DNA of 64,000 nucleotides, counting the filler, from Jimgerdemannia flammicorona (lineage: Eukaryota): the NCBI GenBank assembly GCA_003990765.1. It is 3 parts of 3 records of this genome, joined end to end, with 100 filler letters (N's around TTAATTAATTAA, not from the genome) between each part and the next. Parts side by side here need not be neighbours in the genome. Positions count along the whole stretch, not along the records: positions 21,521 to 42,933 come from RBNJ01001459.1; 2 more parts are not named here. The stretch is one strand, 5' to 3'. The position numbers and the translations under genes were made by a program. Shown here piece by piece: positions 1 through 64,000 of the stretch. The notes under the pieces were generated by a model. The model was not told where the DNA came from. It did no database searches and saw only the letters and a list, made by a program, of their open reading frames with translations. Numbering within the stretch: position 1 is the stretch's first letter; every line of letters starts with the position of its first letter.

Positions 1-458
1 GAATTAGAAGCTAATATAATAATATGATCAAGGTCTATAGGCTTAAGTAGTAGAATATTAAGAGTCTTCTCTTATTTCATATATAAGTTTTTCACTTACT
101 CTATTAAGAAGAACCAGGTCCTATCTACTGTTCTGTATCTTTTGAAGAATTTTTTCTTTATCTGTTGCTCTATTTAGAGTAATGGAGACTTTATTATTCA
201 GCTCTGGTATAGTTATTGTAATGGTGACCCCAGAATGATAATATCAGCGCAGGAGACAGTCTTTCCTTATAAGCCACCAGATCAGAGCACAAGAAGATCA
301 TACAGCATATGAGATGAGCAATGATGACCAACTGTAAGTCATTGTGACCATAATACAAGCATCTTGAGGAATATAAAAGAAGGATCAAGAAACTGCAGTA
401 ACAGTAACTAACAAGACCCACTAATCCCAAAATAGCTCAAAGACTCACTACAAATGAA

Positions 459-1316
459 ATGCCTGCTGCTTACCAAATCTCAAGGTCAAGGAACCACTAA
501 GGTATCTCAGTCAAAGAGAGGATATTCCAAGACATCAGAAGAGCCATGAGGACCTGCTCAAGAAGGACTCCTAGTGTCAACCTGGGTACTGGTAACCCTT
601 ATTACTATATTTTCTACTGCCATAAAATAGAAACAAGGATCACTATTGTTACTGATAACCTCCAAATATGGCAGGAGTATGAAATAGGAAATCTCCTCTG
701 CTGGGAGTTCCCACAGGCCAGTACTTAAGAGCTACAAGATGCCACTTCTATGGATATATGTGAAACAAGGATAGCTAAGAAGATCCATCAGATCTTCAGG
801 CATGCACTATGGTTGATCCCCAACTTAGAGTATATTAGAGTCTCAGATTTCAGAGATCTGTCATCCTGCCATATCAATGCACTAGAAGCCAGAGTGGCTA
901 CAGAAGCCCAGGCTACTATCACCCTCAATAGTGATGAAGTAGAAGACTTCTGGCATCCCATCCTTCAGGACAACTCAGACCAATTCTTACAAGGATTGAT
1001 CTCAATATTCCAAGGCCCAAGCATCCAGATTAGACCCCCCCAAGACCCCACATTTGTTCCTTATTTTGTAAAAGAGAATCTCATAGATTGGAGAGCCCTC
1101 GATTTCCCCACCACTGAACATGATAATGTCATCAGTAATGATGTCATCCTGTATGACATATGCAAAATATATGATGAAGTATATAAAGTATACAAAACAC
1201 ACAACCTACATAATGACAATGATAAGACAGATGAGATGTTCATGGACCTCATCTCCTTTGAAGACATTCTGACCTCTAATGATGAAGTCTCTATGGTCTT
1301 GAACATTCTGCTCTAA
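459..1316 (+). pseudogene. LTR-encoded accessory ORF, disrupted copy
   Basis: MPAAYQ...VLNILL; in-frame stops relative to the intact 272 aa copy at 41864-42682. Confidence 0.8.
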
Positions 1317-1451
1317 TTCTGAGGTGATACAGAATTGTTCCAGCACCAGTATTCTGATGTAACACTGAATAATGCCAGCACCAGTATTCTGATGTAATAC
1401 TGAATAATACTAGCATCAGTATTCTGATATGATACCAAATTATACCAGCAT
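1317..1451 (+). repeat. 35 bp tandem repeat array in LTR
   Basis: Unit CCAGCACCAGTATTCTGATGTAACACTGAATAATG, about 4 degenerate copies. Confidence 0.85.
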
Positions 1452-1580
1452 CCTGAACCTGTATACATAACCATCAGTGCCGATTCTGGAACTTAGTAGT
1501 TTTTCCTGTCCTGGTATTTTATTTTAGTTATTGAAATTTATATTTAGCTTTATATCTTAGCAACCATTGAATTATATTTT

Positions 1581-1614
1581 GTATAAATACCCCTCTTATT
1601 TCCTCTGAAATAAA
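1581..1614 (+). promoter_or_regulatory. LTR TATA box and poly(A) signal
   Basis: GTATAAATACCCC followed by CTGAAATAAA; the same core is in all A LTRs and in C LTRs. Confidence 0.65.
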
Positions 1615-1823
1615 ATCAGTCTTCTCAGTACAATATATACAATTCCTTGCAAGTAATCTAAAAGATAATAAGACAGTTAAAGATAAGAAGTTTGAGGACT
1701 ATAAGACCTTGAGAAGGCACTCTAATAAGAACTTGCTTATAACAAACTTGAGTTAGTCTAAGAGATACACCTTGAAGAGAATCTGGCATATTTGAAGGAC
1801 TCAGCAACTACTACGTAACAACT

Positions 1824-1840
1824 TGGTGCCCATTGGCTGG
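1824..1840 (+). other. Putative primer binding site of family A (tRNA not assigned)
   Basis: TGGTGCCCATTGGCTGG 3 nt (ACT) after the 5' LTR; a homologous site flanks the A2 5' LTR. Confidence 0.6.
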
Positions 1841-1876
1841 TGATTCAAGACGAATCCCTCACTTTCAAGCTGAAAA

Positions 1877-4800
1877 ATGAATAACCCCCACAACAACTAC
1901 CCTGACTACAAGAGTCACCCCTGCAAGAATTCAAGATAAGATAGAAATGTGTCCCCTCACATTCTATGGATATACTACTGAAGAGTCAATCCTGACCTTC
2001 ATTGAAGACTTTGAACAATTCGCCGCCATATGAGCCCTTGATGTGGATGCTCAATTGGCCCTTCTACCAGTCAGCCTCAGAGGACCTGCCAGAGATAAGT
2101 TTAATGCAGCCACCATTGCTGGTGCTGATGCAGTCAAACTTACCAACATGAAGACCTTCCTCAGAACAACATATTATACCGAAGAGATCAAGCAAGCTCT
2201 CAAGGATCAACTCAATACTATCTGCCAGAGACTTAGTGAAGATCCCAACTCATTCTATACCTGAATCTGCCACCAGATTGTCTTGGCTGGCTATGATGAT
2301 GCCCTCAAGGAACAAATAGTAGATTCAACCTTCCTCAAAGGAGTTTACCCTGAAATTGCCTTAGCAATCTGGTCTACCCCAGCTGTACTGACCCTTAATC
2401 AGAAAGTGGTCTTTGTACAGAGATATTGGACTGCCAGACACCCTGCTGAACACTCAATGGAGAAAATAACTGGCATCAAGATGGAGCCATCAAAGCCAAC
2501 TAGTATCTTACCTGCTACAGTTGTAAACAGACAACCAACCCCACCTACCCCCAAGACAGCCAAAGCTGACCCAGTGGAAGAACTTGCCAAGCAGTTCACT
2601 GAGATGACTGCACACCTCAGTGATGTTGTTAAAGAAGTCTGAAGCACCAACAGGAGACCAGTGCAGAGATTTGCAGCTGCTACAGAAGAATGCAATATCA
2701 CATACTTCAGATGTAGAGAAGAAAGCCACTATGCAAAGAGTTGCATGACCGAAATGAGACACAAAGCCCAACCATGCAATGCTAGCAGAACCAGAGAACA
2801 AACCAATGCAGTAGTCATCGAGGAGATTGGTGACACTGATGATGAAGAATACTATGAGGAGCTCGAATTCTACCCTGCTACTGAAGGTACCAGAACCCAG
2901 TCCAAGCCCTATGATAAGAAGAGCAACAGCAAGCCAGTTGGAAGACCAAAGAAGACTCCAGCTGTCACTATTCAAAGCAAGACCCAATCTGAGGAGATTG
3001 ATCAAGACATGGAGTTAGACAAAGCTGCCTGCCAAATTATTGAAGTCACTACTCCAGTCTCAGGAGAAAGCAAGAGCAAGAAGGAACAGAAGTTGCACAA
3101 GACCAAGATCCATCAGTATGATATCTACAAGGACCTCAAGGAACAGAAGGTCAATGTCACTTTTGGGCAGCTAGCTGAAGTCCCTGCCTTTAGACAGCAG
3201 TTGAGAGTAGGACTTGCAACTACTACTAAGAATCAAGAGTACAAGATCATAGAAGCTCACAATGCACAAGAAGAATCTGAGAACTTAGGTGAAGAATCCA
3301 AAGACCAGCGCAAGACATCAGCCTATACCCCCTGTCAGATTGAAGACTGTATCTTTGATGCCATCATTGATACTGGTATTGGAGGATGCCTCATAAGTAA
3401 GAAGGCAATTGAACGCCTAGGTTGGGACATTGAAAAGTCCACCAGGATGGTCTATGTCACAGTAGACAGTGCACGAGCTACCCCCCTTGGCAAAATCTGA
3501 GAAGTCCCCATCAAGATAGGAGGAGCTACCATCCCAGTATATGTGATTGTTATAAGCGTCACCAACTATGACATCATCATTGGTAACCAATGGCTTCACA
3601 AGGCCAAGGCCATCATTGACCTCAATGCCCAGAAGATGCAGATTAACTACAGAGGAAGAAAGGTACGAGTTTCTATCAATGTCCACAAAGGAGTCCTGCC
3701 AGACATGGAGGAAGGAGATGAAGAAAACACAGAGGTCTTCATGCACTTGGTGAACAAGAACAAGAACAAGACACCCAAGCTCACAGATGAGCAGTGGTAT
3801 AACAAGATCATCGATGGGTATGCCCCTCAAGGAAGATGCCCCCATGGTACTAGAATGTACTGCTCTGAACACCTGAATGACTGCTGGTCCTGTATCAGTG
3901 AAGTCAGGAAAATCTGCCAACAGAAACATGAGCAAGAAGCTGCTGAAGCAAAAAGGAAAGCCGAAGAAGATGACCAGCCCCCAGAGCTTCAAGCTGACAG
4001 TGACAATGAGGAGGAACAAGACCAGACATCACCCTCAAGGTCAAGAAGTTTCACCCTGAAGCCAAGATCCCAGAATACAAGACTGAAGGAGCCATAGAAA
4101 TGGACCTTGCCAGCATCCAAGATGCTACTCTCGAACCACAGACCACCACCCTACTTGGCACTGGAATTGGAGTCAAGTTGCCAGAAAACCATACAGGAAT
4201 TATCAAGACCAGGAGCAGTCTGGCCAAAAGTGAAATCTCAGTTGAAGGAGGAGTAATTGACCCTGATTACACTGGCAAGATTTTTCTCATAGTCAGAAAT
4301 CACAACCACACCACCCCCTTCAAAGTCAAGAAGCATGACAGGATTGGCCAGATGCTGATCCACGAAATCAAGAAGCCCAAGATCATAGAAGCCATTGAAC
4401 TTATCAAGACCAAGAGAGGAGAACAAGGCTTTGGATCTACTGAAAGAGGAGTCTATGCCACCACCAAGATTACCAAACTTGAGCACAAGAAAGACAAGGA
4501 CCAGAACAAGCACACATATACCATTGGAGAAAACTTTCCTCTGGAGGAACAACTTCTCAAGATCCTGTACCAGAATGAAGGGGTACTTGCTACAGACTTT
4601 AGGGATATCCACAATCAAGAACCCAAGTACTACCATGAAGTTAACACTGGTGATACCAAGCCTATCTACCAGAAAGCCAGACCCATACCACCTGCCTACA
4701 GAGAATAGCTGTGAGCCAAACTCAAGGAAATGGAAGAAGCCAGAATCATCAAGCAAGCTATCAGCCCCTGGGCCTCACCCATTGTCCTAGCCCTGAAGAA

Positions 4801-5965
4801 AGGAAGTAAGCCTGGAGAGTTTGTACTAAGACTCTGCATTGACTACAGGAAACTCAATACCATCACCAAGAAGGATAGGCAGCCCCTGCCAAATATTCAA
4901 GAAATCCTCACCACCCTTGGAAGTGAAGCCAAATACTACACCACCTTGGATCAGTTCTCAGGCTTCCATCAGATCGGTCTCACTCAAGATGCCAGTGAGA
5001 AATCAGCCTTCATAACACCTGATGCCACCTATATCTATCTGTGAATGCCATTTGGAATGTGCAATGCCCCAGCAAGTTTCCAGTGAATGATAAACAGAGT
5101 CTTCAGCAATGAGATTGAAAAATGGCTCTTTGTCTATGTTGATGATGTGATCATCTTCAGCAACACTGCATGGGAACATGTCAATCATATACAGCTAGCC
5201 CTCAAGAGGCTCAAGGAGCATGGCCTCTACATTGAGCCCAAGAAATACAAGTTTGTAGCTCAAGAAATCGCCTACCTAGGACACCTCATCAACCAGACTG
5301 GAATCCATACAGACCCCATGAAGATTGAGGCTGTTGCAGCCTACCCGAGACCCAGAACAACTACAGAAGTCCATGCCTTCCTTGGACTGGCCAGCTACTA
5401 TAGAAGATTCATCAAAGGATACTCTAACATTGCAGCACCTATCTATGAGCTACTGAAGAAGGAGACCAAATTTGAATGGACCAAGGAGTATCAAGAAATC
5501 TTCAATGAACTCAAGATCAGGTTAACCCAAGCACCTATCCTCAGAAGACCAGACTGGAACCTAGAATTCATCCTGCAGACAGACGCGAGTGCTATAGGAC
5601 TTGGAGCAGTCCTAGCTTAGAAGAAAGATGGATATGAATATGTCATCTCCTATGCAAGCCGAGGTACCCATGGAGCAGAACAGAACTATGAGTCATGCAA
5701 GCTTGAATGCTTAATGGTAGTTTGGGCAGTAGACAAGTTCTACTACTACTTAGCTGGAAAACACTTCATCATTCAAATGGACCATTCTGCTCTTGCCTAG
5801 CTATTCCACACTCTGAACCCCAAAGGAATATATGCCAGATGGATCTACAGGCTGCAAGAGTATGACTGTACTGTCAAGCACTGCTCAGGAAAGACCAACA
5901 CCAATGCTGATGCACTCTCAAGGACACCCCGAAACACCTCCATCAAGACTATTCAACATGAATAA
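1877..5965 (+). pseudogene. gag-PR-(Cys/His domain)-dUTPase-RT-RNaseH polyprotein, disrupted
   Basis: Degenerate zinc knuckle (YFRCREESHYAKSC), protease AIIDTG, dUTPase RSS/GVIDPDYTG/RGEQGFGST, RT LCIDYRKLN/YVDD, RNaseH LQTDAS...NADALSR; several stops and small frameshifts. Confidence 0.92.
4030..4445 (+). pseudogene. dut: dUTPase domain between protease and RT (family A)
   Basis: Trimeric dUTPase motifs: GA.GMDL, IKTRSSLA, GGVIDPDYTG, RIGQM, RGEQGFGST. Confidence 0.9.
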
Positions 5966-7153
5966 GGAGCTATACTATGGATTAATTAGCTACCTTGGGC
6001 AGCAGAAGATGCCCATCCACCTCGAACCCTGGACAATCACCATCATTAACTGGACTTGGAAACAGATTGAATTAGACAACACTACACTCAGAAAAGGAAG
6101 AAAGCTAGTAATACCTAAACACAAGAAGTATCAAGTAATGAAGGAAGTACATGAGCAAGGATACTTAGAAGAAACCAACACATATGACAAGGCAAGAAGA
6201 ACCATGTAGTGGCCCAAGATGGAAGAAGACCTGCACCAATTTGTCAAAGGGTGTGACAAGTGCCAAAAACAGAAACAAGATCAGCAAGACCAGGTACCTG
6301 AGTCATCAAGAATTGAGCCTATCCCCTTCTACCACATTGCAATAGATATCATTGGACCACTACCAGTAACACTATCAGGAAACCACTATATTATAGTTAT
6401 TGTAGACCTCTTCACCAAATGGATAGAGACAGGAGCACTACAAGAAGCCAATGCCCTCTCTATAGTCAACTTCCTATACCGAGAAATCATCTGCTGCTAC
6501 AAGACACCAAAGCAAATCACAACAGACTGTGGCACAGAATTTGTCAATGGATTCCACAAGATAATGTATCAGAAATACAAGATCCAGCACATCAAGACCA
6601 CTGCATACCACCCTCAAGGAAATGGACAGACATAGAGAACCAACAAGATCCTCAAGAACATCCTAGCGAAGATCTCAGTGACATATGAGAATTGGGATAA
6701 CTATCTCCCAACTGCCCTCTCTGTTCTACAAGACATACAGTCACAGAGCACACATTTTACCCCAAGAGAGCTGCTCTTTGGAGAAGAAGATTCTGATGGA
6801 ACCTCAGCCACAAATCTAGACCTAACTTGGAGACAGATTGATGCAGAAATCTGAAGACTACACCAAATCAGGAAGTAGGCTGAAGATTATATCACCAAGT
6901 CACAAGTGCTGATAAGGAAGAATGCAGAAAAGAATCACAAGGCCCTAGAACCCATCTGAATCGGAGAAAAGGTTCTACTGTATCGAAATATGGTAGAAGC
7001 CTCATGGTCACGAAAACTGGAGCCCAAATGGGAAGGACCCTTCTACATGCAAGATATCAAGGGAACTACCTTCTGGTTTAGAAAAATGTCAGGGACCATA
7101 CTGCCTACCACAGTACATAGGAACAGACTCAAGAAGTACCACGAACCTATATA
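5958..7153 (+). pseudogene. Integrase in +1 frame relative to RT-RNaseH
   Basis: H..(H)..CDKC zinc finger, IDIIGPLP, TTD.GTEF, AYHPQGNGQT.E, KLEPKWEGPF; no chromodomain seen. Confidence 0.9.
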
Positions 7154-7507
7154 AGAGAAGCAAAACATGATAACTGCCCACAAGGTTCTAGTCCACGAAT
7201 CATAACAGCATGTCCTGTGACCAGCAGGCTATTTGTCTGGACCATTCTCTAAGGAATATGACACTGGCAACTACTCATCCATGAGACTTTCAAAGTCAGA
7301 GGAGTTCGAACTGTCAACTGATTGGTCAAGATCAGAATCAGGTCCTTGCTCTATATGAAGGGAGTGACCCTTCACCATCATACCAAAATACAAAGGGAAG
7401 ATGCCAGCCCATAAACACCACTTTTTGACCCCTTGCCAGAGGTTATGGGATCAGCAAATTTTTCAGGACTGGACCAATGAATAAGGACACTCAGGAAGAT
7501 CCTTATT

Positions 7508-7518
7508 CAGGAGGAAGA
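7508..7518 (+). other. Polypurine tract of A1
   Basis: CAGGAGGAAGA abutting the 3' LTR TG. Confidence 0.8.
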
Positions 7519-9076
7519 TGTAACAGTGACCCCAGAATGATGACATCAGCACAGGAGATAGCCTTTCCTTTCAAGCCACCAGATCAAAGCATAAGAAGAT
7601 CATACAGTATACGAGATGAGCAATGATGACCAACTGTGAGTCATTGTGACCACAGCACAAGCATCCTGAAAAATATAAAAAAAGGATCAAGGAACTGCAG
7701 TAGCAGCAACCAACAAGAACCACTAATCCCAAAATAGCTCAAAGACTTACCATAAACAAAATGCCTGCTGCATGCCAAACCTCAAGGTCAAGAAATCACC
7801 AAGGTATCTCGGTCGAGGAAAGGATGTTCCAAGACATCAGAAGAGCCATGAGGACCTGCTCAAGAAGGACTCCTAGTATCAACCTGGGTACTGCAGACCC
7901 TTATCACTTTATTCTCTACTGCTGTGAAATGGAAACAAGGATCACTATTGCTACCGAATGCCTCCAAATATAGCAGGAGTACAAAATAGGAAACCTCCTC
8001 TGCCAGGAGTTCCCACAAGCCAGCTCCCAAGAGCTACAAGATACCACTCCCATGGATATACGTGAAACAAGGACACCTAAGAAGATCCATCAGATCTTCA
8101 GGCATGTACTATGTTTGATCCCCAACTTGGAGTATGTTAGAGTCTCAGACTTCAGAGACCTATCATCCTGCCATATCAATGCACTAGAAGCCAGGGTGGC
8201 TACAGAAGCCCGGTCCACTATCACCCTCAATAGTGAAGAAGTAGAAGACTTCTGGCACCCTATCCTTCAGGACAACCCAGACCAATTCCTGCAAGGATTG
8301 ATCTCAGTATTCCAAGGCCCAAGCATCTAGGTTAGACCTCCCCAAGACCCCACATTTGTTCCCTATTTTGTGGAAGAGAACCTCATAGACTAGAGAGCTC
8401 TAGATCTTGTTCCTGATTTTCCCGCCACAGCCAAACGTGATGACGTCATCAGCAATGACATTATCCCATGCGACATCAACATATGCAAGACGCATAACGA
8501 AGCATGTGAAAATGATGAATTCGCAGATCTCATCTCCTTCAGTAATGATGATGACGAGGATGAAGCTCCCATGGTCTTGAACTTTCTGCTCTGAGTTCTG
8601 TGTAACACTGGATAATGCCAGCACCGGTATTCTCATGTAACACTGGATAATGCCAGCACTGGTATTCTTATGTAACACTGGATAATGTCAGCACTGGTAT
8701 TCTGAGGTGATGTGAAATTGTTCCAGCACTGGCATTTTGATGTGACACTAAATAATGCCAGCCCTGGAACTTAGTAGTTTTAGTTATTGGAATTTATATT
8801 TAGCTTTATATCTTAGCAACCATTGAATTATATTTTGTATAAATACCCCTCTTATTTCCTCTGAAATAAAGTCAGTTCCTCTCAGTGCAATACACACTTC
8901 CTTGCAAGCAATCTAAGAGATAACAAGATAGTGTAAAGATAAGAAGTTTGAGGACTATAAGACCTTGGGAAGGCACTTCAATAAGAACTTGCTTATAACA
9001 AACTTGAATTAGTCTAAGAGATACACCTTGAAGATAATCTGGCATATTTGAAGGACTCAGTGACCACTATGTGACA
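7519..9076 (+). repeat. 3' LTR of A1 (accessory ORF 7761-8594; 35 bp repeats ~8600-8762)
   Basis: TGTAACAGTGACCCC...ACTATGTGACA. Confidence 0.93.
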
Positions 9077-10178
9077 CTAACTATAGATTGGTATTTCTGA
9101 TAATATTTAGCTATTTCTGTTAGGAACATAAATCTCAAATTCTGATATAATGTACTAACTAGGAATACTTTGTATCCTTATTTGGCTATCTGGGTTATTT
9201 ATACAAGTTAGAACAGTAGGGCAGTCCTGGTTGCATCATGTATATGATATATAGCTAAATTATAGTAACTAATTTGGATCATAACTTTTGTACATTTTTC
9301 TGCTGGCTTATTATACTAGATATAATATATTTTTAGTAATAAAATTACTTTCTATTTGTAAATCTATACAAATAATTTTTACTTCAACAATTCTGATTCT
9401 GATCAATATATTGCTGGTTTGTATTATTTGTAATACACAATTTGCATGCATTAAGCTGATCATGCTATTGCTAACTAAATTTTATTTTTCAAGATTTTAT
9501 GACTTGACAGTGATTCAATTTTACCTTTTAACTTATACTTTAGTTAATGTTACTCTTGAATTGGTTGTAGAGGTATTTTTCTGTAGCCAGTTCACCCAAT
9601 TTGCTGTTTGCATAGATATGTTCCCGAGATCAGGCGAAGAAACTTGGGGTAGATGAGACGGTAGTATTGATTTGATTTGTGCATGTCTGGAGTCTATGCC
9701 AAACTGGCTGCTTCGTTTTGATAGATGATAACAGGTGCTGGCTCCTGCAACTAGATGCTGAATGAGGAATTCATACGAGAAAATGAAAAAATCGTACAAC
9801 ACTGCTGGCTTGCGTGACCTGCGCTGAGGAAACAAGCAATCCGCCACAAGAGACAAAAATCTCGTGCCCGAGTTTTGGGTCTTTTTTTTTTTTTTTTTTT
9901 TTTTATTCAAATGTTGGTGAGTATATTGGGGAACATGACAGTTTTCAGCCCTTTTTATATTGACACCACCTCCATTCTTCAGAGGGGTTGAACAACTCAA
10001 AGCAGGAGTTCCGGTAATGCGATGCGCCTTCCTTAGGATGATTTCGTGGACATCTTCGATTGAGGCTTGGTTTGCTTGGGAGGCTTCTCTTTGGTTCTTG
10101 CGGGCTGCTTCGTTGGACTCTTGGAGGTAATTTTGGATTGGCGGGGTTACCTTGGATGTGTATCGGATCGGGCTTACA

Positions 10179-10664
10179 TTACTCTTTGCAGCATGCCGGA
10201 AACTTTTCATTTCTGAAACGATATTTATATGTATCTCGGACGAGGGAGCAAGGATTGGGGAGAGCGCAAAATACGCCAGTTGATATTGAAGCCACTACCC
10301 GTAACACAGGGGACGCATTTTTCTGAGATGAAGCCGAGTAACCGAGGTTAGGGCAGAATCTGGAAAATAAAGCAGAAAGAGACATGCAAGAATTATAGTT
10401 ACGTAGGAACCCTGGAGAGCAGAAGCCAGTGGTAGTTATACCACAGAAACCTCCCGGACCGAAGCAGCTGGATGAGAAATCTTCGCCTAAATAATGTTTC
10501 CTTACATAAATATTGAAGCGCACACTTCCGTGGACGGAAAATTAGAGACTACGGATGGGTTACTCACAGTCAGCAGCTTCGAAATTGTTGTCCAATTCGT
10601 TGATGGACGAAGCTCGAACTAAATTAGCAAGGCAAGCCCAGAGCAAGTAGAGTATGGTGAGCAT
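10179..10664 (-). CDS. Probable host gene: small secreted cysteine-rich protein, 134 aa, exons 10664-10568 and 10486-10179
   Basis: Signal-peptide-like MLTILYLLWACLANLVRA; 81 nt GTGAGT...TTTAG intron joins in frame to the 10179-10523 ORF; 10 Cys after the predicted cleavage; CpG-retaining DNA unlike the flanks. Confidence 0.65.
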
Positions 10665-11771
10665 GTTCAATGTCTAGCTGTAATGTTTGAACCCTATGCT
10701 TCTCCTCGAGTAAAGTTGCATCGTGAAGAACCACTTGAATCCAACTTACAGACATCAGAACTGCAGCAAAGAGAAAAACCATGATTGAAGTTCAATGTTT
10801 GTATATTTGGGAAGAGAAAAAGGTGCGAGAAGAGTGGATGTGATGGACAAAACCAGCCCAGAACCAATAGTACATAAAACAAAAATTGAGATATACAGAA
10901 GATAGAAGAGAGGGAGGTAGTGAAAATGAGTATGTGTACATTAATCATCACATGTACTATTTCTATAACTATATAGTTAAATTGCTTAACTATGCTGTTC
11001 TGCTAGAGTATATATAGAGTGTTAACTGATGATATATACTATATTTTCTTGAATATTACTTGAATATATCATTGATATATTTGCATCCATTATCTGACTA
11101 TATAGCACATATTTTATATTCTTTTTCATTCCCTATAATTACTTTAAACTCTTTAAATTTCTCCAAGACTTTGCTTTTTGCTAAAAAGAAGTATATAATG
11201 CTTTATATATATAATTATTGATAAATGTAATAAAATATCTCTTCTCTCTATAGAAAGTAATATATATCAAGCTATATATATATATCTATATAGATTAAAT
11301 TAAATATGCTGGATATATGTTTCGTCTATTCTTCAAATAGATGCTGAGATACTTTATTTATTATACAATTCTTACAAAAGTTGTTATTAAGATATATTGC
11401 TAATAATCCACTCACTGAACTATTTCTAATCTTTCTTTCCAGGATTAATTTACCTATATGTCTAAAATATTAATACTTATATTAGATGTATTAAGTGTAG
11501 TTATTATATATATAGAGACTTTTATATCACTTAGCATACTATTGATTGAATAAAGATTATCTCATTTTAATATTATTATAATCTTCTAGTTATTCTTTAA
11601 ACTATATACTATTGCTTCTATTAGATATTGTAATAAGCAAATAATATAATATAGCTAGATGATGTGAACTCTCAGTATAATATAGTCATTCATGTCCATC
11701 ACACTTATAATTAGCCAGGATATCAAACTAAGATTATTTATCTGTATTCTGAGGACATATTTGTATCCAGT

Positions 11772-11840
11772 GGACATACTTATATCCTGCAGACACACTC
11801 ATAGCCTGTAGACACACTCATGTCCTGTAGACATACTCAA
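11772..11840 (+). repeat. 19 bp tandem repeat
   Basis: GACACACTCATAGCCTGTA-like unit, about 3.5 copies. Confidence 0.7.
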
Positions 11841-12159
11841 ATATTGCTAAAGATAGTAAATCTATAATTATCCAGATAGCAATCAGATAGTAACCATAAT
11901 GTATAAAATACCCCAGAGATAAGAGTAAATAAACCTTAGTCTGAATTGAAGTACAAACCAAAGAAGCCTCTAAAGATTGAGCATTGGTCTCCTTTTCCAA
12001 CTCTGGTTCACTTTCTAATATAAAGAATAAGTCTGTTTTTAGTTCATTTGCCAGATAAGCCTGAAGATTTGCCACCAAAGTTTGAGTGAAGAACTTCACT
12101 ATTTAAGTAGTCCACTGCTTAAGAAATAAGTTACCATTTTCAAAAAATCCACCATCTTG

Positions 12160-12670
12160 TCACAAAGTCAGTCTCTTTGTAGTGAAGTCAGTCTCTTTTG
12201 ATGTAACTTCATACAAATGAAGCCAGTCTTGATATAACTTTGCCAAGAGAAGAGAATCTATATCATTTACCATTTTTGAGTTATTTACTACTATTCTCAA
12301 AAAGCCCAATCTCTGTTACCAAGCTAGTCTATCTGATACAACTTTACAGTAGACCCAGTCTATGACATAACCCTATGCAAATGAAGCCAGTCTTGACATA
12401 ACTTGCCATAAATCCACATCTGAGCTATTTATATCATCTGAGTTATTATATTATCTCATATTTTCAGAAGAGCTGATTCAGGAAGAATTTATAATATCCA
12501 AGTTATCTGAGTTATCTATGCTATCTGAGTCATTCATCCATTCTCAGTGAGCCCAGTTTAGAAGAATCTGTACTACCTGCTATTCCCAGTGAGTTAATTC
12601 AGAAGAATTAATGCCATCTTCTATTTCCAGTAAGCCCAATTCAGAAGAATCTACCAAATTGAGTTATCTA
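12160..12670 (+). repeat. Degenerate ~30 bp and ~42 bp tandem repeats, possibly the LTR/leader of element E
   Basis: Recurrent GAAGCCAGTCTTGAYATAAC and CAGTGAGCCCARTTCAGAAGAATCT words. Confidence 0.45.
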
Positions 12671-13486
12671 TCAAATTGCATAATAAAGTCCACCAAGATG
12701 GTCATGCAGAGATCACACATTTTTAGAAATACAACTATTATGCATAAGGTGATTGCTATATTATACAGAGATTATTGTACTATATAGAGATCATTATGCA
12801 GAAATCACATACTTTTGGAGATCACTACTTAAGGAAAAAAACTACTAAATTACCAGACTGTTATATATACTATACCATACACACACAAATTGCCACTATA
12901 TTCAGAGAATTATCCCAATAAGGAAATCTGTACAAATTGACCACTATGCAAACAAAGGAACTAGTGTTATATCCAGACTTGGCTATTATACCACTAAATA
13001 CTAAGGACTTCAGAAATCTTAAAATATTTTATTACTTTTTGACAAAGTAACTAGGGGCTTAAGCCAAACTACATCAATCTCTAATCTTGTAATTTATCTC
13101 TATTGAGCCAGGAATATTACATTTGGGGGCTCAACTGAGAAGATTTCAAATCAATGTGACTTTTTGGCTTACAAGAACCCATAGTCAAACTGGATATATT
13201 TGATACAATACCAATCTCTGCTATCACAGAAGAACCAGTCATCACCAGCATTTAGACAAGAAGAGAACTAATCACCTCCAGACTTGCCAACTACCCAGCT
13301 TCAGAGAGATATCACCCAGAAGCTAGTATAGTACAAAATCCTCAGCCCACACTAACAGACTTACTACAGGACCTACCCAACTAACCAGACTACACAGGGA
13401 GCCCTGCCAGAGTTTTTGACAAGCTTGCACATCAACTTGAAGACCTCATTGAATAATCCTGATTCCCTATAGGAGACCCACCAATT

Positions 13487-15681
13487 TTGCCCATTGATCC
13501 TCTATCACTAGTTGCCATAGAACAAGAAGACCAAGAAATAGCTCTATCAAGGATACCTAGACCTATTCCACCTTACTCAAGATCTCCTACACCATCCTTA
13601 GAATATCCAAGTATCCTGAACTCTAGCAACAATTCAGAAAGTAAATCAGAATCAGTATTAAAATTAGAATCAGAATCAGAATCAGATTTAGTGCCAGAAT
13701 TAGAACCAGAACTAGAACCAAAAGACAGTGATGATGAAATGGCCACCCCATTGCCAACCTTTGCAGGATATCCTGAAGAAGACCCAAGAGAATTTCTTGA
13801 TAGAATCGAAGAAATCACAGCTCTGAAAAATCTTTCCTCTAAAAGAAAAATTGCCCTCTACAAGACCCAACTCAGAAAACCAGCCAAAGGAATCTTTATC
13901 TAAGCAAGCAATAATCCAAACTCAGACCTTAGAGCAGCCATTATTGCAGCAACAACCTGGCTAGCAGAGTATCAAGCTATGACCCACTGGCTCATTGAGA
14001 AGTATGCAGGAAATGAGACCCACTACAAGGCTCAAGAATCTATCATTGGAATGAAGATGAACCTTAGAGAATTACTTAGAGCCTTCTTTATAAGATTCCA
14101 GAAGAGAATGTATATAGCTGGGTTCAATGCTACCAACCAAGATACTATAGGTTCAATGACCTTCATAAATGAAATTCTGCCCAAAATTGTCCAGCATATC
14201 CACACCTTAGGCATCAGAAGGGCTGAAGAATAAGTAGATACAGTCTAAGGATTTTTCAAGTCAGATAAGGAACTACCTGAAGTGACTATGACAAGAAAGG
14301 TGACAAAGAAGACATCCTGGTCAAAGCTCTATAAGGACTCCTCTAAGGACAGGAAAGATCTGAAGAAAGAAGACCAGCCAAAGAAGGAAAGAAAAATAGA
14401 AGTGAAATTTAAGACCTCAGCTCTGAGTTGGACCATTTGGTTGAACAGATTAAATGACTGACCAGATGCAAAAATTGAAGTTATCAATAAGACAACAGAG
14501 GATATCCACCACAGAGAAACTAAGGTTATCTATCTAGAGATAACAGAAGCTACCAACAAGATGAAAGAAGATACTCTGTCTGAGACAGAGCCCAAGTTCA
14601 ATGCTTTTACTGTGGATAATTCAGACACTATACTACTGAATGTGACAATAAAAGAAGTGACTGAAGGGACTCAGAACCACCAAACTGAAAGAATGACACC
14701 CTATATCCCACTCTGTTGAGGATTTTGAAGAAGAAAGCAACAGTGAAGACTACAGTGACCTGGACTTATACCCAGTCAAAGTCATTATGCAAAAGACAGT
14801 CTACCCAGTAGAGAAAAGAAAGAAACCTATAGGAAGACCATCCAGAAATAGCAGTAGAAGAATTGTCCAAGAAGAAGATGAAGAACATGAAGAGGAGCAA
14901 TTGGAAACACCCCCTAGGTCTCTCTCATCTTTTGTTCCTGAAACAAATGAACTGTCCCCAGAAGATGAAGAAATAGAGCAAAAAGAATAAAAACTGTCAA
15001 CCAAAGTCCAAGAAGAAGTACACTCTGAAGACCATGCCCAGAGATATCTACATTGAAGCCTGGCAGAAGATTCAAGAAGCTAAGATGGAAGTCTCTCTCC
15101 TGTAGTTCCAGCAACTGATATCAGCTGGAGTCTGAAACAAACTGCTAAGAACCACCAGGTCTAGCACTAACTGAGTCTCAATCCCACAGTAAGAACTAGC
15201 TTCCACCCCTATTCAGACTGCAGAAAGGTTATCAGTACCTATCTATATAGAGATATTGGAGAACAAAAGGTGAAAATTCTCATAGATACAGGAGCAGCTA
15301 TCTGTATCATTGCTAAATGATTTCTGAATACCCTTTAATAACTCATTGATAGACTATCTAACCTTAGTATCATAGTAACAGATGGAGCCTGAACTCAACC
15401 CCTTGGAGAAGTATGAAACATTATTATCTCCCTTAGACACATTCAGTTCCCCATTCCTAAAGCTGTTGTCACTGAAGCTGTTATCTATAACATGATCCTT
15501 GGTACTAACTGGATGAAGAAAATGAATTCAGTTGTTGATATCAGTCAATAAGTACTCAAGTTTGACTACTGAGGTAAGAAGTATAGGGTTAAGGTGACTA
15601 ATTATGAGCAATCAAAGAAGAAAAAGAAGGTCACCATCCAGGAAGAATATGCTAGTAGTGAAGACAGATCTTTCACCAGTA
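13487..15681 (+). pseudogene. Older Ty3/gypsy gag-protease remnant (element E), interrupted by a LINE
   Basis: PTFAGYPEEDPREFL capsid start, CFYCG..H...EC knuckle near 14600, ILIDTGAAICII protease near 15280; many stops. Confidence 0.8.
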
Positions 15682-15749
15682 CCATTCAGGTGACACAAGA
15701 CTTTGGCAACACTTTTCTCAACATTTTTTGGTGACAGACAACTATCAAC

Positions 15750-17650
15750 ATGGATGGCAATGATCAATCTGGTGAGCGTGCTGGCCAGAGAGGTGATAGT
15801 GCCTTTGGCTGGCAGCAGGTAGGGAGGAGGGGAGATGGTTTGGGGATGCTGGGGGCCTCAATGGCCAGCCGAGGCACTGGCAGCAGAGGGAGGGGTGGCT
15901 TGAGGCAGCAAGGAGGGGAGTGGTCAACCTTCACAGACAAGGTCAAGATGGGGAGGATGGCCTCAGGTCTGGATGGCTGGCTGGGTCTAGGGACAACATT
16001 GACAGCTGCTGCTGGGAGACAGGGTGGAGTACCTGGGGGAGTGTCTGGTAGTAGGGGAGGCAGGGGCATAGGGGTGGGAGATGTGACTGCTGATGGGGTG
16101 GTAACTAGGGATCTGGCAAAAAATCCAGATGTGACAGTAGCTGCCATTTCAGAACAGGGGGTGGGCACAAGGCCTGGAGACCTGATAGATGGGGTGATGG
16201 GCATGGTGTCAGTACTGTTACTCAAAAAATCGAGGTTAGAATTCACAGTCACAATGTGTTTCAGGGGCTTAGCAGTGATAGCGAGGATGATCCTGGGGCT
16301 GGTGGCACAGGAGGTAAAAGGTGCAGCTTTGGTGAAGTTTTTGAAGGGGAAAGAAGGGGTTGAGGTGGAGTTTGAGGAAGAGGAAGCATTGCTGGTGGCC
16401 ATGGAGAAGGGGGTGACAGTGGGCAGGGTTGTGGTCCCTATGGCCAGGTGTATGTACTGGGACCCCCAAGTGGTGCAGTTGACAGTTTTGGATCTTCTGA
16501 TGGTGTCAAAGAAGAGGGCTGGAGAGTTGATTGTAGAGGTGGTCAAGGAATATGGAAAGATTGTGGATATTGGGTTTAAGGTCTGGGAGGGTACCAAGCT
16601 CCAGACAGGTGATGTCAATGTCAGGGTATGATTGGCTGAAAAGGAGAACATGGGGAAGGCGAGGGACTGGCCAGCAACACTGAGGTGGGGACCAGTGGAG
16701 TGCAGGATCACAAGGGTGAAGGGGACTCTGGAGGAGGAGGAGGACTTACTTGAGGTGCTGGAGGATCTGGAAGAGGCAGTCGAGAGGAGGAGAGTGGTGT
16801 GGAGAGAGTACGTGGCCAGAATGGTGGTGGAGGAAGTAGATGGAAAGAGGGTCAGGATGGATTGGGTGGCCTGAGAGAAGATGCAGGAGAGAAAAATTCA
16901 GAAGGAGCTGCTGGCAACATTGGGTGGGGGTGGAGCAAGTGGTAGTATGAGAGGTGGAAACTTGGAATTGAGGGAGAGTGCCTGGGCTGGGGAGAGTGGA
17001 TCAGCCCAAGGTGGGGCTCAGCATAGATTGGGAGAGGCAAGGGAAGGTGGTGGAGAGGCTGATGCTGAAATGAGCAAAGGAGTACACCTGCAATATAGTG
17101 CCCCAGGAGAGGGAGGGGAGGAGGAGTTGCTGGATATCCCAGAGGAGGAGTGAGATGAGTCAGAGAGGAGGAGTGCCCTGGTGGACCATGAGGTGGAGGG
17201 GGGACAGATCACCCAGGGTGTGGCAGAGGCAGTGGATGAGGAGAAGTGGCTGTGGAAGATGTTGGAAGGGGTGGCAGCTGAGGAGCTAGGAGGAGAGGAC
17301 TTCTGGGTTATGGAAGAGAGGCATTGGGAGGAGATCCTTTGGGGGGAGGAGGTACCGAGGAAGGTGAGGAATGAGATCCTGGCAGTCCTCTTGGAGTCAG
17401 TCGAATACCAAGTCAGTGATCAGTGGAAGGAGGAACTTAGAGGGATTGCGAATGACAGAGCGGCATTCTTGTGGAACTCGAGAAAGAGATTGGAGAAGTG
17501 GTGTGCAGTCTGTAGGGACTACCAGTCAGAGATGGAGGTGGTGGATGGGGTGGAATGTTAGGAGATTTTGGAGGCATTGGATACCCAGGCTGTTGTGGAG
17601 GATGACCTAGAAGCCGAGAGGCATTTGGATCTGGCTGGGGATGAGATGAG
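15750..17650 (+). pseudogene. LINE ORF1
   Basis: 293 aa ORF plus in-frame continuations, homologous to 49733-50785. Confidence 0.75.
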
Positions 17651-17694
17651 CATGGAATACTAGGATGGGACCTCAACTGCAATTATTTTTCAAT

Positions 17695-20600
17695 ATGAAC
17701 AGTATAATCAGGATTTTTTCTTTGAACATAAATGGACTATGGAGAGTGACAAGGAGAAAGTACATATTTGGTTGGCTAAAGGGACTGGATGCAGATCTCT
17801 TTTTGCTACAGGATGTTCATTATAAGGTGGGTGTGAACTTACAGGATTGGACCAAGGAATGGGGGGGGGGCTGCAGTATGGATGGAGAGGGTGGGTATCC
17901 TCATTCAGAAAGGGATGGGGGACATTGGGGACATTGGACATTGGGGGTCTCGGTTGGTGTGGAGAGTGTGGAGGCAGCCTGGATGGAGTCTGTTGACAGT
18001 GGGGTCTATTTATTGCCCAGCTGAGAGAGGGGAGTAGGTGGATTGAATTTGCGGGTTAAAGGAGGCTGGTGTCTTAGGAGAGGCTGGGCTGGAGTGTTTA
18101 GGGGGTGACTTCAACATGGTGCGAGACAAGGAGATGGACAGGACAGATGGAGGGAGAGGAATGGGTGGATTGGATGACTGGTTGGAGCTAGAGAGGTTGA
18201 GTTCTCTGGTGGATTCAGGGAGACAGTTTTGGGATGTTCATTGGATTTATACACATTGGGTGGCAGGATTGGGCTCCAGAATTAACTGGATTATAATGGC
18301 CAATTGTTGGGGAGTAGATGTCTGGAATATGCTGGAGGTGGTTTGGTGTCCATGGTCTGACCACTGGGGGCTGCTAGGAGGGGAGAGGTTTGGGGGTAAG
18401 GAGGATGGGCCTGGACATTGGCACTTAAATTCTTCTCTGTTGGAGGATAGGGGTTTGTGGACAGACTGGGAGAAGGAGGTTATTGGGAACATTGGAAGGT
18501 GGCAGGACCAGGGTCTCGGGATTGGGGACTGCTGGAGGAGGCTGAAGGTGAATGCTCAGGGGTACTGGAGGGAGGCTGGAAAAGGAAGGTGTACCCAATG
18601 GCAGCAGAGGGTGTTATGGGCATCATGGCATTTGGCAGCACTCATAGAGTGATGGGTGGGTGTGCTGGAAGATTGGGAGGTGACCAACTGGCATGTTGTA
18701 AGGATCTAGAAGAAAGTTGTGGAACTTCAAAAAGTGCTACATCGGGAGGAGGAGGAGAGGTTGTAGGGGATGGTGGCATGGCTATGGTGGCAAGGGCTGG
18801 AGGAGGGGGAGAGGCCTACTAGGTTTCTATCATGGATGCTTCAGGCATGATGAACGAAGCAGCAGTAGGAGGGAGTTCTGGATGTGGATGGGGAGCTGGT
18901 GGTGGGGATGCTAGTGATTCTAAGATTGCTGTGAACCTATTGGGAGAGTCTATCGAGTGAAGAGGAGGGCAGAGTGGATGCCTTGGACATTGAAAGGCAG
19001 CTGAGAGATTGGCATCCAGACTCCGCAATGGGCCTGGGGACTTTGGGAGACCCAGTGAGCAGAGAGGAAATTGGTAGGGTCCTGGCTACAACCAGCAAGG
19101 GGATGGCTCCAGGGGAGGATGGTCCCTCCTGGGACTTTTGGAAGAGGATGGCTGGGGTGGGCGTGGTGATGGAGGAAATGGCAGATATGTATGGGGAGGT
19201 TCTTAGGTCAGAAACTTGGATTGGGGGCCAGTGCCTGGGGCTGGTCTCCTTGCTCTACAAGAATAAGAGGAGGAGGGAAGATTGGAAGAACTGGCAGCTG
19301 ATCATGCTACTCAACATGGACTGCAAGCTGGTGATGAAGATATTGGTGATGAGGCTGCAAGGTATTGCTCAACAAGTGCTTGGTGTAGAGTAACGTGGAT
19401 TTGTCAGTGGCCAGTTGATCTGTGATGGGACAGTGTGGGTACATGGCATGATTGAGAGTACCCAGGCTGCAGGGGTGGATGGCTGGTTGGTCTTCTTGGA
19501 TCAGGAGAAGGCATATGATAGAGTACAGTGATGTTGGCTGAAGGGAGTATTGAAGTAGATTGGTATTCCCCCAGGGGTTTGTAGGTCATTGATTGGCCTT
19601 TTGGAGAACAGTCAGGCTGCATTGGTTATCAATAGCCACAGGGGGGTGGCATTTCCACTCGGCTGTAGGGTGCCGCAAGGGGACCCTTTGTCACCCATCT
19701 TGTATGCCCTCTCCCTGGAACCCTTACTGGATAGGATCCAGCATCATATTGGGAGTTTGGACATTCTAGGGATAAATTGGAAGGTGGGGGTCTTTGCAGA
19801 TAACATAGTGGTTGGACTGGGTTCATTGATGGATATTGAGGAATTATAACAATTGGTGGAAAGGTATAAGAGGGGCTCTGGTGCTAAGCTCAATTGGCAC
19901 AAGTGTGAGACTTTGGTGCTAGGTGGTGGAATCATTGGTGGTGATGTGATTGGGAAGATAGTACCAGCAGGTGAGCTGGTGCAGTACTTGGGGATCTACT
20001 TCTCGGTATATGGGTCTCTCCTTCTCTGGGCATAGTGGGATTGGCAACTTCTGGAGTGGGGAAATATGCTCTTGAGGTGGGGGAGATGGAATATGTCCCT
20101 GGTGGGGAGAGTGATGGTGCTGAATGTGTATTGGCTGCCAAAGCTGTGGTATGTTGGATACCACCTGGACTTTCTAGCTTGGGTGATCAGGGGGCTGTTG
20201 AAGATGGCAAAATCATGGATCTGGGGGGGCCAGTGAAGTCAGATTGGTTGGGAAATGCTCACCTACTGGTGGAAAGAGGTGGGCTGGGTTTAGTGGACTT
20301 CACCAAGTGGCTTCACTGTTTAAGGGCCTGGTGGCTGTAGAGGACAAGTGAGCTGAGAGGGCAGGAATGGGTACCACTCATGTGGCAGATATGGGAGGTC
20401 TGGTATTCCCCTCATGGTGACTCTGGTGACCTGCTTGTGATGGTGGCCATAGATGGGAGCCAGAGGATCAATATAAGGGCTTTTGGTGGGGGGTGGTGGA
20501 TGGTGCTAGGAGAATTGGACTTCAGTAGCAGGGTGGGGAAGGAGAGGAGGACTGGGGACCACAGATGTAGTGGTGGGACAGACTTCTGCGGGATGGTGTC

Positions 20601-21330
20601 TTGGTGGAGGACTTCCAGCTTAGTGAGGATATGGAGTGTTTGTGGGGCTTGGGTGGTGACCTTTGGTCTGAAGTCTGGCAGAGGGTCAGGATTGGTGAGA
20701 AGTGGGACTGGAATGGGCTTTGGCATTGGAGCAAGCAGGTGATGCAGTGGCTGCCCCCCAAGTTCTGGGTGATATGGTGGCAGGTCCTTCAGCAGAATGT
20801 GATATTGAACTATTGGTCTGGGCACCTGGTGGATGGGGGCACCTTTGAGTGTGAAGAATGTTTCAATGTTGGTCAGGAGGGAGGAGTGGTTCAAACATCT
20901 GAACATTGGCTTGCTGAGTACAATGTGTTGGGGGCATTTTGGGGACATATCATGGACCAGTTAGGGATGTGAGCCCTAGAGGGAGGGGCTGGGGGGAGAT
21001 GGGGAGAGCTCTGCTGAAGGCTGGTCAGTGGGGTTGGGGATGAATGGCTGATGCTTGGCTGGGCTCTGGCTATATGGGTGGGGATGGCTGGGCATTGGGT
21101 GCATGTATTTGAGGAGGGTGATCAGGTTGGGGTTGGGGATAAGGTTGTGCATTGGGAATGGTTATTACTGGACATTTTGAATGGCTGGTGGCAGGGGTGG
21201 GGGCCAGGTGGGGGGAGCTGCAGAGATTTGGTACAGTGTATTTCATAGAAAAGTGACAGAAGAATTCAAGTGGTGGGTGGCTGGGTTGTCCTCAGGCAGG
21301 AGGGTATCGAGGAGGGTGAAATAGGTCTGA
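17695..21330 (+). pseudogene. LINE ORF2 (AP endonuclease, RT, C-terminal Cys motif)
   Basis: APE and RT motifs, and CEEC...EH near the C-terminus; frameshifted. Confidence 0.85.
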
Positions 21331-21420
21331 GGGGTATTGGTTGAAGGGTTGGGGTGATATTGTATCATTATTATTATAGATAGTGGTAATAAAGGGCAGT
21401 CTAAGTGACTATAAAAAAAA

Positions 21421-21520
21421 NNNNNNNNNNNNNNNNNNNNNNNNNNNNNNNNNNNNNNNNNNNNTTAATTAATTAANNNNNNNNNNNNNNNNNNNNNNNN
21501 NNNNNNNNNNNNNNNNNNNN
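21421..21520. other. Assembly gap with TTAATTAATTAA linker
   Basis: N-run containing a six-frame-stop linker; identical construct at 42934-43033. Confidence 0.95.
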
Positions 21521-22880
21521 TTTTTTTTTTAAAGTCACTTGGACTCTACCATTTATTACCCATCTATTAATAATTTTACAGTTCACCCTCCCACTACCCA
21601 ATCCCCATAGGGGTACCACTCCTCCTACCTACATAAACAAAGACCACTTTCTCACCCACAACACCAACCCCCCCCCTGCTCTGCCTACAGATTTGTTCTA
21701 TCAAATGATGCCTTTGACCTCTCTTCAACCCCCAACCAAGCCACCAGCCCATCAAAGTGTCTTCTATAAGGCTCCGCCATCTCAGTAGCCTGACCTCAGA
21801 GCCAAGTTTCCTCCTATCCTCAAAAACAAATAACCAGTGACTGGTCAGCTCCACCCAAATGGTCAAAGCCCAACCTAACGTCAGCCATTCCTTCCCCACC
21901 CCTTCCTCCAGTCTGCTCCGTAAATCCTCCCATCACCCCTGCATGTCAGCTCTCCTACACACTACTCCCAAATGATCCCCAATATTCTGCCAAAAGGTAC
22001 TAAGTACCTCACACTCTCCTAGCCAATGTTCAGGCATCTGTACATATTCCCCTTCCTGCTCTATATTATAACACTCTTCACAGTCGAAGCAGCCTCTCTT
22101 GATAAGGTGACCAGAGTGGAAGTTGAGCATGACATTTTGCCTTAGTACATGCTATCAGACCACCTAGTACTTTGGCAGTAGCCACCTCCTCACCTTGGCA
22201 CTCCAGGCCCAAATGCTATGCCAGTCCCACTCCTTACCGATTCCTACTCCCTGCCAACTGCTAGGCCACAGATCTGGGTCTGGTCCCCATTGGCATTTGA
22301 TCTCATCCCCAATGTCAAACTCAATTAAGGGAATGCCACCTAGTAACACTCAGTCCCATCTCCACATTGCTGGGTCCCAAGCCTCCTCCCCTTCATTTCT
22401 CTTTCACCTAATTTCAATGTGGCATACCCCCTCCACCACTCTCCACCAGAAGCCTTTGTATCGCAATTATCTGGAGTTCTGAAGGCCCACAAATGCAAGG
22501 AGATCACCAGTCGAACCCCTCAGAGAGGACCTTATCTCCCGGACTTTCTGCAGTAGGGGAACCCAACTACCCCCTCTCAACTCCACTGCTCTCTTCAGCT
22601 ACCATACTCTCAAACAGTACAGCCTCTTAGGAAAGTCAACCAGCCCAAGTCCCCCACTCACCACCAGTAAGGACAAGACCTCCCAGCTGATCTGACTCCA
22701 CCTTCCAGCCCAGATCCACCCCTTGGCCAGCTTCATCAATCATTTCACCACCCAAGCTGGGAAGTCCAGATAATAAGCCAGATACCATACCTTCGGCAGC
22801 CAATAGACATTCAGAATTGAAACATATTCTGCCAGAGACAATTGGTGGCCCCTCTAACTCTACAGGGCCTCCTCCCAAAT
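21521..22880 (-). mobile_element. 5'-truncated LINE (3' part of ORF2 and poly(A))
   Basis: Poly(T) at 21521; CFDCEEC...EHWLGEC; 3' end motif shared with the other LINEs. Confidence 0.85.
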
Positions 22881-25800
22881 GCCAACCTGCTAAAATGATC
22901 TATGTCACAGCAGTTAGTATACAAGCTACTCCTCTAAGCAAGATTCAAGAAGTTTCCATCAAGATAGAAGGAGTTACCATCTCAGTAGATGTGATTATTA
23001 TAAGTACCACTAACTATGATATCCTTATTGGCAATCAATGGCTTCATAAGGCCAAGGCTATTATTAACCTCAATGCTTAGAAGATATAGATCAACTATAG
23101 AGGAAGAAAGGTATGAGTCTCTATCAATATCTACAAAGAAGTACTACCAGACATAGAGAAAGGAGATGAAGAAGACACAGAAGTCTTTATACACTCAGTA
23201 TACAAGAACAAGAGCAAGATACCTAAGCTCACAGATGAGCAGTGGTACAACAAGATCATTGATGGATATGCCCCTCAAGGAAGATGCCCCCATAGTACCA
23301 GAATATACTGCTCTGAAAACCTGAATGACTGCTGGTTCTGTATCAGTGAAGTCAGGAAAATCTGCAAACAAAAGTATGAGCAAGAAGCTGCTGAAGCAAA
23401 AAGAAAAGCTAAAAATGACCAGTCTCTAGAGCTTCAAGCTGATAGTGATGATGAGGAGGAATAAGAACCAGACATTACTCTCAAGGTCAAGAAGTTTCAC
23501 CCTGAAGTCAAGATCCCAGAATACAAGACTGAAGGAGTCATAGGAATGGAACTTGCTAGCATTCAAGATGCTATCCTCAAACCATAGACCACCACTTTAC
23601 TTGGCACTGGAATTGGAGTCAAGTTGCCAGAGAACTATATTAGAATTATCAAGACCAGGAGCAGTCTGGCCAAAAGTGAAATCTCAGTTAAAGGAGGAGT
23701 AATTGACTATGATTACACTAGTGAGATCTTTCTTATAATCAGGAATCATAACTCTACCACCCCATTCAAAGTCAAGAAACATAACAGAATTGGCCATACT
23801 GATCCATAAAGTCAAGAAGCCCAAGATCACCAAAGCCATTAGACTCATCAAGACTAAGAAAGAAGAACAAGGTTTTGGATCTACTGGAAGAGAAGCCTAT
23901 GCTGCTACTAAGATTACCAAACTTGAGCATAAGAAAGACAAGGATCAGAACAAGCACATATATATTATTGGAGAAAACATTTCTCTAGAAGAACAACTTC
24001 TCATAATTTTACATCAGAATGAAAAAGTACTTACCACAGACTTCAGGGACATTCATAATTAAGAACCCAAGTACTACTATGAAGTTGATATCAGTGATAC
24101 CAAGCCCATCTACCAGAAAGCCAAACCTATACCACCTGCCTAAGAGAATGGCTATAAGCAGGACTTAAGGAAATGGAAGAAGCTGGAATCATCAAGTAAG
24201 CTATCAGTCCCTGGGCTTCACTCATTGTCCTTACCTCAAAGAAAGGAAGCAAGCCTGGAGAGTTTGCCCCAAGACTCTACATTGATTACAGAAAGCTCAA
24301 TACAATCACCAAGAAGGATAGATAGCTCTTATCAAATATTCAAGAAATTCTTACTATCCTTGAAAGTGAAGCCAAATACTACACTATCTTGGATCTGTTC
24401 TTGGACTTTCATCAGATTGGTCTCACTCAAGATACTAGTGAGAAATCAGCCTTCATCACATCTGATGCCACCTATGTCTAACTGTGAATGCCATTTGGAA
24501 TATGCAATACCCTAGTAAATTTTTAGTGAATGATGAACAGAATCTTCAGCAATGAGATTAGAAAATAGCTCTTTATCTATGTTGATGATATAATCATCTT
24601 CAGCAATATTGTATAGAAACATGTCAACCATATATAGCTAGCTCTCAAGAAGCTCAAGGAGTATGGCCTCTACATTAAGCCCAAGAAGTACAAGTTTGTA
24701 GCTCAGGAAATCACCTACCTAGGACACCTCATCAACTGGAATTCATATAGACCCTATGAAGATTGAGAATGTTGCAGCCTACCCAAGATCCAGAACAACT
24801 ACAGAAGTTCATATCTCCCTTAGACTGGCCTCCTACTATAGAAGATTTATCAAAGGATACTCTAATATTAAAGCACCTATCTATGAGCTACTGAAGAAGG
24901 AGACTAATTTGAATAGACCAAAGAATATCAAGAAATCTTCAATGAACTCAAGACCAGATTGACTCAAGCACACATCCTTAGAGACCAGATTGGAACCTAG
25001 AGTTCATCTTACAGACAGATACAAGTACTATAGAACTTAGAGCAGTCCTAGCTCAGACAAAAGATAGATATAAATATATCATCTCCTATATAAGCTGAGA
25101 TACCTATAAAGCAGAACAGAACTATGAGTCATGTAAGCTTAAATGCTTAGCAGTAGTTTGGGCAGTAGACAAGTTCCACTACTATCTAGCTAGGAAATAC
25201 TTCACTATTCAAACAGATCATTCTACTCTTGCCTAGCTATTCCACACTCTGAACTCTAAAGAAATATATACCAGATATATCTATAGGCTATAAGAGTATA
25301 ACTATACTATCAAGCACTGCTCAGAAAGAACCAATGTCAATACTGATATACTCTCAAGAATACTCTAAAACACTCCCATCAAGACTATTCAATATAAATA
25401 AGGAGCTATACTATGGATTAATTAGCTATCTTGGGTAGCAGAAGATATCTAACTATCTTGAACTCTGGACTATCACTATCATCAACTAGACTTGGAAACA
25501 ATTTGAACTAGACAATACCACATTCAGAAAAGGAGAAAAGATTATAATATCTAAATACAAGAAGTATCAAGTAATGAAGGAAGTATACAAACAAGGATAC
25601 CTAGGAGGAATTAACATATATGACAAGGCAAGAAGAATCATATAGTGGCCCAAGATAGAAGAAAACCTGTACCAATTTGTCAAAGAGTGTAATAAGTGCT
25701 AAAAACACAAATAAGATCAGCAAGACCAGGTATCTAGGTCATTAAGAATTGAGCCTATCCCCTTCCACCACATCACAATAGATATCATTGAACCACTATC

Positions 25801-26675
25801 AGTAATACTATCAGAAAACCACTAATTATAGTTATTATAGACCTTTTTACCAAATGGATAGAAGCAGAAGCATTACAAGAAGCCAATGCTCTCTCTATAG
25901 CTAACTTCTTATACTAAGAAATTATCTGCCACTACAAGACACTAAGACAAATCATTACAGACTATGGTACAGAATTTGTCAAATAGATTCTATGAGATAA
26001 TATATCAGAAATATAAGATTCAGTATATCAAGACCACCATGTACTACTCTCAAGAAAATAGACAGATAGAGAGAACCAATAAGACCCTCAAGAATATCCT
26101 GGTGAAGATCTCAGACATATATAATAATTGAGATAACTACCTCCCAACTACCCTCTCTATCTTATAAGACATATAGTCACAGAGTACACACTTTATCCTG
26201 AGAGAGCTGCTCTTTAGAGAAGAAGATTCTGATAGAACCTCAGCCACAAATCTAGACCTAACATAGAGATGAATTGACTCAGAAATCCAGAGACTATACC
26301 AAATCAGGAAGAAGGCTGAAGATTACATTATTAAGTCATAAGTGCTAATAAGGAAGAATATAGAAAAGAATCACAAGACCCTAGAACCCATCTAAATTAG
26401 AGAAAAGGTCTTACTATATTAAAATATGATAGAAGTCTCATGGTTACAAAAACTGGAGCTCAAATGAGAAGGACCCTTCTATGTGTAAAATATCAAGAGA
26501 ACTACCTTCTGCCTTAGAAAACTCTTAGGGGCTATACTGCCTACTATGGTATACAGGAACAGATCCATAAACTTATACAAGAAAAGCAAAACATGATGAC
26601 TGCCCAGAGGTTCTAGTCTATGAATTGTAATAGCATGTCTTGTAACTAGTAGGTAATCTGTCTAGACCATTCTCT

Positions 26676-26717
<42 letters not shown>

Positions 26718-29700
26718 TTATAGTTACTTAGACTTTGCCATTTATTACCAGTCTATAGATATAGTTACAGTACCTTCTCCCACTACCCAATCCCCTGAAA
26801 GGGACCCCCCCCTATCTCTTTACACTTGAAAGACACCCTTTTACCCACCACCCCAACTCTCCCCCCGCTCTGCCTATAGACTTTCTCAATCAAACTATAC
26901 TACCAACTACTCTGCAGACTCTAACCAAGTCACCAGCTCATCAAGATGTCCTCCATCAGTTCTTCCCATCTTAGCAACTATGTCCTCAATCCTAGTCTCC
27001 TCTCATCCTTAAAAACAAACAACCAGTAATCCACCAATCCTACCTATACAGCTATAACCCAACCTAAAGTGAGCTACTCCAACCCAACTCCCTCCACCAA
27101 TCTATCCTGCAAATCCTTCCATCAGCCCCTCATATCATCTCCCCTATATATAATACTCAATTGATATCCAATCTCTAATCAGAAGTTATCAAGCACCTCA
27201 CACTCTTCTAGTCAATGTTCAGACATCTGCATAAAACCTTCTTCTTACTTTATATTATAGCACTTCTCACAGTCAAAACATCTCCTCTCAACTAGATGGC
27301 CTAAACAAAAGTTGAGCATAACATTCCTCTGCAATATATACTACCAGACCACTCAGTACTTTGATGGCAACTATCACCTGATCTCAACACTCTAAGCTCA
27401 AACTCCATTTCAATCCACTCCTCTCCAATACCTACCTGCTACTATCCACCAGGCCACAAATCCTGTCATAACTCTCTCTGATACTCTACTCCATCACTAA
27501 TATTGAAATTAACTAATGAGATGCCCCCCAATAATATATGGTCCCATCTCTACATCACAGGGCCCCAAGGCATCTTCCCTTCATCTCTCTGCCAGCAAAT
27601 TCCAATATAGTATATCCCATCTACAATCCCCCACCAGAATTGCTTATACCACATATGACTATTATTCTGAAGCCTAACCAAGGATAGTAGATTATCTGTA
27701 GAGCCTCTTGATGAGGACCTCATCTCTCAGACCCTCTTCATCAGGAGGACCCAGCTACTATTTTACAGCTCTACCATCCTCTTCAGCCACTATGCTCTTA
27801 GACAGTGCAGTTTCTTTGGAAAGTCAACCAGTCCCAGACCTCCTCTAACAACTGGTAGAGATAAGATATCCCAGCTAATCTGACTCCTCCTCCCAGCCCA
27901 GATCCAATCCTTAGCTAGTTTTAACAATCACTTTACTACTTAGACTGGGAAGCCAGATAATAAGCCAAATACTATAGCTTTGATAGCCAGTGGATATTCA
28001 AAATAGAAATATGCCCAGCTAGAGACAACTAGCAGCCACCCCAACTCTGCAGGGCCTCCCCCCAGATGATAATATACTGCTCCCACCAAGCCCTAGATAA
28101 GACTGACTCATAAACTGAGAGATAAATATCTAGGTATCACATCATCTCTCCAGCAGAGACAATTGTTTTAATGATATCCCCTCCCACCAGGCCATTATCT
28201 AACACCATCATCTCACACTTGTGCCAATTGAGTTTAGCCCCAGAATGCACCTCATACCACTCCACTGTTGCCTTGAGTTCTTCCACATTAGTGATTGATT
28301 TCAGGCCAATTACCATATTATCTACAAAGGCTCCAACCTTCCATCAAATGCCCAGAACTGAAAGCCCTACTATCTTCTACTGAATCCTATTCAACAAAGG
28401 CTCCAATGAGAGTACATACAAAATAGGGGACAGTGGGTCCCCTTGGGAAACCCCCCTACCTAGAGGAAAAGCCCCCTCTTAGTACCCATTACATATGAGT
28501 ACTGCTTGACTCTCTTTTATTACCACTTGGAACTGTTGAGAGATACCAATCCTATCTAGTACCTTTGCCAACCAGACCCACCAGACATAGTTGTATACCT
28601 TCTCTTGATTCAGAAAAACTAGATACCCATCCAGCCCACAGGCTCATACCCTCTCAATAACATCATGCATCTAAGCTATGCTATCCCTAATGAGCAAGCC
28701 ACCAACAAAGCCCTGCTGCTCCTCCCCCAATATCTGCTGGGACACTTTCTGTAGCCTTACTACTACCAACTTAATAACCAACTTCCTGTCCATATCCAGT
28801 AGCATAATTGACTGCCAGTTTCTCCAGTTCTCTCTCTTATATTTATTCTTATAGAGCAATACCACTTGCCCCAGATCCTGCTTGCCCACCCATCTTCCAG
28901 ACCATAGTACCAAGTTATATATTGCCATTAATTCTTCTAGCATACCAGAGATTTCCACTATCTTCTTCCAAAAGTTCTAAGGCAAGCCATCCTCCTCTAG
29001 TACTGTACCCAGTAAAGTTATGGCAAGAATCTGGTAAATCTTCTTCTCTTGTCTAGTAACACCAGGCTGTCCAGTCCTCTAAGGGATATAGTACTAGTAA
29101 CTACTCATCTATGAGACTTTTGAAGCCAGAGGAGTTTGAACCATCAACTAATTAGTTAAGATCAGAATTAGACTCTTGCTCTATAGGAAGAGAGTAATTC
29201 TTCACTATTACACCAAAATACATAGGGAAGATACTAGCCCATAAATACCACTTTTCAACCCCCTGCCAAAGATTATGGGATCAGCAAATTTTTTAGACTA
29301 GACCAATGAATAAGAATGTTCAAGAGAAGATTCTATAACAGTGGCCTCAGAATGATGACATCAGTATAGGAGATAGCCTTTCCTTATAAGCTACCAGATC
29401 AGAGTATAAGAAGATCATATGGTATGACTCACCTGGGCTACAAGATGAGCAATAATAACCAACCATAAGTCATTGTGACTATAAGACAGACATCTTGAGA
29501 AATATAAAAGAAAGATTAAGAAACTACAGTAGTAGTAATTCAAACAAAGCTCACAGAAATAGTTTTAAAGACTTACAACAAACAAAATGCCTACTACTTG
29601 CCAAACATCAAGGTCCAGAAACTACCAAGGCCCCTTAGTTCAGAAAAGAAAACTTGGAGTACAGACTTTAAGGAACTATCAGCCTGCTGTATAAATGTAC

Positions 29701-30610
29701 TGGAGGCCATAGTGGCCACAGAAGCCCAGTCTACTATCACCCTCAATAGTGATGAAGTAGAAGACTTCTGGTATCCCATCCTCTAGAACAATCTAGATCA
29801 ATTTATGTAAGGATTGATCTCAGCATTCCAAGGCCCCAGTATTCAGGTTAGATCTCCTCAAAACCTCACATTTGTTCCTTATTTTGTGAAAGAGAATGTT
29901 ATAGATTAGAGAGCCCCTACTACTGCCAACATAATGATATCATTGACAATGATGTCATTCTGCTAATTGGCAATATACATGAAGTATGTAAACTATATAA
30001 TATATGCAAAATAGATAAAACATTTGTGGATCTTATTTTCTTTAAGGGTATCCTGACCTCTGACAATGATAAAGATAAAATCCCCATAGTCCTGAACATT
30101 CTGCTCTAAGTTCTTAGTAATACTGAAATCTTCTGGTATTCTTTTTCTGTATAACTGAGTTCTATCAGCATCCTTTTTCTATAGCATCTAAATCTTCAAA
30201 CACACTTTTTCTGTACCACTGAAATCTACTTGTATCTTAAACTTATTCAACTATTTATATAGATACTTGAATTTGTACTTACAACTGTAGTTTTCTGTGT
30301 TCCAGTATTTTATTTGATTATTGGAATTTATATTTAGCTTTATCACTTAGCAACTATTGAATTATATTTTGTATAAATACCCCTCTTATTTCCTTTGAAA
30401 TAAAGTCAATTCTAGTTCACTTATCCTCAATTCTATACAAGCAATCTAAGAGATAATAAGACAGTTTAAAGATAAGAAGTTTGAGGACTATAAGACCTTA
30501 GGAAGATACTCCAATAAGAACTTGCTTATAACAAACTTATGGTTAGTCTAAGAGATATATCTTAAAGAGAATCTGATATATTTGAAGGACTCAGTGACCA
30601 CTATGTAACA
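22881..30610 (+). mobile_element. Family A, 5'-truncated and more decayed copy (B), from mid-protease to the 3' LTR 29334-30610
   Basis: Colinear with 3440-9076; the LTR ORF has an internal deletion; ends CTATGTAACA. Confidence 0.9.
26686..29076 (-). mobile_element. 5'-truncated LINE nested in copy B, with 14 bp TSD
   Basis: TSD CTCTAAGGGATATA at 26672-26685 and 29077-29090; RT fragments; tail region is (AT)n/T-rich. Confidence 0.88.
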
Positions 30611-31348
30611 TTATATAGCTTCTCTTTTAGCAAAAGATTAAAGATCAATAGATTGAGATATTAATATATTTTCTATGCTTTTTATAACTTTAGAATTTAT
30701 ACAGCTTGAGTAATAGTAATAATAATAATAATAATAACTTGAGTCACTTAGATAGCTAAGATAGTAGCTTATATAGTAATGATCAGAATAGTAGAAATAA
30801 CTTTAAAAGTAATTTTAGAGATAACTTTAGAGATAGTAGCTATAAGTAGATACTTTATTAGAGTATTTATTGTCACATAGTGGTCACTGAGTCCTTCAAA
30901 TATGCCAGATTCTCTTCAAGGTATATCTCTTAGACTAACTCAAGTTTATTATAAGCAAGTTCTTATTGGAGTATCTTTCCAAGGTCTTATAGTCCTCAAA
31001 CTTCTTATCTTTAACTGTCTTGTTATCCATTAGATTGCTTGCAAGGAAGTGTGTGTATTGCACTGAGTTGACTGATTTTATTTCAGAGAAAATAAGAGGG
31101 GTATTTATACAAAATATAATTCAATGGTTGCTAAGATATAAAGCTAAATATAAATTCCAATAACTAAAACTACTAAGTTCCAGGGTCAGCACTGATGTTT
31201 GTACAGGTTCAGGATGCTGGTATTATTTAGTGTTATATCAAAATGCTGGTGCTGGAACAATTTCGCATTACCTCAGAATACCAGTGCTGGCATTATCCAG
31301 TGTTACATGAGAATATCAGTACTGACATTATCCAGTGTAACAAAGAAC

Positions 31349-32152
31349 TTAGAGCAGAAAGTTCAGGACTATGGGGGCTTTATCATCATCATCATCATCA
31401 TTACTGAAGGAGATGAGATCCATGAATTCATCATGCAGGTTGTATGTTTTGCATACTTTGCATGCTTCAGGTACATCACATTCGGTGGTGGAGAAACTGG
31501 GAATAAGATCTGGAGCTCTCCAGTCTATGAGGTTCTCTTCCACAAAATAGGGGACAAATGTGGGGTCTTGGGGAGATCTAACCTAGATGCTTGGGCCTTG
31601 GAATACTGAGATCAATCCTTGCAGGAATTGGTCTGGGTTGTCCTGAAAGATAGGATGCCAGAAGTCTTCTACTTCTTTGCTGTTGAGGGTGATAGTGGAC
31701 TGGGCTTCTGTAGCCACCCTGGCTTCTAGTGCATTGATATGGCGGGATGATAGGTCTCTGAAGTCTGAGACTCTAACATACTCCAAGTTGGGGATCAACC
31801 ATGGTGTATGCCTGAAGATCTGATGGATCTTCATAGCTGTCCTTGTTTCACATATATCTATGGAAGTGGCATCTTGTAGCTCTTGGATGCTGGTCTGTGG
31901 GAACTCCTAGTAGAGGAGATTACCTATTTCATACTTCTACCACATTTGGAGACATTTGGTAGCAATGGTGATCCTTGTTTCCATTTTGTAGCAGTAGAGA
32001 ATAAAGTGATAAGGGTCTGCAGTACCCAGGTTGACATTAGGAGTCCTTCTTGAGTGGGTCCCCATGGCTCTTCTGATGTCTTGGAACATCCTTTCCTCAA
32101 CTGAGATACCTTGGTAATTTCTTGACCTTGAGGTTTGGTGGGCAGTAGGCAT
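31349..32152 (-). pseudogene. LTR accessory ORF, disrupted (A2 3' LTR)
   Basis: In-frame fragments 31937-32152, 31583-31834 and 31349-31543. Confidence 0.8.
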
Positions 32153-32759
32153 TTCATTTGTGATAAGTCTTTGAGCTATTTTGGGATTGGTGGTTCTTGT
32201 TGGTTGCTGCTACTGCAGTTCCTTGATTCTTCTTTTATATTCTTCAGGATGCTTGTACTGTGGTCACAATGACTCACAGTTGGTCATCATTGCTCATCTT
32301 GTATGCCATATGATCTTCTTGTGCTCTGATCTGGTGGCTTGCAAGAAAAGGCTGTCTCCTGTACTGATGTCATCATTCTGGGGTCACTGTTACATCTTCC
32401 TCCTGAATAAGGATCTTCTTGAGCATCCTTATTCATTGGTCCAGTCCTGAAAAATTTGCTGATCCCATAATCTCTGGCAAGGGGTTGAAAAGTGGTGTTT
32501 ATAGGCTAGTGTCTTCTCTTTGTATTTTGACATAATGGTGAAGGGTCACTTCCTTCATATAGAGCAAGGGCCTGATTCTGATCTTGACCAATCAGTTGAT
32601 GGTTTGAACTTCTCTAACTTCAAAAGTCTCATGGATGAGTAGTTGCCAGTGCCATATCCCTTAGAGAATGGTCCAGACAGATAGCCTGCTGGTCATGAGA
32701 CATGCTGTTATGATTCGCGGACTAGAACCTCATGGGCAGTCATTATGTTTTGCTTCTCT

Positions 32760-35700
32760 TGTATAGGTTTGTGGTACTTCTTAAGTTTATTCTTATATAC
32801 CATGGTAGGCAGTATGGTCCCTGAGATTTTTCTAAGCCAGAAGGTAGTTCTCTTGATATCTTACAGGTAGAAGGGTCCTTCTCATTTGGGCTCCAGTTTT
32901 CACAACTATGAGGCTTCTACCATATTTCAATACAGTAGAATCTTTTCTCCAATTTGGATGGGTTCTAGGGTCTTATGATTCTTTTCCATATTCTTCTTTG
33001 TCAGCGCTTGTGACTTGGTAATGTAATCTTCAGCCTTCTTTCTGATTTGGTGTAGTCTCCAGGTTTCTGCATCAACCTGTCTCCAAGTTAGGTCTAGATT
33101 TGTGGCTGAGGTTCCATCAGAATCTTCTTCTCCAAAGAGTAGCTCTCTTGGGATAAAATGTGTACTCTGTGACTGTATGTCTCATAGGACAGAGAGGGCA
33201 GTTGGGAGATAGTTATCCCAATTCTTATATGTCTTTGAGATCTTCACTAAAATGTTCTTGAGGGTCTTGTTGGTTCTCTCTGTCTGTCCATTTTCTTGAG
33301 GGTGGTATGCAGTGGTCTTGATGTGCTGGATCTTGTATTTCTGATACATTATCTCATGGAATCCATTGACAAATTCTGTTCCATGGTCTGTTGTAATTTG
33401 CTTTGGTGTCTTGTAGCAGCAGATGATTTCTTGGTGTAGGAAGTTGGCTATAGAGAGAGCATTGGCTTCTTATAATACTCCTGCCTCTATCCATTTGGTG
33501 AAGAGGTCTATAATAACTATAATATAGCAGTTTCCTGATAGTGTTACTGGTAGTAGTCCAATGATATCCATTACGATATGGTAGAAGGGGATAGGCTCAA
33601 TTCTTGATGACCCGGGTGCCTGGTCTTGCTGATCTTGTTTCTGTTTTGGTACTTGTCACACCCTTTGACAAATTGGCATAGGTCTTCTTCCATCTTGGGC
33701 CACTACATGGTTCTTCTTATCTTGTTATATGTATTAGTTCCTCCTAAGTGTCCTTGCTTGTGTACTTCCTTCATTACTTGATACTTCTTGTGTTCAGGTA
33801 TTACTAGCTTTCCTCCTTTTCTGAGTATAGTGTTGTCTAATTCAAACTGTTTCCAAGTCCGGTTGATGATGGTGATTGTCCAGGGTTTGAGATGGTTGGG
33901 CATCTTCTACTGCCCAAGATAGCTGATTAATCCATAGTATAGCTCCTTATTCATGTTGAATAATCTTGATGGGGGTGTTTCAGGGTGTCCCTGAGAGTGC
34001 ATCAGCATTGGTATTGGTCTTTCCTGAGCAGTGCTTGACAGTACAGTCATACTCTTGCAGTCTGTAGATCCATCTGGCATATATTCCTTTAGGGTTCAGA
34101 GTGTGGAATAGCCAGGCAAAAGTGGAATGGTCTGTTTGAATGGTGAAGTGTTTCCTAGCTAGGTAGTAGTGGAACTTGTCTACTGCCCAAACTACTGCTA
34201 AGCATTCAAGCTTGCATGACTCATAGTTCTGTTCTGCTCTGTGGATACCTTGGCTTGCATAGGAGATGACATATTCATGTCCATCTTTCTTCTGAGCTAG
34301 GACTGCTCCAAGTTCTATAGTATTCGCATCTGTCTGCAGGATGAATTCTAGATTCCAGTCTGATCTTCTGAGGATGGGTACTTGAGTCAACCTGGTCTTG
34401 AGTTCATTGAAGGTTTCTTGGTGCTCCTTGGTCCATTCAAATTTGGGCTCCTTCTTCAGTAGCTCATAGATAGATGCTGCAATGTTGGAGTATCCTTTGA
34501 TGAATCTTCTGTAGTAGCTGGCCAGTCCAAGGAAGGCATGGACTTCTGTGGTTGTTCTGGGTCTCAGGTAGGCTGCAACAGCCTCAATCTTCATAGGGTC
34601 TGTGTGGATTCCAGTCTGATTGATGAGGTGTCCTAGGTAGGCAATTTCTTGAGCATTTCTTGGGCTTGATATAGAGGCCATGCTCCTTGAGCCTCTTGAG
34701 GGCTAGCTGTATGTAATTGATATATTCCCATGCAGTATTGCTGAAGATGATCACATCATCAATATAGACAAAGAGCCATTTTCCAATCTCATTGCTGAAG
34801 ACTCTGTTCATCATTCGCTGGAAACTTGCTGGGGCATTGCACATTCCAAATGGCATTTGCAGATAGATATAGATGGCATCAGATATGATGAAGGCTGATT
34901 TCTTACTGACATCTTGAGTGAGACCAATCTGATGAAAGCCTGAGAACAGATCCAAGGTGGCATAGTATTTGGCTTCGCTTCCAAGAGTGGTAAGGATTTC
35001 TTGAATATTTGGTAAGAGCTGCCTATCCTTCTTGGTGATGGCATTGAGTTTCCTGTAGTCAATGCAGAGTTTTGGTACAAACTCTCCAGGCTTGCTTCCT
35101 TTCTTCAGGGCTAGGACAATAGGTGAGGCCCAGGAGCTGATAGCTTGCTTGATGATTCCAGCTTCTTCCATTTCCTTAAGTTCTGCTTACAGCCACTCTC
35201 TGTAGGCAGATAGTATGGGTCTGGCTTTCTGATAGATAGGCTTAGTATCACTGGTGTCAACTTTGTGGTAGTACTTAGGTGCTTGTTTGTGGATATCCCT
35301 AAAGTCTGTAGCAAGTACTCCTTGATTCTGGTGCAGGATCTTGAGAAGTTGTTTCTCCAGAGGAAAGTTTTCTCCAATGGTATATGTGTGCTTGTTCTGG
35401 TCCTTATCTTTCTTATGCTCAAGTTCAGTAATCTTGGTGGCAGCATAGGCTCCTCTTCCAGTAGATCCAAAACCTTGTTCTTCTCTCTTGGTCTTGATAA
35501 GTTTGATGGCTTCTATGATCTTGGGCTTCTTGATTTCGTGGATCAGCATCTGGCCAATCCTGTTATACTTCTTGACTTCGAAGGGAGTGGTGTGGTTGTG
35601 ATTTCTGACTATAAGGAAGATCTCGCTAGTGTAATCAGAGTCAATTACTCCTCCTTCAACTGAGATTTTGCTTTTGGCCAGACTGCTCCTGGTCTTGATA

Positions 35701-38023
35701 ATTCCAGCATGGTTCTCTGATAACTTGACTCCAATTCCAGTGCCAAGTAGGGTAGTGGTCTGTGGTTCAAGAGTAGCATCTTGAATGCTGGCAAGGTCCA
35801 TTCCTATGGCTCCTTCAGTCTTGTATTTTGGGATCTTAGCTTTAGGGTGAAACTTCTTGACCTTGAGAGTGATGTCTGATTCTTATTCCTCCTCATCATC
35901 ACTGTCAGCTTGAAGCTCTGGGGGCTGGTCATCTTCTTTGGCTTTCCTTTTTACTTTGGTGGCTTCTTGCTCATGTTTCTATTGGTGGATTTTCCTGACT
36001 TCACTGATACAGGACCAGTAGTCATTCAGGTGTTTGGCAGTACATTCTAGTGCTATGGGGGCATCTTCCTTGAGGGGCATAGCCATCAATGATCTTGTTG
36101 TTATACTGCTCATCTGTGAGCTTGGGTGTCTTGTTCTTGTTCTTGTTCACCAAGTGCATGAAGACCTCTGTGTCCTCTTCATCTCCTTCCTCCATGTCTG
36201 GTAGAACTCCTTTGTGGACATTAATAGAGACTCATACCTTTCTTCCTCTGTAGTTGATCTGCATCTTCTGGGCATTGAGGTCAATGATGGCCTTGGCCTT
36301 GTGAAGCCATTGGTTACCAATGAGAATGTCATTGTTGGTGGTGCTTGTAACAATCATATCTACTGGGATGGTAGCTCCTCCTATCTTAATGGGGACTTCT
36401 CGGATTTTGCCAAGGGGGGTAGCTCATGTACCATCTGCTATAACATAGATCATCTTGGTGAACTCTTCAATATTCTAACCTAGGTGGTCAATTGCCTTTT
36501 TGCTCATGAGGCATCCCCCAGCACCAGTATCAATGATGGCATCAAAGATACAATCTTCAATCTGACATGGAGTATAGGCTGATGTCTTGCACTGGTCTTC
36601 AGATTCTTCATCTGAGTTCTCAGATTCTTCCTGTACATTGTGAGCTTCTACAATCTTGTACTCTTGATTCTTAGCAGTAGTTGCAAGTCCTACTCTCAAC
36701 TGCTGTCTGAAGGCAGGGACTTCAGCTAGCTATCCAAAAGTGGCATTGATCTTCTGTTCTTTGAGGTCCTTGTAGATGTCATACTGGTGGATCTTGGTCT
36801 TGCACAGCTTCTGTTCCTTCTTGCTTTCACTTTCTCCTGAGACTGAAGTAGTGCCTTCAATAATTTGGTGAGCAACTTCATCTAATTCCATGTCTTGATC
36901 AATCTCCTTGGGTTGAGTCTTGCTTTGAATAGTGACAGCTGGGGTCTTCTTTGGTCTTCCAACTGGCTTGCTGTTGCTCTTCTTGTCATAGGGCTTGGAC
37001 TGGGTTCTGGTACCTTCAGTAGCAGAGTAGAATTCAAGCTCCTCATAGTATTCTTCATCATCAGTATCACTGATCTCCTCAATGACTACTGCATTGGTTT
37101 GTTCTCTAGTTCAGCTAGCATTACTTGGTTGGGCTTTGCATCTTATTTCAGTCATGCAACTCTTTGCATAGTGGCCTTCTTCTCCACATCTGAAGTATAT
37201 GATATTGTATTCTTCTGTAGCAGCTGCAAATCTCTGCACTGGTCTCCTGTTGGTACTTTGGACTTCTCTAACAATGTCACTAAGGTGTGCAGTCATCTCA
37301 GCAAACTGCTTGGCAAGTTCCTCCACTGGGTCAGCTTTGGCTGTCTTGGGGGTAGGTGGGATTGGTTGTCTGTTTACGACTGTGGCAGATAAGATACTAG
37401 TTGGCTTTGATGGCTCTATCTTGATGCCAGTTATTTTCTCCATTAAGTGTTCAGCAGGGTGTCTGGCAGTCCAATATCTCTGTACAAAGACCACTTTCTG
37501 ATCAAGAGTCAGTGTAGCTGGGGTAGACTGAATTGCTAGGGCAATTTCAGGGTAAACTTCTTTGAGGAAGATTGAATCTGCTATTTGTTCTTTGAGGTAG
37601 TCATTATAGCTGGCCAAGACAATCTGGTGGCAGATTTGAGTATAGAATGAGTTGGGATCTTCACTAAGTCCCTAGCAGATAGTATTGAGTTGATCCTTGA
37701 GAGCTTGCTTGATCTCTTCAGTATAATATGTTATTCTGAGGAAGACCTTTATATTGGCAAGTTTGGCTGCACCAGCATCAGCAATGGTAGCTGTATTGAA
37801 CTTGTCTCTGGCAGGTCCTCTAAGGCTGACTGGTAGAAGGACCAATTGTGCATCTACACCAAGGGCTTGTATGGTGGCGAATTGTTCAAAGTCTTCAATG
37901 AAGGTCAGAATTGACTCTTCAGTAGTATATCTATAGAATGTGGGGGGACACATTTCCATCTTGTCTTGAATTCTTGCAGGGGTGACTCTTGTAGTCAAGG
38001 TAGTTGTTGTGGGGGTTGTTCAT
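32760..38023 (-). pseudogene. A2 gag-PR-dUTPase-RT-RNaseH and separate-frame integrase
   Basis: IIDTGAG, dUTPase 35187-35801, YIDD in 34584-35171, RNaseH in 33980-34681, integrase from about 33954. Confidence 0.9.
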
Positions 38024-38557
38024 TTTTTAGCTTGAAAGTGAGAGATTCATCTTGAATCACCAGCCAATGAGCACTAAGTTGTCACATAGTAGTTGCTGAG
38101 TCCTTCAAATATGCCAGATTCTCTTCAAGGTATATCTCTTAGATTAACTCAAGTTTGTTATAAGCAAGTTCTTATTGGAGTGCCTTCCCAAGGTCTTATA
38201 GTCCTCAAACTTCTTATCTTTAACTGTCTTGTTATCTCTTAGATTGCTTGCAAAGAAGTGTGTGTATTGCACTGAGTTGACTGACTTTATTTCAGAGGAA
38301 ATAAGAGGGGTATTTATACAAAATATAATTCAATGGTTGCTAAGATATAAAGCTAAATACAAATTCCAATAACTAAAACTACTAAGTTCCAGAGTCAGTA
38401 CTGATGGTTGTACAGGTTCAGAATTCTGGTATTATTTAGTATTATATCAAAATGCCAGTGCTGGAACAATTTCACATCACCTCAGATTATCGGTACTGGC
38501 ATTATCCAGTGTTATATGAGAATACCAGTGCTGGCATTATCCAGTGTAACAAAGCAC

Positions 38558-39397
38558 TTAGAGTAGGAAGTTCAGGACCATGGAAGCTTCATCATCATCA
38601 TCATCATCATTATCACTGAAGGAGATGAGATCCACGAATTTGTCATATAGGTCACACATTTCATATACTTTGCATGCTTCAGGTATATTGTGCAGAATGA
38701 CATCATCACTGATGACATCATCACATTCAGCAGCAGGGAAACCAGGAACAAGATCTGGAGCTCTCCAGTCTATGAGATTCTCTTCCACAAAATAGGGGAC
38801 AAATGTGGAGTCTTGGAGAGATCTAACCCAGATGCTTGGGCCTTAGAATACTGAGATCAATCCTTGCAGGAATTGGTCTGAGTTGTTCTGAAGGATAGGA
38901 TGCCAGAAGTCTTCTACTTCTTCACTGTTGAGAGTGATAGTGGACTAGGCTTCTGTAGCCACCCTGGCTTCTAGTGCATTGATACAGCAGGATGACAGAT
39001 CTCTGAAGTCTGAGACTCTAACATACTCCAAGTTGGGGATTGACCATAGTGCATGCCTGAAGATCTGATGGATCTTCTTAGCTGTCCTCATTTTATATAT
39101 ATTCATGGGAGTGGCATCTTGTAGCTCTTGAGTGCTGGCCTGTGGGAACACCCAGCAGAAGAGGTTATCTATTTCATACTCCTGCCACATTTGGAGGCAT
39201 TCGGTAGCAATGGTGATCCTTGTTTCCATTTTGTGACAGTAGAGAATAAAGTGATAAGAGTCTGCAGTATCCAGGTTAACACTAGGAGTCCTTCTTGAGC
39301 GGGTCTCCATGGCTCTTCTGATGTCTTGGAACATCCTTTCCTTAACTGAGATACCTTGGTGATTCCTTGACCTTGAGGTTTGGTAGGCAGCAGGCAT
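38558..39397 (-). pseudogene. LTR accessory ORF, disrupted (A2 5' LTR)
   Basis: Fragments 38945-39397 and 38558-38788. Confidence 0.8.
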
Positions 39398-39639
39398 TTT
39401 GTTTGTGGTAAGTCTTTGAGTTATTTTGGGATTGGTGGTTCTTATTGATTGCTACTACTGCAGTTCCTTAATCCTTCTTTTATATTCTTCAAAATACTTG
39501 TACTGTGGTCACAATGACTCACAGTTGGTCATCATTGCTCATCTTGTATGCCATATGATCTTCTTGTGCTCCAATCTGATGGCTTGTAAGGAAAGGCTGT
39601 CTCCTGTGCTAATGTCATCATTCTGGGGTCACTATTATA

Positions 39640-41410
39640 TTATATAGTTCTGAAAGAGTTTTCTAGAAGTTCTAAATATTCTAAAAGATTATTTTCTTTA
39701 GGTCAAGATCAATTTTATATTGATTTTAAGATTAGATTAATATTTTAACTTTCTTTTCTTAGACTTGTTCTGAATATTCAGAATTTTTATTATTTCAGAA
39801 AGTTTAGGAAACTAAAATCAGTTTAGTTGAATTGATATATCACTGCAAATAATACCCAATTAGGAATTTCTTTTAGTACTTAAGAGTAGGACCTAATATA
39901 GTATAGATTTACTTAAGGGTAATTTGTAGATTATTAAATAGATTTATTTACTATTTATAATATTATCATTGATAAATACTAGAAATTATTCATATTCAGA
40001 TTGTCTGAGTTATCTGAGGTCTTAGAGAGGGGGTACTTATACTAATGAGAGACTATCTGAGCTAAACTCAATATAGATTTGGTACTTTAGTACTGATTAG
40101 TCAAAATATAATTATAGTATAAATTTTAAACTAATAATCTAGAGATCATCCAAATACTCAGCTCCTTTCTCTGCTACCTTACTGATCACAAGGTTTGGTA
40201 GGCAATCTTCTGAGTCCCCTTTCCCCTATTATTACCTCCTCTACCTTAGGTTGGTTTGCTGTGCCTGCATGGACATGGTGGAAGGAGGGCAATGGTGATG
40301 TGTTGCCTCTTTATCAGTGTCAGATTGATGCTTTCTCTACTTTTTCATGGATTCTGGTACCTTTGGCTGCATCTGGGGTATACTCATTTTGGTGCAGCAC
40401 CTTCTTCCTTTTGCCACTACTAACAAGAAGTTGTCTCAGTGTGTCATGGATTACATAGGGAGTTAGCTGACCTTGGGCATCAAGTGCCCAGTGTAGGTTA
40501 CCTGCAGGTCCTCAGTGTCTGTGGTGGGGCCCTCTGGCTTTGGCAAGCTTCCCAGCAAGCACAGTTCTGGCATAGGTGACAGTTTTTCAGGTATTGTCAG
40601 GATGGAAGGAGAGATGGCCATCATAGATAGGAGGATGGGCAATAATGGTGAACTAGTGGGGTATTAGGCTAGGGGTGGTCATCGGGGCTGGGGCAGACAA
40701 TATTTCAGTGGGGCCTTTCGATTAGCTAGTAGGGGGTAGGGTGGTGCAGGGGCCAGCATCTTGGCTGTACCCAACTGGAACTGGGAGCTGATGCGACAAT
40801 GCAATTGAGGCCTGCAGGCTTGGAGAGTGGGGCCTTCCTCATTTGGCAGTATCTAACTGAAACTGAGAGCTGATATGGTAATGTGATGGGTCTTTTCTGA
40901 CCCTAGCCTATGTGTAAGTCCTTTGTGGAAGGTTCTGTATATAAGTTCTTTACTCACCTGCTTTGAATCTGCTTTGCTCTCTGTTGGTTGGTTGGGGGGT
41001 TTTTTCTTTGCTTTGGGCTTTCTTTTGGGGTTCAGGGGGCTATTCTTTATTCAGTTCTGGTACTGCTAGATCTGATACATAGGTGTGCTCTTACATGTAA
41101 ACAATGATTCAGCCCTGGTGAGCAGACAAGTCTGGTCTATATCATGGGGATCAATGTAGCCAGTGTTTGACAGGCATAGCTAGAGCAGTGGAACTGCTAG
41201 ACAATTTAGTAGCCTAGGTTAATGGGAGATATTGTTTGGTGGATAGTGGGAGATATAGTACTAACTAATTTAACTATACTAATAACTGCTAAACTATTTA
41301 TAGATATATTCTATCTAGGTATTTATTGATAAGATTACTATTAATTATATATATCATTTCTGATAAAGTAATTATTAAAAAAGAGTAGTTTTTAAATTAT
41401 TTTTTTATAC
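39640..41410 (-). mobile_element. Decayed second copy of element D, with an internal ~1.1 kb GC-richer insertion (~40150-41260)
   Basis: 39640-40150 resembles 45443-46010; 41265-41410 resembles 46050-46200, with many C>T/G>A changes. Confidence 0.65.
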
Positions 41411-41863
41411 TGTCACGTAGTGGTCGCTGAGTCCTTCAAATACGCCAGATTCTCTTCAAGATGTATCTCTTAGACTAACTCAAGTTTGTTATAAGCAAGT
41501 TCTTATTGGAGTGCCTTCCCAAGGTCTTATAGTCCTCAAACTTCTTATCTTTAACTGTCTTGTTATCTCTTAGATTGCTTGCAAGGAAGTGTGTGTAAGT
41601 GAACTGAAACTGACTGACTTTATTTCAGAGGAAATAAGGGAGGTATTTTATACAAAATATAATTCAATGGTTGCTAAGATATAAAGCTAAATATAAATTC
41701 CAATAACTAAAACTACTGAGTTCCAGGGCTGGCATTATTTAGTACTACATCAAAATACCAGTGCTGGAACAATTTCGCATCACCTCAGAATACCGGTGCT
41801 GGCATTATCCAGTGTTACATGAGAATACTGGTGCTGGCATTATCCAGTGTAACAAAGAACTTT

Positions 41864-42682
41864 TTAGAGCAGAAAGTTCAGGACCATAGGGGCTTCATCA
41901 TCATCATCATCACTGAAGGAGATGAGATCCGCGAATTCATCATGCAGGTCACGCATCTCGCATACTTCGGGTATGTCGCGCGGAATGACGTCATCGCCGA
42001 TGACGTCATCACGTTCGGCGGGGAAATCGGGAACAAGATTTGGAGCTCTCCAATCTATGAGGTTCTCTTCCACAAAATAGGGGACAAATGTGGGGTCTTG
42101 GGGGGATCTAACTCGGATGCTTGGGCCTTGGAATACTGAGATCAATCCTTGCAGGAATTGGTCTGGGTTGTCCTGAAGGATGGAGTGCCAGAAGTCTTCT
42201 ACTTCTTCACTGTTGAGGGTGATAGTGGACTGGGCTTCTGTAGCCACCCTGGCTTCTAGTGCATTGATGCGGCGAGATGACAGGTCTCTGAAATCTGAGA
42301 CTCTAACATACTCCAGGTTGGGAATTGACCATGGTGCATGCCTGAAGATCTGATGAATCTTCTTAGCTGTTCTCGTTTCATGTATATCCATGGGAGTGGC
42401 ATCTTGTAGCTCTTGGGTGCTGGCCTGTGGGAACTCCCAGCAGAGGAGGTTTCCTATTTTGTACTCCTGCCACATTTGGAGGCATTCGGTGGTGATGGTG
42501 ATCCTTGTTTCCATTTCACAGCGGTAGAGGATGAAGTAATAGGGGTCTGCAGTACCTAGGTGGATACTAGGAGTCCTTCTTGAGTGGGTCTCCATGGCTC
42601 TTCTGATGTCTTGAAACATCCTTTCCTCAACCGAGATACCTTGATGATTCCTTGACCTTGAGGTTTGGCGGGCAGCAGGCAT
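41864..42682 (-). CDS. Intact 272 aa LTR-encoded accessory protein of unknown function
   Basis: Open ATG-to-stop frame entirely within the LTR; homologs in five other A LTRs, in C and in D; acidic C-terminus. Confidence 0.8.
   Translation of the reverse strand: MPAARQTSRSRNHQGISVEERMFQDIRRAMETHSRRTPSIHLGTADPYYFILYRCEMETRITITTECLQMWQEYKIGNLLCWEFPQASTQELQDATPMDIHETRTAKKIHQIFRHAPWSIPNLEYVRVSDFRDLSSRRINALEARVATEAQSTITLNSEEVEDFWHSILQDNPDQFLQGLISVFQGPSIRVRSPQDPTFVPYFVEENLIDWRAPNLVPDFPAERDDVIGDDVIPRDIPEVCEMRDLHDEFADLISFSDDDDDEAPMVLNFLL
41985..42010. promoter_or_regulatory. Two tandem TGACGTCA (CRE-type) palindromes
   Basis: ATGACGTCAT at 41985-41994 and GATGACGTCATC at 41999-42010, in a local CpG-rich patch. 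Confidence 0.55.
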
Positions 42683-42933
42683 TTTGTTTGTGGTAAGTCT
42701 TTGAGCTATTTTGGGATTGGGGTTCTTGTTGGCTGCTACTACTGCAGTTCCTTGATCCTTCTTTTATATTCTTCAGGATGCTTGTGCTGTGGTCACAATG
42801 ACTCACAGTTGGTCATCGTTGCTCATCTCGCATGCCGTATGATCTTCTTGTACTCTGATCTGGTGGCTTGTAAAGAAAGGCTGTCTCTTGTGCTGATGTC
42901 ATCATTCTGGGGTCACCGTTACATCTTCCTCCT

Positions 42934-43033
42934 NNNNNNNNNNNNNNNNNNNNNNNNNNNNNNNNNNNNNNNNNNNNTTAATTAATTAANNNNNNNNNNN
43001 NNNNNNNNNNNNNNNNNNNNNNNNNNNNNNNNN
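42934..43033. other. Assembly gap with TTAATTAATTAA linker
   Basis: N-run. Confidence 0.95.
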
Positions 43034-45340
43034 CCCCCACTACTCCCTCCTCCTATCCCTTCTTGATAAAAGACTACTTTGTCAACCACCATCGCTACCT
43101 GCCCACCACTCTGTTTACAGATCTCTTTCACCAGATGGTGACATTGCCCACCCTGGAGACTCCAACCAATCTACCACCCAGTCAGTAGATCTTCCACCAA
43201 AGTCTCCCACCTCAACAACTTCTCCTGTATCCCTATTTGTTGCCCTTCCTCAAAAACAAAGAGCTAATGCCCAGCCAAACCAACCCACACTGCTACAATC
43301 CACCCTACCATAAGCCACCCATTGCTGACACCTCCCACCAGTCTAGATCTCAAATCCTCCCAGCAACCTCTCTCACCATCTGGCCTCCTTCCTACACCCA
43401 GCTGGTCCTCTATAGCTATCCAAAAGTCTCCCAATATCTCACATTCTCCCAGCCAATGTTCTAGCATCTGCACAACTCCCCCAGCATGCCCTACATTATA
43501 ACACTCCTCACAATCCAGTCAGCTACCAACTACCAGATACTCTGTACAGAAATTCAACATAACATTTCTCTATAGCATTCACCACCAAACTATCCAGAAC
43601 TTGAGAGGAAGCCATCTCTGCATCTCAGCACTCCAGGACCAGATTCCTGCCCAGTCCCACTCCTCACCAATCCCCACTATCTGCCAGCTCTTCAGCCAAA
43701 GATCCTGGCCAAGTCCCTGCTGATACTCCACTCCATTGCCAATATCAAACTCAGCAAGCAGCATCCCCCCTAGAAGCAGTCAGTCCCATTGCCACATAGC
43801 AGGCTCCACACCACCTCTCCCTCATTGCCATACCAGCACAAGCCTATTTGGTGTGCTCCATTCACCACTCTCTATCAGAAGCCCTTATACCTCATCCAGC
43901 AGCTTCCATTCAGACTCACCAAAGAGAGCAAATCACCTGAGGACTCTTGAGGGGAGACTCTCATCTCCCACACCTTTTGCATCAGTAGTACCCAACCTCC
44001 TCCCTGCAGCTCCACTGTCCTTCTCAACCACCAGGCTTGCAGACAGTATAGCTGCTTAGGAAAATCTATCAGACCTAGGCCTCTCTTAATCCTCTGCTCC
44101 ACAAGGATATCCCAACTGATCTGGGACCTTCTTCTTGTCCAAATCCAATACCTAACCAGTTTCATCAGCCTCTTCACCACCCAGACTAAAAAGTCTAAGT
44201 GATACACCACATACCATAGCTTGGGGAACCAGTAAACATTCAAGATTGATACCCTCCCTATCAGAGAGATGTGACAACCTCCCTAACCTCTAAGAGCCTC
44301 CCCCCAAACAGCTACCCTTCTCTCCCACTATACCCATGGTAAGACTGACCTATATACAGAAAGAAAGATACCAAGATACTACACTATCTCTCCTGTGGGG
44401 ATAATTGTTCCAATGATATCTCCTCCCACTAGCCCATTTCCCAACACTATTGTCTCACACTTATACTAGTTGAGTTTTGCTCCAGAGTGCATCTCATACC
44501 ATTCCACTGTTTCCTTAAGTGCCTCCACATCCACCACTGATCCAAGTCCAACTACTATATCATCTGCAAAGGCCCCCACCTTCTTCTGGATCCTATCCAT
44601 CAAAGGTTCCAGTGAAAGTGCATAAAGAATAGGGGACAGCGGGTCTCCCTGGGGAACTTCTCTTCTTAAGGGAAATGCCAAACCTCTATAACTATTGCAC
44701 ATTAGTACTGCCCTACTGCTCTCCAACAACTTCAACATAGAAGCCCTAAACTGTTGTGGAACACCAATTCTATCCAGCACCTTGCCTAACCATACCTACT
44801 GAACATGGTCATAGGCCTTCTCCTGGTTCAGAAATATCAGTCTACCATCCAGTTTGCAAGCCTAGGCCCCTTCTATAATGCCATGCACCCAGGTAGTCCT
44901 ATCTCTGATAAGTCTTCCTCCTACAAAGCCCTGCTGTTCCTCACTCAGTACCTATTGAGCAACCTTCTGTAGCCTTGCAACAATCACCTTAGTCACTAAC
45001 TTCCTATTCATATCCAGAAGCATGATTGGCCTCCAGTTCTTCCAGTTCTCTTGTCCACTCTTGTCTTTATACAATAAGGCCACCAGCCCCAGGTCTTGCT
45101 TACCAACCCACTCGTCATTCAGAAGAACATAGTCACAGAGGGCAGCCATCTCTCCTAACACTTCAGGAACCTTTGTCATCTTCTTCCAGAAGTCCCAAGG
45201 TAATTCATCCTCCTCAGGTACCATCTCAATCTTAGTTGCTGCAAGGACCCCCTGGACCTCCTCCTCTTGGACTGGTAAGATCAGGTCACTCAGTCTCTCT
45301 ACCTATGGTGGCTCTCACTCTTCCAGAGCATCACTAATTG

Positions 45341-47478
45341 TGTAAGTGCACAACCTCCAAGCTACTGAAATCACATGTTACCCTCTGAACAAACCACCCA
45401 CTACTTCCAAGTTGTAAGAGGGTTGCTTTTTAGGATAACCATTATGTAGTTCTAGAAGGGTTTTCTGGAAGTTCAGGATGTTCTGGAAGACCATTTTCTT
45501 ATGGTCAAGATCAATTTCATATGGAGTACATTCTCTATGCTTATTGATTTCAAGATTAGGTTGATATTTCAACCAAAGTCCTTTTTTAGACTAGTTCTGG
45601 ATGTTCAGGATTTTTCATATTTCAGAAAGTTTAAGAAACTAAGATCAGCTTAGTTGAATTGGCATATTGCTGCAGACAATACCCAATTAGGAAATTTCGT
45701 GATAGAGTTAGGAGTGGGATCTAACAGGGAGTGGATTTACTTAAGAGTGGTTTGTGGGTTATTAAATAGGTTTATTCGCTATTCATGATATTACTATACT
45801 AAAAGTAGTTGTATGAAGAGATATTGTGGGGAAGTGTTCAGGAATGTTCTTATATATTCGAGTCTGAGATTCTGAGGTCTGGGGGAGGAGGTATTTATAC
45901 TAGTAAGGGGCTATCTGGACTATGCTAAATATGGATATAGTACTAAGTGCCTTGCTGAGTCGGAATACAGTCACGTAGTACAAGTGTGATCTGATATATC
46001 AAGAGATTGTCTGACTGCTGAGTCAGTTCACAGTCATATTATACAAGGCTAATCTAACTATACTATGACTGCTAAGCTATTTATAGGTTTAGATACTGTC
46101 TAGGTAGTCTTCAATGATATGTATCACCATCTATGACATCATCTCTGATGAAGTAGTCATCCAGGAAGAGTGGTTTGTGGATTACTTCTCCTTGTTCACT
46201 GAGGTAATAATACATTGGGACATCATCACCATCCTACAGGATAGCATCATCTGTCTCATATGCTGGATAAGGTGTTGGTGGGTGAAAGAGGGGTGCATTG
46301 TCTTCACTTTCATCAAATTCACTGTCTGTGTATCTTCTATAGATTACAGTACTATGAGTCACAGGATTGTAGTAAGCTGGTGGCTGTGGTTCATATCACT
46401 CATACTCAGGTGGTGGAGTGGTTGGTTTGATCTCAAGAGTTATCTGGAGGTATAGGTTATGTTCTCTGGTCTCTTCATTATAGTTGAAGTAATTAGAAGT
46501 AAATGTGGGTTGGTATTTATGCCAGTGGTCATTGTCCCAATAGGTTTCATATATAGTTATGAACTATTGTAAGTTCATTGGCAAGATTGGTGGTGTGATC
46601 AGAGTTGGTAGAGATCCTTGGCTAGAGGTCATGTTGGCATCAGAGAGATCATTGTCTTCTGCTTCATCTTTGTCGAAGTAGATTATATCATAGACATCTT
46701 TCATAGTATATCCAACTTGAGGCATTTGTAGGATATGATCATTGGGATGTAGGAAGGTTCTGTCTGTGGTCTCGACATATTCAAGGTACTTGTGGTTAAG
46801 TTCTTGTATCATGTCATCAATTTGGCCATAGGATAGAGTAGCAACCATTTCACTGGTAGTGACATGGAGGTGGGGAATAAGGGTGCTATACTCATAAAAG
46901 AGTTCTCTGTGTTTGCAGATGATGAGCTTTTAGTATTGAAACATCTGGATAATGTCTGTATTATGGTGGTGTTTGACTATATCTTCTAGGAGGTGGCTGA
47001 TCTGGTAGTAGCTTGAGATTTGTCCAATCCAGTGGGCCTCATTAAGCATGTTCAGGGTGTTCCATCAGGCTTCCATGAAGTAGAGAGGTACTAGACTATG
47101 GATATTCATGAGGGGCAGAGGGGGTGTGACTTGGTTGACAATGGCATTCCAAATGTCAGCATGGATACAGTTGTAGATCTCAGTGGTCATGTTTGTGTGT
47201 TTGGAAGTTGTGGTTGTTATTTGTTTTGGTTCTCTGTTTTGATGTATCTCAGTGCTCAGTATATATGCATTTGGTCCTGATTGGTAAGATTCTGTTTGTA
47301 TGAATCTTGTGTTCTGTGACTTCATATTGACTCAGCTTTGTGTACTGTAACTTCAGTTTGACTCAGCTTCATGATCATGCAGGTGATTTCTAGATTTATT
47401 CAGAGGTCATGTGTGATTTCGGTGGCTTGTTTGGAGGATGACATGTGATTTCAGTGGCTTGGAGGTTGTGCACTTACA
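45341..47478 (-). mobile_element. Element D: 2138 bp, ~58 bp terminal inverted repeats, 5 bp TSD AATTG (solo LTR or non-autonomous TIR element)
   Basis: Left end TGTAAGTGCACAACCTCCAAGCTACTGAAATCACATG; right end is its near-perfect reverse complement; AATTG at 45336-45340 and 47479-47483. Confidence 0.88.
46111..47190 (-). pseudogene. Distant homolog of the accessory ORF inside D
   Basis: 47065-47325 and 46564-46848 share a frame bridged by two stops; a frameshifted acidic tail runs to 46111; ungapped motif blocks align with the A and C ORFs. Confidence 0.6.
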
Positions 47479-50400
47479 AATTGCCTCTCTCTCCACACTC
47501 TCTTCTCCCTCACTCCACAGATCCTACCAACTCTCCTTCAATACCCCCAAGATCTGTTGCATACTATATACCATATTCCCTTTAGTATCCAAGACTCCAT
47601 CCCACCTATGTCACACCCTTCTAGCTTTGAGGAGTCTAGACAAGTACCTAGTAGGTCACTCCCCCTCCTCTAGCTCCTGCCACTATAACCTGGTAGCCAT
47701 CTCTTGCATATGAGTCTCTTCCTCCTTCCTCAACACCTGTTGCAATTCCACTACCTCCAATTTTGCCCACTCTAACCTCCAATCATCCATCTCCACAGAA
47801 GAAAGCAAGTCCACCCATTCCATCTGCAATCTCATCAGCCTATTTAAAGTACACCATATGTGCTTCCTCCTCTGTCTCTCAGCCTCTCTACCAGCTCTAC
47901 CCCAATAAACCCTTGCAGCCTCCTTCAACCTCATCCACCAGACACCGACAGACAAACCCTCATGCCTCTAGATAGGAACCTTCACCTGTACATCCTCCAC
48001 CCATGAGTCTCACAACCCCTTCTTAGCCAGCAGAGAGGAGTTAAGGTACCAATGTCTGGGTCTATCTCCACTTCCCCCAAACTGCCCCTGCCCTAATAGT
48101 CCCCAGTGATCAGACCATGGGCACCACTCCACCTCCAAAGACTTCCAAACATCAGTACCCCAATATTCAGCTGTCAGTATCCAGTCAATCCTTGTGCTGT
48201 TGCCCCACCATGTCCTGCCCATATCTCCTAAGGAGCTAAGATTCTCTACCTCCTCCCATACCTCCAGGCCACCACTCCTCTCACCTGCATTTTTTCTGCC
48301 ATCAGTTCTATCTAGATGCAGATCCCAAACCATATTAAAATCCCCACCCAGAATATTGACTCCTTCCTCTAAGAGAATACTCTCCTCCAGTAGCTCCCCA
48401 ATCTATACAATCCTCTCACCCCTAACTATAAGGCAGTAATAGGAGCCAACCCACACCAATTCCTACTCTGGCTGAATCCAATCTTCCCAGACCAATCTAT
48501 TACCCCAGTTCCTGATTCCCCTCAGGTCTCCTCTACTCTTCTTCACCAGAATTGCCACTTTGCCAAACCAAGCAGTAGCCCCACCCCATTCTCTAGTCCA
48601 CTCCACCCAATCATCCTCATCCTCACACTGTACATCCTGTAGTAAGAAGAGATCAGCCTCCAATCCCTTGAGCAAAGTGAAAATATTCTTATACATACTA
48701 CCCAGAACCCCTTAACCTATTCACATTTAAAGAGAAAATGTTGGTTGTACTGTTCATAGGAAATAATGTTTGATATCACTCACACTCTCTACAAATCCAC
48801 ATTCAACTTCTCCTGTACCAAGTCCAGGTCTCATTCAGTCACTAGTTCATTCTTCTCAGCTTCCTGTGCCTCCAACCCTCCCAGAAGTTCAGCCATTGCC
48901 CTATTCTCTCTCTCCTCAAAGTCCTCATGATACTCCAGACAGACCTCCTGCCAGAGCTACAAACCATAATGCTCTGCCCAACAGTAGGCAGCTCTCTCAC
49001 CTTATCAACCTCATATCCCTCCTCTTCCATGAAAATCACCAGAATCTCTACCTTCAGTGCCTCCACCACCCCATTACTATGCAGAATCCATGCCCAATAC
49101 TCCTCAGACAATACACACAGATCCACTTCTCCCAACTCCTCAGCTGTGAGATTATCCATCACCTTACTCATCCACAGCAGGTTCCTCACCTCCTTCCCTC
49201 CTGGAGTTCCTGGCCACCCTGCATCCAACATTGTGGTATCAGCTCCCATACTGGCAGCCTCATCCCACTCCTCCTCAGAGACATCCACCAGCTCATCCTC
49301 ACCAACTGCCACTACCTGGCCCCCTTTTACTACATTGGGGACCCCAAAGTGCACTTACTGAGCTCTCTGCATCAGTACATCCTCTGTTGGCCCTCTCTTC
49401 ACAGCCAGGCCCCTCCTGATAAGAGGGGGGGAAGTGGCCTCCAACTCCTGCTCCCAGACTTTGAACATACTGTCCATATAGGGGTCCTTGCTTGGCACCT
49501 TCCCAGCTCCTTCCTTGTCTGCCTCCACCTCCCCTTCACCTTTACTAGCCCAGACACTGGCTTCAATGCTCCCAGATATGTCAGCCCCATCTACCTTCTT
49601 TTTTGCCCCTTCTTTCATACTTACCAATAACTCCCTCTGCCTCCTGCACCCCTGGGCCTGCTCTCACTGCCACTTGTTAGTGCAAATACACTTCCCATCC
49701 ACAATCTTCAGATGTGTTGCCTCCTCAAACACTCACCAGGCCTTTGCCCTCCTCTCAACCACACCACTCAGCTCCTCCAGAGCCTCCAACAAGTCCTCCT
49801 CCTCCTCATCACTCTCTTTCACCCTCGACACCTTACAGACAAAAACCCCCCACATTAGTACTGAGGGCCAGTTACTTGCCTTCCTGGTGGCCTCCTTTCC
49901 CACCAGCTGAATCCTGACATCAATGTCACCTATCCTGAATATAGTCCTCTCCCACATCTGGAAGCCAATATCCACCATATCACTATACTCTACCATCACC
50001 TCCTCCATTCTTCTCCTAGTCTCCTCCTTCATCACCATCAGCACCCCCTTTACTAGAAGCTGCACCACCCTGGGGTCCCACCTCAAGTACCACACCATAG
50101 GGACCACTACTTCCCCAACCACTATTCCAGCCTTCAGGGCCTTGTCCAGTGGGCCTGCCTCCTCAAAGCCCACCTCAACTCCCTCCAGACTCTTCAGGAA
50201 CTTTACCAAGACTGCCCCAGCCACCTGCTTTAAAATCAGCCCCAAGACCATCCTCACCATCACTGCTAAGCCTTGAAAGCACAGGGTAGCCACAAACTCC
50301 AAGATTGATTTCTTGAGTAATGGGGCCACTGCCAGCCCCATTACACCATCCGCCAGATCCCCCTTCCGCATTGGGACCCCCTGCCTCACCTGGCCATCAG

Positions 50401-51924
50401 CCAGCACATCTCTTTTTTTTTTCTGATCCCTCATTACACTCCCATCAACAGTTACACCCCCAGCCACAGCCCCTCCTGCCCCTATGCTCCTATCTCCTCC
50501 CTGAGGGCCACTCCTCCTCCTGACACTAGCCTTGCTCTTCCCCTCAGCAGTGCCAGCCCTGATTCCAGCAGGCCATCTACCTGTCTTCACCTTATCAGCA
50601 AAGCTGGAGGGACCAGGCCTACCCCCAGATCCACCAGACACTGGTCCTTCTCTAGAGCCTTTGCCACCCTTTGACCCTCCAAAAGCCCCCATCTCCAATC
50701 CATACCCTCTCCCCACATGCTGCCAGCTAAAAGCCTCAGGTCCATCTGACCCAGCATACTCATCAGAACTCTTGCTCGATGACATATTTATAATACCTTT
50801 CCTCTGAGTTGTGTTGAAAAACTGTTGCTTGAGATTGGTGTAATGTGAATTGTACCAGAGAAAGGTGATAATATAGTTATCTCTGTATGGAGGTCTTGGT
50901 CATTAGATAAATCTAGTTTTGAGGATTTGAAGGAGATATATAGTATATTGATAAAGGTATTATATAATTGTGGATTGGGGAACAGTTCTGTGATGATGAA
51001 AGCTTATCTTAACTCTTTGGAAAATTCTTCAGAAAGATCCTTAAGTTCACTTACTATCTCTTCTTTAACAGCAATTAAATATTCTCTCAGTATTATTTGA
51101 TAAATAGATTCTGAGTAAGTCTGTTGTTCATTTATATCTAATAGCAGAATTCTAAGATAAGGGGACATATGCTGTAGAATTAGATAAAGGGGTAAAGGAG
51201 ATATACTCTACTTACTTTACTTTAATAGGGGTTGGAGTAACTTCTGGAAATGTATTAGACTGCTTAAGCAAAGCAATGGGCAAATATATATTTAATGCTA
51301 TCAGCATTTATTCAGTATCATTATTCTATCAAATAGTTGATATATAATATATTATATGTATATTCATCTATCTGATCTATGGTAATAAGTGAAAATATAG
51401 ACTGGCCAAAAGTTTATTAATATATTTATTCTTGTATCTGATCTATAGCTTGTTAATGTTATTCATACATCTGTTCCATGAGCCATAAGCAATGAAGCTG
51501 CAGCCAAAAGCTTATTTAATATATAGATATATATTTATATATATTATAGATTGGGCTTTAGTCAAGAGATAATACCAAAAGCTTAGTATATCTATATTAA
51601 TCAGTCTTGTTAATCAGTTTAAAAAAAAAAGATATATATTCATCATTTTTCTATTATTTTAAAAAGAAAGAAAGATATAATTTAATTTAATATATATTTG
51701 TGCAGCTCACCCTTGTGCTATAAGCAAAAATAAAATATAAAGGAGACTATGAATGTCTATGTTACTCTTCTATTTATCTGCTATAATCACTAAAAATTTG
51801 TATAAAGTGGCCAGACTATCAGTTGGATCTTTCAATAATGAATTTGATAGTAAAGAGTGTAAGAGCATCAGCAAGAAGGACAAGGATATCAGCAATGATA
51901 TGGTGGATTATACCAAAAAACTAG

Positions 51925-52235
51925 CAGTCCAATCCAGCAAGAGTGGCATTAGCTAACTCAGTAAGAGTAGTATCAGTTAATCTAGTAAGAGCAGTATTAG
52001 CTAACCTAGTAAGAGTAGTATTGATCAACTCAGTAAGAGCAGCATCAGCTAATCCAGCAAGAGCAACATTGGCCAACCCAGCAAGAGTGATATCAGTCAA
52101 CCCAACAAGAGTGGTATCAGTCAACCAGTCAGCCAACTCAGCAAAAGCAGCATCAGCAAACTCAGCAGAAGTGACATTGATGAACTCAGCAGGAGTGGCA
52201 TCAGTAAACCCAGCAGGAGTAGTATTGGTCAGATC
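51925..52235 (+). repeat. 24 bp tandem repeat (~12 units) in a decayed ORF
   Basis: GCATCAGCTAATCCAGCAAGAGCA-like unit; 8 aa periodicity in the ORF track. Confidence 0.8.
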
Positions 52236-52989
52236 AATCTAGTCAATAACAGTGACTATGAAACCCAACTGAATAAAAAAGAACAAACTCACATCGAAAT
52301 CAAGCTGAGTCAAAATGACCAGATCAGCCAATATGAAAGCAGAAAAAATGAACTTACAATATCTCACCAGACTAACTCTAGTTATTCTGACCAATTGAAC
52401 CAAACCACACAGAGAAAATGTGACCAAAATAACCAGACCAGCCAATATGAAAATAGGAAAAATAAACTTATGATATTCTACTGGACTGACTCTGGCTATT
52501 CCGGTCAATCAAACCAAACTATGTAAAGAAAATACAATTATATAACATTTAGTAAAGAAGATGATTATGATGAAAATTACATATCTAATGACAATTGGAG
52601 TGATTCTAAGAGTGCAGTCTTACTGGCTCTAAAAAACTATACAGATCTCCTATGAGAATCAATCACTTCTTATATCAGTTATACTGAAGATACCTGTAAG
52701 AAGTACTGGGTGGCAATGGCTGCAGATCAAAAAGAAAAAAGAAGGATAATTGATTCTCAACTTGGAATTAAGTAGACCAGAGTACAGGATGATGTTTTGA
52801 AGATACTAGTTGAAAAGAGTACTAGTTAGGTATAAATTGCTATAATAATTCCAGATTGGGATCTGAAACAGTATGAAAAAAAATAGAGAGAGATCAACCA
52901 TGGGCACCATTAGAATAGTATTGATCAATGAGCTCTACTAGCCACTATAGTATGTATTTTTTTTTTTTTTTTGAAATAAAAAACACTTA

Positions 52990-53180
52990 TATTGATTGAC
53001 ATTGATTCTGATTCCACTTGATCTACTTGACCATTGATCCTATTATATCCTTGTTGATCTCTATTAATCCTGTTATATCTCTATTGATCTCTGTTGATCT
53101 TACTTGATCTCCATTGATCCCACTTGATCCCTATTGATTCCACTTGATTCCACTTAATCTCACTTGATCTACATTAATCC
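52990..53180 (+). repeat. ~10 bp tandem repeat (TTGATCCCAC-like)
   Basis: Repeated ATTGATCC/CTTGATCC words following a poly(T) tract. Confidence 0.75.
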
Positions 53181-54931
53181 TTTTCAAAAATAAATATGAT
53201 GGCTGAGTGATTATATGGACAAATTGGGCTTGATTCCTAACCTGAACTCTAACTCTCTTCTTATTTGCTACTACTGCTGCTACTAATTAATATAAGATGT
53301 TCTCAAAGTAAAGGAGCTTTACTTTAAAGATATATTTGAAGATATAATATTTGCAGATATGGGGTTAGCTCTAAGATAGATATTGAAGATAATATAAAAA
53401 GTATATATATTTAATATACTATAACTACTTATAATAATTTTACTATTATATTTTAGTCTTAGTACTTTTTTACATCTTCTTTTTTATCATTTTTTGAATA
53501 TTCTACTATATTCTGGTACTTTCTGAATACTTAGAAATTATCTCTTAGTACTAAGATATTATTAAAATATTCTTATCTTCTCTTGATACTAAGTATTTTA
53601 TCTTAGTTAGTTATAAACCCTTTTAGAATATTGTAGAATTCTATTAGTTATCTTTGCTGAGAACCTATTTCTTAGCTTTTCTCTTCTTTTTTAGATCCTT
53701 CTTTCAGATCCTATATAAATATTCTTATTTTTTATTTAAATAAAACTCAGAATATTTTCTCTCAGAAATCCTTTCAGAATACTTAAACCTATAAGTATCT
53801 CTTTGAACTACTTTAGACTCACTAAAACTTTCAGTCTTAGCTACTTCCTCTTAAAGAAACTAAAACTATTATACTTAATAAAGTAGTATCATTATACTTT
53901 ACCTTATTAAGAAATCTTATATAAATTTAGAAACTAGTTACAACTAGTTATATAAGTTCAAAATGAGCTATATATAATTAGTCTACCAGCCAGACCTCTC
54001 TGCTACAGAAGAAGTAGAAAATACTGAACCATAAGTTAGCTTAGAAGATATAGTTACCACTATGGCTCACTAGCTCTGATAACTTTAAGTACAATTAGAA
54101 TATTAGAAAATGTAATAGCTCTTGGTTCTATCCCTCTCTTATCCTTTGGATAATTAGGGAAGTGGACTATTACTTAGGGACTTAGTACACAATGTGTACC
54201 AAGAAGCCTTTAGTTTGAGGAAGTACTCACTTAAAGTAGTTGTAGCGGCAGTGCCTTATCTTTCAAAGGTCTTTCTCTGATTTGCCTTCTGTTTCAAAGG
54301 TCTTTCTCTTGTGCCCTATTTTGAGGGTCTTGTTCTTTGCTGTGCACAGACTGAATTCACCTTGGAATTCAGGTTCAATGGATTTACTTAAGTCTTTGGA
54401 GATTTATATACCGGTCTCAGTTCTGGTAGAAGTTAGCTAGGCTTCTGGAGTTTAGTCAGAAATACTAGAGTCACTTAGATGTCATTACTAAGACTCAGGG
54501 GAATGTGTGTGTGTGGGGGGGACTGGATTCTTGTATCAAGGACTGAACTAAAACTGCTTTATTTCAGATAGAAAACTGGGGGGTATTTATACAAGTTGGT
54601 CCACGATTTCTGACTAAGTATGAGTGACTAATTTGGTAACTATAATGAGGTTTGTGATCGCGACCTTTGTCAGGTAGTTTTTGGTAAAAACAACTTTGTG
54701 ATCAGGACCTCAATTACTAGGCAATGATCAGCTGCTATGGCAACTGTTGCTGCGGCACCGATTGTTGGGGATAAGCTGGATATCATTTTCCACGTCATTT
54801 TGCATCATTCATTCGTCACTTGCTATTCATATGTTGTGCTTGATTGTATGATGATGTCATCACCGGGTCACGTGATCACTTGTCGTTCGTCGCATCCCAT
54901 CTGTTTGTCATTCTATTACATCCTTCCCCCC

Positions 54932-55741
54932 TCAGAAATCAACGTCCTTGTTGATTGAGAAATTGAGAACCAGGGGAGAGAAAGGTGGGGAATCTTCCTC
55001 AGGGGCAGGGGGGGTGGTTGTTGCTGATGGTTCACTGTCCAGAATAGAGAAGTCAATGAGGTCTGCAAATGGTTCTTGCATTGGAATAGGTGCTGGTGTA
55101 GGGGTTCTCCATCTGATGCAGTTGGGGCCATCCAAGTAGGGCTCTTGATCTTCATGCCTGGGAATATCCATTCGGATAGGTGGTCCTTTAAAGAGGTCAG
55201 AGAGACCTTGGAGCCATTGGTCAGAGTTGTCATTCAGGAGAGGGCTCCAGTAGGGTTCATAGTCAGTAGACTTGAGGGCAATCCAGGAGTTGGCTTCTTG
55301 GGCAACCTTGACTTCTAGGGCATCGACCTCAGGGAAAGAGAGGTTCTGGAAGTCCTTCAGTTGTATGTAGTTGAGGTTGGGGATTGCAAAGGGTGCATGG
55401 TACATGATTTGATGGATCTTCTTGACAAGTCTTTGCTTGTGCCTGTCTAGGTGAGTCCAGTCAGAGACTTGGTCTGTGGGCAGGTCCTTTGCCCATTGGA
55501 GGAGTTGATGGCCAATCTCATATTCATATCAGATTTCTAGGTGGCTGGTAGCAAGGTAGGCTCTTTCAATGACTTCATGGCGGTTGAGGACATAGTGTCC
55601 TAGGTTCTGGCTGGAGAGGTTAAGGGCCTCTGAGCAGCAGTTCCTTCCTTGGATGGCAACCTGGATGTGTCCAAAGAGGCGGTCAACCTGGCTTGGGAGG
55701 GGCTGGCTGCAGCAGGCAGTTTGGTGGTGGGTGGCAGGCAT
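54932..55741 (-). pseudogene. Accessory ORF of C (homolog of the family A LTR ORF), one internal stop
   Basis: MPATHH...KKIHQIMYHAPFAIPNL...FADLIDFS...PLVLNF; the stop abuts the PPT. Confidence 0.85.
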
Positions 55742-56383
55742 TCTTGTCTTGTCTTTTCTTTGTGAGGAAAGGGAGATGAGAGTTGCAGGGTATTCTTGCC
55801 TTGGGTATTTATACTTATTTGCCCATCTGATGTAACCTTCCTTTGGTCACACTTTCTGGCAAAATGCATGACCTGTGCTATAAGTGGAGCATATGCTGGT
55901 CACATGAGGAAATCCTGATTTCAAAGATCTCGTCACCTGTCTGTGGTTACACAGGGTTAACAGGTCTTGGTCCACTTTTTTTTTTGTCTGGTTGGCGCAT
56001 TTGCGAGGACTGGCCATCCTTGTCTAGGGCGAGGGCTCTCATTGTCATGGCTGGGGGTTCGAACCTCTCAGAAATAGACTTTCTTATAATCTGAGGCAAT
56101 TCTTAGTAACAATATCTATCACGTGGATGGACTTAGACTGGTTTTGACATTGTCAGCTTTTCTAAGTTTCACATGAAGCGTCTGTCATCATCCAGCAGAG
56201 ATGATACAGATGGCGTGAAATGGAGTTGTTCAAATGCATTTTGCTGTACTGTACTAGATTGTTCTTTTGCTTGGGTATCTTCTTGTTGGTTATCCATAGT
56301 GTTCCTTTTTTCACAATGTTCGGTATTATATGTTTCCAGATAAAAATATGTGGTATCCTTCTGTTCACTGTGTGCTCCTATAC

Positions 56384-59300
56384 TTAGAGCTGTAGTTCCT
56401 TCCTTTGCTGGGGGGTGAGTGTTTCCATATAGTCCTGGAGGGCTTCGCATGCATTCTTCAGGGCTTCTTCTTTTTCCCAGGTGGTATCATAGGTGGGGTA
56501 ACCCTTCCACTTGATCAGGAAAAAGTGCTTGACTGTTTTGGGATATTTGCAGACCTTGTGGTCAAGTACTTCCTCAATTTCGAATTCCTCATGATCATTG
56601 ATCCTAATTGGGAATAGTGGTGGAACTATACACTCAGAGAATGGGTTCTCGTGGTAGTCCACCAATTGGCTGATATGGAATACTGGGTATACTCAGATAT
56701 TGTGGGGAAGTTGTAACTTGTAGTTGACTTCACTGATTTTTTCCACGATCTTGTATGGTCCAATTCTTTTAGCACGGAGTTTCTTGGCTGGTTGTTGTGC
56801 CAGAGTGTCTGGGTGGAGGTGGTCTGTTCTAAGCATGACCTTGTCACCAATATTGTAGGAGGCTTCTCTTCATTTCAAATTCGTGTACTTGGTCTGGTAG
56901 TCTTGTGCTTCTATGAGAGCATCTCTTATCATTCGCATAAGGTCAGAAATGGTCTCGGCCAGATCTTGGGCTACTGGGACTGCTGATTTCGCGGTAGTAC
57001 TTGGGGTCCTTGGGTGTTGACCATGGTTCAGGAAGAATGGAGTCTTCTTTGTGGAGGTTTGCTGACTGTTGTTGTAGGCAAACTCAGCATGGGCCAGGTA
57101 CTTGTCCCAATAATTTTGCTTGTAACAGCAGAAGATGCTAAGCATCTGTTTGAGAGTCCTGTTTGTTTGCTCAGTTTGACCATCAGTCTGAGGGTGGTAG
57201 GTAGTAGAGAACTTCAGCTTGGTTCCATAGAGAGAGAAAAATGCCTTCCAGAAGTTGCTTGTGAACTTGGCATCTCGGTCAGATATAATGGTGCTAGGCA
57301 TGCCATGTAGCCTGAATACTTGATTGAGAAAGATCTCGGCAATCTCTGGTGCTGTAGCAGTGGTCTTGGTGGGTGCAAAATGGGCTTGTTTACTTAGGCG
57401 GTCCATGAATACCACAATGGCATCCCATCCTGCCTTGGTCTTGGGGAGTTGGACAATGAAGTCCATCACAATCTGGTCCCAATTGTAACTCGGGATAGGC
57501 AAGGATTGCAGGAGTTCTGCTGGTAGCTTGTTACCACTTTTGAACCTTTGGCACATCTCGCATGAGGCCACAAAGTCTTTGATATCCCTGGTCATCTTTG
57601 GCCAGTAGAACTCTTTTGAGAGGAGGTTGTAGGTCTTTTCAAAACCAAAGTGTCCTGCTGCAGGAGTATCATGGAGTTCCTGCATGATTTTGAGTCGCAG
57701 AGTATCATTGTTGGGTACAACCACTCTGTCATGGTCCCTGTAGATAAGTCCATTACAGTAGGTGAATCTCTTGGCCATTTGCCTCATGGGTTCTGGAATC
57801 TCGGCCTCTGGGTCTTGGCAGAACTGAAGGAAATTCATCAGTGGGCTGTCTTGCTAGTAGCCATCTTTGATCATTTGGGTAAGGTCTCCAATTACTTCGA
57901 CCATGAAGACAAGTTCATCTTCCATGTACCTAGAGAAACCATCAGCCACACAGTTGGTTTTGCCTGGGATATACTTGATTTCCATATCAAAGTTAGCAAT
58001 GATTTCCATCCAGCGGGCTTGTCTGTGGGTCAGCATGGGCTGTGTGTGAATATACTGTAGTGTATGGTGATCAGTGTAGGCCACAAATGGCTGTCCTAGG
58101 AGGAAATGGTGCCATTCCTGGAGTGCAGTGACAATAGCCAGAAGTTCCTTCTCATGGGTGGTATACCGGGTCTCAGCTGGCTTGAGCTTCTGTGAAAGGT
58201 AGGCCACTGGGTGGTCTTCTTGGCTGAGCACTGCTCTAATAGCAATGTCAGAGGCATCTATTGTCAGAGTGAATGGTCTGGTAGGATCAGGTGCAATTAG
58301 CACTGGGGCCTCAGTAAGGAGTCTCTTGAGATGGTCCATAGTCAGGGTACATTTGGGGGTCTATTCAGCTTTGATGTTCACTTCTTTATGGGCCAGGCTG
58401 GTCAATGGGGCTGCAATAGCAGAGTATCCTTGGATAAACCTTTGGTAATAACTGGCGATACCCAGGAAGTACTGGAGTAGCTTGAGGGTAGTAGAGATAG
58501 GGATATCCTTAAGAGCTGATACCTTTCGGGGGTCCACATTGATACCTTCAGCAGAGATGATGTGTCCTAAGTACTCAATCTGGTCTTGGTAGAACTTGCA
58601 TTTGCTCATCTTGGTATAGAGCTGGTGTTCTTGCAGGAGGGTCAGTACTTGTCTAAGGTGGGTGTAGTGTAGCTCTACTGTCTTGCTGTAGATTAGTATA
58701 TCATCAATATACACAAGGACACAGATGTTGAGAAGTAGTCCAAAGATATCATTCATCAGATACTGGAATGTTGCTGGTGCATTGGTCAATCCAAAAGGCA
58801 TGACTCAGAACTGGTAGTGTCCAAACCATGTTCGGAAAGCTGTCTTCTCAATGTCCTTCTCATCAATGAGAATCTGGTGGTAGCCATTTCACAAATCCAG
58901 TAGAGAAAAGGTCTTGGCCTTGAAGATTTGGTGTAACAACTCATCAATCCTGGGCAAGGCATACTGGTTCTTGATAGTGATCTTGTTGAGGACTCTATAG
59001 TCAATACACATTTGCAGAGAGCCATCCTTCTTCTTGACAAATAGAATGGGGGCTCCAAATGGAGAGTGGCTGGGTTCAATATATCCCTGGGCCAGTAGTT
59101 TGGTCAATTCATCCTTGAGGGTCTTGAGCTCAGGTTGAGCCAGTTGATAGATACTCTTGTATAGGGGTTTAGATCCTGGAATAAGATCAATTCCATGTTG
59201 GATTTGGCGCTTGGGTGGAAGTTCTTGAGGATCTTGGAATACATCTTGGAATTCTTCAAACAGTTCTTGAGCTTCTGTTGGAATTGGGCTGCTTGTAGCA

Positions 59301-60190
59301 TCAGTGACTTCTTGTACTGTACAGATGAAGTAGGTGTTTCCCTTTTTTCAAGAGAGTCTCTTCATTTGAATGGCAGAGATGATTTTGATTCCTTGGTAGT
59401 TGGTATCTTCCTGGGGTATCAGGGTGATCTTTCTGCCTTCGTGGGTCAGATTGACCTCGTTGGTTCTCCAGTTGATGTCTGGGTTATGTTGGGTCAATCA
59501 GGCTTTTCCTAAGATAATGTCTTGTCTTGGGAGGTCTACAATGCTGAAGTCCAACTTCTCTTGATATTTGCCAATTTTGAGCAAGAGGTCTTCACAGATC
59601 TTGGTCAATGGTGCAGTCCTTCCATCACCAAAGGTAACACTTCTTTTCTCAGTAGTTGGTCTGCTTTGGGCTCCAATCCTCTTGGCGGTCTTGGTGCTGA
59701 TGTAGTTTCCAGTAGCACTACTATCAAGCAAGACATTGACATTCTGTCTGTGGACTTGGCCTGTGAACTTGATGCAACTATCCTCCTTCTTGATGGTATT
59801 GAGCTCTTCCTCCTCATTGTTGTCCCAATTGCTGTCAGTCTCCTCGAAGTCAGTCTCTTCCCATCCTTCACAAGGAGGGTTGTCTTGTTTGAGTTCCTTA
59901 GTCTGTTGAGCTTGGTGCTTCTCAGATTGAATTTTGAAAAATTTGGAGAGGCATGCATGGCATTCATCAATATGTTCCATGCAGTACATTCGAATGGAAT
60001 GAGAGCATCATCCACATGGTGCATAACCATCTGCAATTCTCTTGTACCAGTTTTCATCATCTTCCTTCATGGTAGTGACCTTTTGACTAGGAGATTTGTT
60101 GGTAGATCCAAACTCTTTCTTGCCACGATCTGTCTGGGAGAGTTCAGAGACTTCTTCAATGGTGAGATCTTGACAGATTTCTTCAATGAT
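56384..60190 (-). pseudogene. C pol: protease, RT, RNaseH, integrase, chromodomain
   Basis: [36 protein letters not shown]...CEMC, YHPQTDGQTE, FEIEEVLDH...FLIKWKGYPTYDTTWE. Confidence 0.93.
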
Positions 60191-60510
60191 TACTTAGGCA
60201 ATTCTTTGGCCTGTTTTGACTTCAAATGATGTGTCTCCAAAATTTCGCAAAATGACACGGATTTCACCAGTAAATCCTTGGTCAACCACTCCTCCTCCTA
60301 GCCCAATGTTGAACTCTTTGGCTAGACTACTTCGCTCAGCAAGGTGGATGTATATACCTCTGGGGGCTTGCATTGCAATTCCTATTTGCACTGTAGCATT
60401 GGTACTTGGTGGGATGGTGAGGTCTTGGCTGCTGTAGAGGTCATATCTAGCATCAGTTGGGTGGGCCTTAGTGGGGATGGTAGCCTTGCACCATATCTTC
60501 TGTACTTTGA
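60100..60510 (-). pseudogene. dut: dUTPase domain between gag and protease (family C)
   Basis: DARYDL, ERSSLA, GGVVDQGFTGEI, GQRIA, RGKKEFGST. Confidence 0.9.
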
Positions 60511-62366
60511 TGATATTCTCAGAGTTCTTCTTTCCTGGACCTTCTCCAATAACAGTAATGTTCTGGTTACTGGGTTCACCTGATCTGTTTCTCTTCTCAG
60601 GGCATTTGACTGAGATGTATCCTACCTTCTTGTAGATAAAGCACAATCCTTTTTCATGGAGCTGCTTCTTCTCATCCTCAGTGAGAGATCTGGGTCCTCT
60701 GGGGTTTCGCTGGTTCCTTTGATCATATCTTTGATCATATCTTTGGTCATTCCTTTGATCATTTCTCCTGGCAGGATTTCTCCTGTCTTGGGTATCTTTC
60801 TTGTGTTCTTGATTTCGTGGAGCTTGTGCAGCAAGGATTTTGTGGGCTCTTCTTTGTACTTGGGCAAAGCACCATAAGTAGTGGGGACATCCTTGGGGAA
60901 GACCTTGTTCCTTGATCTTCTGGGTGAGCCAGTCTGGTAGGGCTGCAAAGAGATGATTGGCTCTAGTACCATTGATGGCCAAATTGTTTTCCTGATAGGT
61001 AAGTCCAACAGTTTTGAGATAGGCATCCATTCTGGTAACAAAGGTCTCTAGATCCTCTTCACCATTCTTGTGGAACTTCATCTGGGACAGTTTGTTCCAA
61101 GTTTCTTGTATGTAGGCCACATTTCGGAATTTGGTCAGTAGCAAGGCCTTGAGTCCAAGGCCTGCTTCATGGTCATCCCAACCTGGTCTATTGTTTGCCA
61201 AGTACTTGTCCATTGATTTGAGGGCAGGCTTTCCAGGTTACTGGGTGTTGTTCTAAGGTTTGCCAGAATTCGGCTGCTGTTCTAGTGAAGAATGTGGCTA
61301 CTGTTTCTACTTGTGCTGCTGATGTGGCAAACAGCTGTTGAAGGGTGCTGTTCTGGTTGTTGGTGAGCATTCCTATAGGTACTCGGTTGTCATTCCATTG
61401 GTTTGCTCAGTAGCCTATGTCAACTTCATTGATGAAGTTTTCAATATCACTGTTTTTTCCACTGAATGTTGGGATTCGCAAAGTCTTGGTTGGTTTGTTC
61501 TGTTCAGCAATCTGTCCTACTATCCCTGCTAGTGCTGCTAGCTGGGTGGTCAGTGCTGCAATATTGATATCTACCATTGTGTTGACTATTGGTGGTGGGC
61601 CTGTTGGGGTAGATTCTCCTAAAGATTGTTGTGCTTGGTGGGGTTGTGGTGCTGTATGACTTGGGGTTACTTGGTTCTCAGATATTAAGTCAAAGAGTCC
61701 TGTGAGAGAGGATAAACCAAATCTCTGTATAGGTGGCTGGGTTGGTTCTGGGGTCTGATCTTCTTGACCTATGGTTCCTTGGTAAATTCCTAGGCCTGCT
61801 ATTCCTCGTTGGCTATTATCAGACTGGTGACCTGTAGATTCTTCATCTGACTCCCTTCCCTGATGAGATAGTGCATCCTCATACTGACTAGGTCCTTCAA
61901 AGAGGATATCAGTCTCTGGCTGGGTTGATGGGCCTGCTCCTTGTTCAGCAGTAGGGGATGGATGGCCTGCTTGCTCGTTCTCATATCTAGTTATGGCAGA
62001 GGTGTAGTATACAACTAGCCTGCAGTAGAGGGAGGTCTTGGTTGGTATATGATGATATCTGTCAGAGGCAATCCACTTGGCAGCTGCTTCTCTTGCAGCA
62101 GAGGGTGTAATATAATCTAAAAAATCCTGGGTGGCTGCAGCAGTAGATTCTGAGGTCCTAGTGATTCCAATGTGTTCTTGGAGGAGTTCGTAGAACCTAC
62201 AGTGGCTAACAATATTCCTAAGTCCTGGGTGGTATGTCCTAAAGGCCTGGTATAGATCCTTGTAAGCCTGGTCAATTACAAGTTGGTGAGTCCTTGGGTC
62301 TGTAGTTTCCTGGTACCACCTGGTCCTAATGGCAAGGGCTTCTCTGGCTCTGGTTTGAGGATCCAC
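60511..62366 (-). pseudogene. C gag with a long N-terminal extension
   Basis: IPTFSG..IENFI capsid start, RNDQ/RYDQ repeats, GLCFI.K.VG.ISVKC knuckle. Confidence 0.8.
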
Positions 62367-62452
62367 AGTTATTTCTGGGGGTTACTCCTGTCCAAGGTTG
62401 GTCTTGTTCCAACTTCAGGAGTGTGTTCTTTGATGCCTTCTTGGCTGGTAAT

Positions 62453-62464
62453 CTGCTGCTACCA
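62453..62464 (-). other. PBS of C, initiator tRNA-Met-like
   Basis: TGGTAGCAGCAG 3 nt after the 5' LTR; TGGTAGC is the usual tRNAiMet-complementary start. Confidence 0.65.
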
Positions 62465-63277
62465 AGTTGTAATAGCTCTCAGTTCTATCCCTCTCTTATC
62501 CTTTGGATAATTAGGGAAGTGGACTATTACTTAGGGACTTAGTACACAATGTATACCAAGAAGCCTTCAGTTTGAGGAAGCGCTCACTTAAAGTAGTTGT
62601 AGCGGCAGTGCCTTATCTTTCAAAGGTCTTTCTCTGGTTTGCCTTCTGTTTCAAAGGTCTTTCTCTTGTGCCCTATTTCGAGGGTCTTGTTCTTTGCTGT
62701 GTACAGACTGAATTCACCTTGGAATTCAGGTTCAATGGGTTTACTTAAGTCTTTGGGGATTTATATACCGGTCTCAGTTCTGACAGAAGTTAGCTAGGCT
62801 TCTGGAGTTTAGTCAGAAATATTAGAGTCACTTAGATGTCATTACTAAGACTCAGGGGAATGTATGTGTGTGGGGGGGACTGGATTCTTATATCAAGGAC
62901 TGAACTAAAACTGCTTTATTTCGGATGGAAAACTGAGGGGTATTTATACAAGTTGGTCTGTGATTTCTGACTAAGTATGAGTGACTAATTTGGTAACTAT
63001 AATGAGGTTTGTAATTGTGATCTTTGTCAGGTGGTTTTTGGTAAAAACAACTTTGTGATCAGGACCTCAATTACTAGGCAATGATCAGCTGCTGTAGCAA
63101 CTGTTGCTGTGGTGCTGATTGTTGGGGATAAGCTGGATATCGTTTTCCACATCATTTCGCATTGTTCGTTCGTCACTCGCTATTCATATGTCATGCTCAA
63201 TCATATGATGACGTCATCACCGGGTCACATGATCGCTCATCATTCGTCGTGTCCCATCTGTTCGTCGTTCTATTACA

Positions 63278-64000
63278 GAAAACAAGAACTCTAATCATCA
63301 TATCTTACTACCATATTAGCCAGTTTTAAGCTACTTAAGTCAGATATCTTTAATGGTCACTAGAGAGGTCTAACTATAGATATATAGATCTTTCAGCTAA
63401 ATCAATACTTTGAACTTATAAGAATAAAAGAAGATATATATATAAGTCTAATTTACTACTATACTTCTCTAAGAGAATACAGTCATCTAGTAGTATAATT
63501 ATATTATAACTACTATTACCTATTCAAATACAAGAATTTAAGATTGGAAATTCTTTAAGGAGACACTTTACTAGTAGTTTAAGTCTGCTAATACTACTAA
63601 GCTAGCTAGGGATAAGCTAGTAAATATCAAGCAACTCAAGTCTATATAAAGTTATAATATATAATTTCTGTTAATTCTATTTAAACTACTAGTAATATTT
63701 GAAGATAAAAAGATAGACTACTATATCCAAGATCTAAAAGAAAATACATAAGTCAAGATCAAGCTAGAGAAACTACAGACTCTTAATAAAGCTATGAGAA
63801 TTGCTGATAGATTTGATGTTATCATCTTTGGTAACTGCTTTAAGTCAGAACACTATAAGAAGAACTACTTTGAGAACTATTATAAGAACTAACCAAAAAT
63901 AGTTGATCCAATACTAATAGATCTAGATATTATGAATAAGAAGAACATTAAGCTCATCTTAAAGGAGAAAGATCATCTAAAGAAATCTGAAGCTTATTTT
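63278..64000 (+). pseudogene. Highly AT-shifted Ty3/gypsy gag relic into which C inserted
   Basis: By-eye translation: KIDYYIQ.LKEN...KAMRIADRFD, a degenerate PMDLD-like motif, and a KEKDHLKKS.A pre-knuckle segment. Confidence 0.55.

Follow-up and report, generated by a model that had tools for sequence, protein, structure and literature searches.

What is a complete open reading frame (ORF) doing inside the long terminal repeat (LTR) of a retrotransposon? To our knowledge, Ty3/gypsy LTRs are treated as non-coding. In the window, that is, the whole stretch of 64,000 nucleotides analysed here, an intact ORF of 272 aa (MPAARQ...VLNFLL*) occupies 41864..42682 on the minus strand, in sense orientation within an LTR of what we call family A. 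With moderate confidence, we take it to be a real accessory gene, 'ORF3', of a narrow, dUTPase-bearing lineage of fungal-type Ty3/gypsy elements.

The immediate surroundings of the intact copy are shaped by how the window was put together. The N runs at 21421-21520 and 42934-43033 read N44-TTAATTAATTAA-N44 in the window sequence and are artificial spacers, so that the window consists of three joined contigs. One of the contig ends truncates the element that holds the intact copy, so that only its 3′ LTR and polypurine tract are left. This LTR spans 41411..42923 (minus strand; 1,513 bp) and has the family-A termini TGTAAC...GTGACA. Its limits come from an alignment of five LTRs, from self-blastn and from loose contig ends: contigs of other sequencing runs end loosely at 42923 and at 41410/41411, matching the family-A LTR ends, and one of them continues past the LTR into primer-binding-site sequence. 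Over 41300-42933, contigs of three runs cover most of the LTR and confirm its ends. The polypurine tract AGGAGGAAGA (42924..42933, minus strand) adjoins the upstream end of the LTR, and the same tract precedes the 3′ LTRs of elements A1 (217-9079) and A2 (30864-39640), both delimited by self-blastn. The family-A layout is polypurine tract AGGAGGAAGA, LTR TGTAAC...GTGACA and primer-binding site ACTTGGTGCCC. The LTR holding the intact copy is the 3′ LTR of a cut-off element, with its polypurine tract, rather than a demonstrable solo LTR.

Five other family-A LTRs in the window carry decayed versions of the ORF. Full-length copies with 2-3 internal stops each, at 70-83% amino acid identity, lie in the 5′ LTR (459..1316, plus strand) and 3′ LTR (7761..8594, plus strand) of A1 and in the 5′ LTR (38558..39397, minus strand) and 3′ LTR (31349..32152, minus strand) of A2. 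Another family-A element, nested and the third of these, has a partial decayed copy (29587..30109, plus strand) in its LTR.

A homologous ORF is present in a second family. Element C is full-length (54111..63277, minus strand), flanked by a 5-bp target-site duplication (TTTTC), with minus-strand LTRs at 54111-54920 and 62468-63277 that are 93% identical to each other; its polypurine tract, LTR and primer-binding site read GGGGGGAAGGA, TGTAAT...ATTACA and ACTTGGTAGCAG. Pfam gives the domain order gag, dUTPase, protease, RT, RNase H, integrase, chromodomain, and the Chromo domain after the integrase (PF00385, E 3e-12, 56384-56692) identifies C as a chromovirus. Elements of both families show the hallmarks of Ty3/gypsy, namely the pol order protease, RT, RNase H, integrase (Pfam), direct TG...CA LTRs, a polypurine tract and a primer-binding site. 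The dUTPase is placed between protease and RT in family A and before the protease in C, and two integrase C-terminus fragments of family A, which are fragments only, gave no chromodomain match when searched against Pfam. The ORF of C (54932..55741, minus strand) has 269 codons with one in-frame stop (55529-55531) and lies between pol and the polypurine tract (54921..54931, minus strand); its stop falls 11 nt before the 3′ LTR.

How similar are the two ORFs? Over their full length they share 33% identity (E 3e-42 against the window), rising to 45 of 84 ungapped positions (54%) in the core from KKIHQI to GP.IR, as compared to 35% between the RNase H domains and 38% between the dUTPases of A and C. 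By this measure, the ORF is conserved between A and C as well as these two enzymatic domains. The motifs FADLI(S/D)F and P(M/L)VLNF are present in the family alignment and are common to A and C. An earlier note on this DNA had described much of this picture from the sequence, and its account stands on these points: the intact ORF upstream of a TATA box, the five decayed copies, the chromovirus character of C, the exact count of core identities, the common motifs and the location inside the LTR in family A or beside it in C.

The same note proposed that the ORF is a selected gene. For a comparison at DNA level, a metagenome scan with 169 pattern matches returned 1 locus, the C-like L001 (viral contigs returned 0 loci from 77 pattern matches). 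Since L001 is the only related DNA locus obtained, the estimate of selection is a single pair with saturated dS: between C and L001, dN/dS is 0.18 (268 codons; dN 0.30, dS 1.66). Differences between the two fall 83/59/130 by codon position (p = 6e-7), and pN/pS is 0.37 in the frame of the ORF, whereas the two shifted frames give 0.97 and 1.39. Within family A, gap events tell a similar story, with lengths that are a multiple of 3 in 13 of 13 cases in the ORF versus 1 of 9 in the remainder of the LTR (5 LTRs; Fisher 2.8e-5). Family-A substitutions, however, are uninformative on selection, because they are nearly all transitions (up to 82:2) and LTR pairs of one element, which are expected to be neutral, already yield dN/dS values of 0.31 and 0.58; changes common to two copies and single-copy changes did not differ either (p = 0.36). 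The dN/dS check suggested in the earlier note thus speaks for the gene in the pair of C and L001, where the ratio is not near 1, while family A itself adds nothing through substitutions. As judged from these alignments, the ORF is a real gene under purifying selection, with a signal specific to its frame. The broken copies are the CpG-decayed ones: the intact copy has 33 CpGs, the other four family-A copies 3-15, and it is the least CpG-decayed.

Relatives of the protein are few. In 1.84 billion representatives and 5.8 billion clusters we find 14, all of them unnamed fragments; other samples do include intact or long relatives that begin with the same MP(A/P). The start codon and motifs are kept across three subfamilies at identities down to 27-35%, the third subfamily being made up of public metagenome proteins (P0010-P0012, P0014). 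No fused or longer forms were seen among 8,000 candidates scored. Family searches were blank as well: in Pfam, neither of the best matches, ATG5_HBR (E 0.02) and Apo-CIII (E 0.11), attained the cut-off, zero families were assigned to L001, P0009 and P0011, and the PDB sequences gave 0 matches at E <= 10. For structure comparisons, the queries were poor models (mean pLDDT 54.1 and 55.9 for two AlphaFold predictions), and the fold searches carry little weight for this reason: Foldseek against the PDB returned 0 matches at E <= 0.001, the best Z in the wide VIA-align search was 4.0, and the best Atlas scores of 0.85 and 0.89 came with few features in common. The family is thus unrecognised, as had been surmised, and none of the family and fold searches produced a confident match to a described transposable-element ORF or env. 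In the literature searched, largely outside subscription journals, we came across no account of a fungal Ty3/gypsy element with a protein gene within its LTR.

The family had also been thought to extend to three mobile elements. Two of these, the Ty3/gypsy families A and C, carry it; the third, element D, is a LINE-like non-LTR element for which a homolog finds no support. A family HMM run over all six frames of the window retrieved only the six A copies and C (next best i-E 0.6), and tblastn with four diverse relatives found nothing elsewhere in the window better than E 0.4. The best candidate for a D homolog, the ORF at 20412-20960, reached an hhalign probability of 0.5% and was rejected.

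How might the gene be expressed? A TATAAA at 42763..42768 (minus strand), 86 nt upstream of the ATG, is a candidate promoter of the A ORF and the sole one in the 241 nt from LTR start to ATG. The C ORF has a TATAAA 72 nt upstream of its ATG (55808..55813, minus strand), the sole one in 749 nt upstream, and L001 a single one in 375 nt, at -80. Each lineage accordingly has one such box, at -86/-87 (A), -72 (C) and -80 (L001), on a background of 73 TATAAA per 128,000 strand-bases, and ATG is absent between box and start codon in all three. If inherited, the three boxes are not independent. A block around the start codon, AAAGACTTACCACAAACAAA.ATGCCTGC (42675..42702, minus strand), is 96.6% identical between A and L001 in a 29-column blastn alignment, a closeness that may hint at an exchange of the 3′ module. 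The upstream box of C lies outside the LTR and consequently cannot be the genomic promoter.

For that role, a different site is predicted. At 41619..41652 (minus strand), a TATAAA (41652-41647), 22 nt and an AATAAA (41624-41619) form a putative genomic core promoter. All five family-A LTRs (5 of 5) and both C LTRs have the two signals offset by the same 27-28 nt, and the A and C cores are homologous (77% over 57 nt), so the LTR DNA of the two families is not as dissimilar outside the ORF as previously stated. Because this homologous core lies downstream of the ORF, the ORF is placed in U3. In family A, the ORF begins 241 nt inside the LTR and ends 212 nt before the TATAAA at 41652, and hence lies in U3 as a whole, with the AATAAA 239 nt beyond its stop; in C and L001, the stop is directly followed by the polypurine tract and TGTAAT. 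Directly after the family-A stop, tandem 35-bp repeats (3.5 copies; 41723..41854, minus strand) look like an enhancer array. They are specific to family A, and contigs of other runs show length variants at 41706-41866. The first letters of the repeat unit copy the LTR terminus (ATGTAACACTGG versus TGTAACAGTGA), at the point where the C-type LTR begins.

The gene thus exists in two arrangements, inside the LTR in A and outside it in C. In the chromovirus form (C, L001), the gene follows pol, with its stop abutting the polypurine tract and 3′ LTR. Family A instead has its polypurine tract and LTR start 241 nt upstream of the ATG, which brings both gene and upstream TATA into U3 and has them copied into both LTRs. 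Which of the two forms came first we can only infer. On balance, the gene appears to have a promoter of its own, the putative one at the TATA box that precedes the ATG by 72-87 nt, and to use the AATAAA of the LTR. If both signals are in use, every family-A LTR would be a self-contained unit of promoter, ORF and poly(A) signal.

Alternatively, the gene could be expressed from a spliced subgenomic mRNA, similar to retroviral env and accessory genes or to CERV, and act post-transcriptionally, for example in export or packaging of genomic RNA via its Arg/Ser-rich N-terminus. We regard this as rather unlikely. It would fit a gene 3′ of pol, as is CERV (PMC10309623), as well as the basic N-terminus (net charge +1 to +8 over the first 45 residues, rich in Arg and Ser) and the leader sequences, in which pyrimidine-rich runs ending in AG come shortly before the ATG. 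However, no YAG acceptor is kept in all three lineages, whereas the TATAAA is. Fungal introns are typically short, and splicing would here call for an intron of 5-6 kb, unusual for fungi. Moreover, the 5′ LTR of family A has the ORF as well, and this copy, which precedes the genomic promoter, is one that leader splicing could not reach. The contigs of the three runs mentioned above, not one of which is registered as RNA, show no GT..AG joint across the LTR, an observation that weighs neither for nor against splicing or expression.

Transcription from an own promoter remains our preferred reading, and raises the question of what the product might do. All five members examined lack a hydrophobic segment (maximum 19-residue Kyte-Doolittle mean 0.43-1.07), and none has the signal peptide or transmembrane anchor expected of an env-like ORF3. 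The protein is acidic (pI 4.5-4.9), particularly in its last 70 residues (net charge -8 to -18), in agreement with the prior view of a product that is not env-like and has an acidic tail. We therefore picture a soluble, acidic protein without membrane segment, with a weakly basic, Arg/Ser-rich N-terminus and a presumably helical core, whose acidic tail carries two conserved hydrophobic motifs, F.DLI.F and P.VLNF. Inspected by eye, the tail has no short motif (clathrin box, acidic dileucine, LIR/AIM, SIM, NES) conserved in all members. An 'activation-domain-like' reading of it would have composition as its sole basis. Tentatively, and at odds we put well short of even, the protein may be a nuclear regulator of its own element's expression, a transactivator-like adaptor that possibly acts via the 35-bp repeats, which separate the ORF from the genomic TATA box. 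Such a transactivator or anti-silencing function is what composition and position would suggest. Taken to its full extent, this would make family A a 'complex retrotransposon': every LTR, even a solo one, would be a gene in its own right, with TATA box, ORF and poly(A) signal, its acidic product would feed back on the genomic promoter via the 35-bp repeats in a Tas/Tax-like or anti-silencing manner, and the gene would have come to lie in the LTR when the polypurine tract/LTR boundary shifted. As a package, we consider this improbable.

Could the protein instead keep copy number in check? Every family-A LTR, including solo LTRs, would carry the gene, so that protein dose would rise with the number of copies and damp transposition, by a logic like that of Ty1 p22. 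Having the gene in both LTRs, along with a candidate promoter and a poly(A) signal inside the LTR, would suit such a counter, and its conservation fits any function that serves the element. Yet Ty1 p22 is a Gag fragment, and the family profile shows no similarity to the gag-region ORF of C (hhalign probability 0.3%). C-type elements, furthermore, have one copy of the gene each, and have it outside the LTR, and dose-counting hence cannot be the ancestral role; we think this explanation quite unlikely. More doubtful still is a third option, wherein the upstream TATA is the genomic promoter and the ORF, lying in R/U5, comes first among those of the genomic RNA. A TATAAA inside the LTR 86 nt before the ATG would allow for this, and extra 5′ ORFs do occur in plant elements, as exemplified by rice Retrosat2 ORF0 (PMC3485330). 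In C and L001, however, the unit of TATA and ORF is not part of the LTR and adjoins only the 3′ one, where it cannot start genomic RNA; in addition, the TATAAA/AATAAA core homologous between A and C sits downstream of the ORF, and the AATAAA 239 nt past the stop would end a genomic RNA within the 5′ LTR.

Least probable of all is a passenger, that is, a captured host or foreign coding sequence carried unused, or a chance ORF: our searches assigned it no function or fold, 5 of the 6 family-A copies in the window are broken and nucleotide identity is not higher in the ORF (82-90%) than in the LTR remainder (83-93%), but it is CpG-decayed copies that are broken, the purifying selection seen is frame-specific, indels in the ORF stay in frame, start codon and motifs are conserved across three subfamilies that share 27-35% identity, and no host-gene homolog was found among the 1.84 billion representatives and 5.8 billion clusters, where short unnamed contigs were the sole matches.

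Our favoured interpretation, an accessory gene proper to these elements, has several implications. The lineage keeps an orphan gene that is as conserved as the enzymatic domains of pol. As C has the gene outside its LTR and A has it within U3, the two represent a natural before-and-after pair, which lets one ask how a gene enters an LTR and what follows from its doubling and from its being left behind in solo LTRs. Should the protein indeed control transcription or silencing, fungi would have a new regulator encoded by a mobile element. On the practical side, the ORF provides a ready marker for annotating such elements, which protein databases have almost entirely missed. Extra genes are also what separates 'complex' retroviruses from simple retroelements, and a complete, conserved gene in or near the LTR means that these elements carry an extra, regulatory-looking gene, much like complex retroviruses.

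Among known systems, sag of MMTV, a betaretrovirus, is a gene inside the U3 of the LTR, whose product Sag is a type II membrane glycoprotein. As in family A, the complete ORF is in U3 and hence present in both LTRs, it is not needed for reverse transcription, and the element encodes a dUTPase. In contrast to the glycoprotein Sag, the A-type protein has no hydrophobic segment and no detectable relation to anything named; Pfam and the PDB offered no match that would link it to Sag by sequence or fold, and the host of sag is a vertebrate retrovirus rather than a fungal-type Ty3/gypsy element. Foamy-virus tas/bet have an internal promoter, and HTLV tax acts on 21-bp repeats in U3. Our gene resembles both in being an accessory gene 3′ of pol with a candidate promoter of its own and an acidic, hydrophobic tail, and the tandem repeats in the U3 of family A, beside the genomic TATA, recall those of HTLV. 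The genes are not homologous, though, the repeats are 35 bp long and family-A-specific, and DNA binding and transactivation would here be suggested by tail composition only.

Closer in terms of the element is CERV, from the Ty3/gypsy element Cer1 of C. elegans, which is made from a spliced mRNA and needed for export of genomic RNA (PMC10309623). It, too, is a new protein unlike env whose gene follows pol in a Ty3/gypsy element, and its role is regulatory rather than structural; the likeness is one of description only, and CERV differs in coming from spliced mRNA, in lying outside the LTR and in belonging to another host lineage. Lineage-restricted ORFs of unknown function that are shared by distinct families have also been noted elsewhere: bdelloid ORF3 types are shared between retroelement classes (PMC5408684), plant elements of the Retrosat2/RIRE type have the extra ORF0 (PMC3485330), and in fungal elements an 'add. 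ORF' of unknown function is drawn (Fig. 3 of PMC2864245), which could conceivably belong to the gene family described here. The extra ORFs of these elements are internal, 5′ of gag or 3′ of pol, with none described inside an LTR, and those of bdelloids have recognisable enzyme or env folds, unlike the present ORF; a dUTPase is likewise reported there in bdelloid and Postia placenta elements.

We show that two related Ty3/gypsy families carry a selected accessory gene, which lies outside the LTR in the C-type arrangement and inside U3 in family A. Its whole 272-aa copy in family A (41864–42682, minus strand), described as such in the earlier note, is indeed intact, and self-comparison of the window together with an alignment of five LTRs places it in sense orientation within a 1,513-bp LTR (42923 down to 41411, minus strand; TGTAAC...GTGACA). 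This LTR, preceded by the polypurine tract AGGAGGAAGA (42924–42933), is the 3′ LTR of a family-A element whose interior is unassembled. Contigs from three other public runs end exactly at 42923 and at 41410/41411, thus independently supporting the LTR ends, and one public-run contig extends past the LTR end into primer-binding-site sequence. Two further elements are full, namely A1 (217–9079, plus strand; LTR pair 81% identical) and A2 (30864–39640, minus strand; LTR pair 89% identical). The third, found by self-comparison on the plus strand, is nested and partial (22895–26684 and 29077–30617); it is split at about 26684–29077 by another repeat, itself similar to 21525–22881 and 43047–44308. 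Decayed ORFs had been claimed for five other LTRs, and tblastn detected the ORF in every family-A LTR: four decayed copies are full length (70–83% identical, with 2–3 internal stops each) and one is partial (29587–30109). The N runs at 21421–21520 and 42934–43033 read N44-TTAATTAATTAA-N44, a six-frame stop spacer type for contig joining, so that the window comprises three contigs (1–21420, 21521–42933 and 43034–64000) whose adjacency across the spacers is artificial.

Element C (54111–63277, minus strand) is a complete chromovirus with 810-bp LTRs (93% identical by self-comparison), a 5-bp target-site duplication (TTTTC) and the domain order gag, dUTPase, protease, RT, RNase H, integrase, chromodomain (Chromo E 3e-12). 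Its ORF homolog (54932–55741, one in-frame stop) is 33% identical overall to the family-A ORF (tblastn, E 3e-42 against the window), and the 45/84 ungapped identities counted by eye over one stretch were reproduced exactly. Here, the ORF is outside the LTR: it starts 642 nt past the pol stop, and after its own stop come GGGGGGAAGGA and the LTR start TGTAAT. This order of stop, polypurine tract and TGTAAT recurs in L001, a metagenome contig of 1,535 bp whose 291-aa ORF is intact and which is the sole related locus with DNA for comparison. The primer-binding sites of C (62456–62467, TGGTAGCAG) and A2 (38068–38079, TGGTGCCCATTGGCTGG) both begin ACTTGGT right after the LTR; that of C may resemble the 3′ end of initiator tRNA-Met.

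Is the gene shared by a third mobile element? The earlier note named three, and the protein family is common to A and C, but no such homolog was found in element D: a family profile HMM scanned against all six frames of the window (stops read as X) matched just the six A copies and C, with the rest no better than i-E 0.6. Likewise, tblastn of the window with four diverse relatives yielded nothing better than E 0.4 outside the known copies, and the best candidate ORF for a homolog in D had an hhalign probability of 0.5%. Motifs read by eye mark the window's other repeats as LINE-like (RT, QGDPLSP...FADD, 44466–45302; endonuclease, GDFN-type motif, 48010–48402; both minus strand), and element D is probably this LINE-like repeat. 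Its non-LTR retrotransposon copies (about 15700–21420 and 43034–50900) are just 63–65% alike, and base composition differs very strongly between their strands (GC skew up to +0.53 and −0.49); their long ORFs gave no Pfam match. Low-complexity, periodic peptide repeats (LA..L.. and S.I.QPSKS-like units) occur on both strands of 51921–52526, where the window is richest in AT.

Searches for relatives of the ORF returned six matches among 5.8 billion clusters, five among 1.84 billion representatives (all scanned by HMMER) and 13 with the family profile; none were found among longer proteins or in viral contigs. All matched relatives are unnamed or 'hypothetical protein', sit on short metagenome contigs and split into an A-like subfamily, a C-like one and a third made up of public metagenome proteins (P0010–P0012, P0014). 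Full-length relatives begin MP(A/P). In the searches run, the product showed no relation to any family, fold or Gag, the fold searches having used models of pLDDT 54 and 56, which agrees with its description as an unrecognised protein family; in these low-confidence models, the core is predicted to be helical with a short beta hairpin. The product is acidic (pI 4.5–4.9) and devoid of a membrane-like segment, hence, as proposed, not env-like. Arg and Ser are frequent in its first 45 residues, which are weakly basic, the best conserved stretch reads ALE..VA.EA.S.I.L.S....W.P.LQDNPDQ.LQGL...F.GP.I, and the tail, likewise acidic as claimed (net −8 to −18 over the last 70 residues), holds two conserved hydrophobic motifs, F.DLI.F and P.VLNF.

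How might such a gene be expressed? Exactly one TATAAA lies upstream of the ORF in each lineage (241 nt examined in A, 749 nt in C, 375 nt in L001), at −86/−87, −72 and −80 from the ATG, respectively, the background being 73 TATAAA per 128,000 strand-bases, and no ATG intervenes between it and the start codon in A, C or L001. The block around the ATG is 96.6% identical between A and L001 over 29 aligned columns, the ORF DNA just about 65%. In C and L001 the upstream TATA is outside the LTR and thus cannot be the genomic promoter there. In its simplest reading, which we slightly favour, it would be the ORF's own promoter, with the accessory gene transcribed from upstream of its ATG. As to function, we tentatively infer a nuclear protein that acts on expression of its own element, as a regulator or adaptor. 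Alternatively, the gene might be read from a spliced mRNA, its product having a Rev/CERV-like role in RNA export, which we consider rather unlikely; that the product controls copy number appears improbable.

Downstream of the ORF, TATAAA is followed 27–28 nt on by AATAAA in 5/5 family-A LTRs; both element C LTRs have the pair at the same offset, and the 57 nt around it are 77% identical between A and C. Most simply, the pair would be the core promoter of the genomic RNA together with its poly(A) signal, and the family-A ORF would then lie in U3; this shared core fits the original placement of the ORF upstream of the TATA box, and a location in R/U5, as a 5′ ORF, is very unlikely. Should the ORF have its own promoter, each family-A LTR would combine promoter, ORF and poly(A) signal, with AATAAA 239 nt past the ORF stop. 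The stretch from this stop to the downstream TATA holds, in family A, 3.5 tandem copies of a 35-bp repeat (41723–41854), with length variants in other public runs. The repeat unit starts ATGTAACACTGG, resembling the 5′ terminus of the LTR itself (TGTAACAGTGA), at the point that corresponds to the start of the C-type LTR. This start may be what remains of an earlier LTR boundary that followed the ORF immediately, as it does in element C, and hints that the boundary could have shifted relative to the gene between the C-type and A arrangements, in either direction.

Selection on the gene, as claimed earlier, is borne out for C versus L001, with a dN/dS of 0.18 (Nei-Gojobori, 268 codons) rather than near 1. 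Their differences at codon positions 1/2/3 number 83/59/130 (p = 6e-7), and pN/pS, 0.37 in frame, comes to 0.97 and 1.39 when the frame is shifted. The degree of conservation between A and C in the ORF (33%; core 54%) is on a par with that in RNase H (35% over 143 aa) and in dUTPase (38% over 110 aa). Within family A, all 13 ORF gaps are multiples of three, compared with 1/9 elsewhere in the LTR (Fisher 2.8e-5). A passenger or chance ORF is very unlikely. Family-A substitutions are themselves uninformative on selection, since nearly all are transitions (up to 82 to 2 transversions), 23/25 consensus CpG sites are mutated among the copies, and dN/dS already reaches 0.31 and 0.58 between the two LTRs of a single element, a comparison that must be neutral; changes common to two copies did not differ from single-copy changes. 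The intact copy retains 33 CpGs (observed/expected 0.44) versus 3–15 in the other four, and the youngest copy thus has the gene whole, CpG decay having disrupted it in the old ones. In old family-A LTRs, CpG observed/expected falls to 0.05–0.07, and CpA and CpC, too, often show C-to-T changes. The decay pattern (e.g., 217–9079 versus 30864–39640) is a methylation-deamination or RIP-like signature.

The genes described here thus make up an orphan accessory family in Ty3/gypsy elements of fungal type, and one of the element families bears it in U3. Going by the element types alone, the host would be a fungus, probably a basidiomycete. New in this analysis is the regulatory anatomy around the ORF, i.e., the upstream TATAAA and the A/C-homologous downstream core, and a literature search, with most subscription journals outside its coverage, turned up no account of a Ty3/gypsy LTR with a protein gene inside it. 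Among retroviruses, genes do reside in U3, as with MMTV sag and with nef, which overlaps it. Extra ORFs of LTR retrotransposons include the bdelloid ORF3 types (PMC5408684), Retrosat2 ORF0 (PMC3485330) and Cer1 CERV (PMC10309623), and a figure legend of PMC2864245 indicates that some fungal element has an 'add. ORF' whose function is unknown. According to section 5 of the latter paper, dUTPase position varies among basidiomycete gypsy elements, and in Postia placenta the domain lies at the N-terminus of Pol in PosPlaTy3-3 and between protease and RT in PosPlaTy3-5 (PMC2864245). The former arrangement is that of element C, whose dUTPase (60194–60487) comes before the protease, and the latter that of family A, where it sits between protease and RT (4010–4708 and 35187–35882).

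Follow-up and report, generated by a model that had tools for sequence, protein, structure and literature searches.

Element D, an LTR-retrotransposon remnant whose long inverted ends seem to stem from a single copying error

Element D, a 2138-bp unit with long terminal inverted repeats (TIRs), is an LTR-retrotransposon remnant of unusual build and not a new class of element. It lies in a stretch of 64,000 nucleotides that was analysed as a whole (the window), is kin to two retrotransposon families of the same window, A and C, and appears from its sequence to be a dead single insertion from a third Ty3/Gypsy family of the chromovirus type. The long inverted ends look like the result of an isolated copying accident, not like the mark of a hitherto undescribed type of DNA transposon. 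On the minus strand, the unit would consist of a 2066-bp LTR (47478 to 45413), the trinucleotide ACT, a primer-binding site (PBS) and, in inverted orientation, a duplicate of the 58 nt with which the LTR begins. We place roughly even confidence in a reading in which an LTR-plus-PBS molecule of the strong-stop type was extended by snapping back on its own U3 and was then integrated through two U3-type ends. D itself is inactive; it has accumulated C>T and G>A changes since its insertion and serves no function today.

Results and discussion

The setting of element D

The window is made of three contigs joined by N44-TTAATTAATTAA-N44 linkers (21421-21520 and 42934-43033). It is eukaryotic repeat DNA, with a CpG observed/expected ratio of 0.11 over the whole length. 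The elements neighbouring D were defined by comparison of the window with itself and by Pfam searches, and are collected with the features of D in Table 1. Both A and C encode a protease, a dUTPase, a reverse transcriptase, an RNase H and an integrase, and C additionally encodes a chromodomain (Pfam, E=2.2e-11). Gypsy elements with a chromodomain and a dUTPase are known from basidiomycetes and Tuber, according to the available part of PMC2864245. The host of the window is presumably a fungus. The LTRs start with TGTAAC in A, TGTAAT in C and TGTAAG in D, and the terminal inverted repeats of the A and C LTRs measure only about 6-8 nt. The window contains no tRNA gene, hence none to pair with a PBS, and no Rfam family was found within 45000-47800.

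Table 1. Features of element D, of its target and of neighbouring elements, in window coordinates.
Feature	Position	Strand	Description
A1	217-9083	+	LTRs 217-1820 and 7519-9076
B	internal part 22895-26684; LTR 29077-30620		relative of A
A2	30864-39640	-	A-family element
D2	39640..41407	-	hypermutated D-family LTR fragment; matches D 45441 to about 46200, 72-77% identity
A3	41408-42923	-	3' LTR of a third A copy; purine tract AGGAGGAAGA precedes, at contig end
Target LINE, RT-domain part	43040..45340	-	LINE-type non-LTR retrotransposon; Pfam RVT_1, E=1.4e-23
Left TSD copy AATTG	45336..45340	.	read directly; paralogous LINE has one pentamer here
Left TIR arm	45341..45398	+	58 nt; putative inverted duplicate of the beginning of U3 of the LTR (LTR on minus strand); 90% complementary to right arm
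PBS-like 18-mer	45392..45409	-	begins TGG; ACA, ACT, TGG... layout as at A1 and C junctions
Spacer ACT	45410..45412	-	3 nt, from LTR end to PBS-like piece; same spacer in A1 and C
Canonical D-family LTR (predicted)	45413..47478	-	2066 bp, TGTAAG...CTTACA, 6-nt terminal inverted repeat; placed by ACAACTTGG and contig loose ends
GTATAAATAC	45891..45900	-	TATA-type core promoter motif common to A and C LTRs
Accessory ORF	46111..47190	-	359 codons from ATG plus terminal TGA (360 codons)
TGATGTCA	46134..46141	-	decayed copy of palindromic CRE-like TGACGTCA, within the last codons of the ORF
Two tandem 31-nt repeats	47307..47368	-	upstream of the ORF, each with TGACTCA
Right TIR arm	47421..47478	-	putative true U3 start of the LTR; inner 18 nt repeated at 47412-47429
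Right TSD copy AATTG	47479..47483	.	read directly
Target LINE, upstream part	47484..49800	-	same LINE; weak Pfam Exo_endo_phos match, E=7.5e-4, 19.8 bits, under the curated 24.5
C	54111-63277	-	810-bp LTRs; TSD GAAAA (5 bp)

Element D entered a LINE as a single piece

A first-pass annotation, made from the sequence alone, had described D as a unit with TG..CA ends, inverted repeats of about 58 bp and a perfect AATTG target-site duplication (TSD), carrying no transposase. These descriptions are borne out. The termini read TGTAAG...CTTACA, which is true of 45413-47478 as well as of the whole unit, and both copies of the pentamer are intact. The two arms span 58 nt and are complementary at 52 positions (90%), all six differences being transitions, and six read-through frames of D contain no Pfam family at E<=0.01. 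Subterminal repeats occupy 47412-47461.

The sequences on either side of D belong to one LINE. A paralogous copy of this LINE at 18140-19627 is colinear with both flanks by tblastx and is uninterrupted at the site of D, where it carries a single pentamer, AATGT. The alignment offset to the paralog (q+s) is 64327 on the left side of D and 66470 on the right, so that the D-bearing copy exceeds the paralog by exactly 2143 bp, the sum of D (2138 bp) and one copy of the TSD (5 bp). D therefore entered the LINE ORF2 as a single piece. One contig from a sequencing run (X2) bridges 45213 to 47508 with 151 letters in between, equal to 127 + 24, the length to be expected of an empty site.

A probable LTR terminus and a PBS-like sequence inside the left end

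A second LTR-type terminus is located 72 bp inside the left end of D and is followed by a PBS-like sequence. The minus strand here reads ...CCCTCTTACA ACT TGGAAGTAGTGGGTGGTT..., with ACA at 45415-45413. The 9-mer ACAACTTGG has three matches in the window, in A1 (1818-1826), C (62462-62470) and D (45407-45415), where 0.65 would be expected by chance per whole window. The matches in A1 and C are the 5' LTR/PBS junctions of these elements; the A2 junction carries ACAACTTAG in the same place. The three bases ahead of the 9-mer in D are CTT, which completes CTTACA, an exact inversion of TGTAAG at the start of the LTR, and the resulting 6-nt terminal repeat is similar to those of the A and C LTRs. 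Contigs of other copies have loose ends at the two termini: two contigs in run X8 quit D at 45415 for two different and unlike sequences, and five contigs (two in X5, two in X8 and one in X2) depart from D at 47478/47479.

Taken together, the junction 9-mer, the CTTACA hexamer and the contig loose ends place the canonical LTR at 45413-47478, and its minus-strand end (…CTTACA) most likely lies at 45413; for the U5 end and the PBS of the D family this placement draws on A, C and two metagenome contigs, not on a full-length D element. The remaining 72 bp on the left are most likely made up of the spacer, the PBS-like 18-mer and the inverted first 58 nt of the LTR. For the PBS we assume 18 nt, its length in textbook accounts of plus-strand strong-stop DNA. 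Contig depth in the bin 45317-45408 is 93.6, 3.9, 0 and 3.6 in runs X1, X5, X8 and X2, respectively, and 1643, 107, 81 and 200 in the next bin, a step that fits an LTR end near 45410 but is left uncounted, because contig depth cannot rank the parts of a stretch and the left and right arms compete for placement.

The first-pass annotation had offered two interpretations of D, one of them being a solo LTR of a third family with unusually long TIRs. Half of this stands. D does contain what appears to be an LTR from a third family, kin to A and C, with a TGTAA start, a 5-bp TSD as in C, an ORF about 290 bp in as in A, and a CRE-like site together with GTATAAATAC; the long TIR is most likely no part of that LTR, which leaves 72 bp extra. 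Solo LTRs are by far the commonest remnant of LTR elements, and the TG..CA ends, the 5-bp TSD and the LTR-type promoter layout would all suit an ordinary solo LTR, left by LTR-LTR recombination in a family with 2138-bp LTRs and 58-nt inverted repeats. We nevertheless regard this origin as improbable. It requires the CTT-preceded junction 9-mer at 45407-45415 to be a chance match, at this very spot and on this strand, when about 0.65 matches are expected; the two X8 contigs diverge from D at 45415, and the terminal inverted repeats of the A and C LTRs measure only about 6-8 nt. An LTR is not all that lies between the TSD copies: the unit also holds the PBS-like piece and the inverted 58 nt, and so does not qualify as an ordinary solo LTR left by recombination. 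The D-family LTR as such probably lacks the long inverted repeat. Compared with the solo LTRs of dUTPase-bearing Gypsy chromoviruses, as far as the accessible text of PMC2864245 describes them, D is alike in its TGT..ACA termini, its 5-bp TSD and the U3 promoter layout that it shares with the neighbouring A and C, and differs in its PBS-like sequence and inverted U3 start, and in an LTR that holds a 359-codon ORF.

The other interpretation was an LTR-derived unit that moves like a Ginger-type DNA element. In the available portion of PMC2836005, Ginger elements are defined by TGTNR termini, TIRs of about 40-270 bp and a 4-bp TSD, 5 bp being found only in TDD-4/5. D resembles Ginger1 and Ginger2/TDD, as they appear in that portion, in its TGTNR ends, in TIRs of tens of bp (58 bp, within the stated range), in a short TSD and in an integrase-type enzyme presumed to act at both ends; the subterminal repeats at 47412-47461 would also suit a mobile TIR family. 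The 5-bp TSD fits TDD-4/5 (PMC2836005, same portion) and equally the Gypsy integrase of family C. On the other side, most Ginger TSDs in that source are of 4 bp, including those of Ginger1 and metazoan Ginger2. D carries no transposase, and no Ginger-type gene was found among the 21 large ORFs of the window that were scanned. The left arm runs straight into a PBS-like sequence, for which a DNA transposon has no need. Other copies, represented by the two X8 contigs, part from D at 45413-45415, and no family sharing both arms was evident, though contigs are unable to prove that such copies are absent. Movement as DNA thus finds no support as a family property, and it is very unlikely that D belongs to a mobile TIR family, be it a non-autonomous Ginger-type transposon or an LTR-derived unit repeatedly moved as DNA.

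A snap-back-extended strong-stop product as the possible origin of D

Plus-strand strong-stop DNA (U3-R-U5-PBS) is a normal intermediate in the reverse transcription of LTR elements and is not known to be integrated. The minus strand of D shows LTR, spacer and PBS in the same order, with no gag after them, and differs from strong-stop DNA by the added inverted U3 end and by its residence at a chromosomal site with a TSD.

In the reading that we favour, a DNA of the plus-strand strong-stop type would have missed the normal second jump. Its 3' end (...GGTGGTT) would have annealed not to the minus-strand PBS but to ...AGCCACC, nt 52-58 of U3 in a plus strand. Extension to the 5' end of this template, running off at U3 nt 1, would then generate the observed inverted arm. 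The product would bear two identical U3-type ends, TGTAAG...CTTACA, like the normal cDNA of the family; the true U5 end is also CTTACA, and the integrase could not distinguish such ends from a U3/U5 pair. The integrase would presumably have inserted the whole unit at once into the LINE ORF2 with a 5-bp duplication. As both ends of the product would read TGTAAG...CTTACA, integration with a 5-bp TSD would need nothing unusual of the enzyme. The snap-back reading predicts a D-family PBS of TGGAAGTAG..., and an LTR that ends at the equivalent of 45413 and is then followed by ACTTGGAAG...

Several details of the junction bear on this scheme. The inverted arm begins inside the predicted 18-nt PBS: the last 7 nt of the latter (45392-45398) overlap the inner end of the arm, with AACCACC in the left arm and AGCCACC in the right arm, and the shared sequence may represent microhomology. 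The only arm difference within the overlap, at position 53 (A versus G), is the base that a PBS-derived primer would leave. Transitions predominate among the changes here, and arm differences made up of transitions alone would be expected if the two arms had matched fully at the time of insertion, given a CpG observed/expected ratio as low as that of the window. The overlap is partly definitional, and a PBS piece of 11-14 nt would leave no microhomology; host end-joining, instead of the reverse transcriptase, could also have attached the inverted arm. Self-priming of the Tf1 type was considered as well, and no complement of the PBS region of 10 nt or more was found within the D, A or C LTRs. 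A literature search at the level of titles retrieved no described integrated product of the LTR+PBS+inverted-U3, strong-stop or snap-back kind, so that the snap-back mechanism comes without a documented precedent in that search.

D could alternatively have been put together from two pieces, through the concerted insertion of two separate cDNA ends, one an LTR+PBS piece and the other a short piece of the U3 end, that were then joined by microhomology, or through a normal insertion that was later rearranged. Retroviral integrases are known to integrate two donor molecules in concert in vitro, and the same anatomy, together with the GGTGG microhomology, would suit an end-joining junction. For a later rearrangement to account for D, its breakpoints would have to coincide with an LTR terminus and with the TSD, whereas the insertion comes to exactly 2138 + 5 bp; the two-donor route calls for two rare events instead of one. 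We consider an origin from two pieces unlikely. The two-donor route and snap-back leave the same sequence.

A false lead is hereby removed, since the long TIR of D speaks neither for a new TIR superfamily nor for LTRs with giant inverted ends. If the snap-back reading is true, D would be the relic of an aberrant reverse transcript that was integrated by way of two U3-type ends, the terminal hexamer alone would suffice for these integrases, and a concrete path by which LTR ends become TIRs would be at hand. In the accessible part of their paper, Bao et al. (PMC2836005) call the chain of events from LTR to TIR unclear and offer one hypothetical route. That D is a natural example of the proposed origin step for integrase-type DNA transposons such as Ginger is a long shot. 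If it were one, a replication error would have yielded a unit with two identical inverted ends of the LTR type, inserted by an integrase; any related integrase could excise or copy such a unit of gene and promoter and move it once more, and some D-family copies would constitute a young TIR-bounded family moving without reverse transcription.

Other copies of the D family

The window contains one further D-family fragment, D2, which has a GC content of 24%. It is cut by A-family LTRs on both sides, by A2 on one and by A3 on the other, and is split by an insertion of about 1.1 kb; A2 interrupts it before its end. Transitions account for 84 of the 114 differences between D2 and D, and 72 of these 84 are G>A or C>T in the direction from D to D2. 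The AT-rich segment 30621-30869 was considered as the missing end of D2 and was dropped, since its alignments are no better than those of shuffled sequences (transition-tolerant local alignment scores of 25.5 versus 26.5±5.1, 87 versus 80.6±7.9, and 66 versus 64.5±7.5).

Contigs 80-99% like D were present in all four sequencing runs tried (3388, 474, 297 and 385 contigs), which indicates that the family is repeated in the organisms of those runs. Nine runs share D sequence, each with a share of at most 0.18 and with no RNA run among those listed. A profile search with the D alignment gave 74 pattern matches among metagenome contigs and 20 among viral contigs, none of them relatives, and the 22-mer at the TIR start had no match in the metagenome, viral and genome contig collections. 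While a full-length D-family element was not seen in these searches, one X2 contig runs past 47479 with the reverse complement of AAGAAGGGGAGAG, a sequence resembling a polypurine tract (PPT) like the tracts of A and C, which hints that full-length relatives may exist. This loose end is weak evidence because the LINE flank of D itself, beside 47479, is likewise purine-rich on the relevant strand.

The accessory gene of D is related to that of A and C

The accessory ORF of D begins 289 nt from the LTR start; in A the corresponding distance is about 240-305 nt. It contains five in-frame stops (at 47065, 46930, 46564, 46396 and 46234; TGA, TAA, TAG, TGA and TAG) and no frameshift. Two database proteins are evident relatives. 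P0003 (247 aa) is 61% identical over D residues 116-357 (pairwise E=5e-97), and P0008 (128 aa) is 80% identical over residues 2-129 and shares the start. Each carries sense codons wherever it spans one of the stops, and together they cover all five. The stops thus represent decay and not recoding; a variant genetic code is ruled out by the mixture of TGA, TAA and TAG and by the sense codons in the intact relatives. Two other proteins, P0009 and P0010, were set aside as spurious relatives, being internally repetitive.

The first-pass annotation had also claimed homology of this ORF to the A/C accessory gene, on the strength of four aligned blocks. Earlier and shallower comparisons gave E=0.21 with BLASTP and E=0.12 with hhalign, and a later hhalign comparison gave E=0.013 over 119 colinear columns. 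With a profile HMM of eight A/C sequences, P0008 scored 8.9 bits, a score reached by 2 of 5000 shuffles. With an HMM of 12 sequences, which takes in the full C ORF and all A copies, P0008 scored 21.7 bits (0 of 5000 shuffles), aligning over 120 residues with one 3-residue gap, and the same four blocks were aligned. The 12-sequence HMM gave 4.9 bits for the decayed N-terminal 130 aa of D (31 of 5000 shuffles), 2.3 bits for the full D ORF (67 of 5000) and -0.1 bits for P0003, which represents the C-terminal part (419 of 5000). The P0008 score supports the homology of the N-terminal domain of the D ORF (about 120 aa) to the A/C accessory gene, so that the earlier claim holds for this domain by way of an intact relative; over the C-terminal two thirds, homology to A/C was undetectable by profile HMM. 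The D ORF itself matched no Pfam family at E<=1, with only sub-threshold noise. A search of the ESM Atlas gave no usable match, the Atlas model of P0003 having a pLDDT of 0.39, and AlphaFold with a 12-row alignment returned an unusable model (pLDDT 42).

In A and D the accessory gene is part of the LTR and lies in U3, whereas in C it sits immediately outside the LTR and ends just before the purine tract and the 3' LTR. With one accessory gene in three related families, this is a clear-cut example of an LTR boundary that shifts across a gene. Retroviral genes located in U3 or overlapping it include sag of MMTV and nef of HIV. D and A are alike to these in that the accessory ORF sits inside U3 and is duplicated with the LTR; neither viral gene is known to have a sequence or fold relationship to the accessory ORF.

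Promoter motifs and repeats in the D LTR

The accessory ORF is positioned just upstream of a CRE-like site and a TATA motif. A layout like that of an A LTR had been described downstream of the D ORF from the sequence alone, and the two motifs, TGATGTCA and GTATAAATAC, are indeed found there on the minus strand. The order TGA(C/T)GTCA, then GTATAAATAC, then C/T-rich sequence is common to A, C and D. An intact or decayed CRE-like octamer precedes GTATAAATAC in four of the five A LTR copies and in both C LTRs; in the A3 LTR copy the octamer is present and an exact GTATAAATAC is absent. At the matching position, TGACGTCA falls inside the ORF in the A LTRs and outside it in the C LTR. D2 has GTATAAGTAC, a one-base variant of GTATAAATAC. 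The tandem 31-nt repeats upstream of the ORF in D have decayed counterparts in the opposite orientation at 45953-46055.

Displacement of the LTR boundary relative to the accessory gene

The accessory gene, an open reading frame common to the three LTR families A, C and D, does not hold a constant position with respect to the terminal repeats. In families A (window positions 217–1820 and 41408–42923) and D the gene lies within the LTR, in its U3 portion. In family C (54921–55765) the same gene sits outside the LTR and ends shortly before the purine tract that precedes the 3′ LTR. The CRE-like sequence TGACGTCA forms part of the coding region in families A and D and is non-coding in family C. 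The boundary of the LTR has shifted across the accessory gene.

Decay of the repeats and mismatched flanks

D2, the second LTR fragment of the D family, is marked by strong G>A / C>T hypermutation, with a GC content of 24% and a CpG observed/expected ratio of 0. It is split by an unmutated insert of ∼1.1 kb, and the span holding this insert has a GC content of 46%. A 250-bp stretch of AT-rich DNA separates the LTR ends of A2 and B, a relative of A; its start resembles D2 by eye (TTATATAG...), a likeness not borne out by alignments, which score no higher than shuffles.

Across the whole window, the CpG observed/expected ratio is 0.11 and that of TpG+CpA is 1.21, and differences between copies are mostly transitions. 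This pattern is the signature of repeat decay that is RIP-like or driven by cytosine methylation.

The pentamers flanking A1 differ (GTTAT at 212–216 and CTAAC at 9077–9081), as do those flanking A2 (TTTAT and TTATA, 30866–30870/39640–39644). The two elements may be inter-element recombinants, or else their flanks may have mutated. Because the window consists of three contigs placed end to end, neighbourhood across either linker is not real.

Positions of features in the window
Feature	Position	Description
D2	39640–41407 (-)	between A2 5′ LTR and A3 3′ LTR
Insert in D2	near 40148–41240
Span holding the insert	40087–41264
AT-rich DNA	30621–30869	between B and A2 LTR ends
Linkers (two)	21421–21520; 42934–43033	N44-TTAATTAATTAA-N44
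Tandem array	51906–52231	repeat family D4
Open frame	52053–52526 (+)
GC-skewed stretch	16001–20000

The tandem array comprises ∼13 diverged units of 24 nt, and its end is overlapped by an open frame for which a Pfam search returned no match. The GC-skewed stretch (GC 0.52, GC skew +0.46 to +0.53) is far from the remaining window in composition and overlaps the LINE paralog that serves as the empty site for the D insertion.

What the first reader, a model, noticed from the sequence alone, without database searches (positions are those of the whole stretch)
59951..60049. Unrecognised Cys/His domain beside dUTPase in both families, in mirror-image order
Seen: C WYKRIADGYAPCG*CSHSIRMYCMEHIDECHAC vs A (3795-3893) WYNKIIDGYAPQGRCPHGTRMYCSEHLNDCWSC, 19/33 identical, pattern C-x-H-x5-C-x2-H-x3-C-x2-C. 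The order is PR-[domain]-dUTPase-RT in A but dUTPase-[domain]-PR-RT in C. It is neither the gag CCHC knuckle nor the integrase HHCC. Inference: a small metal-binding module exchanged between lineages along with dUTPase.
Basis: partly seen in the sequence, partly recalled or inferred. Interest (0 to 1): 0.72.

Follow-up and report, generated by a model that had tools for sequence, protein, structure and literature searches.

The report
Unnamed zinc module in fungal retrotransposons
Decayed jumping genes of a fungus carry a small unnamed domain, probably zinc-binding, between their protease and their dUTP-destroying enzyme; it seems to have moved between distant lineages on its own and is a real but modest addition to the known parts of such elements.

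Summary
In detail: 59951-60049 (-) and 3795-3893 (+) share 19 of 33 residues, and the order is mirrored. The stretch is the core of a sharply bounded module of about 55 residues in the pol of fungal Ty3/Gypsy elements. It occurs in three families of this genome (A, C, D) and in 18 database proteins. It has no Pfam, PDB or fold match. Only four of the six Cys/His are conserved (C-x-H-x12-C-x2-C), which fits one zinc site; AlphaFold gives helix-knuckle-helix at pLDDT 88.

Exchange between lineages is likely: C is a chromovirus and A is not (RT 37-40% identical), yet their domains are closer (58-61%) than those of chromoviruses C and D (48%). 'Along with dUTPase' is not supported: the order is reversed, the shared block stops short of the enzyme, the dUTPases are equidistant (39-40%), and family E has a dUTPase without the domain.

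Best guess at function (about 40%): a zinc-stabilised adaptor that stays on the dUTPase and holds it in the particle. The scan noted this module four times before, on other pieces of this genome.

The parts
59951..60049 (-). Core of the unnamed module in element C: helix 1, G-Y-x-P-x-G loop, C-x-H-x12-C-x2-C; interrupted by a stop at 60008-60010
59900..60070 (-). Full extent of the module including the C-terminal helix (about 55 residues)
   Evidence: identity above background only from about -10 to +45 codons; model
60095..60511 (-). dUTPase (PF00692), upstream of the module in C; one stop inside
60602..60643 (-). Decayed gag CCHC knuckle of element C, separate from the module
   Evidence: zf-CCHC hit below cut-off in relative P0004
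59414..59770 (-). Aspartyl protease, downstream of the module in C
57989..59205 (-). Reverse transcriptase and RNase H of C, with several stops
56873..57850 (-). Integrase of C (H2C2 finger and rve core)
56423..56584 (-). Chromodomain (PF00385, E 3e-12): C is a chromovirus
54935..55843 (-). Accessory ORF 3' of pol, homologous to the ORF in the LTR of family A (37% over 214 columns, E 2e-40); no significant Pfam hit
54111..54920 (-). 3' LTR of element C (810 bp, 93% identical to the 5' LTR); 5-bp target duplication outside both LTRs
62468..63277 (-). 5' LTR of element C
3795..3893 (+). The module in element A (copy 1), between protease and dUTPase
3324..3677 (+). Protease of A, upstream of the module; one stop inside
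4022..4441 (+). dUTPase of A, downstream of the module; out of frame in this copy, in frame in most other copies shown
23243..23341 (+). The module in a second, more decayed A copy
35955..36135 (-). The module in a third A copy, frameshifted inside the motif

Best explanation
The stretch is a small folded domain of about 55 residues (helix, short knuckle, helix) held together by one zinc ion bound by C-x-H...C-x2-C. It is translated as part of the Gag-Pol polyprotein. The element's protease most likely cuts it away from the protease but leaves it on the dUTPase: at the C-terminus in chromoviruses, at the N-terminus in family A. There it would act as an adaptor that keeps the trimeric dUTPase inside the particle core, near reverse transcription, so that dUTP is removed where cDNA is made. 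It passed between a C-like chromovirus lineage and the non-chromovirus A lineage as a cassette of its own, probably by template switching between co-packaged RNAs. SHOWN: conservation, bounds, architecture, mismatch with RT and IN, absence from family E. INFERRED: zinc binding (about 80%), exchange between lineages (about 70%), processing and adaptor role (about 40%).
For: Four potential ligands are conserved in 14-16 of 16 database proteins, with an aromatic core (W/F-Y, G-Y-x-P, M-Y). A versus C identity by codon position is 22/26/15 of 33, the pattern of selection on the protein. The AlphaFold model has pLDDT 88.5, and four of five models score 85 or more. A dUTPase is adjacent in 13 of 18 database proteins with the domain; 4 of the rest are short fragments. 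In the 11 dUTPase-first proteins the linker to the dUTPase is short (12-33 residues) and mostly hydrophilic. Hydrophobic stretches that look like retropepsin sites (recalled preference, untested) lie between domain and protease in C, D and A, and behind the dUTPase in A. Domain identity is A-C 58-61% against C-D 48%, while RT is 37-40% against 56-60% and IN 30% against 61%. A and C also share an accessory ORF that the D and E stretches examined lack. Precedent for a zinc module kept on a retroelement dUTPase: betaretroviral NC-dUTPase (PMC4531489, section 9) and the extra knuckle after dUTPase in rotifer Juno elements (PMC5408684, passages).
Against: No experiment shows zinc binding, processing or a partner. 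Family E is abundant with a dUTPase and no module, so the enzyme does not need it. P0007 carries the domain with 50 and 45 flanking residues that show neither dUTPase nor protease. Family C has a hydrophobic, site-like stretch between dUTPase and domain as well. A 43-residue model from a shallower alignment was poor (pLDDT 60). In the 43-column domain tree no branch is starred; C's domain joins the A-type ones at 87/84 only. Homologues were first found with an A query, which may inflate A's similarity to all of them. Within-family pN/pS does not single the domain out: 0.19 in A, like its linkers, and 0.92 in C.
Confidence: 0.42

Rival explanations
1. Protease-linked module: a folded spacer or pro-domain that times protease activation or helps it dimerise. 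It would work like the transframe region or spacer beside other retroelement proteases (recalled analogy).
For: It borders the protease in both orders; 5 database proteins show PR downstream and 3 show PR upstream.
Against: It is 42-69 residues from the protease catalytic motif but only 12-33 from the dUTPase end. Family E has a related protease (38% to C's) and no module. No element with module and protease but demonstrably without a dUTPase was seen.
Confidence: 0.2
2. Nucleic-acid tether: a second nucleocapsid-like finger that anchors the dUTPase to RNA or cDNA, as NC does in betaretroviruses.
For: Conserved exposed-looking aromatics and a zinc site. In C and D the dUTPase directly follows the gag knuckle, as in betaretroviruses.
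Against: Net charge of the 43-residue core is between -3 and +3 in all 15 proteins counted. This control is weak: the gag knuckle regions scored only +4 and +1, and a third comparison failed. CCHC spacing is not met.
Confidence: 0.15
3. Independent accessory function: a released mini-protein that acts on the host, for example against silencing. It sits in the PR/dUTPase junction only because that junction tolerates insertions.
For: It moved as a sharply bounded cassette. P0007 holds it in another context. A and C share a second accessory ORF.
Against: 13 of 18 database proteins keep it next to a dUTPase in spite of rearrangement. No copy in a host gene was seen, though genome searches score only the best 120-150 candidates.
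Confidence: 0.15
4. One reading: domain and dUTPase moved together as one block and were then rearranged.
For: One origin of the seven domain-linked dUTPases is not rejected (AU p = 0.34). The two always lie side by side in A, C and D.
Against: The order is reversed. The dUTPases are equidistant. In the best tree the nearest neighbour of the A-type dUTPases is a long-branch protein without the domain (89/80, unstarred).
Confidence: 0.2
5. Functionless linker or chance likeness.
For: All copies in the window are broken; pN/pS is 0.92 across C copies.
Against: 0 of 100,000 shuffles reach 19/33. The module is conserved over about 11 lineages whose linkers cannot be aligned.
Confidence: 0.03

Closest known systems
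dUTPase-bearing fungal Ty3/Gypsy elements PosPlaTy3-3, -4, -5 (Postia placenta), and those of Phanerochaete and Tuber (PMC2864245, passages)
   Same: Fungal Gypsy pol with a dUTPase in varying positions: N-terminal to Pol as in C, or between PR and RT as in A. The paper states that these were acquired independently.
   Different: The passages read name only CCHC and HHCC fingers. No module beside the dUTPase is mentioned. Their sequences were not fetched, and the supplements (.doc) were not read.
Juno LTR retrotransposons of bdelloid rotifers (PMC5408684, passages)
   Same: dUTPase between PR and RT with an extra zinc-binding unit next to it; accessory ORFs shared between distant retroelements, explained by template switching.
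   Different: Described as a Zn knuckle following the dUTPase. Here the spacing is C-x-H-x12-C-x2-C with flanking helices, on either side of the enzyme. Sequences were not compared.
Betaretroviral NC-dUTPase fusion, MMTV and MPMV (PMC4531489, section 9)
   Same: A zinc-binding module stays fused to a trimeric retroelement dUTPase and is proposed to attach it where RT works.
   Different: There the module is the basic gag NC with CCHC knuckles. Here it is a separate, roughly neutral domain of another spacing, present in addition to the gag knuckle.
Treble-clef zinc fingers (recalled; e.g. ribosomal S14 type)
   Same: Two ligands on a knuckle turn and two at the start of a helix, as the model's secondary structure suggests.
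   Different: No fold match; only chance-level Pfam hints (DUF4379, E 0.29, 1 of 10 members); an extra N-terminal helix.

Membership tests
Ty3/Gypsy LTR retrotransposon (element C) | Two LTRs with TG...CA ends and a target-site duplication | tested here: met
   54111-54920 and 62468-63277, 93% identical, 5-bp duplication
Ty3/Gypsy LTR retrotransposon (element C) | pol order PR-RT-RH-IN | tested here: met
Chromovirus branch (element C) | Chromodomain at the integrase C-terminus | tested here: met
   PF00385 46.7 bits, cut-off 25.1; homologous stretches in D and E
Chromovirus branch (element A) | Chromodomain at the integrase C-terminus | tested here: not met
   A profile from the C, D and E chromodomains finds nothing in 3 of 3 A copies (best E 0.9); no Pfam hit on the IN tail. 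The clade of A was not placed against reference RTs.
gag CCHC zinc knuckle (PF00098) | C-x2-C-x4-H-x4-C (spacing recalled) | tested here: not met
   Spacing differs; no PF00098 hit on 10 of 10 domain sequences; a separate gag knuckle exists
Integrase HHCC finger (PF17921) | H...H...C-x2-C at the IN N-terminus | tested here: not met
   The IN finger is elsewhere; no hit on the module
RING fingers | Eight ligands for two zinc ions (recalled) | tested here: not met
   Four conserved ligands; RING hits in single members only, E 0.012 and 0.058
CCCH (tristetraprolin) finger | C-x8-C-x5-C-x3-H (recalled) | tested here: not met
   Only PDB sequence hit is 1m9o at E 1.3, over part of the motif
Treble-clef zinc finger | Knuckle plus helix-start ligands around one zinc | tested here: inconclusive
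Zinc-binding domain (any) | Binds zinc | not testable with these tools
   Inferred from four conserved Cys/His
Betaretroviral NC-dUTPase type | Basic nucleic-acid-binding module fused to the dUTPase | tested here: inconclusive
   Net charge about zero, but the knuckle control was weak; binding not testable
Described GyDB, REXdb or Repbase domains | Profile match | not testable with these tools
   These libraries are not held
Juno extra Zn knuckle | Sequence homology | not tested
   Only the paper's passage was read

The most novel reading that the evidence does not exclude
The module is a new type of zinc adaptor that retroelements trade independently of the enzyme it serves. It would have been grafted onto separately acquired dUTPases, at either end, to load them into the reverse-transcription core: a portable packaging tag that evolved in fungal Ty3/Gypsy elements in parallel with the betaretroviral NC-dUTPase fusion.
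Probability: 0.2. Interest if true: 0.62.

Novelty: new variant of a known kind. Interest (0 to 1): 0.35.

Why it matters
It adds an unnamed domain to the parts list of Ty3/Gypsy pol and gives a clean example of a roughly 55-codon cassette crossing between chromovirus and non-chromovirus lineages in one host lineage. Why retrotransposons keep a dUTPase, and how the enzyme is held near reverse transcription, is open. One genome holds dUTPase families with the module (A, C, D) and without it (E), which makes a comparative test possible. The range seen is narrow (about 11 lineages) and no function is shown, so the weight is modest.

Tried and rejected
Library searches without a useful match:
- Pfam: no hit above cut-off.
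- NCBIfam: one hit at E 0.13.
- PHROGs: phrog_29887, unknown function, E 0.0011, in 2 of 10 members. tblastn of annotated phages gave only E >= 3, so it was set aside as a weak lead.
- PDB by sequence: E 1.3 only.
- Foldseek against PDB and BFVD: 0 hits at E <= 0.001. VIA-align best Z 4.0, rmsd 3.6, 46 aligned, helical look-alikes. This absence does not show a new fold.
- ESM Atlas: best 0.81 to unnamed clusters; nothing usable for P0007.
- Viral and metagenome contigs: 0 of 28 and 0 of 63 pattern matches confirmed.

Rows dropped: 4 of the 14 phmmer hits (P0006, P0011, P0012, P0015) are repeat proteins without the motif. Near-duplicate outgroups P0026, P0028 and P0031, the partial dUTPases and the two window copies were left out of the tree.

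Uninformative tests:
- The trimmed 43-residue model had pLDDT 60, so it was not searched.
- Complex prediction of dUTPase trimer plus module plus zinc: no verdict (score 0.01, alignments not used).
- Within-family pN/pS: linkers score like domains.
- RNA runs: no RNA holder listed.
- Searches of the own genome with P0007 and P0014 showed no further family. The 20 loci checked were all family C; the 12 loci were judged from contig overlap, not inspected one by one.

Five paper searches listed no description of the module; listings only, except the papers named.

Full report
SETTING. The window joins pieces of several contigs with runs of N. The genome G000 has 231 Mb and several full-length matches to the chitin synthase family PF03142, up to 814 bits; I infer a fungus. 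The finding lies inside a complete but decayed LTR element, C, at 54111-63277 on the minus strand. Its 810-bp LTRs are 93% identical, end in TG...CA and are flanked by a 5-bp duplication. Three decayed copies of a second family, A, are also in the window.

OBSERVATION. The two stretches share 19 of 33 residues without gaps; 0 of 100,000 shuffles reach that. C reads gag knuckle - dUTPase - module - protease - RT - RNase H - integrase - chromodomain. A reads gag - protease - module - dUTPase - RT - integrase, without a chromodomain. The window's C copy has a stop inside the module; the same stop occurs in 12 of 29 readable loci, so it is a mutational hot spot of decay.

COPIES IN THE GENOME. Searches with the A and C modules each filled the 150 scored places, from 4,894 and 2,844 candidates (these are not copy numbers). 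To avoid choosing copies by the module itself, I took 30 loci per family by their dUTPase. All 30 A loci and 23 of 30 C loci carry the module. The 7 misses have the dUTPase within about 150 bases of a contig end on the side where the module would lie (places). Each Cys/His position is kept in 27-30 of 30 A copies and 18-21 of 21 fully read C copies. These families are young, so this says little about selection; pN/pS did not separate domains from linkers. A search with a distant relative found a third family, D, in 30 of 30 loci: dUTPase - module - protease, lacking the middle Cys and middle His. A dUTPase search found a fourth family, E, in which the dUTPase runs straight into the protease. 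Of the 30 loci, 27 were printed: 25 were E, 1 was D and 1 looked like a cellular dUTPase; only the D locus had a module hit. Two E elements fetched with both LTRs hold no module between them (L133, L134).

RELATIVES ELSEWHERE. phmmer over 1.84 billion representatives gave 14 hits, of which 10 carry the motif. Two profile searches added 8 more. Of these 18 proteins, 11 have the dUTPase upstream, 2 downstream, 4 are short fragments and one (P0007) shows neither enzyme in 50 and 45 flanking residues. Four (P0004, P0017, P0021, P0036) are close to families C, A, D and A. By my grouping of the identity table the set makes about 11 lineages. All come from metagenome or run assemblies with no organism named. 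Over 16 of them (P0036 and P0037 not included), the conserved residues are the first Cys (16), the His two places on (14), and the last two Cys (14, 15). The middle Cys (8) and His (6) vary. Also kept are W/F-Y in the first helix, G-Y-x-P-x-G, and M-Y. The pattern is therefore C-x-H-x12-C-x2-C: four ligands, one site.

STRUCTURE AND LIBRARIES. AlphaFold2 on a 10-sequence alignment gave a 62-residue model at pLDDT 88.5: helix 8-16, two short strands around the C-P-H turn, helix 34-39 and helix 41-61, which begins at the C-x2-C pair. That layout recalls a treble-clef finger (from memory), but I could not measure the site. A trimmed model from a shallower alignment failed (pLDDT 60). Pfam, NCBIfam, PHROGs, PDB sequences, Foldseek, VIA-align and the ESM Atlas gave no clear match. 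GyDB and Repbase are not held.

HISTORY. C, D and E are chromoviruses and close in backbone: RT 54-60%, IN core 51-61%. A is distant: RT 37-40%, IN 28-33%, protease 22-25%. The module runs the other way: A-C 58-61%, A-D 55%, C-D 48%. On 33 residues these differences are only a few positions. Still, the module is at least as close between A and C as between two chromoviruses, while RT and IN are far apart. In the module tree C joins the A-type sequences at 87/84, unstarred. The shared block is sharp: 13-22 of 30 bases match from about -10 to +40 codons, 7-11 of 30 outside. A and C also share an accessory ORF (37%, E 2e-40), which was not found in the six D and E stretches fetched. I read this as exchange between an A-like and a C-like lineage. 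The direction is untested, although most lineages seen are of the dUTPase-first type. The dUTPases give no sign of having travelled along: A-C 40%, A-D 40%, C-D 39%, A-E 37%. Their tree of 20 rows is mostly unresolved and needs four changes of the label 'has module', but one clade is not rejected (p = 0.34). A single block transfer would also keep the order, which is reversed.

MECHANISM. Shown: a conserved, bounded, probably folded module, in frame in pol, between protease and dUTPase in both orders, and dispensable for a dUTPase-bearing family. Inferred: it binds one zinc. Inferred more weakly: it stays on the dUTPase. The linker from the dUTPase is 12-33 residues, against 42-69 to the protease motif. 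Hydrophobic stretches like retropepsin sites (recalled preference) fall between module and protease in C, D and A. Against this, C has one such stretch between dUTPase and module too. The betaretroviral NC-dUTPase fusion is proposed to hold the enzyme where RT works (PMC4531489, section 9 read). The module here is neutral in charge, so a protein-binding adaptor seems likelier than a nucleic-acid tether, though the charge control was weak. I put this at about 40%. Rivals are a protease pro-domain (20%), a nucleic-acid tether (15%) and an independent accessory protein (15%).

LITERATURE SEEN. PMC2864245 (passages): fungal Gypsy dUTPases in three positions, acquired independently, role unclear. 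PMC5408684 (passages): an extra Zn knuckle after the dUTPase in Juno, and ORF sharing by template switching. PMC4531489 (one passage and section 9). PMC12789967 (passages): dUTPase positions in retroviruses. bioRxiv 10.1101/2023.09.13.557621 (one passage): dUTPase domains enriched with TE domains in Entomophthora. Five searches listed no description of this module. Subscription papers and the unread supplements of PMC2864245 could bear on that.

EARLIER SCAN NOTES. Four earlier reports on other pieces of this genome describe the same module. I saw them after reaching this reading and after finding the two papers they name. They are repeats, not independent support.

VERDICT. Real, unnamed in the libraries held, probably a one-zinc domain, probably exchanged between distant Ty3/Gypsy lineages as its own cassette. 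It is a new variant of a known kind: an extra zinc module beside a retroelement dUTPase. Interest 0.35.

Noticed in passing
window 54935-55843 (-); 423-1313 and 7653-8591 (+); 31352-32260, 38561-39442, 41861-42760 (-): An accessory ORF of about 300 codons with no significant Pfam hit is shared by families A and C (37%, E 2e-40). In A it lies inside the long LTR (about 1.6 kb), in C just before the 3' LTR. It was not seen in the D and E stretches fetched.
   Followed up: partly
L104-L132 (except L123), L133, L134, L137: Family E: a chromovirus with gag knuckle - dUTPase - protease and no module, LTRs about 400 bp, 93-94% identical.
   Followed up: partly
window about 60876-60890 (-); L072; P0018: The gag of families C, D and P0018 has a conserved C-x-H-x2-W-C stretch upstream of the CCHC knuckle.
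   Followed up: no
P0007 (157 aa): Carries the module with no dUTPase or protease beside it, and a second Cys-rich stretch near its end; a possible stand-alone use.
   Followed up: partly
L103:1501-1923 (-): A cellular-type dUTPase, the best PF00692 hit in the genome, with substitutions in conserved motifs; may be a decayed copy of the host gene.
   Followed up: partly
window 4022-4441 (+); P0009, P0034: The first motif of A-type dUTPases has Met where most have Tyr, as does P0034; the tree does not join them.
   Followed up: partly
window 15735-21000 (+), 28000-29000 (-), 43700-45300 (-), 47900-50900 (-): Decayed ORFs that look by eye like non-LTR (endonuclease plus RT) retroelements, with strong G-skew; not scanned.
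   Followed up: no
window 51921-52242: A stretch of short imperfect repeats open in frames on both strands.
   Followed up: no
window 3786-3950 (+): Weak PHROG match (phrog_29887, unknown function, E 0.0011) to the module in 2 of 10 members; no support from phage tblastn.
   Followed up: partly
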